This document shows, piece after piece, positions 1 to 64,000 of a DNA stretch of 64,000 nt. Every line of letters begins with the position of its first letter. Positions within the stretch are counted from its first letter, which is position 1. This DNA comes from Candidatus Firestonebacteria bacterium RIFOXYD2_FULL_39_29. Lineage in GTDB: Bacteria > Oederibacteriota > D2-FULL-39-29. Below the pieces are notes generated by a model. The model saw only the letters and a program-made list of their open reading frames with translations. It ran no database searches and was not told the DNA's origin. Where the stretch lies: NCBI GenBank assembly GCA_001778375.1, contig MFGV01000018.1, positions 47,022 through 111,021 on the forward strand. The letters are read 5' to 3'. The translations under genes were made by a program, and so were the position numbers.

Positions 1-134
1 ACCAGTCCGCAATAACAGCATTTACCTATATCAAATATTCTCGAAGAAAACAAATAGTACTCTTTTACCCTTAAAATATTTTTAATTTCATTATGTTTGC
101 ATAGATTACAAGAAATACGTACCATTCAATCTCC

Positions 135-1118
135 TCACAATACTCCAATATACCTCAAAAACTCCTTTAAAAGCAATCCAAGCAATCTTAATCTAGCATA
201 TATTTTAAAATAAACATAAGATATTTTAGATTTTGAAGCGTTCCGCAAGATAGAACATTCCTTTTTCGAACCTTCTTCAATTATGCTTAATATCTTATTA
301 GCACGTATCTCGTAAGTATACTCAGATAAAACCAATTCCTGCCCAACTTTAGCAATTCTTTCTCGTTCTTTAACATTCTTTAAATAATAATCAATTAACT
401 CCATCAACGTATTCTCGTCATAATAAATCAAATTTTTTTTATCTTCAAATAATTCATCCTGCCCGTTGCTAATTTTCTCCGTGAGCAGAAGAGTACCGGC
501 AGCCATAACTTCAAACACCCTCATATTTAAATCACCTTTCGCCGCAATGTTTACAGCTATTTTTGATTGACTATAAACTTCTGATATTTTCGAAAAAGGA
601 ACAGACGATTTAAAATCATTCATTTTATATTTTCTTGAAAGCTTTTCTAATAAAATACTGCGTTTTGACTTTGCAGCACCCAAATGACCAACAAAACCAA
701 TATCATATATTCTATCCAATTTTAATTCTTTATGAATATCCTGATCACATGCAAGCGGCAACCAAAACACATTTTTATTTCCCAATATTTTAAATTCTTC
801 AATATAGTCTTTTTGCGCAATAAATATATAATCAAAGAATTTAGATACTTCCCTTCTTATCTTCAAATCTATATGGACATCAATCAAATAACATACCGTA
901 GGGCAATCTAATTTTTCTATACCCCGCGGTAAAATAAAAAGGCCATCAATATATATAAATACATCCGGTTTCGATGACAATTTGCTTATATATTGATTTA
1001 TATCTGGGCAATTTTTATTATCCCCAATATAGCTTACGTTATGTCTTTTTTCAAAAGCTTTTTTAAAATAATTACCGGTAGTGTTTATAGATTCACCATA
1101 AGCCAACAGAATATTCAT
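135..1118 (-). CDS. Glycosyltransferase, GT1 / CgeB-like (Glyco_trans_1_2-type C-terminal domain)
   Basis: 327-aa ORF. C-terminal region (...SKIAVNIAAKGDLNMRVFEVMAAGTLLLTE...) matches the conserved C-terminal half of CgeB-like GT1 transferases. It lies at the distal end of a polysaccharide locus. Confidence 0.45.
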   Translation of the reverse strand: MNILLAYGESINTTGNYFKKAFEKRHNVSYIGDNKNCPDINQYISKLSSKPDVFIYIDGLFILPRGIEKLDCPTVCYLIDVHIDLKIRREVSKFFDYIFIAQKDYIEEFKILGNKNVFWLPLACDQDIHKELKLDRIYDIGFVGHLGAAKSKRSILLEKLSRKYKMNDFKSSVPFSKISEVYSQSKIAVNIAAKGDLNMRVFEVMAAGTLLLTEKISNGQDELFEDKKNLIYYDENTLMELIDYYLKNVKERERIAKVGQELVLSEYTYEIRANKILSIIEEGSKKECSILRNASKSKISYVYFKIYARLRLLGLLLKEFLRYIGVL

Positions 1119-1153
1119 CCGAGCTGTTCTCCTTATTAAACAAACACATCATC

Positions 1154-2914
1154 CTATATTATTTTATCCCATAATACATTTTTTGAATTCTTCAGATAAT
1201 AGAGTTTTTCTCCGTCCATAATTTTCAAAATATAATTCATCCCCATAATGCTTTTAGCTTCCGCTTGATTTTTCCATAATTGAGCAATAACATCCGGCCT
1301 TTGCTTCCCTACAGAATATTGATAGTCCCACTTAAGATGTCCAGGATAAAATTTTTTATATACAGGAACATCCTGTAAAATATGCATTTTTTCTCTTGCT
1401 ATTTTCTTGTCGTTTTTTCCCAATAAATCTACGCTATATCTTTCCGAAAAATACGGAATAGAGCCTGCCCATACAACTGCAATTTTGGCTTCTTTGTTCG
1501 TTGTCTCTTTTATATTATTTGCTATTGATACCATTCTAACACTATCAATTGCATAATAATTCTCACCACACAAAATCAGATCTTTCAGAGAATCTATCCC
1601 ATTAAAAGAATTAATTCTAATTGTTAGCATTAAAATTAATAACATATAAAATACAACTATTTTATTTTTCAATAAATGTCCCAATTGTCTCGTATTTAAG
1701 AATATGCAGCCTAAAATAAGCACGCAAAGCAAAAACATGGCAACAGGGATATACCTCGTAGTTTGACCCCATAATGCCCAAGCATAAGCCTCACTATACC
1801 AGCTACAGACAATAATCAATAGTATAACCCAAAGAAGCTTTCTTGCTTTACTTCTCCAGATAATGGGCTTACCTCTAATATATTTTTCCAGTATTTTCGT
1901 TAAAAAATACATACTACCGGAAAGAAAAATAAATAATAATGGCATGGCAACTGAAATATATCTATTTGCACCGCCCCAGTTATCCCACGCATCCCCTCCG
2001 ACATAAATACTATATGCCATAACTGATAGAATAGGCCAAAGCAATAAATGCATTTTATTTATCCAAAACTTGCGTGACACTATTATACAGGCTATACAAA
2101 CTAGCAATCCAAATTTCAGTATAAACACCAGATAATAAAACAGTCCTCTAAGCAATCTTAAATCTACTGGAAAACCGGTCATTTTCAAATAATAAGTATT
2201 TGGGAATATTTCGCCATAATACAAATATCTTAAGCTTGTCTGAACAGCTGCAAATGTAACTATTATCAGTGATGCCCTCAACAAACTACTTATCCTTTTT
2301 TCTTTTAATATTAAACAACCGGTCAAAATCAAAGCAAAAGCCGGCACAATGAAATCAATCCGAATAAATGTGCCAATACCCAGCAATAATAAATATTTAT
2401 AATCTTGCTTGTCTTTTTCTATTGAAACAAGTAATAAATAAACCGAACAACAAAGCGTTAAAGTCAGTAAACTGACTTCCATTCCACTCAAAGACCACAT
2501 TATTGATGGAAGATAAAAGGAAAACAATACACAGGCACCAAAAGATATGTAAGTATTTTTAAATATCTTGTCTGATATTTTTTTTATAATGAGAATATTA
2601 AGGACTGTAAATATTGCCCCGCTTAATTGAACAAATAGCGATATTTTCTCTTTAGTTACATGAAAAATATGAAAAATACTCATTAAGACGACCCAAAGCG
2701 GGTTTGTAAACCCTTCAACCAGCTCTCCCTTATTCCATACAAGACCATTTCCATTTGCCAAATTCTCGGCAAACCTCATTGAGATCATCGCATCATCAAA
2801 TAAAACAAAATATCGAATATTATTAGCAATAAAACTTGTATTAAAGATATAACAAATCTGGTAAAAAACAACTACCAGAATTAACATCAAGAACATTTTA
2901 TTCGCTTTGTTCAA
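1154..2914 (-). CDS. Polytopic membrane protein, GT-C-fold glycosyltransferase-like (ArnT/PMT-like)
   Basis: 586-aa ORF with >10 predicted TM helices. An acidic DD motif sits in the first extracytoplasmic loop (FVLFDDAMISMRFAENLANG), as in GT-C enzymes. It is adjacent to the GT1 and Wzx genes. Confidence 0.35.
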   Translation of the reverse strand: MNKANKMFLMLILVVVFYQICYIFNTSFIANNIRYFVLFDDAMISMRFAENLANGNGLVWNKGELVEGFTNPLWVVLMSIFHIFHVTKEKISLFVQLSGAIFTVLNILIIKKISDKIFKNTYISFGACVLFSFYLPSIMWSLSGMEVSLLTLTLCCSVYLLLVSIEKDKQDYKYLLLLGIGTFIRIDFIVPAFALILTGCLILKEKRISSLLRASLIIVTFAAVQTSLRYLYYGEIFPNTYYLKMTGFPVDLRLLRGLFYYLVFILKFGLLVCIACIIVSRKFWINKMHLLLWPILSVMAYSIYVGGDAWDNWGGANRYISVAMPLLFIFLSGSMYFLTKILEKYIRGKPIIWRSKARKLLWVILLIIVCSWYSEAYAWALWGQTTRYIPVAMFLLCVLILGCIFLNTRQLGHLLKNKIVVFYMLLILMLTIRINSFNGIDSLKDLILCGENYYAIDSVRMVSIANNIKETTNKEAKIAVVWAGSIPYFSERYSVDLLGKNDKKIAREKMHILQDVPVYKKFYPGHLKWDYQYSVGKQRPDVIAQLWKNQAEAKSIMGMNYILKIMDGEKLYYLKNSKNVLWDKII

Positions 2915-2980
2915 ATATTCTCCTTAGTAATTAATTTAGTATTTTAATCAACTTTTAAATATATAATTTCAACTATTCTA

Positions 2981-4498
2981 TCATAACCACCTGACAATAA
3001 AGGCACTAAACGGGTGAAGACTTAACAGAAGCTTCTTATCACTTTCAGAAAAAAGAAAAAGAATTTTGCAAAACAGCATTATTAAACCAACATAAACAAC
3101 AAAACTTATACCTAAACTATATATTCCTCCAGCCTCCAAATAACTTATAATGAACAAGCTACAAATCGAGCCCACCAATACTTTTATAGAAAATACCAAC
3201 GGATAAAATTTCCGAACATTCATAGAAACTACTATAAACTCAATAAATTGCGTTATTATCACAGAAATGCAAAAAGCCAGAATTGCACCTACTGCGCCTA
3301 AATATGGCACTAAAATAAATACCAAACCGATATTTATAACACCGCATACAACTCGAATTACAAGTACCTTTTTCTCTTGCCCCACCGTGTAAAGAGTATT
3401 TGTAGCCAAATGTGTTAACGCCAGGACTCCCAACGCACTAAACATTGTATAAATCTGAACCAGCTGCACACTGGGCAGATATTTCTCTCCTAACACAACC
3501 ATTATTATAGGATGCGCAAACCACCCTAAAAATAATATAACAGGTATCAGAGTTATTATTAACATTTTAGCTAATCCATTAATTATTTTGCTTAAACCTT
3601 CTTTTCCATGTTTCGAACTAACTTCTGAAAGAATTGGCAAAAATATACCAGCCAAAGCAGAGATAAAAATACCGGGTAAATATCCAAAAAGCAATGCTGT
3701 GGAGTAGTATCCGACCTGCAAAGTATCTTTTAACAAAGCTCCTAATAAGAGAATGTTAATCTGTCCATTTATCAAAAATGTAGAAAGATTTATAAGCCAA
3801 ATATAAAAACCAAATTTTAATATCTCATTATTCATTGTTTTATCATACAGTGGTTCTATTTGCACAGGGGAACGTTTATAAATCATCAGTCCCATGAACA
3901 ATATAAACACAACAGAAAACAGAAATGACCATAAAGCATACAAAAGGGAAGGTGTAAACAACAAGAATAGAGATCCTACCAATACTAATCCGAATACTTG
4001 TGAAATTGTTTTAATTATGGTAAGCTCGCGTATCTTCAATAGCGAAGTAAAATATGCCAGTACCATATCTCTTAATCCTATAGACAGCAAAATACCTACA
4101 ATCAAAAGGCGGTAGCTTAAGAAAGCTTTTTCCGAAAAATAGTCAGAAAAAAAAGAATCTGCAAAATACACCATAACAGATATAACCAATAATATTGCAA
4201 ATCGTATTATTAATAGATTTTTATATAGATTATGCATTTTCCCGTAAGATTCAGCTCTATTAAGCTGCGGAACAAACTTGTTCAAAACAGATTCAAAACC
4301 AAACGAAAAGAAAAGAAGCAAGGTGGCGGCAAAAGTCATTATTAGATTATACGTTCCATATGTCTTCGGACCAAGAGTCCGCCCTACAATTATCGAGAAA
4401 CAAGCGGCAAGACCAAATTCTAATATTTTGTTAATATAATTCCACGCCATTCCTTTGGCAATTCTTATATTTAAATGTTCTTCCTTTATATTATTCAT
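2981..4498 (-). CDS. wzx: Polysaccharide biosynthesis protein / Wzx-type flippase (MOP superfamily)
   Basis: 505 aa and highly hydrophobic with ~12-14 TM segments. The N-terminus (AKGMAWNYINKILEFGLAACFSIIVGRTLGPKTYGTYNLIMTF) is typical of the O-antigen flippase family. It sits next to Wzy-like and Wzc genes. Confidence 0.6.
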   Translation of the reverse strand: MNNIKEEHLNIRIAKGMAWNYINKILEFGLAACFSIIVGRTLGPKTYGTYNLIMTFAATLLLFFSFGFESVLNKFVPQLNRAESYGKMHNLYKNLLIIRFAILLVISVMVYFADSFFSDYFSEKAFLSYRLLIVGILLSIGLRDMVLAYFTSLLKIRELTIIKTISQVFGLVLVGSLFLLFTPSLLYALWSFLFSVVFILFMGLMIYKRSPVQIEPLYDKTMNNEILKFGFYIWLINLSTFLINGQINILLLGALLKDTLQVGYYSTALLFGYLPGIFISALAGIFLPILSEVSSKHGKEGLSKIINGLAKMLIITLIPVILFLGWFAHPIIMVVLGEKYLPSVQLVQIYTMFSALGVLALTHLATNTLYTVGQEKKVLVIRVVCGVINIGLVFILVPYLGAVGAILAFCISVIITQFIEFIVVSMNVRKFYPLVFSIKVLVGSICSLFIISYLEAGGIYSLGISFVVYVGLIMLFCKILFLFSESDKKLLLSLHPFSAFIVRWL

Positions 4499-4589
4499 TA
4501 TTTTTCGTTTCCTTTTCTTTATCTGATCGTATTTTCATTTATTGACAAAAACACTATTTATATCCTGCAATATCAAATCTACTATTATT

Positions 4590-5957
4590 TCAGTGAAGCT
4601 TTACATCGATGTTTTTAGAACTTTCCCTATATAATACAGCAACCAACGCCGATAAAAACCAGAAAGGTTCCATAACTCTTACGATAATAAAAGTATTCGC
4701 GGTCAGAGCGTGAAATAAAAGTGCAATGAAAGAAACGGAAAATCCAAAAGCAATTGATTTTGTAAACTCAGTCTGACATATTTTGTACGTCTTGTAGCCC
4801 ATTTTGTAAATGGCAAAAACCATCCAGCAAAACAATGCAAACCCGATAATGCCAACTTCGCCAAGCACTGTAAAATATTGACCGTCAATAAAACTTACTC
4901 CGGTCACACCATAGCCGGTAAGCAGATGCTTTGGAAGCTTCACTGTTACGAGATTCTTCCAGCTCTCAATTCTGGCCATACTTGATTCATCAAAATTAAC
5001 TTTTCCCGCTCCTGTGTCTATCTGCCTGCCTTGAAAGGTTTCACGCACCCGTTCGGTAATGTTTGCAGGGAGAATCAAAGGCACAATGACAACCGCCGCA
5101 AGTAATACTAAGAAATACGTTAACCTGTTTTTTTTAGTTAGAAACAGAGTAAACAGAATCATTATCCCAAATGCGATATAGGAAGCTCTGGACAATGTTT
5201 GCCAAAAAGGCGGCATAATAAAAGCAAAACCCGCCAACGCAAGAAGTTTTTTTATCTTATTTTTATAGTTTAATATGACAGCTGTGAAAATCGCCAACGC
5301 CATAATAAAATAGCCGCCTAAACTAGCAGGTTCACCGGCAGTTGCCACAACCCCGATCGGATCTTCAAAAGGCGCAGTTATTCTTTGGCCTGAGCCAAGC
5401 TGAGTATAACCATAAGCAGTTACAATAACCAGTGTTACAAGCGCTGCAAAGAGATAGCGCTTCACTTCCTTTTCATCTTTTACGACGTTGCTGACCATGA
5501 AATAGATCAGAAAGTATTCAACATACTTCAATACGTAGAAAAACCCCTTTACAAAATTTACATCTCCGATAATTACTCCTTTCAGGGTAAAAACAACACA
5601 CGCTAAAGTATAAGCTACAACAGGGACATTTAAGGGTGAGCTTTTCAGAAGACCTGTTGTTTTATCTATAGCTATTTTTGCAAACCAGGCAAAGAATACT
5701 ATAATGAGAATAAAATCATCAACTCTCAAGACAACATCCCGTCCGGGAACAGAAGCAAGCTTGATTTCCGGGGAGAGCATCATGGAAAAAACAAGAATAT
5801 AAATTCCAAACTCTATTCTGAAAAATGCGATTATTCCGACTAACAGTCCGAGGATTATACCGAGCAAGACACCTGAGTTGGCTTGAGGGATTAAAAAGGC
5901 GATAAAGAGGGCTATCAGAGCAAATACTGCAAAAAAAACCAGCTTATACTTAGCCAT
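4590..5957 (-). CDS. O-antigen ligase / Wzy-like polymerase family membrane protein
   Basis: 455-aa polytopic membrane protein with a large periplasmic loop late in the protein, an architecture shared by O-antigen ligases and Wzy polymerases. It is part of a Wzx/Wzy/Wzc/Wza gene set. Confidence 0.45.
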   Translation of the reverse strand: MAKYKLVFFAVFALIALFIAFLIPQANSGVLLGIILGLLVGIIAFFRIEFGIYILVFSMMLSPEIKLASVPGRDVVLRVDDFILIIVFFAWFAKIAIDKTTGLLKSSPLNVPVVAYTLACVVFTLKGVIIGDVNFVKGFFYVLKYVEYFLIYFMVSNVVKDEKEVKRYLFAALVTLVIVTAYGYTQLGSGQRITAPFEDPIGVVATAGEPASLGGYFIMALAIFTAVILNYKNKIKKLLALAGFAFIMPPFWQTLSRASYIAFGIMILFTLFLTKKNRLTYFLVLLAAVVIVPLILPANITERVRETFQGRQIDTGAGKVNFDESSMARIESWKNLVTVKLPKHLLTGYGVTGVSFIDGQYFTVLGEVGIIGFALFCWMVFAIYKMGYKTYKICQTEFTKSIAFGFSVSFIALLFHALTANTFIIVRVMEPFWFLSALVAVLYRESSKNIDVKLH

Positions 5958-7803
5958 CTTTGGGGTCTTTCTTTTCTTCTCTGTAGTATCTGGAACTGTA
6001 ATAATAACTGCCGTAATGCGGCATCATTTTAATGTTAACATCGTTCAGAACTATGCCGAGAATATTGGCATGAACATTATCCAGCTGGGATTTCGCGCGC
6101 CTTAAGGCAAGTTTGGAAGTACGGCCTGCTTGATATATAAGTACAACGCCATCAACTTTTGAAGCAAGTATAGTGGAATCCGCAAAAAGAAGGACAGGAG
6201 GGCAATCAAAAATAACCAGATCAAAATTTGCTTTAAGTTCCGTAAGTAAATTATCAAGACTCGCGGAACTTATAATATCAACCGGGTTTGTGTACATTCT
6301 GCCGCAGGTAATGATCTTCAGGTTCTCAATCCCGGGAACTTTAATAATATTATCCAGTTTGAGCCCGCTCATTAAAATATCGGAAGTCCCTTTAAGCGCT
6401 TCTTTCCAGGTAATATTCCCGAGTAAAACATCGGAAAGCCCGTTTTCCCTCGGAAGCCCGAATATCTTATTTATAGAAGGCCTTCTTAAGTCCGCTTCCA
6501 CCAGCACCACCTGCATGCCTGCTTCTGCCGAGGAAAGAGCATAATTAATAATTGAAAAGGTCTTACCTTCCGCAGGACCAGAGCTTGTAAAAATCAATGA
6601 TTTATTTTTATTTTTAGCCACCATGAAAGAGATATTTGTCCTAAGAGTATGATACGCTTCGACAAGTACTGACTTCGGAGAGTACCAGAGTATAAGATGT
6701 CTTTTTAAATAAGCGTCTTTATCTTTTTTCTTAAACAGGCGTCCCAGCAGTCCGCCTTTTTTTTCCAATTCGTCCGTGGCTTTGGGAATTATTCCGACAA
6801 CAGGAAGACCAATAAAGCTTTCCAGATCCTCAACCGAGCCGATAGTGGTATCAAGACTTTCCATGAAAAACGCCGCCACCGAGCCTATTATTATACCGAG
6901 AAGCAAACCAATTATCATATTTAACTGTTTATTCGGCCTTAGAGGATATTTTGCCGCCATGGCTTTGTTTACAATAGTCGAAGTTTCGACTTTTCCGGCT
7001 TCAGCTATTTCAGCTTCCTGATATTTGGTCCTGAGATTATTGTAGAGGGATTCATTAATAGAAACTTCCCTGCTGAGTCTTATAAGCTCACTATCCTGTT
7101 CCGACAGGTCTTTTATTTTTTCTTCCACGTACTTTATCTCTTCTTTTTTCTTTTGTACTTCCGGGTGCTCTTCCGTATACTGGCGCTTTAGCGCAGAAAT
7201 CTGGGAATTAAGTTCAATAAGCTTACTGGCATAGGCCTGCGCCATACCCGAGATACCGCCTTTGGATTTAAAAACTTTTAAGCTGTCTTCCGCCTTGAAA
7301 AGTTCCTTCTCCTGCTGTGCCAGCTGTATCTGAATGTATTTTTTCTGCTCTTTTTCTGCCTTGCTTTTTTCTTCAAAACTCTTTTCTATATAGCATTCCG
7401 CAATGGCATTCACGAGCATAGCGGCTACTTCTGCTTTATCAGAATAACCGGTAATCTGTATCATATTGGAATAACCGATTTGCTCCACCTCCAGCTCCCC
7501 CATAACATCCATGACGCTTTTATTGGATCTGGTTTTTATAAGAGCTCTTCTTATCACATCTTCACTCTTAACTATTCTGATTTCCGAGCCGATTGTATCC
7601 ACGCCCATACTTGGCATCATCATATTATTTTCCGGCACACCTATTTTAATAGAAGAACTTGCCTTGTAGACTGCCTTTTGCAGGTCGGTAAAAATATAAG
7701 TGGCAACCAGAAGAACAATAGAAGTGAAAAGTATAATATATTTATGCTTAGTTAACGTACGCCAGTAATCGTATATTGTCAGCTCTTCTGTTTCTATGAC
7801 CAT
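5950..7803 (-). CDS. wzc: Polysaccharide co-polymerase / BY-kinase (Wzc/GumC-like: chain-length determinant plus CpsD-like tyrosine autokinase)
   Basis: The N-terminal TM, long coiled coil and second TM are Wzz-like. The C-terminal P-loop ATPase has a Walker A (TSSGPAEGKTFSIINYALSSA) and Walker B (VVLVEADLRRP), and a Tyr-rich tail (YGSYYYSSRYY) ends the protein. The ORF track starts at 7839, but a strong RBS (GGAAGGAG) precedes the Met at 7803, and the upstream Met codons lie inside an inverted-repeat element. I therefore propose the start at 7803. Confidence 0.7.
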   Translation of the reverse strand: MVIETEELTIYDYWRTLTKHKYIILFTSIVLLVATYIFTDLQKAVYKASSSIKIGVPENNMMMPSMGVDTIGSEIRIVKSEDVIRRALIKTRSNKSVMDVMGELEVEQIGYSNMIQITGYSDKAEVAAMLVNAIAECYIEKSFEEKSKAEKEQKKYIQIQLAQQEKELFKAEDSLKVFKSKGGISGMAQAYASKLIELNSQISALKRQYTEEHPEVQKKKEEIKYVEEKIKDLSEQDSELIRLSREVSINESLYNNLRTKYQEAEIAEAGKVETSTIVNKAMAAKYPLRPNKQLNMIIGLLLGIIIGSVAAFFMESLDTTIGSVEDLESFIGLPVVGIIPKATDELEKKGGLLGRLFKKKDKDAYLKRHLILWYSPKSVLVEAYHTLRTNISFMVAKNKNKSLIFTSSGPAEGKTFSIINYALSSAEAGMQVVLVEADLRRPSINKIFGLPRENGLSDVLLGNITWKEALKGTSDILMSGLKLDNIIKVPGIENLKIITCGRMYTNPVDIISSASLDNLLTELKANFDLVIFDCPPVLLFADSTILASKVDGVVLIYQAGRTSKLALRRAKSQLDNVHANILGIVLNDVNIKMMPHYGSYYYSSRYYREEKKDPKDG

Positions 7804-7828
7804 TAAGGCTCCTTCCATAAAGATATTT

Positions 7829-8040
7829 ACAATTGACAATTTAATGTAGTATTATTTATAAAACCACCTAAAACTATTGTTACACGTAGCACGTTACTCA
7901 GGTTATCAGCCCAGGTGGATTTCGCAAAGGACTCATGGTTTTACATATAAACCTTTGCTCAACTCCCTCACTGTTTTTCACAATTTGGCGGGGCTTTTTC
8001 CCGCCTTCATTAAATTGTCAATTGTAAATCGTAAATTTCT
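7829..8040. mobile_element. TIR-flanked intergenic cassette (MITE-like) 1
   Basis: Left arm ACAATTGACAATTTAATGTAGTATTATTTATAA and right arm TAAATTGTCAATTGTAAATCGTAAATTTC are inverted repeats. The interior carries 60-bp element copy A, a GC hairpin GGCGGGGCTTTTTCCCGCC, and the TTCATTAAATTG motif. Confidence 0.45.
7908..7967 (+). repeat. 60-bp intergenic repeat element, copy A
   Basis: CCCAGGTGGATTTCGCAAAGGACTCATGGTTTTACATATAAACCTTTGCTCAACTCCC, consisting of a palindromic head (CCAGGTGG) plus a 7-bp stem GCAAAGG/CCTTTGC around a ~25-nt loop. Confidence 0.7.
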
Positions 8041-8049
8041 TTTCTGCGC

Positions 8050-8733
8050 TTACCTGAAAAGCAGTATTATCGTTACTACTGTTGATGCAAGGTAGACCGT
8101 CGGCATTACATTATTCAAAAACCAGTTCCAGCCGGCCACACCTTTTTGCGGAACATAAACTATATCATCGGGTTTAAGTTGAATATCCTTCTTCAGCTCG
8201 CCTTTTGTTATTACATCTTCCATGTTCACTTCTAATATGGTTCTCTTATCTCCCGTGCCCCTGAATACTTTTACCTGAGATAGCTCGGCTTCTATTGAAA
8301 AGCCGCCCGCTAAAGATACCAGTTCAAGCACGGTAATACCGTCACGGTAATCATAACTTCCTGAACCTTTTGCCTGCCCCATGACATAAACCTTGCGCTT
8401 GCCGAATTCTTTCAATGTTACTGAAACCACTGGTTTTGTAACGTATTTTTCATATTCTTTTTCAATTCTGCTAGAAAGCTCTTTCAAGGTTATCCCTGAG
8501 GCCTGGATTTCACCTATAAGTTTTAATGTTATCTTACCATCACTTTGCACCTGCACTTCTTTGGAAAGATCGTCGGTGGGAGTAATTACAATATTTAATG
8601 TATCTCCGGCTTTAATAGTGTAGGTCGTAAAGCTTTTATTAAAATCCGAAGAAATGTCTTTTGCACTCTGAGCCACTGCTGACGTTACAAACAGCAGCGA
8701 AATTAGAACTAATAATTTTTTCATCATAGTCAT
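8050..8733 (-). CDS. wza: Polysaccharide export protein, Wza-like (Poly_export + SLBB domains)
   Basis: A signal peptide (MTMMKKLLVLISLLFVTSAVAQS) is followed by a Poly_export-like motif (YTIKAGDTLNIVI) and beta-grasp repeats. It is adjacent to wzc. Confidence 0.55.
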   Translation of the reverse strand: MTMMKKLLVLISLLFVTSAVAQSAKDISSDFNKSFTTYTIKAGDTLNIVITPTDDLSKEVQVQSDGKITLKLIGEIQASGITLKELSSRIEKEYEKYVTKPVVSVTLKEFGKRKVYVMGQAKGSGSYDYRDGITVLELVSLAGGFSIEAELSQVKVFRGTGDKRTILEVNMEDVITKGELKKDIQLKPDDIVYVPQKGVAGWNWFLNNVMPTVYLASTVVTIILLFR

Positions 8734-8930
8734 CTCCTTCTAAATTCGATTCCACTTCCGCCAGTTATATTTGGCGGATCTCTCGTAGAGATTACAAAGC
8801 TACAGGATTCCACTGATACAAACACCAGACACTGGATCCCCGATAAAAACACTCGAGGATGACAAAAACACATCACGAAAGCTTATAGCAAGTTTTTGTC
8901 ACTTTCTTCCCTTTCTGCACTTGCTTCTTC

Positions 8931-8990
8931 CGCCTAGGCGGATTTCGCAAAGGGTTCATGGTTAGATATTTATACCTTTGCTCAACTTGC
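8931..8990 (+). repeat. 60-bp intergenic repeat element, copy B
   Basis: CCGCCTAGGCGGATTTCGCAAAGGGTTCATGGTTAGATATTTATACCTTTGCTCAACTTGC. Confidence 0.7.
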
Positions 8991-9026
8991 TGTGCCTCTG
9001 CGCATCTGCTCTTCCGAGCATCTGTT

Positions 9027-10157
9027 TCACTCAGTCCACCATTTGTGCATGGAAATTTCCATAAGACCTTTTTTATCAAGCCCTGAAAGTTTATCCTCGT
9101 CTACTGCGTCACTTATTTGTGTCATGGCGTTTTCCAGTAAATTCACATACTGCGGCTTCTCCTGATATACTCCGTCTCTGTCAAAAATAACTTCTACTAC
9201 CGGACGGGTCGGGAATTTTTTATTTGCCTTGATTACAAAGCCTATTTGACCGCTGTTAAGACGCACATAACTTCCGGGCGGATAGATAGACAGTTCTTCT
9301 ATTAATTTTTTCACCACAGAATGCTCGAAAACTTCGTCAGAGGACCGTATGAACATTTTAAGCACCTCATGAGGAAGCTTCCTCTCCCGAAGTTTGCGGG
9401 GATGGGACAGACCTTCATAAATATCAACAAGACCTATTACCTTTGCCATTTCGTTAAGCTCTTTAGTATCATAAATACTGCCCGCAAAATCCTTTGTCTG
9501 TATCTGCTCGTAAATTTCCCTTGTAAGCCTCTCATTGTCGCGCTGTTTTATGACTCCTTTTGTCAAATCAATATGTGTCCCGCCCCAGGCTTCGTGAAGC
9601 AACGCAGACGTTCCAAGAAAGAGTGATTTCTCTTTTGAATAAGTAAGACCCAGCCCTAGTCGAATTGCAAGAATACAAGTATTAGACAAATGAGAATACA
9701 TCGTATTATCATTTGTAGTTTTTGCAGTCAAAACAAGAAGTTCATCATTACCTTTTTCAAGTTCTTCCAGCACCACCTCTACTACGTTTTCCGCGCTGCT
9801 TTTTACCTCAGCAAAATCACCTTTGCCATTCAGGGCTACAGTTTCCCGAGAAAAATTTATAAGCATTTTATAGGTACTTAAAGCCCGTTTTTTTTCGGCA
9901 TCTTTACGAAAAGGAGAAATTACAGTTTTATTTTCCACAATCCTTTGAGGAACTTCTATTTCTTTTTTAGGTTCACCGGAAACAACAGGAGTAACGGGAG
10001 AACCACAAGGTACCGAAGAGCACAGTCCTTTCTCAATGAGAGGACTTTTGAATATGCTCGTACCCGGCGGTTTTAACTCAGGGACCAAAGGCACAGTTTC
10101 CACAGGCGGTTCAACCGGCTTCGGCGGTCCCTTGGGCATTATTTTCGATAGTTTCAT
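9027..10157 (-). CDS. Hypothetical protein with a Pro-rich N-terminus and a degenerate HD/HD-GYP-like region
   Basis: 376 aa. The segment ...LHEAWGGTH...VDIYEGLSHPRKLRERKLPHEVL... resembles the C-terminal D-x-[FY]-[DE]-A-L...R-x-Y motif region of HD-GYP domains. A clean metal-binding HD dyad is not evident. Confidence 0.25.
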   Translation of the reverse strand: MKLSKIMPKGPPKPVEPPVETVPLVPELKPPGTSIFKSPLIEKGLCSSVPCGSPVTPVVSGEPKKEIEVPQRIVENKTVISPFRKDAEKKRALSTYKMLINFSRETVALNGKGDFAEVKSSAENVVEVVLEELEKGNDELLVLTAKTTNDNTMYSHLSNTCILAIRLGLGLTYSKEKSLFLGTSALLHEAWGGTHIDLTKGVIKQRDNERLTREIYEQIQTKDFAGSIYDTKELNEMAKVIGLVDIYEGLSHPRKLRERKLPHEVLKMFIRSSDEVFEHSVVKKLIEELSIYPPGSYVRLNSGQIGFVIKANKKFPTRPVVEVIFDRDGVYQEKPQYVNLLENAMTQISDAVDEDKLSGLDKKGLMEISMHKWWTE

Positions 10158-10177
10158 AAAACCCCACTGAAAACAAA

Positions 10178-10205
10178 TTACTAAGTACTAATGACTACTA
10201 ATTAT
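10178..10205. repeat. Solo copy of the cassette-2 type inverted-repeat arm
   Basis: ATTACTAAGTACTAATGACTACTAATTATT resembles the TIR arms of cassette 2. It lies just past the stop of ORF 9027..10157. Confidence 0.35.
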
Positions 10206-10435
10206 TGAGGTTATTATATACATTATAACAACCTCAAACAGTTTTACTTACTATATTATATACAATATCAATTACATTAACAATTCCAAAATTTGTCCAA
10301 AAGCACCTTTTGGACTGATGGCACAGATCTTAACCGCGATGACACAGATATAACCTATTTATTCTTCTATTTTTACTCAAATATCTTATCAACGCTTCTT
10401 TTTCGAGTTTCAAATTTCTAATTTCGAGTTTATAC

Positions 10436-11545
10436 TTACTCTACTTTCCTTCCCACTCTCATAAGGACAACTATTATTCCAAATATCAGGACAGCCTGAA
10501 AAAGTAATAACAGAGCTTCTTTCTCTGATGCACGGGTCAAAGCCAGAGCTGAAAGCCCCAGAATTAGATTTAACACGTAAAGAAAAATCACCGTCGCCTT
10601 CTGAGAGAATCCGATATGCATTAAACGGTGGTGAAAATGGTCTCTACCGGTAAACTCTATCCACTCTCTTAAGGTAGAGACAGAACCGTTTTTAATTCTG
10701 GAGATGGTCGTATAAAGCATGTCAAATATTGGAATTCCCATAATAAGTACAGGCATTGCCACACCTATCATGACATTATTCTTATCCCATACTCCAATAA
10801 TGGAAAAACTTGCAAGAAGGAAACCGATAGTTGACGAACCGGAATCACCCAAAAATATTTTGGCAGGCTTAAAATTAAACAGAATAAATCCGATAGAAGC
10901 CCCGAGAAAGGCCAGAAGAAGATATGAAAGTTCAAGCTGTCCGGATATATATATTATTGCAAAAAAACCGAGTCCTGAGACAATCCCGAGACCCGCAGCC
11001 AGACCATCGACCCCGTCAAGAAAGTTAACCGCGTTAATTATACCTACTACCCAAAATACGGTCAGAAGATAATCAAAAAAGACAGAACCCGGAAATTCAG
11101 GAATGACGGTAATATAGACTCCGGATATTATCAGGATAATAACAGCAACCACCTGAGCCCCAAGCCGGAGAAAAGCAGAATTGCTTTTTATATCATCCAG
11201 GAACTCCGCTGCGAAGACAAGTACCAGCCCGGACAAAAGGCCTATGACCTCTTTAGGAAAATGATAATTCCTCCCGACTGCAATAAGAAAAGCAAGAAAT
11301 ATTGCCAGCCCTCCGATTCTCGGTATCGGCTTTAAATGAATCTTTCTGTCATTTGGAATATCAAGGATACTAAATTTAAATGCAACTTTGATCGCGAGAG
11401 GGGTAAATATTACGGCAAGAAGAAAAGCAAGAAGCAGAACATAGATGCTTCTGAGATTGTTAGCATAAAACCAGGTTCCGCCAAACGGCATTAAAAGATA
11501 AAGAGCGCCTGCTCCAGCAGAGAAATACAGTATTTTTTTTATCAT
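10436..11545 (-). CDS. wecA: UDP-GlcNAc:undecaprenyl-phosphate GlcNAc-1-phosphate transferase family (WecA/TagO, GT4 MraY-like)
   Basis: 369 aa with ~10-11 TM segments. Diagnostic motifs are present: NAVNFLDGVDGLAAG, and DD..D-type loops (FLGDSGSSTIGF, LDD). Confidence 0.75.
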   Translation of the reverse strand: MIKKILYFSAGAGALYLLMPFGGTWFYANNLRSIYVLLLAFLLAVIFTPLAIKVAFKFSILDIPNDRKIHLKPIPRIGGLAIFLAFLIAVGRNYHFPKEVIGLLSGLVLVFAAEFLDDIKSNSAFLRLGAQVVAVIILIISGVYITVIPEFPGSVFFDYLLTVFWVVGIINAVNFLDGVDGLAAGLGIVSGLGFFAIIYISGQLELSYLLLAFLGASIGFILFNFKPAKIFLGDSGSSTIGFLLASFSIIGVWDKNNVMIGVAMPVLIMGIPIFDMLYTTISRIKNGSVSTLREWIEFTGRDHFHHRLMHIGFSQKATVIFLYVLNLILGLSALALTRASEKEALLLLFQAVLIFGIIVVLMRVGRKVE

Positions 11546-12159
11546 CTAAACTTTGTCAGCTCCAGCCTTAGAGGCATAAAACCCTCGGCGTATTTTACCC
11601 GGTTTTGAACTCCGCGAAATATCGCATTAGCTTCCGCATTTTTTAAAATGCTAAGTCCGGGAACTTTTGTTTTATGAACCTGCGAAGAATGCGCCTTCAA
11701 GAGCTCGAACTTGCGATTTATTACGGAAGTTATATTAACATAAGCTACCGGTAAAAACTCAATAGAGGAAGGCACTTCATAAAAAAGCACATTTTTTTGA
11801 TATCTGGCAGCTGTTACAACCGCCGTCGAAATATTACGATGGTCCTGATGCGTATCATTATTATAAGGTACAAAAATAATATCTGGTTTTATTTTAGTTA
11901 TTTCTCTTTCCATAATCTGGATCAGTTCTCTATTTAACTCCACTCTTGTATCTATTAAACCGCCCCAGTGCAATTTTGCATGCAAAATCTTTGCGACTTT
12001 ATCCTGTTCTTTTATTCTTTTTCCCGAATCACCGCCGGCCTGCCCCCGGGTCATTATCAAAAGATTAATATCATATTTTTTTTCTTTTGCAATGAGCAAA
12101 GCGCCGCCGCAACCAATCTCTATGTCGTCAGGATGAGGACCTATTGCGAGTATACGCAT
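11542..12159 (-). CDS. PIG-L/LmbE family N-acetylglucosaminyl deacetylase
   Basis: N-terminal signature ILAIGPHPDDIEIGCGGAL plus a downstream HQDH. It overlaps the wecA start by 4 nt, suggesting translational coupling. Confidence 0.7.
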   Translation of the reverse strand: MRILAIGPHPDDIEIGCGGALLIAKEKKYDINLLIMTRGQAGGDSGKRIKEQDKVAKILHAKLHWGGLIDTRVELNRELIQIMEREITKIKPDIIFVPYNNDTHQDHRNISTAVVTAARYQKNVLFYEVPSSIEFLPVAYVNITSVINRKFELLKAHSSQVHKTKVPGLSILKNAEANAIFRGVQNRVKYAEGFMPLRLELTKFR

Positions 12160-12394
12160 AATAACTCCTTTGAAATAACGCTTTTCCTTTGTTTGCCTGC
12201 ATAAATTCGAAACTCTAAACAGAAAATAACTAAGGTCTAAGCACTAAATTCTAAACAAACAAAATATACTTAATAACTAAATCTTAAACAAAATCGTTGA
12301 ATTTATACCAATAATCCTATTTTCAATCTTCAATTCGCAAGATCTTTTCACTTTACAAACTTTAAAAACCTTACAAACCTTATAAACTTTCAGT

Positions 12395-13201
12395 TTAATC
12401 CGCTCCGCCTAATGAATCTATCGCTTCCTGCACTACAAACATATCTATCTGCGGGAGTGTTTTACCGTACGCTACCATAAGAGCCATATCGCAAATCTGA
12501 TTAATTCTTCTCGGGATTCCACCTGAACGAAGATACAAGAGATTAATGGCATCCGCAGTAAATATTTCCTTTGTCGCACCTGCTACTTTCATCCTATATT
12601 TTATATAATCCGCCGTGTTTATTGAACTTAAAGCATCGAGGTGGTAACGCATCGCTATTCTTTGCGACAATTGTTTATTAGATTCAAGTTTCTCCCGAAG
12701 TTCCGGCTGACCTATTAAAAGTATCGTTACCAGAAATTTATCTTCGAGCTGGATATTAAGAAGCAGTCGAATTTCTTCAAATACCCTAACATCTTCTATC
12801 GTATGCGCCTCATCTATTACAATTACAGTCTTCTTCTTGTCTCTCCAGTTATTTGCAATGAGCCTTTCAAGCGTAATAAGGATATCTGATTTTCTGACAG
12901 GAAGTTCGGGCGCTCCCAGGTTATGAGCTATCAAACGAAGCAAATCAATATCTTCCACTCTTGGATTGGTAATGAAAGCCACTCTATAAATATCTTTTTC
13001 CAGCTCCATATTAAGAGCACGGGAAAGAAGCGTCTTACCGCAGCCAAAAACTCCTGTTAAGAGCCCCAGCCCTTTTTCTTCACGAACTACATAAAGTAAG
13101 CGGGAAAGCGCTTCTTCATGCTGAGGAGAAAGATAAAAAAATGCCGGATCCGGCGTATTCTCAAAAGGTTTTTTCTGTAATTTCCAATAATCTAAATACA
13201 T
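12395..13201 (-). CDS. ExeA-like AAA ATPase
   Basis: Walker A (LLTGVFGCGKTLL) and Walker B (VIVIDEAHTIE) with a C-terminal helical region. This family is commonly associated with secretion and polysaccharide loci. Confidence 0.5.
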   Translation of the reverse strand: MYLDYWKLQKKPFENTPDPAFFYLSPQHEEALSRLLYVVREEKGLGLLTGVFGCGKTLLSRALNMELEKDIYRVAFITNPRVEDIDLLRLIAHNLGAPELPVRKSDILITLERLIANNWRDKKKTVIVIDEAHTIEDVRVFEEIRLLLNIQLEDKFLVTILLIGQPELREKLESNKQLSQRIAMRYHLDALSSINTADYIKYRMKVAGATKEIFTADAINLLYLRSGGIPRRINQICDMALMVAYGKTLPQIDMFVVQEAIDSLGGAD

Positions 13202-13220
13202 GATTTCCTTTGAAAAGAAA

Positions 13221-13358
13221 ATTGACTAAGTACTAATGACTATTGACTATTTATGGTAAGAGGAAAACAGCCTCCTCCAATATTTAATTTTTTCTTAAAT
13301 AGATGCGGCGAAAGCTCTTTTTCGCCTTCATTAAATAGTCATTAGTCACTAGTAATTA
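13221..13358. mobile_element. TIR-flanked intergenic cassette (MITE-like) 2
   Basis: Left ATTGACTAAGTACTAATGACTATTGACTA and right TAAATAGTCATTAGTCACTAGTAATTA are inverted. The interior has hairpin GGCGAAAGCTCTTTTTCGCC followed by TTCATTAAATAG. Confidence 0.45.
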
Positions 13359-13730
13359 TTTTTTATTTCCTATCGATGTCATCATCGCAGTCTTTATATA
13401 TTTAAAATCAAACGGCTTAAAGATGCAGTCGTAAGCCCCAAGCCTGAAAGCAGAAACCACTCTTTCCGCGTCCCTGAAAGCAGTAATCATTATCACAGGT
13501 ATTCCCGGGTTTATTTCTTTAATATTCTTAAGTACTTCTATACCGTCAATGTCCGGAAGTTTAATATCCAAAAAGACGAGAGTGGGCTTTATTTCTTTAA
13601 ATTTCGTTATCGCATCACGTCCGAGTTTTGCTATATCCGTCTCGTATCCCTCTTTTTTGAGAAATATCGTCAAAACATCGCATATATCCTGTTCGTCATC
13701 AACAACTAGTATCATAATAGGCTCCTTCAC
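13356..13730 (-). CDS. Single-domain response regulator (CheY-like receiver)
   Basis: 124 aa. It has the acidic pocket (VVDDE), the phospho-acceptor context (FLDIKLPDIDGIEVL), and a conserved T/K region. Confidence 0.7.
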   Translation of the reverse strand: MKEPIMILVVDDEQDICDVLTIFLKKEGYETDIAKLGRDAITKFKEIKPTLVFLDIKLPDIDGIEVLKNIKEINPGIPVIMITAFRDAERVVSAFRLGAYDCIFKPFDFKYIKTAMMTSIGNKK

Positions 13731-13992
13731 AATCGTAAATTAGAAGCACTAAATTCGTCCGTTTAAAGCGAGATCTCGCCGTAGGCGGAAAACTCGAAAC
13801 TCGAAACAAAACCGATAAAAATACAAGGAGCTAAACGTTAGAAATAGACCTTTTTTTTCTGTTCTTGCTTCTTTTACTTCTTCTACTTCCCCTGCTTTCC
13901 TTGCTTCTTATTGATTTTAACAAAGTTTTCCAAAAAATGCAATATATATCAGCATTTTTACAATATTCAGGGTTTACTTATGTCCGTTTCAT

Positions 13993-14763
13993 TTAATACT
14001 TTCCGATGCTTCCGGTTTTTCCGGCGTGTTTGACTGCAAGTTTAAAAGCATAAAAGGCAGCAGGCAAAACAACTATAGAAAATATTAAAAGGAACATAAT
14101 GCTTGACTGCGGCGACCAGGAAAGAGAACTTTTAAAGCCAAACCCGATACGGATGAGTTCAAGAGCATGTGTTATTGGATTTAGCAATGAGAGTTTAAGA
14201 AGCCAGCCGGAGAGAACGCTGACCGGGAAAAACACACCTCCCAGCAGAGTAAGAGCTGCATTTAAAAGAAAATTTATGGGATCACCTCTTTTAAAAGCCA
14301 TTATAAATGAAGCTGAAATGATTCCCAGTGCAGCCAGGGAAAAAAGCCCCAGAACAACACCGGAAAGCAGCAGAAATAGATTTATTTCACCCGGTAGCGG
14401 AATAAAAAACAAAGCCCCAAGATAGATAACTGTTTCCAGAAACCCATAAACCAACGGGTATGAAACCACTCCGGAAAGAAGGCTGAAATTACTCTTTGAA
14501 GAAAGAAACAAGCTTTCCATTGTTCCATAGAGCTGTTCTTTTCTTAGCCCCTCCGAAAATGCATTCAGCGGGACAAGCAGTAAATTTGCAAAAATAATCC
14601 CGAGGAACACCGACAAAAAGAAGGCACCGCTTTTTTCAAGCCAGAAGCCCATAAAGTAAAATATGGAAAGATACAGATACATACCGGCCAGCTTTAAAAT
14701 AAAAGCCAGCTTATAATTTTTCTCTATCCGAAAATCCCTTTTAATAAATGCCCGCGCACTCAC
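13993..14763 (-). CDS. ABC-2 type transporter permease
   Basis: 256 aa with 6 predicted TM helices. It overlaps the start of the downstream ATPase gene by 4 nt. Confidence 0.45.
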   Translation of the reverse strand: MSARAFIKRDFRIEKNYKLAFILKLAGMYLYLSIFYFMGFWLEKSGAFFLSVFLGIIFANLLLVPLNAFSEGLRKEQLYGTMESLFLSSKSNFSLLSGVVSYPLVYGFLETVIYLGALFFIPLPGEINLFLLLSGVVLGLFSLAALGIISASFIMAFKRGDPINFLLNAALTLLGGVFFPVSVLSGWLLKLSLLNPITHALELIRIGFGFKSSLSWSPQSSIMFLLIFSIVVLPAAFYAFKLAVKHAGKTGSIGKY

Positions 14764-15389
14764 AGACCCAGCTCCCTGACCTTGTATTTTATGCCTCTAA
14801 AATCTGTTTCATTGTGCGTTGCAATTATGATGGTATTTTTATTTTTAAGCAGAAGCTTGAGCAGCTCGATAAATATTTTTTTTGCCGTTTTATCCAGACC
14901 CTTTAGCGGCTCATCAAAAAGACATATATCCGGATGATGTATCAATGTTTTAGCAATAGAAATTCTTTGCTTCATGCCAAGAGAACAGTTCTCGACAGGA
15001 AAATCAATATAGCTCTCCATTTTCAGACGTTCACTCAGTTTTTCGATACGATCTGAAATAGTTTTAGCATCCACATTGTAAAGTTCTGCAAAAAATTCCA
15101 GATTCTGTCTGCCCGTCAATTTAAAATATAAAGCTCGCTCCTCTGCACCTAAATAGCCAATCTCTCTTCTTGCCGCCGCCGGAGACAAGCCGTTTAGCAC
15201 TACTTCCCCTTTATCAGGGATAAGAAGACCTGATATTATTTTCAGAAGAGTGGTTTTACCCGAACCGTTTTTGCCGGTAAGAAGAAGCAGTTCGCCCGGC
15301 TTTACGGTAAAAGATAAAGACCGGAAAACAGAAAGCTTTTCCTTTCCCTTCTTGAAACTTTTCGATATTTTGATTACCTTAACGGACAT
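14760..15389 (-). CDS. ABC transporter ATP-binding protein
   Basis: Walker A (LLTGKNGSGKTTLLKIISGL), an LSGG-like signature (CSLGMKQRISIA) and Walker B (ICLFDEP). RBS AAGGATGG precedes the start. Confidence 0.7.
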   Translation of the reverse strand: MSVKVIKISKSFKKGKEKLSVFRSLSFTVKPGELLLLTGKNGSGKTTLLKIISGLLIPDKGEVVLNGLSPAAARREIGYLGAEERALYFKLTGRQNLEFFAELYNVDAKTISDRIEKLSERLKMESYIDFPVENCSLGMKQRISIAKTLIHHPDICLFDEPLKGLDKTAKKIFIELLKLLLKNKNTIIIATHNETDFRGIKYKVRELGL

Positions 15390-15400
15390 AGGCCATCCTT

Positions 15401-15577
15401 AGTATTGACAATTGACGATTTACGATTGACAATTTAATGTAGTATTATTTATAATGCACTTGTTAAATTAGCTTTACAAGTTCGTGATATTAAATTCAAT
15501 TCGGCGAATCGTTTCATTTCGCCTTCCTAAAATTGTCAATTGTAAATCGTCAATCGTAAATTTCATTTGATTAAGTA
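15401..15577. mobile_element. TIR-flanked intergenic cassette (MITE-like) 3
   Basis: Left TTGACAATTGACGATTTACGATTGACAATTTAATGTAGTATTATTTATAA and right TAAAATTGTCAATTGTAAATCGTCAATCGTAAATTTC are inverted, and the left arm is shared with cassette 1. The interior hairpin GGCGAATCGTTTCATTTCGCC is followed by TTCCTAAAATTG. Confidence 0.45.
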
Positions 15578-16390
15578 GTCCTTAATCATCTTAAACTTCA
15601 GACTCCAGGTATCGGCTATTAATACAGGAATGAGGTAGCCGTAGAAAGCAGACCTTTTATCGTATTCTATTTTTAAAGCCGACTCCAGATTATATTTGAT
15701 CAGTTTATCCGCAAGCCCTGTACTTATATTATACTTTAATCCTATGTTGTTTTGCCAAAGTTTACCGCAGAGCTCTACGGGTAAAAACACAGCTCGGAAA
15801 ACCCCTTTTTTCTTTGCGAGGGTTTCTACTTTTTCCATGTTAATTCTCTTGGTCTTTAAAAACTCATTAATATCAACGAGTTTTGAGATATCGTAAAAAG
15901 AATGGGTCATGGAAGCATGCAGACAAAGATGGAGCAGATTATATTCGCAATTCAGAACTCTAACTTTTTGACCTCCGATTTTCACCTTTGCCGTATGTAA
16001 AAGTAACTCTTCGACCGGCAAAATATTTTTCAGCACTCCCAGTTCGCCGGCCAGCTCCACTTCAAGCCCGTTTACATCAGTCATCACGGTCACAGTTTTG
16101 TTAGATTTTTTCTTATCTTCCCTGAAACCCTCTTCATACAGGGACCGGACGGCTGCCAAACTGTCTTTTTCCGCCACAATAATATCTATATCGCTCAAAT
16201 ATCTGGCACCCGCGGGATAAATATCAAAAGCAAGGTAACCACCCTTTAATACCGCGTAATTTATTTTTTTATTATTTAAAGCCTTTACTATTTTCGGGAA
16301 CTTCCTTTGGAAATACAGGAACCGGTTTTTCTCCCTCTTTTTTAACTTCTCCAAAACCAGGCGGTTTTTTCTGCTGATACGTAGATTCAA
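15563..16390 (-). CDS. Putative nucleotidyltransferase (uncharacterised NTP-transferase family, NTP_transf_5-like)
   Basis: 275 aa. N-terminal region (...YAVLKGGYLAFDIYPAGARYLSDIDIIVAE...) has the G-x(n)-R-x-x-x-D-[IL]-D pattern of minimal nucleotidyltransferases. Confidence 0.3.
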   Translation of the reverse strand: MNLRISRKNRLVLEKLKKREKNRFLYFQRKFPKIVKALNNKKINYAVLKGGYLAFDIYPAGARYLSDIDIIVAEKDSLAAVRSLYEEGFREDKKKSNKTVTVMTDVNGLEVELAGELGVLKNILPVEELLLHTAKVKIGGQKVRVLNCEYNLLHLCLHASMTHSFYDISKLVDINEFLKTKRINMEKVETLAKKKGVFRAVFLPVELCGKLWQNNIGLKYNISTGLADKLIKYNLESALKIEYDKRSAFYGYLIPVLIADTWSLKFKMIKDYLIK

Positions 16391-16548
16391 AGTTTTAACC
16401 GCTTTTGAAATATAAAAACCAAGCCAGTGCGCTTCAGCCAGAGCAATTATTTTTTTCCAGGCAAGCTTGTGCGGCTTACAACCGCCCGGTAGTTCCGGTT
16501 TTGACAGAACAAAGGTATCTATGGCAAACTTCTCTTCTTTGAGTATCT

Positions 16549-18666
16549 TCAGCTCCCCTTCTTTAGTTTTTCCAGATATTTTAAAGCAATCTTGTTCGAC
16601 GGGTCCAGACCAAGAGCTTTTTCAAGTTCAAGCTCCGCCAATTTGGCCTTTCCCTGTTTAAGATGAAGCACAGCCAGCCCTATAAGCGCGTTTATATTTC
16701 CCGGCTCCAGTTCAAGACCTCTGCACAAATTATATTCCGCTTTTGCTAGATCGCCTTTTTCTGACTGTACAACACCCAGATTAGTATAAGCTTCGGCAAA
16801 ACCGGGCCGCATTGAGACCGCTTCTTTAAAATAGTTTTCAGAGGCTGCAAAGTTCTTCTGTTTATATGAAGCAATACCCGCGCTTAACAACGTAAACGCA
16901 TTTTTATATTTCCCCGCAAAATCCAAGGCTTCGCGGTAAAGCCCTGTTTCTGTAAGCTTTCTTGAGACATTCCCCGTAAAATAATCCAGTTCTCCCGCTC
17001 TTTCCGCAGAAAGGAGAAAGTATTTGACGGCCCGGTCTTTATCTTTAAGGTTATTATAATACTCCGCCCGAAAATAGAAGTATTGCGCGGAAAGATCCCG
17101 GAGAAGATAATCGCTAAATTTTTCTATTTTATCAAAATCCCCGTATGAAGACCAGAGCCGGTCTATTTCCGTTTTTCCGGAAGCCGGTCCTTCCGCAAGA
17201 TACAGCACACCTTTGGGTACAGAAGCAATACCTGAGTTCGAGAGATAACTTCCGAGCGTAAAATATGTTTTTCCCGGAAAATTCCGGAGAAGATCCATTT
17301 GCACGGTACTTCTTACGCTGTTTTTTTCAACGTCAGAAAGCCGTACAAAGTCCTCTCCATAAATATTCTTAAAAATACAACCGATGTCATCATAGATAAA
17401 GAGATCAGTTCTGAGTTTTTCAACTTTATTAAGATATACCAGGGGAAACATGATATTGTCGCCGTAGCAAAAGAGCAGGGAACCTTCAGGCAGGGTCTTA
17501 AGTACATTTACATTAAAATTATACGCAAGTTCTGTTTTATCTAAACGCGCAGTATTTACGCCGGAGACCGCAACCGGAAGAAGGAATACGGAAAAAATAA
17601 GTAATGCCGGTAATTTGTTTTTCTCATAGAGAAAAACAAAGCCGGCAAACACAAGGATGGCTATACCCAGAAAGGACAGCATGCAGAAAACTTTAAATGT
17701 TTCAATATTTTTGTAATCCGTATCCGTGTTAAGTACCAACAGAAGAATTAGACCTGAAAAAACCAGAAAAATAACGGGTAAGAGTAATATGTTCTTCTTT
17801 TTATACAGGCAATAAACCCCTAGAACAGCTGCCAGAAGGAAAGCATAATATTCTTTGAACACCAGTTCAAAAAATACCGCTATTTCTGCAAACGCGCGGT
17901 TAAAAGAAAAAGCATTTGCGGTTAACGCCCCGTACTGTCCTCTGACTATATGATATACCGTTCTTTCAATGTTATGCGGATTACCCCAGTTAATCAGTGG
18001 ATTTGCAGAAGCCCTTACAGGCAAATACAAATACAGAGCTCCCGCAACCATAACCGTTATCACGGAAAAAACCAGAGTTTTTATAAACCAACCGTCTTTC
18101 CTGTCCGTTATGATCAAATAAAACACAACCGGCACCAGAAAAAGTGACGTATGATGATTGGCAAGCGCCAGTCCCATAAAAAGACCCGCCAAATATAGAA
18201 ACCTGATATTTTTTTTATAGGAATATTTTAAGACTGCAATTAATAAAAGAACTGCAAGAAAAGCGTTAAGCGTGTAGATCCCCCCCTTGGCCTGCAGGGC
18301 TTGCGAAAAATATACGGTTCCTAAAGCAAGCGTGACCGAGGAAAATAGTGCAGGGAGCGCATATTGCCTGCTAAAAAGAGAATTAAGCAGAATAAATAAT
18401 ACCGTACAGGCGAGGGAACCAAAAAATACCGCCATAATATTAACCCGGAAAGCGATACTTGCCAGAGGCAGAAACGTGAACAGTTTGCCAAGAAGCGTAA
18501 AAAGCGGATACCCCGGAGGATGCGCAATCCCGAGTCCGTAGCAGGCGGTTATCAGCTCACCTGAATCACCCACATAAACCGTAGGGCAGACAAAGGGCAA
18601 AAATACAGTCAATGTAATAAAAAAAACAAAAACTGCGGTATACTTAAAATATTTGACTCCCATCAA
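16549..18666 (-). CDS. DUF2723 (TMEM260-like GT-C glycosyltransferase-family) membrane protein with C-terminal TPR repeats
   Basis: N-terminal signature VYVGDSGELITACYGLGIAHPPGYPLF is characteristic of DUF2723. About 11 TM helices follow, then 4-5 TPR motifs (AEAYTNLGVVQSEKGDLAKAEYNLCRGLELEPGNINALIGLAV...). Confidence 0.6.
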   Translation of the reverse strand: MMGVKYFKYTAVFVFFITLTVFLPFVCPTVYVGDSGELITACYGLGIAHPPGYPLFTLLGKLFTFLPLASIAFRVNIMAVFFGSLACTVLFILLNSLFSRQYALPALFSSVTLALGTVYFSQALQAKGGIYTLNAFLAVLLLIAVLKYSYKKNIRFLYLAGLFMGLALANHHTSLFLVPVVFYLIITDRKDGWFIKTLVFSVITVMVAGALYLYLPVRASANPLINWGNPHNIERTVYHIVRGQYGALTANAFSFNRAFAEIAVFFELVFKEYYAFLLAAVLGVYCLYKKKNILLLPVIFLVFSGLILLLVLNTDTDYKNIETFKVFCMLSFLGIAILVFAGFVFLYEKNKLPALLIFSVFLLPVAVSGVNTARLDKTELAYNFNVNVLKTLPEGSLLFCYGDNIMFPLVYLNKVEKLRTDLFIYDDIGCIFKNIYGEDFVRLSDVEKNSVRSTVQMDLLRNFPGKTYFTLGSYLSNSGIASVPKGVLYLAEGPASGKTEIDRLWSSYGDFDKIEKFSDYLLRDLSAQYFYFRAEYYNNLKDKDRAVKYFLLSAERAGELDYFTGNVSRKLTETGLYREALDFAGKYKNAFTLLSAGIASYKQKNFAASENYFKEAVSMRPGFAEAYTNLGVVQSEKGDLAKAEYNLCRGLELEPGNINALIGLAVLHLKQGKAKLAELELEKALGLDPSNKIALKYLEKLKKGS

Positions 18667-18737
18667 TCAGGCTTTCCCTTTTTTCTTGAGTTTCTCCGGA
18701 TAGAGATTGTTTTCCCCGTTAACTTTAATCCAAGCAC

Positions 18738-20450
18738 TTATTTTACAGTAAATCTGCCGGAATGTTTACTGTTGATCTCATAAATGTACCTGCCGGCAGA
18801 CACCGTATTCCCCGAGCTGTCTTTTCCGTCCCACACTTTAACATTATTTAAGACTTTGACTAAATCTCCGGAAATAGAATATATCCTGATGATAGAATTA
18901 TCCGGAAAACCGGAAAATCTTAAGGGTTCCTTCACTAAGTCCACAATATCCTTTTCCACTCCAACCGTATTTTCTTCTTTTGCTGTCCTTTCCGCCTTAG
19001 AGATTGGCGGACTGCCCGCCAAAGAACCGGCGGACAGGCTATGCACTTTCCCTTTTTTATTTCCTTTTTTTTCTGCGTTTTCTGTAATTCCTGCACCTGC
19101 TTTTCCTGCTTCACTTGCTGCCCCTCCCAGTCTCGCCGTAAAGGAAATTCTGTGCGTAACCCCGAGATCCCCGAAAGGAACAAAAGCATAATCAAGCTGG
19201 TAGTCTGAAATCCGGATTCCAATCCCCGCCGTCAGACCGGACAGTTCCCCCAGTTCATTACCGTTAAATCTATAACGATATCCAATCCTTGGAAAAAGAA
19301 GATTATCATAATTATATTCCAACCCTGCCGAGAACTTTGTAAAGTTATCAATCGGCTGATTAATATCAAAATCTCCGGTGAGATTAACCTCGGGAATTTT
19401 AAATCCAACCCCTACTTTAATATTTAGCGGCAACCAGTAGGAGGTTTCCCGTATAGAAAGATGCGGTCCAAAGTTTTGTATTACCATTCCAATGTTAACA
19501 TTTGGAACAATCTTATAAATTGCGCCGACATCTAAAGCAATTGTAAAACCGCCGTATATATCAATGCTTTCATAGACACCTTTAATATTTGCACCAAGTG
19601 TCCAGGATTCATCCAGCTTTGACGAATATGAAGCAACAGCCAGGATATCATAAGCCCCAAATGTTCCTTCCGGCAAAGAAGGACCGTCCTCCGGATTTTC
19701 CATAACCGTACGCCTTTCTATCCCTGCTAAATACAAGCCTCCCAGGGAAAAAGCACAAACACTCTTTGCATCAAGGCGAAGCGCGGCGGAAGCATATTCA
19801 TACCTGATATCCTGAAACCATTCGGTATGCATAGCTGTAAACTCATTACTTGTCAAATTATTCAATCCTGCCGGATTCCAATAAACAGCATAGACATCAT
19901 CCGCAATACCCGCATAGGATTCACCCATTCCGATAGCACGCGCACCCAAGCCTATTTTAAGGAAAGAAGCTGAGGTCTTGCCGGCATTGGGGTGAATCTC
20001 GGCAGCAAAAACAGTAGAAACAGCAAGTACAGCAGAAACAGCTAAGAACAGAATAAAAAAGGAATTATTTGTTTTTTTAATATACTGTCGTTCTTTGACG
20101 GCAGCCATTAAGGAACAAATCATCTTCCAAATCTCATCACAAAGATTAACAAGCTCATCATGGATATTTTCTTCAACAAGACTCTTCTCAAAAGCAAAGT
20201 CAAGTAAATACCTTACCTCTGCCGACGATCTCATAGATACATTCAAAAACTGAACAAATTCTTTCGGATGCAAAGCAGCATTGCCTTCAGCAATGTTTGT
20301 AGGAACAGACAAAGCCGCCCGACGCAACTGGCTAGTAAGGTCAAACATATATTTCCTCGGAAACTCATCTGTAATATCGTAAACCTTTAAAGCCAGACTA
20401 TGTGCTTTTACCCATACTTTCAACTTTCTGTAATCATTAGCATTTCCCAT
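18738..20450 (-). CDS. Four-helix-bundle protein (TIGR02436-like) fused in frame to a PorV/FadL-like outer-membrane beta-barrel with C-terminal sorting-type domain
   Basis: Residues 1-~110 match the four-helix-bundle (23S rRNA intervening-sequence protein) family (KAHSLALKVYDITDEFPRKYMFDLTSQLRRAALSVPTNIAEGNA...). From Met110/115 a signal peptide (KKTNNSFFILFLAVSAVLAVSTVFA) begins. The barrel signature FLKIGLGARAIGMGESYAGIADDVYAVYWNPAGL is shared with ORF 61644..62555. A C-terminal FlgD/T9SS-like beta-sandwich ends the protein. It may be two genes, 20108..20450 and 18738..~20120. Confidence 0.5.
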   Translation of the reverse strand: MGNANDYRKLKVWVKAHSLALKVYDITDEFPRKYMFDLTSQLRRAALSVPTNIAEGNAALHPKEFVQFLNVSMRSSAEVRYLLDFAFEKSLVEENIHDELVNLCDEIWKMICSLMAAVKERQYIKKTNNSFFILFLAVSAVLAVSTVFAAEIHPNAGKTSASFLKIGLGARAIGMGESYAGIADDVYAVYWNPAGLNNLTSNEFTAMHTEWFQDIRYEYASAALRLDAKSVCAFSLGGLYLAGIERRTVMENPEDGPSLPEGTFGAYDILAVASYSSKLDESWTLGANIKGVYESIDIYGGFTIALDVGAIYKIVPNVNIGMVIQNFGPHLSIRETSYWLPLNIKVGVGFKIPEVNLTGDFDINQPIDNFTKFSAGLEYNYDNLLFPRIGYRYRFNGNELGELSGLTAGIGIRISDYQLDYAFVPFGDLGVTHRISFTARLGGAASEAGKAGAGITENAEKKGNKKGKVHSLSAGSLAGSPPISKAERTAKEENTVGVEKDIVDLVKEPLRFSGFPDNSIIRIYSISGDLVKVLNNVKVWDGKDSSGNTVSAGRYIYEINSKHSGRFTVK

Positions 20451-20536
20451 ATACCCCGCCCTTGTTTTTTTCTAAGTTCCTAATCTTTTCCTTTTCTTGC
20501 TGTATTTACTGTTCTTGCTTTGTTTGCTGTACTTGC

Positions 20537-22786
20537 TTAATGCACCACGGCCATCTTCTTCGTGACATATTTTCTTTCACCATTAACTTTTGAGATAGCT
20601 TGGAGTTTGAAGATATAGACTCCGCTGGCATAGTCCTTAATGTTCCACGGGATGTCAACCCCATTCCCACCGAAACCGTTTCCTTTTAATTCTGCTACAA
20701 TCTCGCCCGCGATATTAAATACGGACACCGTAATATCCGCATCCGCGCCGAGATAGCATTTAAAATAAGTAATATCACCGAGCGCAGGATTCGGGTAAAC
20801 ATATACCGTATCTTTATTTATAAGTTCCGCAACACCAGGTTTATACTCGAAGATCCTATAAACTGAAAAGTGAGAGACCGTTGCAATCACATAATTCTCC
20901 TCGGTATTCGGTTTGGAAGTATTTACCACACTCCACTTCAATTTTGACGTATCCCAGACCGCAATTCTTAGATTTGTTTCTGATTTCCCCGCCACTTCAA
21001 CATCCGCGTAAGGGATTTTTATAGTTACTTTTTGTTTAAAAACAGCATTCGCAGCTTTCGTAAGAGTAAAGGATCTTGCAACCTCCGTCGGCGTAAAATT
21101 AGACGGGTAAGCGGAATTTGCATAGACCACAGGTTTATCAATAGTCACCGTATCATCTTCTGTCAAAGCTCCGGGGTCGAAAACAACTTCCGTACCGTCC
21201 GGAGAAGTTACAGTACCTCCGATTGCGGCACTTATTGTACCGGCAGTTATCACGTTGTTAATGAAAAACCCTATGATTGCCCTGCTATTTAAGGAAGTGC
21301 CGTCATCCACGGTAAGCCGCAGTTTATACTCCCCCTCAGGGAAGCCGCTCGTTACAAGACTCACGAGGTTATTAACCGCAGGCAGCGTTGTGCTCTCGCC
21401 TGCTTTTACCCAGGCAGCGGTATTGCCCAGGCTGTACTCTACGGTATATTTATTGAACTGCGCATTTTCTATTACACCCTTTAGCATTACCTGCCCTTTT
21501 ACGGTCGCGCCGTCTTCCGGATAAGTAATTGCAGAAACTTTTGCTGCTTTAAAAGCGTATAGTGTCCCGTCCCCGGTTTCTCCGCAACCCACATAAACCC
21601 AGCCGTTTGCAACCGCCGGGGTAGAGAGTATAGGAGCTTCAACCGTTTTAGTTTCCAGAATATCACCATTAATATCAACTGCATAAAGTTTACCTTCAGT
21701 AGACCCGGCATAAATAACTCCGTTTGCCACAACAGGAGTGGAAACAACACCGGTGGTAGAGGCATTGCCGAGAGGAACAGGTGCCATATTTGTAACCCCG
21801 CTTGAATTCAAAGAATATAGTTTTGCAGGTGTGATTCCGCTGACAAAATATATTGAGCCTTCCGCCTCAGTAATAGAAGATACCAGCGTAGGCAAAGCAG
21901 GCGCCGAACCAAAATCGTTTAAAACCCAACCCGGCTTTGGAGTCCCGTCGCTATTAAGTAAGAGCGCATGAACTTTTCTATCATCGTTTCCTCCTGCAAA
22001 ATAAACGACGTTACCGTCATTTGAGACACAGGGTGTCGCAAGAAATACCCCGCCCGCAGTCGGAAAGAACCATTTCACCTCTCCTGAATAAGCATCAAGC
22101 GCGTACAAACACCCGTCATTGGCCCCGACGTAAACAACACCGTTATATACCGCCGGCGAAGAGTAACTGTACTGCCCGATGGGTTTTGTCCAAGCCATAG
22201 ACCTTGTTGAAAGATTAAAACAATAGATGTATTTATTGGGATAACCTGTTGCGCCGTACATATTGCCGTTATAAATAACAGGAGAAGCACAATCGGTACT
22301 GCCAATATTATAAGTCCATTTAATTTCTCCGGTTTCGGCATCAAACGCATAAAGATTACCGTCCTGGGAAATGACATATATCCTGCCTGCATCCGCCAGA
22401 GGTGAAGAAACTATTTTGCCATCTGTTGAATACTGCCACTTTACTTCGGCGGTCAGTGAATCAGCCGTCATAGCATACACATCACCGGCATCATTGGCGA
22501 AGTACACCGCCCCGCGATAAACTATAGGCGAAGAAACTATTGCACCCTGTGTTGTGTAAGACCATTTCAAGGTAAGAGCCGGATAGGCCTGTTCAGTAAC
22601 CGCCCCCGACCGCTTTGAGTCCCGCTTGAAAGCCCGGAAATCAGCAGAAAAAGCAGAAGAAGCAAGGAAAGCACAGAAAGAGAAAACAGCAAGGAAAGCA
22701 AATACAGAAAGAAAATGTTTAAAAATAGATTTCTTTCTAAAATCTCTTAAACTTTCATTTAGTTTTTTCTTCATTTTGATCTCCAT
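20537..22786 (-). CDS. Secreted PQQ-like beta-propeller protein with Ig-like middle region and T9SS-type C-terminal sorting domain
   Basis: Signal peptide is followed by repeated PQQ/BamB-like blades (GAVYFANDAGDVYAM, GRIYVISQDGNLYAFDAETGEIKW, GVVYVGANDGCLYALDAYSGEVKW). The C-terminal ~80 aa (VYPNPA...SGVYIFKL...KKMAVVH) resembles Por_Secre_tail. Confidence 0.6.
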   Translation of the reverse strand: MEIKMKKKLNESLRDFRKKSIFKHFLSVFAFLAVFSFCAFLASSAFSADFRAFKRDSKRSGAVTEQAYPALTLKWSYTTQGAIVSSPIVYRGAVYFANDAGDVYAMTADSLTAEVKWQYSTDGKIVSSPLADAGRIYVISQDGNLYAFDAETGEIKWTYNIGSTDCASPVIYNGNMYGATGYPNKYIYCFNLSTRSMAWTKPIGQYSYSSPAVYNGVVYVGANDGCLYALDAYSGEVKWFFPTAGGVFLATPCVSNDGNVVYFAGGNDDRKVHALLLNSDGTPKPGWVLNDFGSAPALPTLVSSITEAEGSIYFVSGITPAKLYSLNSSGVTNMAPVPLGNASTTGVVSTPVVANGVIYAGSTEGKLYAVDINGDILETKTVEAPILSTPAVANGWVYVGCGETGDGTLYAFKAAKVSAITYPEDGATVKGQVMLKGVIENAQFNKYTVEYSLGNTAAWVKAGESTTLPAVNNLVSLVTSGFPEGEYKLRLTVDDGTSLNSRAIIGFFINNVITAGTISAAIGGTVTSPDGTEVVFDPGALTEDDTVTIDKPVVYANSAYPSNFTPTEVARSFTLTKAANAVFKQKVTIKIPYADVEVAGKSETNLRIAVWDTSKLKWSVVNTSKPNTEENYVIATVSHFSVYRIFEYKPGVAELINKDTVYVYPNPALGDITYFKCYLGADADITVSVFNIAGEIVAELKGNGFGGNGVDIPWNIKDYASGVYIFKLQAISKVNGERKYVTKKMAVVH

Positions 22787-22894
22787 TTTTTTACTTTTCA
22801 GCTGCTTTTTCTGTATCTACTGTTGGTGCTTTACTTTCTGTTTTTGCTTTACCTGCTTTTCCTGTCCTTGCTGTCTTTGCTTTACTTGCTTCTT

Positions 22895-24060
22895 TTACTG
22901 TATCTGCAGTGCGTACACTTTTCCGTCAGTTGAAGTAAATGTAATATTTGTATACTCTCCAAACCCGTCATCCCAGCCGCCAAGAACTGGCATTGCTTTC
23001 ACGGCAGCGCCGGTAGTCACAGGCCAGCCGCTTCTGAGAATACCGTCAGAGGCAGAGATACAATAACACCTTCCGTCATCACTTCCGAAATAAACCCACC
23101 CGTTATAAACGATAGGTGAAGATTTTATCGCCCCGGCGGTTGTAAACTCCCATATCGGTGTTCCGGTTTCACCGTTAATCTTGTACATCTTTCCGTTATT
23201 TGCGCCGAAATAAAGCGCTTTTGGAGACTCCCAGGCCCAATAAAACGGAACCGTTTCAATGGCGCTGCCTATATTATAATTACCGTCTTCCTGACCACCA
23301 CGATTCTTCCACCCGTCAGGGATTAACGTAAGATTTACGGAAGAGCGGCAATACATCTTTCCATCAGTTGAGGGTATGAAGAGATTATTTGAGGCTCCAA
23401 ATTGGTATCCGCCGTCAATAAACGGAGAGGACTTTATGCTTGAACCGGTAGTCAGCGTACTCAAGACCTGTCCGTTTACCGTGTTTACTCTGTATAAAGA
23501 ACCCCCTTCAGAGCCTATCCAGCAGGAGCTTACACCCGGAGTAAACTCATCAACAGCTGCCGAGCCGGTCAGATTCCCGGAAATCGCCGTGCTGGTATCC
23601 CAAATAACACTTCCGGTAGCATCGTCTATTTTGAAAAGTTTACCGTTCGCGGCCCCGATATAAATACTTCCGCCGGTCATAATCGGCTCTGCCTTTACAA
23701 CCGCGCCAAGATTAATCGTCCACCCTCCGGTTGTCGTTCCGGAAGTACCCTGATCTTTTATCTTATAGATGTAGCCCGCGTCATTAGCGATATAAATGAA
23801 GGTATTACCGTTTTCCATGGTAACCTGCGGGGCAGAACTAATAGCGCCTGTTGTTTCAAAAGGCACCGTCCATTTAGCGCTCCCGTCATTATTCAGAGCA
23901 TACAGTTTTCCCGCGGAGGAACCCATAAACAGGCCCTGCTCTGTGTCCCTGTTGATTGCGACAGGACTCGTAATCTGTTCGTTAACCGCCGTTGCTACAG
24001 TAGCAGGATATTGCGAGTCAACAGGAGGCGGCGCGGGAGCAAACACCGTAACACCGGTCG
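22895..24060 (-). other. C-terminal PQQ-like beta-propeller of the giant protein
   Basis: Blades GKLYALNNDGSAKW, GYIYKIKDQG, GKLFKIDDATGSVIW, GSLYRVNTVNGQVL, GKMYCRSS, GKMYKINGETGTPIWEF, GRCYCISASDGILRSGW, GKVYALQIQ. There is no T9SS CTD at the extreme C-terminus. Confidence 0.55.
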
Positions 24061-27000
24061 AAGAAACAGGGGCTGAAGCAGCCGTAGCCTGCGTAACATC
24101 ATAATAAGCATCCCTCAAGTAAATATCAGCATCCACAATTGCTTTAAAAGAATTCGGCGAAGCCGCACCGGCATTTGTGGTAAGTTCAGCAACTACAAAA
24201 TACACTGCGCTTGTTCCTTTCTGTATCGTTGCTTCACTTCCGTCAGGAAGAGGCACATTCATTGTCAAAACTCCGCTTCCGTCAAGGGATATGGAACTGT
24301 TCTGAACCGCGGCAAGAACATCCGTATCAAAAGCGGGTTCATAACTTCCGGCAACGCCCGTATTCGCGTTGTCCCTGAATATACTGACGCTCTCAAACAA
24401 CCCCTGCGCCCCGGCAGTAGAAAGGAGAGTTCCGCCTCCATCCGTGAATTTAACATTTACCGATGTCAGTTCTATATTATTCCCCCACGCAGGGCTGGTA
24501 CTCGTCACCGTAATTTTAAGGAGCGCGATCTTTTCGCTGTTATTCGCACTTCCGTTAACGGGAGCGGTATCAGAAACAACTCCGGTGGGTATTGAAGCAT
24601 CATAGGTTATGGCGCTGTTTACAACCTGAGCCGGCGCGCCGTCAGCCGTATCGCTATTGAGTATTAACTTATACGTCGCACCGTCAACTATCTTATTTCC
24701 TTCTATATCGGTGATTACCGCGCCGGAAACTGTCACTGTTTGCGGAGCTGTTACCGCAGTATTAAAACCAAGATCAGAAAGCCTGAACACATGAGGAGAT
24801 TTAGTATCCGTATTTCCGCCGGTCTTGACAAACCATAAAGTATCATTAACCCCGTCGGAAGAATTCTCGCCCAGAGTGATACTTATTTTAAAATTCCTTG
24901 AAATATTTATGGTTGGAGAGCCAAAAGTATTCGCCAAAACCTGAGTTCCCGCACTATTTCGCCGCCCTTCTGTCGGTGTCGCGAAACTTCCAAAGTCACT
25001 GTTATCAACATTTGTATCAACCCCGTTTCTGCCCAGAGTATTCGGAGCAGAAAGACCGCCCGCAGCAGAATTCGCATATAGAACCAGTGTTCCTGTATAA
25101 TCATAATAGACAGAAGGCGTTCCGGACTGCCAGGTCGCCCTGTCTTCCACCTGGCCCGAAGCATTTTCGAGAGCAACAAAATCCGCCGATGAGGTAAGGC
25201 CGTTCGTTGTTCCAAAGGAGTTCTCATATGTAAAGCTGTTTGCCCCGGTATCCGTACTGCTGTTATCCACCGCGGCAAAAGAACCCGCGTCTATATTTCT
25301 GGTAAAAGTAAAATGTTTCCTGTAGGGATTATTTCCGGAAACGGACTGAGAACCTCTTAATATGTATCCGGCAAGCGTCACCGCCGTGCCTCCTGTATTA
25401 TTTAACTCAATAAATTCATCCGCAAGCTGATGATATGAGATCTCATTTATTTTCACGGTACCGGTGACCGCATTAAGCGCGTTTTGAGTCGGCGTCGGAT
25501 CTTTCTCAAGATAATTACTGCCGTCAGAGATTCTTGCAAAAGAAATATCTGATGCGCCTGCAGTAAAGGCGGGCCACTGCACTACATCAATCTGAGTATT
25601 TGAATTATCTTTAAGTTTCACGTATCTAATATTATTCCCGTCCAAATTCGACGAAACGCCGAGTGTAAGTACACTGCCGTTTGTGACGGTAACTCCGGCA
25701 CTTCCTGTCCACACCGCTACATCCGTTCCGGGGCTTGCTATAGTTCCGCTGTTATAAACCAGAGTCCAGCCGCTCAAACCGACATCACTGCCGGTGTCAT
25801 TATAAAGTTCAACCCAGTCCGCGCCTGCTGAAGCTCCGAGCGAATAAACCTCATTAATATGTATATTACCCGTCTGCGGCAAGCAGGACGGATTGTTTGA
25901 AAGAGCAGAATAATTATTGGCCTTATCTTTTGTTTTAATTGCAAAATAATAGGTTACTCCGGGTGTTAAACCCGACAGATATCTTGTCTCCTCTGCGGCG
26001 GCTGTTACCGGCACCCAGGTATTCGGGTAATCTGTTGCATTTTCAAAATCAGTATCATTGGCAATCGGACTTGTCGAATATCTCACTATATACGACCCTG
26101 CTGTATTGTCCGCAGAAACCCCGTTATCTCCGGGAGCAGTCCAGGTAAGTTTTACCTGTCCCCGGGACACTCCCGGCACCGCGGTAAGATTTGTCGTATT
26201 TGAAGGAGCCACCGTGTCTTTTCTTATATAGAAAGCATCCGTAGTCAAAGTGGTCAAGCCCGCATTGTCATACCCTCTTGCCGATACGTAGTTTGTTCCT
26301 TCTGCCAGAGCCGACCAGGCAACAGTCCAGTTTGTCGTGTAAGTCGAGGCATTTATTGACGAAGCAATATTTGTCCAGGCCACAAGATTTGTCCCTGTCA
26401 TTCCGGTGGCAGAATAAACCGTATACTGAACATTATTAAGCAGAGAGGTTGCATCCGAAAAATCAACATTATAGGAGGTACCTGCAGCGTTTCGCCAGGC
26501 TGTATCACCGGACTGATTATTGGTAATCACCGGAGCCACGGTATCTTTTTTTACATAAAACTTATCGGCTTCAATAACGTTATTGCCCGCACCGTCTACT
26601 ATTTTAACGGAAATATTATTTACACCCTCCTGTAAAGCCGTCCAGACTGCGGAAGGAAGAGCCCAATCGGTTGTATAACTGTTATTATTTATTCCGGATA
26701 CCGCATTTGTCCAGTCAGAAAGAAGCGAACCTGTCATGCCGGTTCCTGAATACACTTTCACCTGGTTGTAAGCTAAAAGCGAACCACCTGCATCCGAGAA
26801 ATCCACATTATAGGTGCCATTATTTGAAGTTCTCCACGTATCATCCCCTGCCTGATTATCGGTCATACCCGGCGGATTCGTATCATGCATATCCAGACAC
26901 ATATTCGCGCATCTGTATAAAGAATCTGAAGCTCCGGCATTATGTACAGTCCCGCCGGTCCAGGCAGAGCCCGTCCAATTCCTGGAAGCAATGGTTGCTG

Positions 27001-30000
27001 ATTCATCTATACCAACAGCCGTCATCTTGTTCTGATTCGGATCCGGCTCAAGCTGAACCCAGCGTATATGGTTAGACCAGTCATAAGTATCTTTCGGTGC
27101 CGCAGCCGGAGTAGCAGACCAGCCGCCCGCAGAAGTCCACGTAATATAACTAAGTTTTGTTGAAGTAAAATCCACGGCAACCGCAACTGCTTTGCCGCTG
27201 CTTTTTTCAAAAGCAACATCAGCTCTAAATCCGTCAGACGGTTCCATCGTAGTATCCGCCGCAGGAAGCGCGCCCCACGCAGCGCCGGTCCAGACGCAGA
27301 CATCCCATCTTGAAGAACCCGAGAGTGAAGCAAAAGCAATATTGTTTGAGGACGACGCCGTATCAGAAGCAATTCTTATCCAGTTAGCCGTCGACGCAAT
27401 GTTAGGCCCAGTTCCCTGAGACGCAAGCCATATCGAACCGTTCCACTGATCATACGTTGTTCCTGTACCGGCACCCCAGATTACCATACATTTACCCGAG
27501 GTATTTTCCCAGGCAATATCAAAGCATTGTTTACTGTTAACCGCGGCCGCAGTCGAAAGGGTTTTACCGTTACCCCATACAGAACCGCTCCATCTTAAAG
27601 CATAAATATCGGAATTAGCATCCAGAGTCGCAAGCATTATTTCCGCAGTTCCGCTTCTTTGTTTCAATCTCACCCAGTAAACTATACCTGTAGTCCCGGC
27701 ATCATACGTAGTTTCATTCGTCCAGGAGGTACCGTCCCAAATCCTGTAAGCTATCTCATTTGAAGCCGCACCGGTAGAGTAAACCACCATACATCTTCCC
27801 GTTGTCTGTTCATACGCAATATCAAAACCTCTATAAATGCTGTTATTTGAGCCGATGCCCGAGACATTCCATTGAGTCTGCCAGGAGTTTGTCAAACCGT
27901 CATATTTTAAGACAGACATAGTGCCGCCGCTGGAAAGAACCCCTGCCATTTTCTCATTCCTGAAAACAGGGCAGGGTTTTGTAATCACCCATCTTATGGT
28001 AGCCGTAGCCGCCGTAGCAGTCTGCTCGCTGCCCCATGCCGACCCGCTCCAGAGTTCATACTTTGGATTTGTTAAACTTCCCGAGCCGTAAATGATAACC
28101 CCTGCCGCCGCACCGGGAGCTCCGGAAACCGCTGAAGGGGAATTGCCGTAGGTTCCTGTATTTGGGACTTCATCATAAGCTCTTATTGCAAAATAATACG
28201 TAGTACTCGGAGTTAAACCCGAAACCGTCCTGTTTTCTGTAACCCCGGCATTAACCGGTGTCCAGGATTGACTATAGGTAGTCGCCGCATTCCAGGTTGC
28301 CAGATTCGTCACAGGAGTGGGTGCATATTTAACAGTGTACCCTCCGTTCGGCGGAGCCTGCAAGTTAATGCCTGTCCCATTGTCCCCGGGCGCAGTCCAG
28401 GAAAGATTTACCTCTCCCGCATAATCTCCGGTAACCGCAGACAGGCTTGTTATCTCTGACGGCGCAGTAACATCAGCACCGGTAGTTCCCGAATTACCCG
28501 TAAGATTTGAAACACCTCCCAAACTTCCCGCTTTATCAACCGGTTTTATAGCAACGTAATACAAAGAGTTTGCATTAAGTCCCGTTATACTCCTCGTTTC
28601 CGTACTTCCTCCCGCAACAAAACTTGCCCAGGAGTGAGTATAAGTAGAAGCCGCATTAAAGTCCACATCAGTCCCCGAAAAGTTCCCCTGCGCGGAGGTT
28701 TTATATTTTACCGAATAATTGCTGACAGTTCCCGAAGCAGCATCATCCCCCGGAGCTTTCCAGGAGAGATTTAAAATACCTTCCGCTCCCGTAGAAACCG
28801 AAAGATTAGTGATAGCCGACGGCGCTGTTGTGTCCTTGTTTATATAGAAGACATCATTTTGCGATACGGCATTTGTCAGATTATCGTAAGCTCTGACAGA
28901 AACATAATTAACACCCTCCTGCAGTGCCGCAAAATCCACCGTAAAGTTAGTCGTGTAAGTAGCGGCATTCAGTCCGGTTGCGATATCCGTCCAGTCCTTT
29001 CTGATGCTTCCCGTCTGCCCCGTCGCAGTTGTTACTTTATACTGCACATTGTTCAGAAGAGAACCGTTGTCGGTGAAATCTACATCATAAAGTGTCCCGG
29101 CCGCATTCCTCCAGGCCGTATCCCCTGTCTGGTTATTGGTAATTGTCGGTCCCTGGGTATCTTTTTTTACATAGAACACGTCGTTTTGCTGTTTCGTATT
29201 TCCGGAGTTATCGTAAACCCGGACCGAGACATAATTCGTACCTTCGGACAAAGCGGTGAAATCCACAGTCCAGTTTGTCGCATAAGACCCGGCATTTATT
29301 CCCGAGGCAATATTCGTCCAGGCTTTAATAGTCGAACCGGTAAGGCCGGTTCCGGAATATACGGTATACTGCGCGTAAGAGAGCTGTGAACCGCCGGCAT
29401 CAGTGAAATCAACATCGTATACGGTTCCCGCAGCACTCCGCCAGGTATTATCACCGGCCTGATTATTGGTAACTACCGGTAAAGTAGAGTCTTTCCTTAC
29501 ATAAAACACATCGTCAGAAGTAATAACTCCGCCTGCATTATCATAAGCTCTGACGGAAACGTAATTACTCCCGTCAGCAAGCACGTTATAATCAACACTC
29601 CAGTCTGTCGCATACGAAGAAGCATTTATTCCGGTCGCAATATTGGTCCAGTCCTTTATAAGGGTGCCTGTTTTTCCTGTCGCCGAGTACACCGCATACT
29701 GCGCATACGAAAGGTTGGAGTTCCCCGTATCAGAGAAATCTACATTATACACAGTCCCGGCAGTATTTCTCCAGGTATTATCACCTGTCTGATTATTGGT
29801 AAAAGAAGGCGCTAGCGCATCTTTCTTGACATAGAAAGCATCCGTAAGAACAGTTGAAGAAGTCTGATTATCGGAGATCCGTACAGAGACATAATTTGTC
29901 CCGTTTTGAAGGGCAGCAAAATCCACCTGCCAGTCGGTCGTATATGTCGAAGCGTTTATTCCGGAAGCAATCGCTGTCCAATTTTTAAGCTGACTGCCTG

Positions 30001-45000: not shown

Positions 45001-48000
45001 CCGAAATATAATTCACGCCAATCTGGCAGGCGGAAAAATCTATCGTAAAATCCGTAGTATAGGTGGAGGCGCTAACCGTGTTTGCAATATTTGTCCAGTT
45101 CTTAAGCTGCGAACCGGTAAGACCTGTTCCGGAGTAAACCGCATACTGAATATTATTGAGTAAAGAGGCCGTGTCCGAAAAATCCACATTATAGGTTGTC
45201 CCGGAAGAAGCTCTCCAGGTATCGTCCCCCGTCTGGTTATTGGTAACTAAAGGAGGAACCGTATCTTTCTTCACATAAAACACATCATTCTGGGAGGCGG
45301 TATTTCCCGCGTTATCATAAACACGGACGGAGACATAATTGATTCCCTGCTGGCAGGTACCGAAGTCAATGATCCAATCCGGGTTATAGTCAGTGGAATT
45401 AATAGAAGATGAGAAAGTAGTCCAGGGCTTAATCTGGGTTCCGGTCTGCCCCGTTGCAGAATATATCGTATACTGAACATACGAGAGCTGCGAAACTGCG
45501 TCGGAGAAATCCGTATTATAAACGGTACCCGCGGTGGTCCGCCAGGTATCATCTCCCGTTTGATTGTTAGTGATCCCCGGAGCCACGCTATCTTTCTTTA
45601 CATAAAATACATCATTTTGAGAAACGGTATTTCCCGCATTATCATAAGCGCTTACCGAGACGTAATTCGCTCCCTGCTGTAACGAAGCAAAATCCAGTTG
45701 CCAGTCGGTTGTATATGCTGAGGCATTTATTCCCGTTGCAATATCTGTCCAATCTTTAAGCACGGTACCTGTCTGGCCCGTAGCCGCACACACTTTATAC
45801 CGGACGTTACTTAAGAGCGCGCCACCGGTTTCAGAAAAATCAACATTGTAAACAGCACCTGCCGCAGCTCTCCAGGTATCATCCCCCGTCTGATTATTCG
45901 TAACACCCGGCGCAGATGCATCTTTCTTTATATAAAACACATCATTTTGAGAAACGGTGTTGCCCGCGTTATCATAAACTCTCGCGGACACATAATTCGT
46001 TCCCGCGACAAGAGATGCAAAATCCACCTGCCAGTCCGTCGTATAAGTAGTAGCATTTATTCCGGTTGCAATATTTGTCCAGTCCTTTAAAACCGTCCCG
46101 GTTTGTCCTGCCGCAGAACACACCTTGTACTGAACGTTGTTAAGAAGAGAGGTTGCATCCGAGAAGTCCACATTGTAAACCGTACCGGCCTCCGATCTCC
46201 AGGTATCATCGCCCAGCTGGCTTACCGTTATCGCCGGATTAGCTATATCTTTTTTCACATAGAATACGTCATTTTGCACCGCATTATTGCCTACGGTATC
46301 ATAGGCTCTTACAGAAACATAGTTCGTCCCTTCCTGTAAAGAAGAATAGTCCACCTGCCAGTTGGCTGAATAAGAAGAAGAGTTGATCCCCGTCGCAATA
46401 TTAGTCCAGTCCTTAAACTGCGAGCCGGTCCGGCCTGTAGCGCTATAGACAGTGTATTGAACATTATTTAAAAGCGAACTTGCGTCGGTAAAATCCACAT
46501 CGTAGGAAGTTCCAGCCGAGGTACGCCAGGTATTATCACCTGTTTGGTTATTTGTAAAACCGGGAGCAGTTGTATCTTTCTTTACATAGAAGACATCGGT
46601 TTGCGAAACGGTATTTCCTGAATTATCATATGCTCGGACCGAAACATAATTCGTCCCCTGCTGTAAAGATGCGTAATCCACCTGCCAGTCTATGGTGTAA
46701 GTAGCGGCATTTATTCCCGCTGCTATATCTGTCCAATCTTTCAGAACTGTTCCCGTCTGACCTGTTGCGGCGCACACCCTGTACTGGACATTATTAAGAA
46801 GCGAGGTCGCATCAGAAAAATCAACATTATATGTCGTCCCGGAAGCTGCACGCCATGTATCATCCCCGGTCTGGTTGTTTGTTATTCCCGGATTTACACT
46901 GTCTTTCTTAACATAGAACACGTCATTTTGAGAGAAAGTATTTCCCGCATTATCATAAGCCCTGACCGAAACATAATTTGCTCCCGCTTGTAAAGAGGCA
47001 TAATCCACCTGCCAGTCAGTTGTATAAGTAGTCGCGTTTATTCCCGTTGCAATATTAGTCCAATCCTTAAGAACTGTTCCGGTCTGACCTGTTGCTGAAC
47101 ATACTTTGTACTGAACGTTACTAAGAAGCGAGGTCGCATCAGAGAAATCTACATTATATGTTGTCCCTGAGGCGGCTCTCCAGGTATCATCGCCTGTCTG
47201 ATTATTTGTTACTCCGGGATTACCCGTATCCTTCTTCACATAGAACACATCATTTTGAGATACGGTATTTCCCGCATTATCATAAGCCCTGACCGAAACA
47301 TAATTACTCCCCTGCTGTAAAGACGCGTATGCTACCTGCCAGTCAGTTGTGTAAGACGCCGCATTTATATTTGTTGCTATTGTCGTCCAGGTGACCAGCT
47401 GCGAACCGGTCAACCCCGTTGCGGAATAAACAGCGTACTGCGCATAATTTAAATTCGCTCCGCCTGCATCAGTAAAGTCCACATTATATGTTGTTCCCGA
47501 GGCAGCTCTCCAGGTATTATCCCCCGTTTGATTGTTCGTTACTCCGGGATTACTTGTATCTTTCTTTACGTAGAAAACATCGTTTTGTGCCAGCGTGTTT
47601 CCCGTATTATCATAGGCTCTTACCGAAACATAATTCGTCCCCTGTTGTAAAGACGCATAGTCCACTTGCCAGTCGGCAGTATATGTGGCAGCATTAATAT
47701 TGGTCGCTATAGTTGTCCAGGTAACCAGCTGCGAACCGGTCTGGCCCGTAGCAGAATACACGGTATACTGAACATAATTTAATAGCGAGGTCGCGTCGGA
47801 GAAGTCCACATTGTACGTCGTCCCCGCTGCGGCCCTCCAAGTATCATCTCCGGTCTGGTTGTTTGTTATCCCGGGATTCCCTGTATCTTTCTTCACATAG
47901 AACACATCATTTTGAGAAAAAGTATTTCCCGAATTATCGTACGCTCTTACCGAAACATAATTCGTCCCCTGCTGTAAAGACGCGTACGCTACCTGCCAAT

Positions 48001-50938
48001 CCGTTGGATAGGAAGCTGCATTTATATTTGTAGCAATGGTGGTCCAGGTAACCAGCTGTGACCCGGTCTGTCCGGTTGCAGAGTAGACGGTGTACTCCGC
48101 ATAATTCAAAAGCGATGTCGTATCCGTGAAATCCACATTGTAAGCCGTCCCTGCAGCGGACCTCCAGGTATTGTCCCCTGCTTGATTATTTGTCACACCG
48201 GGATTACTTGTATCCTTCTTTACATAGAACACATCATTTTGCGAATAAGTATTTCCCGCGTTATCATAAGCTCTTACCGAAACATAATTCGTCCCCTGCT
48301 GTAAAGACTCATACACTACCTGCCAGTCGGTGGTATAAGAAACCGCATTAATATTTGTTGCTATTGTTGTCCAGGTGACCAGCTGCGAACCGGTTTGCCC
48401 GGTAGCAGAGTAGACGGTGTACTCCGCATAATTCAAAAGCGATGTCGTATCCGTGAAATCCACATTGTAAGCCGTCCCTGCCGCGGACCTCCAGGTATTG
48501 TCCCCTGCTTGATTATTTGTCATACCGGGATTACTTGTATCCTTCTTTACATAGAACACATCATTTTGCGAATAAGTATTTCCCGCGTTATCATAAGCTC
48601 TGACGGAAACATAATTCGTTCCCTGCTGCAAGGATGCGTAAGCCACCTGCCAGTCGGTGGTATAAGAAGCTGCATTTATATTTGTGGCTATTGTTGTCCA
48701 GGTAATCAGTTGAGAACCGGTTTGTCCGGTAGCAGAGTAGACGGAGTACTGAACGTAATTTAAATTCGCCCCGCCGGCATCCGTAAAGTCCACATTATAG
48801 GTTGTCCCTGAGGCCGCTCGCCAGGTATTATCCCCGCCCTGATTATTCGTCACACCGGGTATCGTTGTATCGCAGCCAATATCGGCAGCTGCTTCAGCAT
48901 TAGGTGTTGAAGTCGGATAAGAAACCCACGGAGAACTCCCATTTGCGCCGGTAACTCTCGCCTGCCAGTGATATACATTTCCTGTGGCAAGCGTTACGGT
49001 CACCGAACCCGTTACCGTAGATCCTGAAAAAGCAACACCGGTTCCGGTAAAATTCGCAGTTCCGGTAAAAGAAGTACCGACAGGCTTTATCTCCACCTGA
49101 GGTATTAAAGTTTCGCTTGCGAGCGGTGAGTCCATAGTAAATCTCATAACTGCTGTTGTTTCATTCGTATATTCCCCGGTTGTAAGTACTGTACTTCCAT
49201 TTGCTTTATATTGAACTAATGAAACAGGCGGTTTGGGCGGAAAGAAATATGAATATGTCCCGTTAAATACGCTTCCAAATGATGCCGCATTAGCGTTTAT
49301 GGAATAATTTGCAATAGCAGAAGTTGTTGCCTCAGTTATTTGCCCTGCATTTTTATATACCACGGAATCCCCGTGGGTTTCTGTATTTGTCCTGTGCGAA
49401 ACTGTCTGCGTGCTTGTGGAATTTATCCCCTGTGTTGTCGTATAGTCACCCGTCGTCGAATTGCCGCCGGAAACCGTTCCCTGAGTAATTTCGGCTCTTA
49501 AACCTGCATTTCTTAACGTGAGAGTACCGTTATTTGTACTGTACCAATACGGGAACCAGGTATTGAATGTCTGGTTGGAGGAGGTATTAAAACCGTCAAC
49601 TGACTGACCTGTAAAAATAGAGTAACTATTTGTAAACTTTTTACTTTCTCCGGTATAGTTATAAGTAATAATGAGTTCAACGCCGTATCCTCCTGCTCTT
49701 GCATTATCGCCAAAAGTAATAGATACCGCATCCCCGCTGCTAAAATTCACTTTTTGTTCGGAAAGATCGTGGAGGAAACTAAAACCTGAAACTTGTGCGG
49801 CAGTCACAACCATACTATACGCTCTTTGAGTTACACCAAAGCCTCCGATTGCGGAATCCAGCACGATATTCGAGGCCGTGGTATTATCATAATTACCAAA
49901 TATCAAGGCGTAGATTCTTGAAACCGACACACCCTCTTCTTCCAGATAAATATTATCAGAAACACCTGCTCCGGCCCCGCTTACAAGCTGCCCCAAGATA
50001 TAGCGTACCGTTTTAGTTTTAGTCGCAGAATTGTTATCGCATTCATAAGTAACAACACATTCACCGGAAAGCATATTCAAACTGTTCTGAGTCCAGGTAA
50101 TATCCAGCGACTGATTTGAATTTATGGTAAAACCGGTTAATCCCGTGTTTCCCTGATGATCGAGAAATTTAAAATCATACGAATCTTTAAGTCCGCCGTC
50201 CAGGATATACGTTGAAGAGCCGGAACCCTGCCCTGTAATCTTTACATTCAAACTTCCATCCGTAGTTGAACCGCCGGATTGTCTGTAACCCCTGACTTCA
50301 AACCACTGCTGTCTTACTACAACATTGCTGTCCGCAATATCCGCACGGTAAGAATAAGCTTTGGTCTGCGCGCCCAGAGCTGAAGTTGCCGCAGCAATAT
50401 TAACGTCATAATACAAAGGAAACCTTACCGTTTTTATTTGTATTGAAAAAGTATCATCATATTCATAGGTAATATAAAGTTTTAAAGAATGCCCGTTTAT
50501 AGTAGGACCCGTCACCGTTACCGATGCGGTATACTGTTGGTTGGTTAAAGCAGTAATTGCAGTGGTTACATCCGCTTTTGCATAAAATCTTGAGGCCTCA
50601 CCGGTGGGAAAAAGATATGTTCCTGTTATCGGATCTCTAACCGTGCTTGCAGAAGCTCCGGCATCAAAATTAATATCAAGTCCGGTAATATTCGCGCTTG
50701 TTGAAAGAACTCCTTCAAATTCAAGCCAGGCGCTCCGGATTGTTCTTGTTGTTTCCGGAATGTAAACATTTACGGAAGAAGGCGTCCACGCCGCGCCGCT
50801 GGCAACATTGGTTGCGCTATAATACGAACCAAAACTGTATTCAATAGTTTTAATTCTCGTTCCAGCAAATGAAGTTGCCGCGAGAATCAGTGCAAGCACC
50901 GCCGTCCTGCTAAATATGGTTAACATTTTTCTCATCAT
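22895..50938 (-). CDS. Giant (9,347-aa) secreted repeat-rich surface protein: N-terminal domain, 56 tandem ~109-aa repeats, two FN3+W-blade supermodules, LTD domains and C-terminal PQQ-like propeller
   Basis: Single uninterrupted 28,044-nt ORF with N-terminal signal peptide (MMRKMLTIFSRTAVLALILAATSFAG). The 327-bp periodicity is visible directly in the DNA and protein. Identified by motif: FN3-like (VSWTAPGDDG...YYVAIKAYD), LTD-like (INEVYSLGASAGADWVELYNDTGSDVGLSGWTL; VKINEISYHQLADEFIELNNTGGTAVTLAGYIL), and PQQ blades at the C-terminus. Confidence 0.8.
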   Translation of the reverse strand: MMRKMLTIFSRTAVLALILAATSFAGTRIKTIEYSFGSYYSATNVASGAAWTPSSVNVYIPETTRTIRSAWLEFEGVLSTSANITGLDINFDAGASASTVRDPITGTYLFPTGEASRFYAKADVTTAITALTNQQYTASVTVTGPTINGHSLKLYITYEYDDTFSIQIKTVRFPLYYDVNIAAATSALGAQTKAYSYRADIADSNVVVRQQWFEVRGYRQSGGSTTDGSLNVKITGQGSGSSTYILDGGLKDSYDFKFLDHQGNTGLTGFTINSNQSLDITWTQNSLNMLSGECVVTYECDNNSATKTKTVRYILGQLVSGAGAGVSDNIYLEEEGVSVSRIYALIFGNYDNTTASNIVLDSAIGGFGVTQRAYSMVVTAAQVSGFSFLHDLSEQKVNFSSGDAVSITFGDNARAGGYGVELIITYNYTGESKKFTNSYSIFTGQSVDGFNTSSNQTFNTWFPYWYSTNNGTLTLRNAGLRAEITQGTVSGGNSTTGDYTTTQGINSTSTQTVSHRTNTETHGDSVVYKNAGQITEATTSAIANYSINANAASFGSVFNGTYSYFFPPKPPVSLVQYKANGSTVLTTGEYTNETTAVMRFTMDSPLASETLIPQVEIKPVGTSFTGTANFTGTGVAFSGSTVTGSVTVTLATGNVYHWQARVTGANGSSPWVSYPTSTPNAEAAADIGCDTTIPGVTNNQGGDNTWRAASGTTYNVDFTDAGGANLNYVQYSVYSATGQTGSQLITWTTIATNINAASYTTDWQVAYASLQQGTNYVSVRAYDNAGNTYSQNDVFYVKKDTSNPGMTNNQAGDNTWRSAAGTAYNVDFTDTTSLLNYAEYTVYSATGQTGSQLVTWTTIATNINAVSYTTDWQVVYESLQQGTNYVSVRAYDNAGNTYSQNDVFYVKKDTSNPGVTNNQAGDNTWRSAAGTAYNVDFTDTTSLLNYAEYTVYSATGQTGSQLVTWTTIATNINAASYPTDWQVAYASLQQGTNYVSVRAYDNSGNTFSQNDVFYVKKDTGNPGITNNQTGDDTWRAAAGTTYNVDFSDATSLLNYVQYTVYSATGQTGSQLVTWTTIATNINAATYTADWQVDYASLQQGTNYVSVRAYDNTGNTLAQNDVFYVKKDTSNPGVTNNQTGDNTWRAASGTTYNVDFTDAGGANLNYAQYAVYSATGLTGSQLVTWTTIATNINAASYTTDWQVAYASLQQGSNYVSVRAYDNAGNTVSQNDVFYVKKDTGNPGVTNNQTGDDTWRAASGTTYNVDFSDATSLLSNVQYKVCSATGQTGTVLKDWTNIATGINATTYTTDWQVDYASLQAGANYVSVRAYDNAGNTFSQNDVFYVKKDSVNPGITNNQTGDDTWRAASGTTYNVDFSDATSLLNNVQYRVCAATGQTGTVLKDWTDIAAGINAATYTIDWQVDYASLQQGTNYVSVRAYDNSGNTVSQTDVFYVKKDTTAPGFTNNQTGDNTWRTSAGTSYDVDFTDASSLLNNVQYTVYSATGRTGSQFKDWTNIATGINSSSYSANWQVDYSSLQEGTNYVSVRAYDTVGNNAVQNDVFYVKKDIANPAITVSQLGDDTWRSEAGTVYNVDFSDATSLLNNVQYKVCSAAGQTGTVLKDWTNIATGINATTYTTDWQVDFASLVAGTNYVSARVYDNAGNTVSQNDVFYIKKDASAPGVTNNQTGDDTWRAAAGAVYNVDFSETGGALLSNVRYKVCAATGQTGTVLKDWTDIATGINASAYTTDWQLDFASLQQGANYVSVSAYDNAGNTVSQNDVFYVKKDSVAPGITNNQTGDDTWRTTAGTVYNTDFSDAVSQLSYVQYTIYSATGQTGTQIKPWTTFSSSINSTDYNPDWIIDFGTCQQGINYVSVRVYDNAGNTASQNDVFYVKKDTVPPLVTNNQTGDDTWRASSGTTYNVDFSDTASLLNNIQYAVYSGTGLTGSQLKNWTNIANTVSASTYTTDFTIDFSACQIGVNYISVRVYDYSTQSTTLTDAFYLKKDTTVPVITNNQTGDDTQRSSPGTTYNVDFSDAGGSLLSYAQYAVYSATGLTGSQLKTWTNIASGINASTYTADWEVDFGALNPGATNYISTRVYDSAGNSAQTNDVFYVIKAANLPTVTDNQTGDNTWRTSNNGTYNVDFASTSGANLGYFQTKVTSLSSQGGSVIQDWTTVVTNIGALNYTDNWAILASTWAALAEGVNNVSVRVYDTSGSPNMTEVSDVFFIKKDTVNPSATNNQAGDTAWRSASGTTYNVDFSDATSLLNNVQYIVYSATGQTGSLIKNWTDIAAGISSSSYTTDWTVDFASLSAGTNYVSVRVYDYASSTTVITDAFYIKKDATAPLITNNQSGDDTWRAASGATYNVDFSDAGGSLLNNVQYSVYSGTGQTGTLIKGWTDIATGINASSYDTNWQADFASLQQGLNYISVRAFDNATGTTVLTDSFYVKKDTVAPEITNNQTGDDTWKDAAGTLYNVDFSDSQSLLKSAEYAVYSGTGQTGSLLKGWTLIADNINASTYTGNWAVDFSSLSEGLNYVSVRSTDNNTNQSSLTDAFYIKKDTAGPVITNNQTGDTTWRAGPGTSYDVNFTDNFSLLSNVQYSVWTATGQTGTNAKTWTDIAVNINNAAYTGNWQVDFTALQNGENYVSVRAYDALGHVTTLTDAFFIRKDVGSPAITNNQLGDNTWRNAAGTAYNVDFNDIGNALLDRAEYSIYSATGKTGSLLKNWTVIASGINASSYTANWQVDFTALQQGTNYVSVRVYDNAGNSSALDDVFYILKDVTSPAFTNNQTGDTAWRSSAGTVYDLDFSDAGESKLSYAEYTVYSQTGLTGTPVISWTLIASLIDLNSFTTNWTVDFASLAEGTNYLSVKLHDYSTNTTTLTDAFYVKKDTLGPGITNNQTGDNTWRNTAGTSYDVDFADPGSLIAYMQYSVYSATGQTGTQLKDWTNIAASVNAATYTTNFTVDYMSLQQGTNYVCVRAYDNIGNTTLLKDAFYVKKDTVSPSAAASSPTNSSTLTFNVAFSSSDSPSGIDYVRLYYTSSNGAPYTWTSYGDFTTSPVAFTASAASVYGFRAVAFDLAGNTDETNPPSSSTGPESSTVVDLTAPSILNSQAGDNTWRNTAGTAYDVNFTDAGSSNLNYAEYTVYSGTGQTESQLVTWTTIATNINTASYTTNWQVNYSSLQQGINYVSVRVYDNAGNSAVLTDAFYVKKDVTVPSVTNNQTGDNTWRSAAGTVYNVDFSDNGSLLASAQYAVYSGTGLTGSTIIGWTNIASAINASTYTVDWSVDFASLSSGTNYVSVRVYDNAGNPETLTDAFYVKKDVTVPSVTNNQAGDNTWRSAAGTVYNVDFSDAGGSLLAAAEYSVWTATGRTGIMNKDWTAVASGINASSYTTDWAVDFTSLSQGSNYVSVRITDNAGGSLISEDVFYVKKDSTNPSITNNQTGDNTWRSINDGVYDLDLSDTGGALLSQVETKVYSGTGQTGSLMKDWTIQLSGLNVSSYTSNWGLDASTWSALQQGVNYITVKVTDNAGNSQSLTDAFYIKKDTAAPSITNNQSGDDTWRASAGTTYNVDFSDSGALLSYVQYKVCSATGQTGSVLKDWTDIASGINASSYTSDWTLDFASLLQGTNYVSVRAYDLIGNNSSLNDVFYVKKDSTAPASVTNFAASTGLEGEINVSWTAPGDDGASGTPSGYLVKLKTSGNFTGTDNDFNSAAAYSQSWGASSAGSSENHVLTGLTPALTYYVAIKAYDKAGNYGAISNLTGNFALTGSDTTAPSAITNLNAVTGDYPGQVILTWTTPGDNGSSGNLQSPANGGYTIKYSVSGQINNDTDWGNATTYAQNFVPEPAGTGESRVLSMPLSNTTYYFAVKAYDEVPNTSGLSNSSSATSGMPGAAAGVIMYGDSTNAAPRYMNWTGSAWDPQLNASNATGSIRWVAVKSCPVVRNEKIAGVLSSDGTLSILRWNGQTSTWTTEFTNTGIGSVNNIYRGFDVAYERSTGDCVVVYSKGTTTNEIGCRVWNGSVWANETTVELATTGIVRWVRLEPKTGAETLALATLDANSDIYAMIWNGSSFANGKTLTASASIATRQCYDIAWETTSGNCMIVFGDGNTPMYDYWNGNSWLAVQGAAPDTASTLNWVRLAADTKPGSNNIAFASHDGSADWNTCIWNGSAWGALPAEDSTMAASTYRCADVAWEKDSGKAVFVAVDASATQFSYITWTSGGWSTTPSVAPKDTYIWPSVLRIMSLYSDPNTNKMTLVGLDTNGNIKSRNWTGSAWVGGTAHNTAASDAAYECFGVAFDKHDITPPSIINNQAVDNTWRTSNNGSYNVDFSDAGGSLLSYFQVKVWSSTGQTGTMLADWSTAASGIAGSSYTANWALPAGVWTAMQQGINYVSVRVYDGVGNTAESADVFYVKKDTSSPVLTNNQTGDNTWRTSAGTSYNVDFSDTTSLLNTVQYIVFSGTGQTGTTIVTWTNIASGINASAYTADWQVDFAALAQGTNYVSVKAADYAGIITTTNDVFYVKKDTQAPAVANNQAGDNTWRTASGTAYNVDFTDSGNSLLNYAEYSVWSGTGQTGSQLKTWTSIATNMSTLTYTSDWQVDFTALQQGTNYVSVRVYDNAGNTGSSNDVFYIKKDTGNPGIVNNQLGDNTWRTAAGTSYDIDFNDSTSLLSSAQYIVYSATGQTGATVITWTNIATGINAGTYTSNWQVDFASLQQGSNYVSVRVYDNSGNTVSLTDAFYIKKDTANPTFTNNQTGDNTWRTAAGTTYNVDFADTGNSLLANAQYSVYSSTGMTGSTIIGWTDIASSINSSSYTTDWTVDFNTLAQGTNYVSVRVYDNAGNTNSLPDAFYVKKATQVPVITNNQTGDNTWRIAAGTAYNVDFSDAGGSLLNTASYSVYSGTGQTGSMLKNWTAIAASINASSYSIDWTVDFTSLQEGINYISVKVTDNAGITTTLQDAFYVKKDTANPVVSNSQLGDDTWRNTAGMTYNVDFSDTTALLENAQYAVYSGTGLTGSQLKDWTNIASGINLNSYTANWSVDFTALQQGSNYISVRVYDKAGNTASLNDAFYIKKDTTTPGVTNNQTGDAAWRNVSGTTYNVDFTDSGNSNLSYVEYSVYSATGRTGTQVIDWTTVATSINADSYTTDWSAAFSSLLNGTNYVSVRVFDNAGNSVISDDVFYINKDTSVPAAVNNQAGDNAWQSSAGKMYDVDFTDAGGSKLSYAEYSVWTATGQTGSNLKVWTTLASGINSNSYTSDWSLDFASLQQGTNYVSVRVYDYAGSTAATSDVFYVKKDVSKPAVSNNQLGDNTWRSTAGTLYNVDFTDSGSSLLNNVQYKICSATGQTGSVLKDWTNIASGINSNSYTSDWAIDFTALAEGANYVSVRVYDNAGLTDYSNDVFYVKKDITVPSYTNNQAGDNTWRSASGTLYNVDFSDAGGSDLSYAEYTVYTATGLTGVQVKTWTTISTNINASSYSTDWQTDFASLYEGVNYISVRAFDSAGSSVTLADAFYVKKDTAGPVITNNQTGDTSWRTAAGTTYNVDFIDNFSLLNNTQYKVCSATGQTGSVLKDWTDIAAGINAAAYTADWTVDFTALQQGTNYVSVRAYDNKSNYTGTTDAFYIKKDTTNPGVANNQLGDDTWRKQAGTTYNVDFSDNQSGLSYSEYAVYSATGKTGSNLVTWTTIATNINSSSYTTDWQVNFSALQNGINYVSVRVYDNTGYTAEVVDAFYVKKDTSAPSITDNQTGDDTVRSAPGTVYNIDFSDTGNSLISYMQYAVYNGTGLQGTNVIPWTDIATGVNASTYTDDWQVNFGALEQGVNNYVSVRVYDNAGNSAQSNDLFYIKKAIGLPSVVDNQTGDDTWRKTNTGSYNIDFLSGSGVNLSYFQVKATSAPNQGGSVYADWTNIATSINSTSYYSDWTLPAGVWNALGEGVNYISVRIYDVASNNTVTDDVFYVKKDTVNPGVTNNQAGDNTWRGSAGTAYNVDFSDSGSTLSSVQYSVYSATGQTGSQLKDWTNIASGINSSSYTTDWTVDFTALQQGTNYVSVRAYDSAGNSITSQDVFYVKKDGAVPGVTNNQTGDDSWRSASGTAYNVDFTDAGGSNLSYAEYAVYSGTGLTGSQIKNWTTIASGINVSSYTTDWQVDFASLSEGTNYVSVRAYDNAGNQVQANDAFYVKKDTINPGITNNQTGDDTWRGSSGTAYNVDFTDNGSLLNNAQYAVYSATGLTGSLVKTWTNIVTGINASSYTTDWQVDYASLSEGTNYVSVRVYDNNTNSTVVTDAFYVKKDTQGPVITNNQAGDDSWRKQSGTAYDVDISDSSSLINNLQYSVWTATGQTGSSLKDWTNIAAGINATAYNSNWVVDFSVLQEGTNYVSVRAYDYVGNTSSLTDAFYIKKDVTNPQIANQQAGDDTWRNEAGTVYNVNFTDSGNSNLSYAEYRVYSGAGSTGSLVKDWTTIAAGINAASYTTDWQVDYAALLEGSNYVSVRVYDNAGNTENQQDAFYVKKDVTVPGVTNNQTGDDTWRSAAGTVYNVDFTDAGNSGLSFVQYKIYSATGMTGSVLKDWTSIAAGINSNSYTTDWSVDFSALQEGTNYISVKAVDNAGSSVTVSDAFYVKKDVTVPGVTNNQTGDNTWRAASGTAYNVDFTDTGNSNLSYAQYRVYSGTGLSGSLVKDWTNIATGINAATYTTDWQVDYAVLLQGFNYVSVRAYDNAGSSTGATDVFYVKKDTAGPVITNNQTGDDTWRKAAGTLYNVDFSDAGSLLNNIQYKITSATGQTGVVLKDWTNISASINASTYTTNFTIDFGALSDGFTYVSVRAYDNLSNASVTNDVFYIKKDVLVPEITDSQAGDDTWRSSSGTTYNINFSDLGESNLSYFQYTVYSNAGLAGTMIKDWTTVASSIDAASYTTDWQVDFASLQQGTNYVSVRVYDNALNTAQTNDVFYVKKDTSGPVITNNQTGDDTWRSASGTVYNIDFTDTNSLLNNAEYAVYSGTGLSGSQLKNWTAIASGINASTYTTDWQVDFAALQNGTNYVSVRISDNQTSSTVLTDAFYVKKDALAPSFTNNQTGDNTWRNTAGTVYNVDFSDTGNSNLSYAQYAVYSATGKTGTLIKDWTNIATGINASSYATDWSVDYNVLADGSNYVSVRAYDNAGGVITSDDVFYVRKDSTLPVVTNNQAGDNTWRSAAGTVYDVDFTDAGGSQLSYAQYTVYSGTGLTGSTIKAWTNIASGINAGSYATNWTVDFTALSEGTNYVSVRVYDNSGNTKQQNDVFYVKKDTQGPTITNNQTGDTAWRNAAGTLYDVDFTDNGSLLNNVQYKVTTATGQTGSIRKDWTDIATGLNAATYTTNFTVDFAALQEGVNYVSVRAYDNLTNAVSQNDVFYINKDTTAPSAITNLSVSTGAEGILNLSWKAPGDDAASGTVSNYSVKYKTSAQGNFSGTDVDFNAASTYTHSWASFVAGGSTETRSITGLNANSLYYVAIKPVDKAGSLGGVSNLTGNSGTTGADVTAPSEITSLSAVTGDYAGEVNLSWTAPGDNGTGINLQAPPNGGYTVKYAPTPVTNLATWNAATTYSQSWTPVNAGVTENRTVSGLTPSTTYYFAIRAYDEVPNTGTYGNSPSAVSGAPGAAAGVIIYGSGSLTNPKYELWSGSAWGSEQTATAATATIRWVITKPCPVFRNEKMAGVLSSGGTMSVLKYDGLTNSWQTQWNVSGIGSNNSIYRGFDIAYEQTTGRCMVVYSTGAASNEIAYRIWDGTSWTNETTYDAGTTGIVYWVRLKQRSGTAEIMLATLDANSDIYALRWSGSVWGNGKTLSTAAAVNSKQCFDIAWENTSGKCMVIWGAGTGTTYDQWNGSIWLASQGTGPNIASTANWIRIASDTASSSNNIAFASLSGSSRWDVCVWTGAAWGALPAADTTMEPSDGFRADVAFEKSSGKAVAVAVDFTSTKLSYITWTSAGGWSATPAAAPKDTYDWSNHIRWVQLEPDPNQNKMTAVGIDESATIASRNWTGSAWTGGTVHNAGASDSLYRCANMCLDMHDTNPPGMTDNQAGDDTWRTSNNGTYNVDFSDAGGSLLAYNQVKVYSGTGMTGSLLSDWTNAVSGINNNSYTTDWALPSAVWTALQEGVNNISVKIVDGAGNNVIEADKFYVKKDTVAPVITNNQSGDTAWRNAAGTSYNVDFSDATSLLNNVQYTVYSATGMTGTNLVAWTNIASSINASTYTTNWTVAWSALAEGTNYVSARGYDNAGLTTLTTDAFYIRKDTVAPSNTTNLTAVPGVSRGQVKLTWTAPGDNGVSADNTAGSYIVRYSTSPIANDTDFENATDYPNTWVPVTAAAEETRYLSGLTPGVTYYFAIKTKDKANNYSALSNNPSCLPQTGNIHINEVYSLGASAGADWVELYNDTGSDVGLSGWTLVYNSGTIASPGTDVAVWTGSAGVTVTNGSVLTLGVSSNLDGNNIRYVKLKDNSNTQIDVVQWPAFTAGASDISFARISDGSNYLEKDPTPTQNALNAVTGTVKINEISYHQLADEFIELNNTGGTAVTLAGYILRGSQSVSGNNPYRKHFTFTRNIDAGSFAAVDNSSTDTGANSFTYENSFGTTNGLTSSADFVALENASGQVEDRATWQSGTPSVYYDYTGTLVLYANSAAGGLSAPNTLGRNGVDTNVDNSDFGSFATPTEGRRNSAGTQVLANTFGSPTINISRNFKISITLGENSSDGVNDTLWFVKTGGNTDTKSPHVFRLSDLGFNTAVTAPQTVTVSGAVITDIEGNKIVDGATYKLILNSDTADGAPAQVVNSAITYDASIPTGVVSDTAPVNGSANNSEKIALLKITVTSTSPAWGNNIELTSVNVKFTDGGGTLLSTAGAQGLFESVSIFRDNANTGVAGSYEPAFDTDVLAAVQNSSISLDGSGVLTMNVPLPDGSEATIQKGTSAVYFVVAELTTNAGAASPNSFKAIVDADIYLRDAYYDVTQATAASAPVSSTGVTVFAPAPPPVDSQYPATVATAVNEQITSPVAINRDTEQGLFMGSSAGKLYALNNDGSAKWTVPFETTGAISSAPQVTMENGNTFIYIANDAGYIYKIKDQGTSGTTTGGWTINLGAVVKAEPIMTGGSIYIGAANGKLFKIDDATGSVIWDTSTAISGNLTGSAAVDEFTPGVSSCWIGSEGGSLYRVNTVNGQVLSTLTTGSSIKSSPFIDGGYQFGASNNLFIPSTDGKMYCRSSVNLTLIPDGWKNRGGQEDGNYNIGSAIETVPFYWAWESPKALYFGANNGKMYKINGETGTPIWEFTTAGAIKSSPIVYNGWVYFGSDDGRCYCISASDGILRSGWPVTTGAAVKAMPVLGGWDDGFGEYTNITFTSTDGKVYALQIQ
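24950..25880 (-). other. Two lamin-tail-domain (LTD)-like modules
   Basis: INEVYSLGASAGADWVELYNDTGSDVGLSGWTL and VKINEISYHQLADEFIELNNTGGTAVTLAGYIL fit the LTD pattern I-[NT]-E-[IV]...[DE]-[WF]-[IV]-E-L-[YN]-N...[VL]-x-L-[SA]-G-[WY]-x-L. Confidence 0.5.
26905..28850 (-). other. Supermodule copy 2: two FN3-like domains plus the W-blade domain (paralogous to 38060..40010)
   Basis: Colinear with copy 1: ...NLSWKAPGDDAASG...YYVAIKPVDKAGS..., LQAPPNGGYTVKY...YYFAIRAYDEVPN..., then YELWSGSAWG, VLKYDGLTNSW, YRIWDGTSWT, ALRWSGSVWG, YDQWNGSIWL, DVCVWTGAAWG, YITWTSAGGWS, SRNWTGSAWT. It ends ...CLDMHD. Confidence 0.65.
28850..38060 (-). repeat. Tandem array C: repeats 27-54 (28 units)
   Basis: Same 109-aa consensus. 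W-variant repeats are at unit 27 (NWALPAGVWTAMQQG) and unit 41 (DWTLPAGVWNALGEG). Confidence 0.7.
38060..40010 (-). other. Supermodule copy 1: two FN3-like domains plus a ~430-aa domain with eight W-N-G-S-x-W blades
   Basis: FN3 motifs (INVSWTAPGDDGASG...YYVAIKAYDKAGNYG; VILTWTTPGDNGSSG...YYFAVKAYDEVPN). Eight spaced motifs follow: YMNWTGSAWD, ILRWNGQTSTW, CRVWNGSVWA, AMIWNGSSFA, YDYWNGNSWL, NTCIWNGSAWG, YITWTSGGWS, SRNWTGSAWV. It ends ...AFDKHDI. Confidence 0.65.
40010..41650 (-). repeat. Tandem array B: repeats 22-26
   Basis: Five consecutive 109-aa units with the same consensus. Repeat 25 is a W-variant (NWGLDASTWSALQQG). Confidence 0.7.
41650..41975 (-). other. Divergent ~105-aa beta-sandwich/FN3-like domain interrupting the repeat array
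   Basis: Translated segment SPSAAASSPTNSSTLTFNVAFSSSDSPSGIDYVRLYYTSSNGAPYTWTSYGDFTTSPVAFTASAASVYGFRAVAFDLAGNTDE does not follow the repeat consensus. Confidence 0.5.
41975..48870 (-). repeat. Tandem array A inside the giant gene: repeats 1-21 of the 327-bp/109-aa unit
   Basis: Protein repeats 1-21 share the consensus NPG[VI]TNNQ[TA]GD[DN]TWR..AGT.YNVDF[ST]D....L....Y.VYS.TG.TGS.L..WT.IA.GINA..YT.DW.VD[FY]..L..G.NYVSVR.YD..GN.....DVFYVKKD. Approximately 46200..48870 the DNA copies are near-identical. Confidence 0.75.
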
Positions 50939-51212
50939 ACAATATTATATACCATCTCCCATATTACAGTAATTATACAACATTTTTTGTACTCTGTAAT
51001 GTATTTTTTTAAACATTGGTCAATATTAGATTACACCTTAAGTTTGCAGGGTTTTACTGAATTAAGTATGACGGGAAGCAGGGGAAGTAAAAGAAGCAAA
51101 TACAGTAGAAGAAGTAGAGGAAGTGCAATCAACAAAAGAAGAAAAGAACTGATTTTTAATAGGATTTTTACTGAATGGCTTTCGTAACTTTTATTACTTC
51201 ATTTTCTTCATC

Positions 51213-51270
51213 CGCCCAGGTGGATTTCGGAAAGAAAAGTTGTTAGATATTTAGACTTTCCTCAACTCCC
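51213..51270 (+). repeat. 60-bp repeat element, copy C (giant-gene leader)
   Basis: CCGCCCAGGTGGATTTCGGAAAGAAAAGTTGTTAGATATTTAGACTTTCCTCAACTCCC. The 3' flank (ATTCCTTTGCTTCTTTTACTTCATTTACTT) is shared with copy D. Confidence 0.65.
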
Positions 51271-51509
51271 ATTCCTTTGCTTCTTTTACTTCATTTACTT
51301 CGTTTTCTGCATTTGCTTCACTTGCTTCCTTCCTCAGCTTCTCCTCGGGAATCCCGTGCAGGAGGGCTGCTTGATAGGCCCTGCATTGCATTTCCCGCAG
51401 GCAAGGGTGGAGGTTTCAAATATTTTTTGCGATTTTAAAGCAGGTTTTTGATATTTTGTTTTTTTAAGCTTCTTTTTTTTTCTCATTTTGCCACCTTATC
51501 CCGATTTTT

Positions 51510-51568
51510 CCGCCTAGGCGGATTTCGCAAAGATTTATGGTTTGATATTTAGACTTTCCTCAACTCCC
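51510..51568 (+). repeat. 60-bp repeat element, copy D (giant-gene leader)
   Basis: CCGCCTAGGCGGATTTCGCAAAGATTTATGGTTTGATATTTAGACTTTCCTCAACTCCC. Confidence 0.7.
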
Positions 51569-51647
51569 ATTCCTTTGCTTCTTTTACTTCATTTACTTTT
51601 TCTGCTTTGCTTGCTTCCCCTACTTCTCTTTTCCCACTTTCATCATC

Positions 51648-51705
51648 CACCCAGGTGGATTTCGCGAAGACTTATGGTCTGATATTTAGACTTCGCTCAA
51701 CTTTA
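51648..51705 (+). repeat. 60-bp repeat element, copy E (overlaps 3' end of peptidase ORF)
   Basis: CACCCAGGTGGATTTCGCGAAGACTTATGGTCTGATATTTAGACTTCGCTCAACTTTAC. Confidence 0.6.
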
Positions 51706-52085
51706 CTCACTACATGCATAATTTTATTATACATGTTCTCTTCTACTACACCAATTATATCACTTTTATTTATTTTATGCACTACCGAATCCTTAGAATC
51801 ACCTTCAACTGTGATCAGACCTGTTTTATTGTTCATTCCCGTTATTCTATGTATCAAGAACCATGACCGTGTTTTATAGCAGATAATAGATCCTACTTTC
51901 ACTTGTTTAGAATTTATAATTTTGATCTTAGAATTCGCCCTGATAGTCGGACTCATTGACCCGCCAAACACTTTAATACGAATACTTCCTTTATTTATTA
52001 TTTCATCAGCTATTATATCTCGAGCTATTTTTTTATTCACCCCTGGGAAATCCCCCATGAAGCAAATAGGTCGGTGTCCGGTCAT
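51672..52085 (-). CDS. S24/S26-family serine peptidase-like protein (LexA/signal-peptidase fold; Ser-His variant)
   Basis: 137 aa. VFGGSMSPTIRANSKIKIINSKQVKVGSIICYK...FLIHRITG...ITVEGDSKD matches the G-[DG]-S-M-x-P-T ... [KH]-R-[IV] ... GD pattern. His replaces the usual general-base Lys, as in SipW/Sec11-type enzymes. The last ~10 codons overlap a copy of the 60-bp repeat element. Confidence 0.4.
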   Translation of the reverse strand: MTGHRPICFMGDFPGVNKKIARDIIADEIINKGSIRIKVFGGSMSPTIRANSKIKIINSKQVKVGSIICYKTRSWFLIHRITGMNNKTGLITVEGDSKDSVVHKINKSDIIGVVEENMYNKIMHVVSKVERSLNIRP

Positions 52086-53236
52086 TAGATCACCGGAATT
52101 GTGAAGATAAACCTGCTGCCTTTCCCAAGCCCGTCAGATTCTGCCCAGAGTTTTCCTTTGTGAAGTTCTATTATTTTCTTGCAGATCGCGAGTCCAAGCC
52201 CGAAGCCCGCTTCCAGTTTTTTTAGGTGCTGATCCACACGGTAGAACTTGTCAAATACTTTTTGAAGATTTTCTGCGGCAATGCCTTTTCCGTTATCTTC
52301 CACAACAACTTTAATATCATTTTCGGATTTCTCAGCCCAGACACATACTTTCCCGTTCTCCGGAGTATATTTTACGGCATTCGTTACAAAATTAACAACG
52401 ACCCTGCCTATCTGGTCCATATCTCCTTTGAAAAGCAGCTTTTCACAGTCATATTTTTGCCCGGACAAAGAAGTTCCCATCACCACTTCAATATTCTTAA
52501 GACTTGCAACCGGTTTCACCGTGACAGGAATATCATCCATTATCTCCGGCATTTTAATATCCGTTATTTTTAATTCCCAGAAACCGGATTCCATTTTGGC
52601 AAAATCCAGAAGATTATCAATTAACTTTCTAATCTTATCCGCATTTCGACTTATCATCTTCAGGAGTTTTTGATTTTCCTGTGAATTATTCTTAATAAGC
52701 GTTTCTTCATCAACACCCTCGTCATCCATAAGCAGCTGAATTGCTCCGGAGATAGAAGCTAAAGGAGTTTTAAGTTCATGTGAAACTATGGAAAGAAATT
52801 CGTCCTTCAGCTTATCCATCTGCTGCAAAGATATAACCTGAGATTTTAGCTTCTTTGTTTCACAAGCTTTTATTATAAGCGCTATAAGCTGATCAATATT
52901 ATACGGTTTATGTATAAAATCAAAGGCACCCTTTCTCAAACTTTCAATAGCTGTTTCCATGGTACCAAAACCAGTTGCCATTATTACCTCTATTCCCGGT
53001 TTCATTTCTTTCACTTTACCAAGAACTGTTATCCCGTCCATTTCAGGCATTTTAATATCGGAAATAATAACATCAACATCCTCTTTTTCCGCTTTTTCAA
53101 CGCCAAGTTTACCATTCGCAGCTGTTAAAACATTGTAACCTTCATTCATAAGTGTAAATGAAAGCATTTCCCTTAAATCCTGTTCATCATCAATTACTAA
53201 AACCGTCCATTTTTTATCCACCTGTTCTCCTTTCAT
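52085..53236 (-). CDS. Hybrid response-regulator/histidine kinase (N-terminal receiver + HisKA + HATPase_c)
   Basis: Receiver (LVIDDEQDLREML...ISDIKMPEMDGITVL...KPYNI), then the H-box (SIVSHELKTPL), and N/G boxes (NAVKYTPENGKVCV; DNGKGIAAENLQKVFDKFYRVD; GFGLGLAICKKIIELHKGKLWAES). Confidence 0.7.
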   Translation of the reverse strand: MKGEQVDKKWTVLVIDDEQDLREMLSFTLMNEGYNVLTAANGKLGVEKAEKEDVDVIISDIKMPEMDGITVLGKVKEMKPGIEVIMATGFGTMETAIESLRKGAFDFIHKPYNIDQLIALIIKACETKKLKSQVISLQQMDKLKDEFLSIVSHELKTPLASISGAIQLLMDDEGVDEETLIKNNSQENQKLLKMISRNADKIRKLIDNLLDFAKMESGFWELKITDIKMPEIMDDIPVTVKPVASLKNIEVVMGTSLSGQKYDCEKLLFKGDMDQIGRVVVNFVTNAVKYTPENGKVCVWAEKSENDIKVVVEDNGKGIAAENLQKVFDKFYRVDQHLKKLEAGFGLGLAICKKIIELHKGKLWAESDGLGKGSRFIFTIPVI

Positions 53237-54487
53237 TTACGGATTACTTTGCTCTGTTTTCTGAGGTTCCGCCTGTGTAATCGGCAGTTTAACAACAATG
53301 TTTGTTCCCTTATCCATTTCACTGATGATTTGAATTGTTCCGCCATTTCTAGTAATTATTCCATGACACAAACTCAGTCCCAGGCCTGTACCTTTGCCTA
53401 CGTCTTTTGTGGTAAAAAACGGTTCAAAAATATGATGCTTTACGTCCTCCGACATTCCTTTTCCTGTATCCGCGACGGATATTTCGATACATTCATCAAG
53501 CTGTTTTGTGGTTATAGTTATTATCCCGCCTGAGGGCATAGCATCAACGGCATTGTTACATAGGTTCACAATAACCTGCTGTATCTGATTTTTATTCGTC
53601 AATATCTGCGGCACCTGACTATACTTTTTTGAAACCTCCACATTTTTAACCTTTGACCAGGCCTGTACCAGGGTTAACGCCTGATCAATGGCTTCATTGA
53701 TATCAATATTTTCTTTCTCAAGTTTCTCTGTTCTCGAAAACGCCAGCAGATCACTGACTATCTTTTTGCACCTTCCCGTGGCATTCTCAATTGACTTAAG
53801 CGGTTTGTACATTGGATCATCTTCTTGTACTTTCTTCAGTATAGCCTGAGAATAACCGAGTATAATAGTAAGAGGATTATTTATTTCATGCGCGACACCT
53901 CCGGCTAATTGCCCGACAGCCGCCATTTTTTCGCTTTGACGCAGCTGTTTACCGGTAGATTCAAGCTTGCTTATTGCCTCATTTAGCTTCGCATTCTTTT
54001 CTTCAAGCTTCTCATATACATGATCCATCTCCATATCCAATGCTGCTCTCATAGTATTATCCTGGAAGAAAAACACCACTCCTGTTATTTCTTTCTGCGC
54101 GTTTTTTACCGGCCCGCCAATAATATTTAATCGCAGTTTAGAAGTTTTCAATTCGGTTTCTTTTACAATGTTTTCTTTTTCCCCCTTCAAAATAGAGTCA
54201 ATAATATCTTCCAGTTCCGCTTTAGCTATGACATCTTTGCTCTCCACGGCTTCAGACAAACCTACCAATCTTTTAAACGAAGCATTAATAAAAAGAATGT
54301 TTTTCTTTACGTCAAATATTATCTGACCAACACCCAGGGCTTCCAGCGTTTCGACACCCTTCATGAATTTTACAAGCTTAGGAAGGATTTCCTCATTGAT
54401 TATTTTTTTCATCTGGAAAGGAGTAATATTATCCGAGGTGAACCCGTGTTTTTTTAACCCTGAGTCAACGATCGCTTTTGCAAACAT
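53237..54487 (-). CDS. Cytoplasmic sensor histidine kinase with PAS-like N-terminal region
   Basis: No TM segments. H-box (VAHEINNPLTIILGYSQ), N-box (NLCNNAVDAMPSGG), and G-boxes (DTGKGMSEDVKHHIFEPFFTTK; GTGLGLSLCHGIITRNGGTIQIISE). It sits directly upstream of the hybrid kinase. Confidence 0.7.
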   Translation of the reverse strand: MFAKAIVDSGLKKHGFTSDNITPFQMKKIINEEILPKLVKFMKGVETLEALGVGQIIFDVKKNILFINASFKRLVGLSEAVESKDVIAKAELEDIIDSILKGEKENIVKETELKTSKLRLNIIGGPVKNAQKEITGVVFFFQDNTMRAALDMEMDHVYEKLEEKNAKLNEAISKLESTGKQLRQSEKMAAVGQLAGGVAHEINNPLTIILGYSQAILKKVQEDDPMYKPLKSIENATGRCKKIVSDLLAFSRTEKLEKENIDINEAIDQALTLVQAWSKVKNVEVSKKYSQVPQILTNKNQIQQVIVNLCNNAVDAMPSGGIITITTKQLDECIEISVADTGKGMSEDVKHHIFEPFFTTKDVGKGTGLGLSLCHGIITRNGGTIQIISEMDKGTNIVVKLPITQAEPQKTEQSNP

Positions 54488-54574
54488 CGGATTAACAAGA
54501 GCAATTTTCGAAATTATATTATTGTATAATTCGTTTCCTATAAAACCCCCTGTAAATTTTCGAATTATTATGGT

Positions 54575-55276
54575 TTACTTTGCGCCGTCAAAAAGCTCCG
54601 GATGTTTTACTTTATAATCTTCGATATAACCGTCTATCTTCCCGGGATAGCCCATGATAAAACGGCAATATTTATCTCCTTTTGCCCTGCATAATATTTC
54701 CTTTGCAACCAATTCTATTCCAAAACTAACCTCGCACCATCCTGCGGAATATCCTGAATTCATAAAACAAACACAAATATTAGAAGATTTTTTCATGGAA
54801 ACCCAGGAATCAGCTTCAAAGGACTGCGGATGATCATATATGAGATAAAAATTTTCATCCGGAGACGGCTTGCTTTCTTCAAAAATATCCACATAGGCCC
54901 AGCCTGAATACGCAAAATGTATAGGGCCTGAAGATAATTTTGCAATCGGATCTCTTACATCCATGGATTTATGAAATGCTTTTGCATCAGCTCGCCCTAT
55001 CGACCGAGCAATATCATAGAGGATACTGCCTGTTGCCTTATTCGCTTCTATTTCTTCCAGCCCCGGGTAAAGAGTTTTGATAAATTCAAAAAATTCCACT
55101 GACATGGATGACGCCCGGAGCAATATATATCTTTCCCCTCCGATTGTTATTATTCCTTTGGCAGGATTTTCTTCGCGTAAACTGAAATACTTTTTTACAT
55201 ATTCCGCTGCCTTCTCAAACAACGGCTCCATTGCTTGTGGCACTTTTACTGTTGAAATAGTCATACCCACCCCCAA
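54575..55276 (-). CDS. Hypothetical protein, possibly V4R/XylR-N-like ligand-sensing domain protein
   Basis: 233 aa and soluble, with weak resemblance to V4R hydrocarbon-binding sensor domains (ITIGGERYILLRASSMSVEFFEFIKTL...). Low certainty. Confidence 0.2.
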   Translation of the reverse strand: MGVGMTISTVKVPQAMEPLFEKAAEYVKKYFSLREENPAKGIITIGGERYILLRASSMSVEFFEFIKTLYPGLEEIEANKATGSILYDIARSIGRADAKAFHKSMDVRDPIAKLSSGPIHFAYSGWAYVDIFEESKPSPDENFYLIYDHPQSFEADSWVSMKKSSNICVCFMNSGYSAGWCEVSFGIELVAKEILCRAKGDKYCRFIMGYPGKIDGYIEDYKVKHPELFDGAK

Positions 55277-55498
55277 ATAATCGACATTTAAAATAAATTA
55301 ATTGTATACCTTTTCAATATTCCTAGTTTACCATGCGCTTATACTCAAGAAGATACATGAGTTTATTGAAACCTATTGTAATTTTAACCTAAAAAGAGCC
55401 TATTATTCAACAAAAACCTGTCAAATAATACCAATTTTCAAACAATAATATTTGATGTTTCCAATACTCTTTTTCATCATTCGCTGCCATCGCTCAAT

Positions 55499-55560
55499 CC
55501 GCCCAGGCGGATCTTGCAAAGGGTTTATGGTCAGATATTTATACCTTTGCTCAACTCCCC
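55499..55560 (+). repeat. 60-bp repeat element, copy F (between rSAM gene and V4R-like gene)
   Basis: CCGCCCAGGCGGATCTTGCAAAGGGTTTATGGTCAGATATTTATACCTTTGCTCAACTCCCC. Confidence 0.7.
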
Positions 55561-56579
55561 TTCTTTACCTGCTTTCGCAGGGCTGCCATTTCACATGCGG
55601 ACTTTGATTTCCCGTACAAACTTCCGTTTTCAAGCATAGCCAGACCGGGACACCTGTTACAATAACGGATATCTTTACAAATTACGCATTCTTTCAAGTC
55701 TTTAAGTTTCATGTTCCGTATTTTTTTTAGCACCGCGGAACTTTTCCATATTTCTTTAAAAGTTTTCTTTCTTAGATTTCCGGCAGAAAGCGGAATCTGC
55801 AGACAGGAGAGAACATCGCCGTAAGGATTTATAGCTACAAAGTTTTTACCGGCAGAGCATATAACATTTTTCTCAAGATATTTACTTGAATAGCGCCAAA
55901 CTGCGCAATGCTGCCTTACTACTTTTTGCAAAACATCATTTCCAATTTTTCCCCGGGTGTTTTCTGTACTTCCGTCATTTTTTGGCGCTATAACAGGGTC
56001 AAAAAGCATTTTAAAACCATTCTTTTTGGCAAATGCAGTTATTGCTTTTTTCTCCGGGTAATTAGACATCATAAGAGGAGTTTTAATCCTGGCACATATC
56101 CCGGCCTTTTTAATTTCTTTCAGCGCTTTCATAGTTTTATAAAACGAACCTTTAACGCCGGTAATTTCGTCGTGTACTTTTGCTTTTAAAGAGTAAAGAC
56201 TGGCACTTATCTCATTAATATTCAACAATTTAAGTTTTTTAATTCTTGAAGGAGTTAAGAGAGTGGCATTAGTCAGAATAGTCACCGCAAATCTTTTTTC
56301 CACGGCATATTCAAGTATTTCAAACACATCTTTTCTCAAAAATATCTCCCCGCCCGTAAATGCCAGGAAAAGACATCCCTCTTCCGCCAGTTGATCAAGA
56401 ACCTTTTTCACCTCACCAGTTGTCAGTTCCCTTTCTCCACTTTCCCCACTTTTTTCACTCTGCCCTCCGGGCAGATAACAATGCGAGCATTTCAAATTAC
56501 ACCTATAAGTTAATTCAATCATAGACCAGGCTGGAATATTATTTTCTTCGGTTATTATGGCAAGTTCAGCTTCTAGCAT
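55551..56579 (-). CDS. Radical SAM / SPASM-domain peptide-modifying enzyme
   Basis: CxxxCxxC cluster (ELTYRCNLKCSHCY), a glycine-rich SAM motif (LAFTGGEIFL), and a C-terminal Cys-rich SPASM region (C..C...C.CxxC: SCLQ...CVICKDIRYCNRCPGLA). Confidence 0.75.
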   Translation of the reverse strand: MLEAELAIITEENNIPAWSMIELTYRCNLKCSHCYLPGGQSEKSGESGERELTTGEVKKVLDQLAEEGCLFLAFTGGEIFLRKDVFEILEYAVEKRFAVTILTNATLLTPSRIKKLKLLNINEISASLYSLKAKVHDEITGVKGSFYKTMKALKEIKKAGICARIKTPLMMSNYPEKKAITAFAKKNGFKMLFDPVIAPKNDGSTENTRGKIGNDVLQKVVRQHCAVWRYSSKYLEKNVICSAGKNFVAINPYGDVLSCLQIPLSAGNLRKKTFKEIWKSSAVLKKIRNMKLKDLKECVICKDIRYCNRCPGLAMLENGSLYGKSKSACEMAALRKQVKKGS

Positions 56580-56833
56580 TTTTGAATTATTTTCCCGGCA
56601 AGAAGCTCCCTAATAAAAGCAACAACATCTTTTTCTGCCCTGACCTCGGAGATATCGTATTCCGACGCAAGTTTCTTTACCATACTGTTTTCAGCGGTAT
56701 TCTTTACTAACAATTTGAAAAGAAAAGTTCCGGTTGAATTTAATTTTACCAATTTCATCTTTTCCGGCTGAACGATATAATAACTGTTCTTGATCAACCG
56801 TGCCGCCACACCGCTTTTTATTTTATACGCCAT
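56573..56833 (-). CDS. PqqD-family peptide chaperone (RRE-type) protein
   Basis: 86 aa. The pattern (YYIVQPEKMKLVKLNSTGTFLFKLLVKNTAENSMVKKLASEYDISEVRAEKDVVAFIRELLAGKII) fits PqqD/RRE (L-x-L-N-x-[ST]-[GA]...[IL]-W...[DE]-[IV]...F-[IL]-x-x-L...G-[IL]-I). It overlaps the rSAM gene start by 7 nt. Confidence 0.5.
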   Translation of the reverse strand: MAYKIKSGVAARLIKNSYYIVQPEKMKLVKLNSTGTFLFKLLVKNTAENSMVKKLASEYDISEVRAEKDVVAFIRELLAGKIIQKC

Positions 56834-57516
56834 AAAACTCTCCAGAACCCCGTTTTTTTGAACTCCAATATGTTTTTTTCCACCGAGCTGATGAAATCAT
56901 AGCTCAACCCGGCTATCTTTTTCTCCGGCTTAAAGAGTATAACATTTCTTAAGAGCTTTGCCCACGCCCTCTCCGTTGCAATTGGTTTTAAAGCATTTTC
57001 CCGAGCTTGTTTTAGAAATAAAAGCTTTGGACTGCCAGCACTTTTATTCGTTCCCCCGCCTTTCATCAGTCCCATAAACGGAGTTCCATAAAGCTTCCAG
57101 CTTTTCCCCACCTTTCTTACTGCAACTATCTCATCACTTAAGACAACTCCGCATTTTCTACTGGCTTCCGCCACCGTAGTTTTACCCGCTCCGCTTATCC
57201 CCGTGAATATGTACCCCTTCCCCCGTGAAATAACCCCGGAAGCATGCAAGAAAAACCCGTTATGTTTCAGTAGTAAAGAAGAGTAAGTAAGCCGGAGAAA
57301 CGTGTCAAACGCATACTTATTGGGAAGTCCTTTGTAAACAAGAGTTATTTTAGCCGGAGTATTTTTAAGTGAAAACTCTTTATACCTTTTCTTTAGGATT
57401 TTGAAAAACGCTGTCTGATATTTTTCAGCTAGAGCGATACTACTGCCAACCCCGGCAATACACAAGTACAGCATTCTTTCACGTTTAATACCATTTTCCT
57501 TCATAATTATTTTCAT
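56818..57516 (-). CDS. HPr-kinase-related (HprK C-terminal domain-like) P-loop protein
   Basis: FFLHASGVISRGKGYIFTGISGAGKTTVAEASRKCGVVLSDEIVAV matches the HprK C-domain P-loop (LHA..V...G.G.L[IF]TG.SG.GKS..A..L...G..L.SD[DE]). This family recurs next to PqqD/radical-SAM genes in RiPP-like cassettes. Confidence 0.6.
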   Translation of the reverse strand: MKIIMKENGIKRERMLYLCIAGVGSSIALAEKYQTAFFKILKKRYKEFSLKNTPAKITLVYKGLPNKYAFDTFLRLTYSSLLLKHNGFFLHASGVISRGKGYIFTGISGAGKTTVAEASRKCGVVLSDEIVAVRKVGKSWKLYGTPFMGLMKGGGTNKSAGSPKLLFLKQARENALKPIATERAWAKLLRNVILFKPEKKIAGLSYDFISSVEKNILEFKKTGFWRVLWRIK

Positions 57517-58424
57517 AATTTTAGTGCTTTACCCAGTTTGGCAAGGGCCTTTTTATGTTTCACCTTATCCATCTTATTAATATTTTCAAGTTTCCACTTT
57601 ACCCCCGGAAGCTCTTCTACTCCATCAACATCCAGTAATTCCCACACCGGAGCGCCGCTTTTAAATGATATTAAAAACTCTTTCTCCTTTGATGTAAGTT
57701 TTTCATTAATTTCTTTAACTATTATTTTCCTGTACTCAACAAGTTCAGAATATTTAACATCCGGCACCATACCGGAAAATTCATTATCAAATACGAGTTG
57801 CATGTCGCTCAGATTTGGCGCCAATAGTTCCGCCATAGGGCGATTATGACTAATTAGATACACAATAAACGCCTTGCGCACTTGTTCGGTAATCCCTTCG
57901 TTTTTCAGGAGAAGCATTGCATCGAATATGTCGCGTGGATGCTGCCTGTCAAGCGCGGCACATAATTTCGAGCCAAATGTCTCAGCAAATGATAATACCT
58001 TAACAGATGTAAATCTTCCAAAAACTTCTACGGCTTTATCACACAAGGGCCTTTCTTCGCATTTATATATTGCCCCACGTATAGTTGTACTTGTTTCTAT
58101 TTTTATTTCCACATCATCTTCTTTTATATATAGTTTTGTAATAAGATTACCGCCAACTTTGTATTCTTTAATATTAACTGTTTTAATATTGTTTTTAATC
58201 CGGCGAGAAATATCAAGGAAACTATCATTAATGGCTGTTAGTGTTTCATTCCTTGGATAAATTTTGGTATATGTTAAATCTATGTCTACTGAATACCGGG
58301 GCATGTTTCTATAGAAGAAGTTTATCGCCGTTCCTCCACGCAATGCGAATTCTGTATCAAGAAATATATGTGGAAGGATTTTCATAAGCAGTTCGACTTG
58401 CCTATGGTAAATATTAGTAGTCAT
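57513..58424 (-). CDS. Nucleotidyltransferase, AbiEii/AbiGii-toxin family (DUF1814-like)
   Basis: N-terminal hallmark FALRGGTAINFFYRNMPRYSVDIDLTYT is the minimal NTase G-x-x-hh motif plus the D-I-D catalytic pair typical of AbiEii. It overlaps the HprK-like gene by 4 nt. Confidence 0.6.
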   Translation of the reverse strand: MTTNIYHRQVELLMKILPHIFLDTEFALRGGTAINFFYRNMPRYSVDIDLTYTKIYPRNETLTAINDSFLDISRRIKNNIKTVNIKEYKVGGNLITKLYIKEDDVEIKIETSTTIRGAIYKCEERPLCDKAVEVFGRFTSVKVLSFAETFGSKLCAALDRQHPRDIFDAMLLLKNEGITEQVRKAFIVYLISHNRPMAELLAPNLSDMQLVFDNEFSGMVPDVKYSELVEYRKIIVKEINEKLTSKEKEFLISFKSGAPVWELLDVDGVEELPGVKWKLENINKMDKVKHKKALAKLGKALKL

Positions 58425-59235
58425 GGTCTTGCTCCCCTTCAGGAACCACTATTTTATATTTTGAATTATAATGCCCCTTATCTGCAAGCTTTCTTTTACC
58501 GGAGCCAAAAGTTACCCTGCTGAGGTCTAAATACTTTACACAAGGAAGATTATGTTTCTCCGCCAAATACATAAACAAGCGTTTTGCTTTGACTGAAGTA
58601 CATCTTTCTAAAAGTGTTTGGACTAAGTTAGGCCGTAAGTCAAATAAACCGGATATTATGTGGTCCATCTCTCCAAAACTGCCGTTATATTGATAATCAT
58701 AGCAATACTCTAAAGCAGCTCTTTCCCTGGAAGAGATATTTAATTCATAATTTCCAAAATTATGTTTTACAAACCCTATATCATCGCAATTTTGAAGAAA
58801 ATTTGTCATAGTATATTTATACTTCTGATTCCAGTTATAGGTTTTAAACCACTTAGGTAATTTCCGGTGAGCAGGCCCAAATAATTTGACTTCCACAACA
58901 CTTGGATCATTTGGTATGTATTGAGCGGCGCCTTTCATTGCTAAAGCAGTTTTGCCTCCGGGATGAACGAGCAGTTTCAAATAGGTTTGAAGAGCATAAA
59001 CACCACCGCTCCAATCAACCCTATCTCCGGTTTTTATAAACGCACCAGGCCCTAGCCGTTTTAACCAGTTGCTTCTAACATAGGCATTTGCCAAAGAAGG
59101 ATATACACCTGCACTTTCAAGTGAGCATGACAGGGATACAGTATTACTCGGCCATGACTGGAGCAACTGGTTTATTATTGTTCCATTATTAGTATTCATA
59201 CTATGCATATTAGCACTATAATAAACTTTTGTCAA
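58414..59235 (-). CDS. Hypothetical protein, possible AbiEi-like antitoxin/regulator partner
   Basis: 273 aa, encoded immediately upstream of and overlapping (11 nt) the AbiEii-like gene, which is the canonical AbiEi-AbiEii order. The N-terminal region (SLANAYVRSNWLKRLGPGAFIKTGDRVDWSGGVYAL) is weakly AbiEi-like. Confidence 0.3.
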   Translation of the reverse strand: MTKVYYSANMHSMNTNNGTIINQLLQSWPSNTVSLSCSLESAGVYPSLANAYVRSNWLKRLGPGAFIKTGDRVDWSGGVYALQTYLKLLVHPGGKTALAMKGAAQYIPNDPSVVEVKLFGPAHRKLPKWFKTYNWNQKYKYTMTNFLQNCDDIGFVKHNFGNYELNISSRERAALEYCYDYQYNGSFGEMDHIISGLFDLRPNLVQTLLERCTSVKAKRLFMYLAEKHNLPCVKYLDLSRVTFGSGKRKLADKGHYNSKYKIVVPEGEQDHDY

Positions 59236-59348
59236 CTCAAAGGTTTATATTTGTGCTGATTTGCATAGTTTTTATGGACATATACGCACAATAATGAACT
59301 ATTAAATTAAGTCCGATAGTAAGATCAAAAACTCATTTCCAATGATTT

Positions 59349-61367
59349 TTACAGCCGCACCGGCATCATGATCATGGGGATTCCCATGTAGTAGAATTTC
59401 CGTTGTATTGCAAACACCGTATAATTGTGGAGCCATCTCGCCATAAATACTTCCTCGGGAAATACCAGCTGGCCTCCGAAGAAAATAGCACCGGGATATT
59501 TTCTAAGTATCTCAGGAGCCGCTCCGGAAACTTCGCTTACGGGGTCAACGCCGGTTAAAGCAACGCCTTCCGCGAATGAACCGGTTGAGCGGATATAATT
59601 AACATATTTATTTACATCCTCTTTTACTTTAATTTTAAGTTTATCAATCTCCTCTACTCCCTTAAATGCGCCGCTATCAACTATACCGACCTGAATAATA
59701 ACGAAATTCTTATACAACCCTTTGAAGATCCGTGAAATATTTAATAATGTGTGCAGGCCTAACCCGTTAAAACCATTCACTAATACTACAGCCGTCTTTC
59801 CGTTTTTAATATATTTCGGAGTGCTTGCCGTTGCTGCAGGTTCAGAACTGTCAACCGTGGGCATTACGGAAAGCACCAGGCTATCCAGGCGGTTCAATAT
59901 ATTTTTCGTATTATTGTAATGCTTTCTTATGAGCAGGGCGATTATCATAAAGCCGGCTGTTATTGTTAAAGTTATCCAGCCTCCCTCATAAAATTTTACG
60001 GTTATGACCGTGACAAGAATTGAAAAAGTAAGGACGAGACCTATACCGTTCAAAGCAAATTTCCTCTTCCACTTTTTTTCAGTTTTTCGTTCTTTCCACC
60101 AGTGCCTGACCATTCCAAGCTGTGAAAGCACAAATGTGATAAAGACATTAATGCTATAAAGAACAACAAGGAGTGTCACAGAACCCTGACTGAAATATAA
60201 GACAAGCAAAGAAGCACCACCCATCAGTAAAATCCCATTTTGTGTAACTAAGCGATCGGAGAGCATTGTAAACCGGGAAGGGAGCCACCTGTCCACAGCC
60301 ATATTCGCAATGACTCTCGGACCGTCTATGAAACCCGCCTGTGCGGCAACAAAAAGTATAGCTGCTTCCGATATGAGAGTGATCAGGAGCAATGTGTACC
60401 CCAGCGTCCCTGTCCCGAATATTTTTCCGAAAAGCACGGCGTTTAATGTCTTATTCGGTTCAGGAGTTACATTATACAGAAGATAAGCCACCAGAAGGCC
60501 GGTAACTACAAGAGCAAGAGAAATTGCCATATAAAGCATGGCTCTTTTTGCCGTTTTTACTTTCGGTTCACGAAGAATTGAAACCCCGTTGCTGACCGCT
60601 TCAATACCCGTATACGTTCCGGCACCCATACTATAGGCCCGAAGCAGGATAACACTGAGGCCAAAGAAACCGAGCTGGCCAAACGAAGTTTTAATATCAG
60701 CTCCCGTATTCACGGCTACTGAAGCAAGGTTTGAGCTGTGAGAGAAAATAGCATAAACTATAACAACAGCATGGGTGATAACAAAAACAAGAAATATCGG
60801 TAAAAGGATAAGTATTGATTCTTTCACTCCACGCAAATTCATAACGGTAATCAATACTATTAAAAAAGCGGCGAACCCCAATTTTAAATATTGCCACTCA
60901 GCAGGAAGAAAACTAAAAATAGCGTCTGCCCCGCTCGCTATCGATATAGTAATGGTCAGAACATAATCGATTATCAGAGCAGAACCTGCAGCCATACCGG
61001 CAAAAGGTGACAAAAGTTTTGAAGCTACTACATATCCCCCGCCGCCTGACGGAAAGAGTTCTACTATCTGCGAATAACTGGCGCTGATTATAGCGATCGT
61101 GATAGCCGAAGCAAGTCCGATAATTACAGCCAGATATACGTGCCCCTGCAAGGCCTTAAAAGCTTCTTCCGGACCATAACAGGCGGAGGAAAGCCCGTCC
61201 GCACCGAGTCCCACCCACGCAAAAAAAGCAATCAGGGCAAGATTATGAAATACGCCCTTTTCTTCGGGGTTCTTAGCTTTACCTATAATAATATTTTTAG
61301 CTTTTCGGAACAACCCGTGATTTTCCGTATCTCTTATGTCATCAAACACTTTTTTCGACATTGTCAT
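59349..61367 (-). CDS. APC-superfamily permease with cytoplasmic C-terminal domain, KimA-like (K+ or amino-acid transporter)
   Basis: 672 aa, with ~12 TM helices followed by a ~170-aa soluble domain. The N-terminus (NLALIAFFAWVGLGADGLSSACYGPEEAF) is typical of the APC/KimA family. RBS AAAGGAAG precedes the start. It is preceded by a structured leader with terminator. Confidence 0.55.
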   Translation of the reverse strand: MTMSKKVFDDIRDTENHGLFRKAKNIIIGKAKNPEEKGVFHNLALIAFFAWVGLGADGLSSACYGPEEAFKALQGHVYLAVIIGLASAITIAIISASYSQIVELFPSGGGGYVVASKLLSPFAGMAAGSALIIDYVLTITISIASGADAIFSFLPAEWQYLKLGFAAFLIVLITVMNLRGVKESILILLPIFLVFVITHAVVIVYAIFSHSSNLASVAVNTGADIKTSFGQLGFFGLSVILLRAYSMGAGTYTGIEAVSNGVSILREPKVKTAKRAMLYMAISLALVVTGLLVAYLLYNVTPEPNKTLNAVLFGKIFGTGTLGYTLLLITLISEAAILFVAAQAGFIDGPRVIANMAVDRWLPSRFTMLSDRLVTQNGILLMGGASLLVLYFSQGSVTLLVVLYSINVFITFVLSQLGMVRHWWKERKTEKKWKRKFALNGIGLVLTFSILVTVITVKFYEGGWITLTITAGFMIIALLIRKHYNNTKNILNRLDSLVLSVMPTVDSSEPAATASTPKYIKNGKTAVVLVNGFNGLGLHTLLNISRIFKGLYKNFVIIQVGIVDSGAFKGVEEIDKLKIKVKEDVNKYVNYIRSTGSFAEGVALTGVDPVSEVSGAAPEILRKYPGAIFFGGQLVFPEEVFMARWLHNYTVFAIQRKFYYMGIPMIMMPVRL

Positions 61368-61386
61368 CTTCCTTTGAGACTTTTTA

Positions 61387-61415
61387 CAAAAAAAAATGTC
61401 AGGGAGAACTCGCCG
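61387..61415 (-). terminator. Rho-independent terminator (riboswitch expression platform) upstream of the KimA-like gene
   Basis: On the minus strand: GTCAGGGA-CGGCGAGTTC-TCCCTGAC followed by TTTTTTTTT. The permease RBS/ATG follows ~20 nt downstream. Confidence 0.6.
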
Positions 61416-61419
61416 TCCC

Positions 61420-61567
61420 TGACGTTGTTCTTCCTCTTTTCATGAGCTTACGAGGTTAGCTGTCGGGCTCGGGCTTGCGCCCTAGAAAACTTTCCATTCG
61501 CCCCAATCCCGTTTCCGGGAACTTCCTGGTTTCCCCGCTTCTGCGCTACATCCGCAGCATTAAGCAT
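61420..61567 (-). ncRNA. Candidate cyclic-di-AMP (ydaO/kimA-type) riboswitch in the 5' leader of the KimA-like transporter
   Basis: Minus-strand RNA ...GCGCAGAAGCGGGGAAACCAGGAAG...CCGGAAACGGGAUUGGGGCGAAUGG...GGGCGCAAGCCCGAGCCCGAC... contains counterparts of ydaO-class blocks (ACGGGGA-RCC, GGGGUGAAUCC-like, ACGCAAAGCCCGGG-like). It is bracketed by a sigma70-like promoter and an intrinsic terminator directly before a KimA-like gene. Confidence 0.4.
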
Positions 61568-61574
61568 GTACTTA

Positions 61575-61603
61575 AATTTAACACCATTGCAAATATTTGT
61601 CAA
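61575..61603 (-). promoter_or_regulatory. Sigma70-like promoter for the riboswitch/transporter transcript
   Basis: Minus strand: TTGACA-aatatttgcaatggtgt-TAAATT (17-bp spacer). Confidence 0.45.
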
Positions 61604-61643
61604 TATGGATTATGGGGTTTGGAATAATGCTTTCTAAGGGGTT

Positions 61644-62555
61644 TTAAAATTTTAACAACAAAGAAAGCTGGTGTGTGTTTCCCAGATCATTGAAAGGAAC
61701 AAAAGCATAGTCGAGCAGGAAACTTTTCCATCCGATACCGAGGCCGGTTGTAAGTCCCGCCAGGGTTCCGAGATCCTTTGCTGTGTCGGTCCTGAAGCCT
61801 GCTTTCGGGCTTATACTGAATTCCCCGAAGACACAGGTATATTCGGCACCAAAGTGCAGATTAGCGGTTGTCTCGACCGGGAAATTAATATCCGCGCCCA
61901 ATAACAAGGCCTTGTCGAAAAGTTTACAACCCAGTCCGATACCGATATTGAACGGCAGATTATCCGCTTCATTTACAAAACTTATCTTCGGCCCCAAATT
62001 TTGCACACAGGCTCCGGCTGTCAGTTCTTCCGTTATTTTATATTTAATACCCGTATCTCCGGCAAAACCAAGAGCATATTTGTTGTCAATGTTCTGGCTT
62101 ATCAACTTCACGCCCCCGCCTATGGATAATTTTTCGTCAAGCCGGAAAGCATAAGCAACGTCAACAACCAGGTCATAAGCGCCAAACAAACCTTCGTAGG
62201 AGGATGTATCGGCACTTCTTCTTTCCAGATCGTTCAAATATAGATAAAGCACATATCCGCCTAAATAATTATTTTTATCCAGGGGCTGGGCATAGCTCAA
62301 CACTTCGTACCTGATATTTTGCAGCCATTCGCTATGCATCGCCATAACCTGGGTTTGCTTAATTTCCACCAAACCCGACGGGTTCCAGTAAAGGGAGTTC
62401 ACGTCATCTGCAAGACCGACAAACACCTCTCCCATACCGATAGGCCGCGCTCCGATCCCAAGCTTAAGGAAAGCCGCTCCGGTCGTCCCGGTCTCCGCAC
62501 CGACCCAGGCCGCGCACAAACAAACCGCGAGTATGTATGCCGCTATTTTCTTCAT
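61644..62555 (-). CDS. PorV/FadL-like outer-membrane beta-barrel protein
   Basis: Signal peptide, then AFLKLGIGARPIGMGEVFVGLADDVNSLYWNPSGL, the same signature as in ORF 18738..20450. It ends in an aromatic residue (F), as outer-membrane barrels typically do. Confidence 0.5.
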   Translation of the reverse strand: MKKIAAYILAVCLCAAWVGAETGTTGAAFLKLGIGARPIGMGEVFVGLADDVNSLYWNPSGLVEIKQTQVMAMHSEWLQNIRYEVLSYAQPLDKNNYLGGYVLYLYLNDLERRSADTSSYEGLFGAYDLVVDVAYAFRLDEKLSIGGGVKLISQNIDNKYALGFAGDTGIKYKITEELTAGACVQNLGPKISFVNEADNLPFNIGIGLGCKLFDKALLLGADINFPVETTANLHFGAEYTCVFGEFSISPKAGFRTDTAKDLGTLAGLTTGLGIGWKSFLLDYAFVPFNDLGNTHQLSLLLKF

Positions 62556-62702
62556 ATCATTCCTTTAAGTCTCCGAATGCCGTTAAACGTTTCACGTTGT
62601 CATGTTACTCACGTTCTATACCAATGTGTTATTATTTATTTTTTTCCTTTCTCCACTTAACTTTCTGTTTTTGCTGTTCTTCCTGTCCTTGCTTTGTTTG
62701 CT

Positions 62703-63983
62703 TCACTTAATGACTGCCATTTTCTTTGTTACCTTCTTTGTCTCTCCTGTTACCTTATCTTTTGCGGTTATTTGATAAATATAGACGCCGCTGGCAATTT
62801 TCTCATTCAGGTTGTTTGTACAGTTCCAGTCATACCTATACACCGGAGATCCTGTCTTATCAATCTCACTGTCTGTGATCGTTCTTATGAGTTCCGCAGC
62901 CAGGTTAAATACCTTTATTTCTGCTTCCATATTTGCATAACCGGAGGTGAACTTAAATGTTGTGACACCGCCGCTTATCGGATTCGGGAAGTTGTAAACC
63001 ATTTCTTCCTGTAACGCCTCTACGGCAAGGTTTATTGTCACCTTTTCCCCTTTATGCACCGTCAGCTGCTTATTTGAAACTTCAATATCCCCGTAAAAAC
63101 CTTTTACGGCATAATTTCCGGAGAGCAAATTGGGTATTTTGAAATTACCGTTTGCATCCGGCTCTATTCTTATCATTTTCCTGCTCCCCTGCCACAATTC
63201 CACCGCCAGTGCCTGACCGCTGATACTCATGGCTTTACCCGGAGCCTTTGCCAGAGCATATTTTTTGGCAAACTGAAGCGGCACTACACCCGAGATCTCA
63301 CCCAGGGAATAGGTGACGGCTATTTGAAAATCCATGTTATTTATTGTTTCTGTTGTCGGCTGGAAGGCGCTGCTTATATAACCTTCCAGGGTCTGAGCCG
63401 AAGCCAAAATTGAATATTCTCCCGCCGTTATCGCGGAAATACGGTACTTTCCGTCTACATCGGTTGTTCCCGAAGCAAGTAGCACCTCGTTTAGTTTCAA
63501 TTCAACACTTACCGCGGCGATCGGCAGATTGTCCGGTGTTGTGACTTTTCCGGCTATCAAATTCATTACCGTGAACTTAGAAGGACTTGTTGCCGTACCG
63601 ACACCGGTTGTTATTTTAATATCATAAATTCCGGCGGGCAGACCCAAAGGAACCACGGCACCGCTTATTACCGTATTTGAAATACCGGCTCCGCTGTAGT
63701 CCATGTTTGTATCGGAAGGCATAGTCGCTATTTTTATTGACTGCACATTAGAAGAACTCCCGCCTCCAAAATACCCTGTTCCGGAAATTGTAATTGTAGT
63801 TGTATAAATATTGTAACCAAGCAGAGGTTCTATCACGGAAATAACCGGAATGGGAGGATTTACGGTAATCACAGGGCTTACACTTAAAGTGTAGACCGAA
63901 CCCTGATCCGCAGCGGTTATTGACGCTGTTCCCGCCGTCATAAATGTTACATTAAACGTCTTCGTTCCTGCGGCTAAGAACAA
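62703..63983 (-). CDS. Secreted Ig-like/CarboxypepD_reg-like multidomain protein with T9SS-type C-terminal sorting domain (N-terminus outside window)
   Basis: The ORF runs from 63983 with no start codon, so it is likely partial. Beta-sandwich segments are present (GKVTTPDNLPIAAVSVELKLNEVLLASGTTDVDGKYRI). C-terminal NFPNPI...SGVYIYQITAKDKVTGETKKVTKKMAVIK matches the Por_Secre_tail-like CTD seen in ORF 20537..22786. Confidence 0.5.
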   Translation of the reverse strand: MFLAAGTKTFNVTFMTAGTASITAADQGSVYTLSVSPVITVNPPIPVISVIEPLLGYNIYTTTITISGTGYFGGGSSSNVQSIKIATMPSDTNMDYSGAGISNTVISGAVVPLGLPAGIYDIKITTGVGTATSPSKFTVMNLIAGKVTTPDNLPIAAVSVELKLNEVLLASGTTDVDGKYRISAITAGEYSILASAQTLEGYISSAFQPTTETINNMDFQIAVTYSLGEISGVVPLQFAKKYALAKAPGKAMSISGQALAVELWQGSRKMIRIEPDANGNFKIPNLLSGNYAVKGFYGDIEVSNKQLTVHKGEKVTINLAVEALQEEMVYNFPNPISGGVTTFKFTSGYANMEAEIKVFNLAAELIRTITDSEIDKTGSPVYRYDWNCTNNLNEKIASGVYIYQITAKDKVTGETKKVTKKMAVIK

Positions 63984-64000
63984 GGGCGCCGGCTCCGTAT

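What the first reader, a model, noticed from the sequence alone, without database searches (positions are those of the whole stretch)
61387..61603. Candidate c-di-AMP (ydaO-class) riboswitch controlling a KimA-like APC transporter
A sigma70-like promoter (TTGACA-17-TAAATT), a ~150-nt GC-rich structured leader and a perfect intrinsic terminator (8-bp stem + U9) lie directly in front of the RBS of a 672-aa APC-family permease with a cytoplasmic C-domain. That is the architecture of Bacillus KimA (formerly YdaO), the namesake target of the c-di-AMP riboswitch. The leader contains sequence blocks resembling ydaO conserved regions (CGGGGAAACC, GGGGCGAAUGG, GCGCAAGCCCGAGCCCG).
Basis: partly seen in the sequence, partly recalled or inferred. 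Interest (0 to 1): 0.5.

Follow-up and report, generated by a model that had tools for sequence, protein, structure and literature searches.

The report
c-di-AMP riboswitch before KimA-like transporter

Summary
Confirmed. On the minus strand, 61576..61429 matches Rfam RF00379 (c-di-AMP riboswitch, ydaO/yuaA class) over the full model at 68.2 bits (gathering score 38, E 1e-13). It is the only Rfam hit above threshold in the 64-kb window. SRP and glycine models do not appear even at E<=10. A TTGACA-17-TAAATT promoter with an extended -10 lies just upstream. An 8-bp hairpin followed by U9 lies 24 nt downstream, then an RBS and a 670/672-aa permease. The closest solved relative of that permease, by sequence and by predicted fold, is B. 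subtilis KimA. All eight K+/H+-site residues of KimA are conserved. The source is Candidatus Firestonebacteria RIFOXYC2_FULL_39_67. An orthologous leader in a related metagenome contig is 80% identical, with structure-preserving changes in P2 and P6. RF00379 also sits directly upstream of this transporter subfamily in at least 22 other loci from several phyla. By precedent (B. subtilis kimA, B. thuringiensis kdp) it is most likely an OFF switch acting by intrinsic termination. One deviation: P7 is capped by a GNRA tetraloop, so the canonical L7-3' tail pseudoknot cannot form, and the antiterminator is not resolved. No diadenylate cyclase gene lies in the window. This is a new member of a known kind and of low interest.

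The parts
61598..61603 (-). -35-like hexamer TTGACA
   Evidence: Promoter scan. Identical in the orthologous leader L135.
61575..61583 (-). Extended -10 element, TGT-TAAATT. The transcription start is inferred at about 61569-61567.
   Evidence: TG before the second hexamer. L135 has TGC-TAAATT. The start position is inferred from spacing only.
61429..61576 (-). c-di-AMP riboswitch aptamer (RF00379). The structured core runs from the P1 5' strand GCUU (61565..61562) to the P1 3' strand AAGC (61449..61446).
   Evidence: cmscan 68.2 bits, E 1.1e-13, model positions 1-134; E 6.7e-16 in the local scan. RNAfold recovers P2, P3 and the P5/P6/P7 junction unaided. Helices covary in 15 homologous leaders.
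61470..61481 (-). P7 hairpin GGGC-GCAA-GCCC. It carries a GNRA tetraloop where the class normally has a loop of about 10 nt that forms the pseudoknot.
   Evidence: 6-nt deletion relative to the model. L135 has GGGC-GAGA-GCCC. The other 14 aligned leaders have a CACUUCCAAG-type loop pairing with the tail.
61427..61435 (-). Purine-rich 3' tail AGGAAGAAC, a candidate antiterminator 5' strand. It can pair with GUUCUCCCU at 61409..61401.
   Evidence: Identical in L135 while the flanking bases differ. It is the MFE structure of the transcript prefix ending at ...UCCCU in both sequences. Duplex energy is -9.9 kcal/mol, reached by 7.5% of shuffled tails. The function is inferred, not shown.
61388..61423 (-). 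Intrinsic terminator: GUCAGGGA / 10-nt loop / UCCCUGAC, then A and U9.
   Evidence: Sequence. Hairpin energy -12.1 kcal/mol. Both arms are identical in L135, followed there by UUUACUUUUUU.
61368..61372 (-). Shine-Dalgarno GGAAG, 6 nt before the ATG at 61361.
   Evidence: Sequence; position worked out.
59349..61367 (-). KimA-family (KUP/APC superfamily) transporter gene. The longest ORF is 672 aa; the likely start is 61361 (670 aa).
   Evidence: ORF list. Pfam AA_permease_2, E 1e-27. KimA 6s3k, E 4e-62. Foldseek top hits 8b70/8b71/6s3k over about 640 columns. 100% identical to P0001 from Candidatus Firestonebacteria RIFOXYC2_FULL_39_67.

Best explanation
The 276-bp intergenic region between a PorV/PorQ-like gene and a KimA-type K+/H+ symporter gene encodes, on the minus strand, a promoter, a c-di-AMP riboswitch aptamer of the ydaO/RF00379 class, and an intrinsic terminator. 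Proposed mechanism: when c-di-AMP is high (K+ replete), the ligand-bound aptamer lets the GUCAGGGA/UCCCUGAC-U9 hairpin form. RNA polymerase then stops 27 nt before the start codon, and the K+ importer is not made. When c-di-AMP is low (K+ limitation), an alternative pairing prevents the terminator and the gene is transcribed. The best candidate for that pairing is the conserved tail AGGAAGAAC with GUUCUCCCU, which overlaps the 3' arm of the terminator. Shown here: the aptamer's family membership, its conservation and covariation, the terminator, and the KimA-like nature of the gene. Inferred: ligand binding, the OFF direction, the identity of the antiterminator, and K+ as the substrate.
For: RF00379 matches over the full model at 68.2 bits against a gathering score of 38. 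It is the only gathering-score hit in 64 kb, and there is no rival family at E<=10. The orthologous leader L135 (protein 72% identical, syntenic) is 80% identical. Its core blocks, promoter and terminator arms are identical, while P2 is entirely replaced by another hairpin, P6 changes compensatorily (GGAA/UUUC to GAGU/ACUC), and L7 stays GNRA. RF00379 lies directly upstream, on the same strand, of homologues of this transporter in 14 of 80 GTDB loci. It is also found in L099, L101, L093, L114, L116, L135 and L138. nhmmer adds L106 and L139, which duplicate L099 and L138, a truncated match in L090, and a 3' half in L144. On the 15-sequence alignment, 93.8% of cells are paired against at most 53% when partners are slid, and 15 pairs change on both sides. 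The terminator is an 8-bp stem plus U9, at -12.1 kcal/mol. KimA homology rests on (E 4e-62; Foldseek E 1.7e-24, 638 columns). The K+/H+ residues D36, Y43, D117, T121, S125, T230, E233 and Y377 (PMC6994465) align to D57, Y64, D134, T138, S142, T253, E256 and Y404, all invariant in 26 family members. One homologue follows a KdpD-like gene. Precedent for an OFF switch by termination: B. subtilis kimA (PMC9960051) and B. thuringiensis kdp (PMC6488665).
Against: The L7-3' tail pseudoknot cannot form, because L7 is the 4-nt loop GCAA. smFRET work calls this pseudoknot the ligand-sensitive regulatory core (PMC11963983). How ligand binding would reach the expression platform is therefore unclear. The first J3/4 base, a conserved G in the model, is A here; L101 has the same change. 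The candidate antiterminator has only weak statistical support: 7.5% of shuffled tails pair as well. In the relatives L138 and L144 the equivalent helix is itself the terminator stem. Complementarity between the terminator 5' arm and the aptamer 3' strand is no better than for shuffled arms. No diadenylate cyclase ORF lies in the window (the query was recalled from memory). Nothing here is experimental.
Confidence: 0.85

Rival explanations
1. The aptamer is a decaying relic. Having lost the pseudoknot, it no longer couples c-di-AMP to expression, and the terminator acts as a constitutive attenuator or as the terminator of the upstream PorV-like gene.
For: L7 is reduced to a tetraloop and a conserved J3/4 G is replaced by A. 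Riboswitch presence is patchy among close relatives: L136, L137, L140 and L143 lack it. No well-supported antiterminator was found.
Against: The aptamer still scores 30 bits above the gathering score. Between the window and L135 the substitutions preserve structure (P2 swapped, P6 compensatory, L7 GNRA to GNRA), while all core blocks, the tail and the terminator arms are identical. That is the signature of purifying selection on a working RNA. A dedicated promoter sits between the upstream gene and the aptamer.
Confidence: 0.07
2. It is a functional variant with different behaviour. Either it is an ON switch, in which the ligand frees the tail and so prevents termination, or it has altered ligand specificity or stoichiometry because the P1-pseudoknot-P7 side of the fold is rebuilt.
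For: The pseudoknot is absent in the window and in L135, and L138 has only a 6-nt L7. P1 can be extended by pairing of the 5' leader (CAU/AUG across a UC bulge), where the pseudoknot would normally stack; this follows from the sequence and is an inference.
Against: All characterised members are OFF switches. Repressing a K+ importer at high c-di-AMP is the established physiology. The pocket-forming blocks match the consensus.
Confidence: 0.06
3. The structured leader belongs to another RNA family (SRP RNA, glycine riboswitch or another), or is just a GC-rich leader.
For: None was found.
Against: A permissive cmscan of 61300..61700 lists only RF00379 with a meaningful score. The other hits are 12-19 bits against gathering scores of 40-75.
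Confidence: 0.01

Closest known systems
B. subtilis kimA (ydaO) leader, the founding c-di-AMP riboswitch (Rfam RF00379)
   Same: Same aptamer family. Same type of downstream gene: a KimA-family K+/H+ symporter with a C-terminal cytosolic domain. Same type of expression platform, an intrinsic terminator.
   Different: The host is an uncultivated Gram-negative-type candidate phylum (Firestonebacteria). The protein is only about 25-30% identical to KimA. P7 is capped by a GNRA tetraloop, so the L7-tail pseudoknot is absent.
B. thuringiensis kdpFABC c-di-AMP riboswitch (PMC6488665)
   Same: A c-di-AMP aptamer followed by a canonical hairpin and U-tract, controlling a K+ uptake system. It was shown experimentally to be a transcriptional OFF switch.
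   Different: It controls a different transporter, a P-type ATPase. The terminator there lies 143 nt before the start codon, against 27 nt here.
Thermoanaerobacter c-di-AMP riboswitch crystal structures (PDB 4QLM/4QLN; sequence quoted in PMC5393176)
   Same: The core blocks CGGGGGA-CC, GGGGCGAAU, CCCGAGCCCGUCAGCUAACCUCG are shared almost base for base.
   Different: The crystallised RNA has the L7 loop UACUCCUUCG pairing with the tail CGAAGGAG, an 8-bp pseudoknot read from the sequence. The window RNA has L7 = GCAA and no complementary partner for its tail in the aptamer: the best tail-aptamer duplex is -6.2 kcal/mol and uses the P3 strand.
RF00379 leaders upstream of the same transporter subfamily in Spirochaetota, Verrucomicrobiota, Planctomycetota, Nitrospirota, Desulfovibrionaceae and Kiritimatiellae (L019-L080 hits)
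   Same: Same gene association and strand, and the same helices with covariation.
   Different: Those leaders keep the canonical pseudoknot (helix 8 is 96.8% paired). Many have long, GC-rich downstream leaders rather than a simple terminator.

Membership tests
c-di-AMP riboswitch (ydaO/yuaA, Rfam RF00379) | Covariance-model score at or above the curated gathering score (38 bits) over the whole model | tested here: met
   68.2 bits, E 1.1e-13, model 1-134 of 134, not truncated.
c-di-AMP riboswitch (ydaO/yuaA, Rfam RF00379) | Helices P1-P7 arranged as two homologous three-helix junctions | tested here: met
   The Rfam alignment places P1-P7. RNAfold alone recovers P2, P3 and the P5/P6/P7 junction. 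The same helices covary in 15 homologous leaders: 93.8% of cells paired, 15 pairs changed on both sides. P4 is weak, at 72% paired.
c-di-AMP riboswitch (ydaO/yuaA, Rfam RF00379) | Conserved core and pocket sequence blocks (CGGGGGA-CC; GGGG-GAAU; UAGGG; CCCGA-CCCG-CAGCUAACC-CG) | tested here: met
   All blocks are present. There is one substitution at a conserved position, the first J3/4 base (G to A), also seen in L101. I could not verify which bases contact the ligand, because the structure papers were not held.
c-di-AMP riboswitch (ydaO/yuaA, Rfam RF00379) | Pseudoknot between the P7 loop (L7) and the 3' tail | tested here: not met
   L7 is GCAA, a 6-nt deletion against the model. L135 has GAGA. 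The pseudoknot is present and covaries in the other aligned leaders. Rfam's model does not score the pseudoknot, so family assignment by covariance model is unaffected. The instance is a structural variant in this respect.
c-di-AMP riboswitch (ydaO/yuaA, Rfam RF00379) | Binds c-di-AMP (two molecules) with high affinity | not testable with these tools
   Needs in-line probing, ITC or a similar assay.
c-di-AMP riboswitch (ydaO/yuaA, Rfam RF00379) | Located in the 5' leader, in sense orientation, of a K+/osmolyte/cell-wall gene, with an expression platform | tested here: met
   The order is promoter, aptamer, terminator, RBS, KimA-like gene, all on the minus strand. The gene classes are as listed in PMC7266159.
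c-di-AMP riboswitch (ydaO/yuaA, Rfam RF00379) | Host organism makes c-di-AMP (has a DAC-domain cyclase) | tested here: inconclusive
   No DAC-like ORF and no DGA...RHR motif in the 64-kb window. The query sequence was recalled from memory, and the rest of the genome was not available.
KimA subfamily of KUP K+/H+ symporters | LeuT-fold transmembrane domain plus a C-terminal cytosolic domain | tested here: met
   phmmer against 6s3k, E 4e-62 over residues 21-496. The AF2 model (pLDDT 74.7) has 8b70, 8b71 and 6s3k as its top Foldseek hits over 629-654 aligned columns.
KimA subfamily of KUP K+/H+ symporters | K+ site and proton-coupling residues D36, Y43, T121, T230, Y377, E233 (plus D117, S125) | tested here: met
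   All eight align to identical residues (counted by hand from the printed alignment). All are invariant in A1. Their roles are taken from PMC6994465.
KimA subfamily of KUP K+/H+ symporters | c-di-AMP pocket in the cytosolic domain (H579-N580-Q581-S582; R337 from the TM8-9 loop) | tested here: inconclusive
   The weak second HMMER stretch aligns KimA LHNQS with LHNYT (H647, N648 and Y649 invariant, T650 nearly invariant). R337 aligns to S364, with R365 next to it. Residue roles are from PMC10284832. That part of the alignment is below significance.
KimA subfamily of KUP K+/H+ symporters | Transports K+ | not testable with these tools
   Needs complementation or uptake assays.

The most novel reading that the evidence does not exclude
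The window, L135 and, in reduced form, L138 and L144 would represent a natural pseudoknot-less subclass of c-di-AMP riboswitches. In it, P7 ends in a GNRA tetraloop and the P1-pseudoknot-P7 side of the fold is rebuilt, for example by a P1 extension with the 5' leader plus tetraloop docking. The purine tail, freed from pseudoknot duty, would serve only in the terminator/antiterminator choice. Ligand sensing would then be transmitted by a route other than the pseudoknot, which current work regards as the regulatory core.
Probability: 0.3. Interest if true: 0.4.

Novelty: new member of a known kind. Interest (0 to 1): 0.2.

Why it matters
The finding mainly confirms known biology. It extends the c-di-AMP/K+ homeostasis link, worked out in Firmicutes, to an uncultivated candidate phylum. 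The same riboswitch-transporter pairing recurs with a widespread KimA-like subfamily in Spirochaetota, Verrucomicrobiota, Planctomycetota, Nitrospirota and others. In practice it supports annotating this 'amino acid transporter' family as a probable c-di-AMP-regulated K+ importer. The missing pseudoknot is a modest lead for RNA structural biologists: natural variants that dispense with the element thought to transmit the signal could help define the minimal functional aptamer.

Tried and rejected
1. Alternative RNA families (SRP, glycine, others). A permissive cmscan of 61300..61700 gave nothing credible besides RF00379.

2. An antiterminator formed by the terminator 5' arm with the aptamer 3' strand CCCGAC. 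The duplex energy is -11.7 (window) and -9.7 (L135) kcal/mol, but shuffled arms do as well or better in 175/300 and 253/300 trials. It was rejected as unsupported.

3. An alternative pseudoknot partner for the tail inside the aptamer. The best tail-aptamer duplexes are only -6.2 to -3.8 kcal/mol and use strands already in P3, P6 or P4. In L135 the tail is complementary to the P2 3' strand, but P2 has an unrelated sequence in the window, so this is not conserved.

4. A search for dacA/cdaA in the window. phmmer with a CdaA sequence recalled from memory, plus a DGA...RHR motif scan over 275 ORFs, found nothing. The genome outside the window could not be reached, and a literature search for Firestonebacteria with c-di-AMP found nothing relevant.

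5. The contig of the paralogue P0014 could not be retrieved. The contig of P0006 has no DNA on file.

6. The primary riboswitch papers (Nelson 2013, Block 2010, and the three 2014 structure papers) are not held. Statements about the 3D arrangement (P1-pseudoknot-P7 stacking) rest on my own recollection and are marked as such.

7. The metagenome scan found no relative closer than 60% identity, so only one close orthologous leader (L135) was available to test covariation in the expression platform.

Full report
**Observation.** The region was read on both strands.
- The promoter scan finds TTGACA (61603..61598), a 17-nt spacer and TAAATT (61580..61575), with TG before the -10.
- Such consensus matches are not significant on their own: 3 were found against 2.0 expected in shuffles.
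- A cmscan of the whole 64-kb window against Rfam 15 gives a single hit above gathering score. It is RF00379, the c-di-AMP riboswitch (ydaO/yuaA leader), at 61576..61429 on the minus strand: 68.2 bits against a gathering score of 38, E 1.1e-13, model positions 1-134 of 134.
- A permissive scan of 61300..61700 at E<=10 lists nothing else of substance. The next hits are 12-19 bits against gathering scores of 40-75, and neither SRP nor glycine appears.
- Twenty-four nucleotides after the aptamer comes GUCAGGGA (61423..61416), a 10-nt loop, UCCCUGAC (61405..61398), then an A and nine U (61396..61388). The hairpin folds at -12.1 kcal/mol.
- The terminator scan missed this hairpin only because its loop limit is 8 nt.

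**Downstream gene.** The ORF 59349..61367 (minus strand) is 672 aa.
- The GGAAG Shine-Dalgarno abuts the first ATG and lies 6 nt from the second ATG at 61361. The public protein is 670 aa, starting MSKK. The likely start is therefore 61361.
- Pfam gives AA_permease_2 at E 1e-27. NCBIfam gives nothing.
- The only solved relative by sequence is B. subtilis KimA (6s3k, 8b70, 8b71), E 4e-62 over residues 21-496.
- An AlphaFold2 model built from 26 family members (pLDDT 74.7) has the three KimA entries as its best Foldseek matches: E 1.7e-24 to 5e-19 over 629-654 aligned columns, which includes the C-terminal alpha/beta domain.
- Eight KimA residues form the K+ site, the gates and the proton-coupling site: D36, Y43, D117, T121, S125, T230, E233 and Y377 (PMC6994465). 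They align to D57, Y64, D134, T138, S142, T253, E256 and Y404 (counted by hand). All eight are invariant among 26 homologues.
- KimA's c-di-AMP loop HNQS (PMC10284832) corresponds to an invariant HNY(T) in a weak, sub-significant stretch of the alignment. Direct protein-level regulation is possible but not shown.

**Source and relatives.** The protein is 100% identical to an entry from Candidatus Firestonebacteria bacterium RIFOXYC2_FULL_39_67.
- The transporter subfamily, at 52-62% identity, occurs in many phyla.
- Rfam scans of 80 GTDB loci found RF00379 directly upstream, on the same strand, in 14: Nitrospirae, Planctomycetales, three Spirochaetota, several Verrucomicrobiota/Opitutaceae, Desulfovibrionaceae, Kiritimatiellae and one of doubtful binning.
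- Seven more were confirmed among metagenome and assembly loci: L099, L101, L093, L114, L116, L135 and L138. nhmmer also matched L106 and L139, which duplicate L099 and L138, and a truncated copy in L090.
- The association is patchy. The other two Firestonebacteria species representatives, L001 and L002, lack it. L002 and L141 carry orthologues (90% and 88.5% identity) of a second paralogue of the source genome, P0014, and have no riboswitch.
- L138 and L140 are syntenic, yet only L138 has the riboswitch.
- One homologue sits right after a KdpD-like gene, which fits a role in K+ biology.

**Structure support.**
- On the 15-sequence alignment A2 I scored P1-P7 plus the L7-tail pseudoknot. 93.8% of cells form standard pairs, against 33-53% when partners are slid. 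Fifteen pairs change on both sides, and 0 of 500 shuffles reach the observed values. The shuffle count overstates significance for related sequences; the slide control is the sounder of the two.
- The closest orthologous leader is L135. Its protein is 72% identical, and the gene is followed by the same ScmC-like/PqqD/radical-SAM-SPASM genes. The leader is 80% identical and scores 58.5 bits.
- Between the window and L135 the promoter hexamers, all core blocks, the tail AGGAAGAAC and both terminator arms are identical.
- The differences preserve structure. P2 is replaced by an unrelated hairpin (CUGCG/CGCAG against GAAGAAGC/GCUUCUUC). P6 changes compensatorily (GGAA/UUUC against GAGU/ACUC). L7 stays GNRA (GCAA against GAGA). 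This pattern indicates selection on a functioning RNA.

**Deviation from the class.**
- In the Rfam consensus the loop of P7 (about 10 nt, e.g. CACUUCCAAG) pairs with the 3' tail (UUGGAAG). The same holds in the crystallised Thermoanaerobacter RNA (sequence in PMC5393176) and in the other 14 aligned leaders.
- That helix covaries in my set, for example CUUCG/CGAAG in L050 and CUUCCUG/CGGGAAG in L037.
- In the window and in L135, L7 is a 4-nt GNRA loop, so this pseudoknot cannot form. L138 has only a 6-nt L7.
- I found no convincing substitute partner for the tail inside the aptamer.
- A recent smFRET study calls the pseudoknot the ligand-sensitive regulatory core (PMC11963983). The route of signal transmission here is therefore open.
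- From the sequence, P1 can be extended by the 5' leader (CAU/AUG across a UC bulge), at the place where I recall the pseudoknot stacking. This point, and any tetraloop docking, is inference only. The structure papers were not available.

**Mechanism.**
- The characterised members upstream of kimA (B. subtilis) and kdpFABC (B. thuringiensis) are OFF switches that promote intrinsic termination when c-di-AMP binds (PMC9960051; PMC6488665). c-di-AMP represses K+ uptake.
- The same layout here makes the same logic the most likely one.
- For the ligand-free alternative, the best candidate is pairing of the conserved tail AGGAAGAAC (61435..61427) with GUUCUCCCU (61409..61401), which overlaps the 3' arm of the terminator.
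- In both the window and L135 this pairing is the minimum-free-energy fold of the nascent transcript ending at ...UCCCU (-11.7 and -11.3 kcal/mol). The terminator overtakes it only once GAC is added.
- Support for this candidate is weak. The -9.9 kcal/mol duplex is matched by 7.5% of shuffled tails. In L138 and L144 the homologous helix AGAGAAC/GUUCUCU is itself the terminator stem.
- A second idea, pairing of the terminator 5' arm with the aptamer strand CCCGAC, is no better than shuffles and was dropped.

**dacA.** A phmmer search with a CdaA sequence recalled from memory, plus a motif scan, found no DAC-domain ORF in the window.

**Verdict.** The element is a standard Rfam-detectable c-di-AMP riboswitch in its classic genetic context. 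It is new only as an instance in an uncultivated phylum, with a small structural variation (GNRA-capped P7, no pseudoknot). Interest is low.

Noticed in passing
window 22895..50938 (-): A single 9,347-aa ORF (28 kb). Pfam on two 3,000-aa pieces shows Ig-like, fn3, lamin-tail and beta-propeller/PQQ-like repeats, so it is presumably a giant surface or adhesin-type protein.
   Followed up: partly
window 57513..59235 (-): An AbiEi antitoxin / AbiEii toxin pair (type IV TA) lies between the KimA-like gene and the ScmC-like/PqqD/radical-SAM cluster. The syntenic contig L135 lacks the pair, so it looks like an insertion.
   Followed up: partly
window 55551..57516 (-): A radical-SAM/SPASM enzyme, a PqqD-like protein and a 232-aa protein whose L135 counterpart has a weak ScmC hit. 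This looks like a RiPP-maturation cluster and is conserved in L135.
   Followed up: no
window 61644..63983 (-): Upstream neighbours are a PorV/PorQ-family outer-membrane protein (NCBIfam PorV_fam, E 2e-51) and a protein with CarboxypepD_reg domains and a sub-threshold Por_Secre_tail match. These are T9SS-like components in a Firestonebacteria genome.
   Followed up: no
window, whole: All but one of the 28 ORFs of 150 aa or more are on the minus strand. The exception, 28859..29389 (+), lies inside the giant ORF.
   Followed up: no
L064:1080-1170 (-): In an Omnitrophota locus a c-di-GMP-I riboswitch (72 bits) lies upstream of the transporter homologue but on the opposite strand, so it presumably serves a divergent gene.
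   Followed up: no
L144:660-1100: Only the 3' half of a c-di-AMP aptamer is detected just upstream of the homologue (nhmmer E 2e-8). A 5'-half-like block, GCGGGGAACCC, lies about 300 nt further upstream. The aptamer may be split by an insertion.
   Followed up: no
L138 versus L140: Two syntenic loci (TPR gene upstream, signal peptidase and BON-domain genes downstream). One has a 300-nt leader with RF00379 and the other a 74-nt gap without it, which suggests recent gain or loss of the riboswitch.
   Followed up: partly
L137:1-1496: A close homologue (about 67-68% identity) lies 4 nt downstream of a KdpD/Usp/GAF sensor-kinase gene and has no riboswitch. This is an independent link of the transporter family to K+ sensing.
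   Followed up: no
L043, L046, L060: Homologues at 54-56% identity are assigned to Methanosarcina/Methanosarcinales MAGs, so the subfamily also occurs in archaea or was transferred there. No riboswitch lies upstream of them.
   Followed up: no
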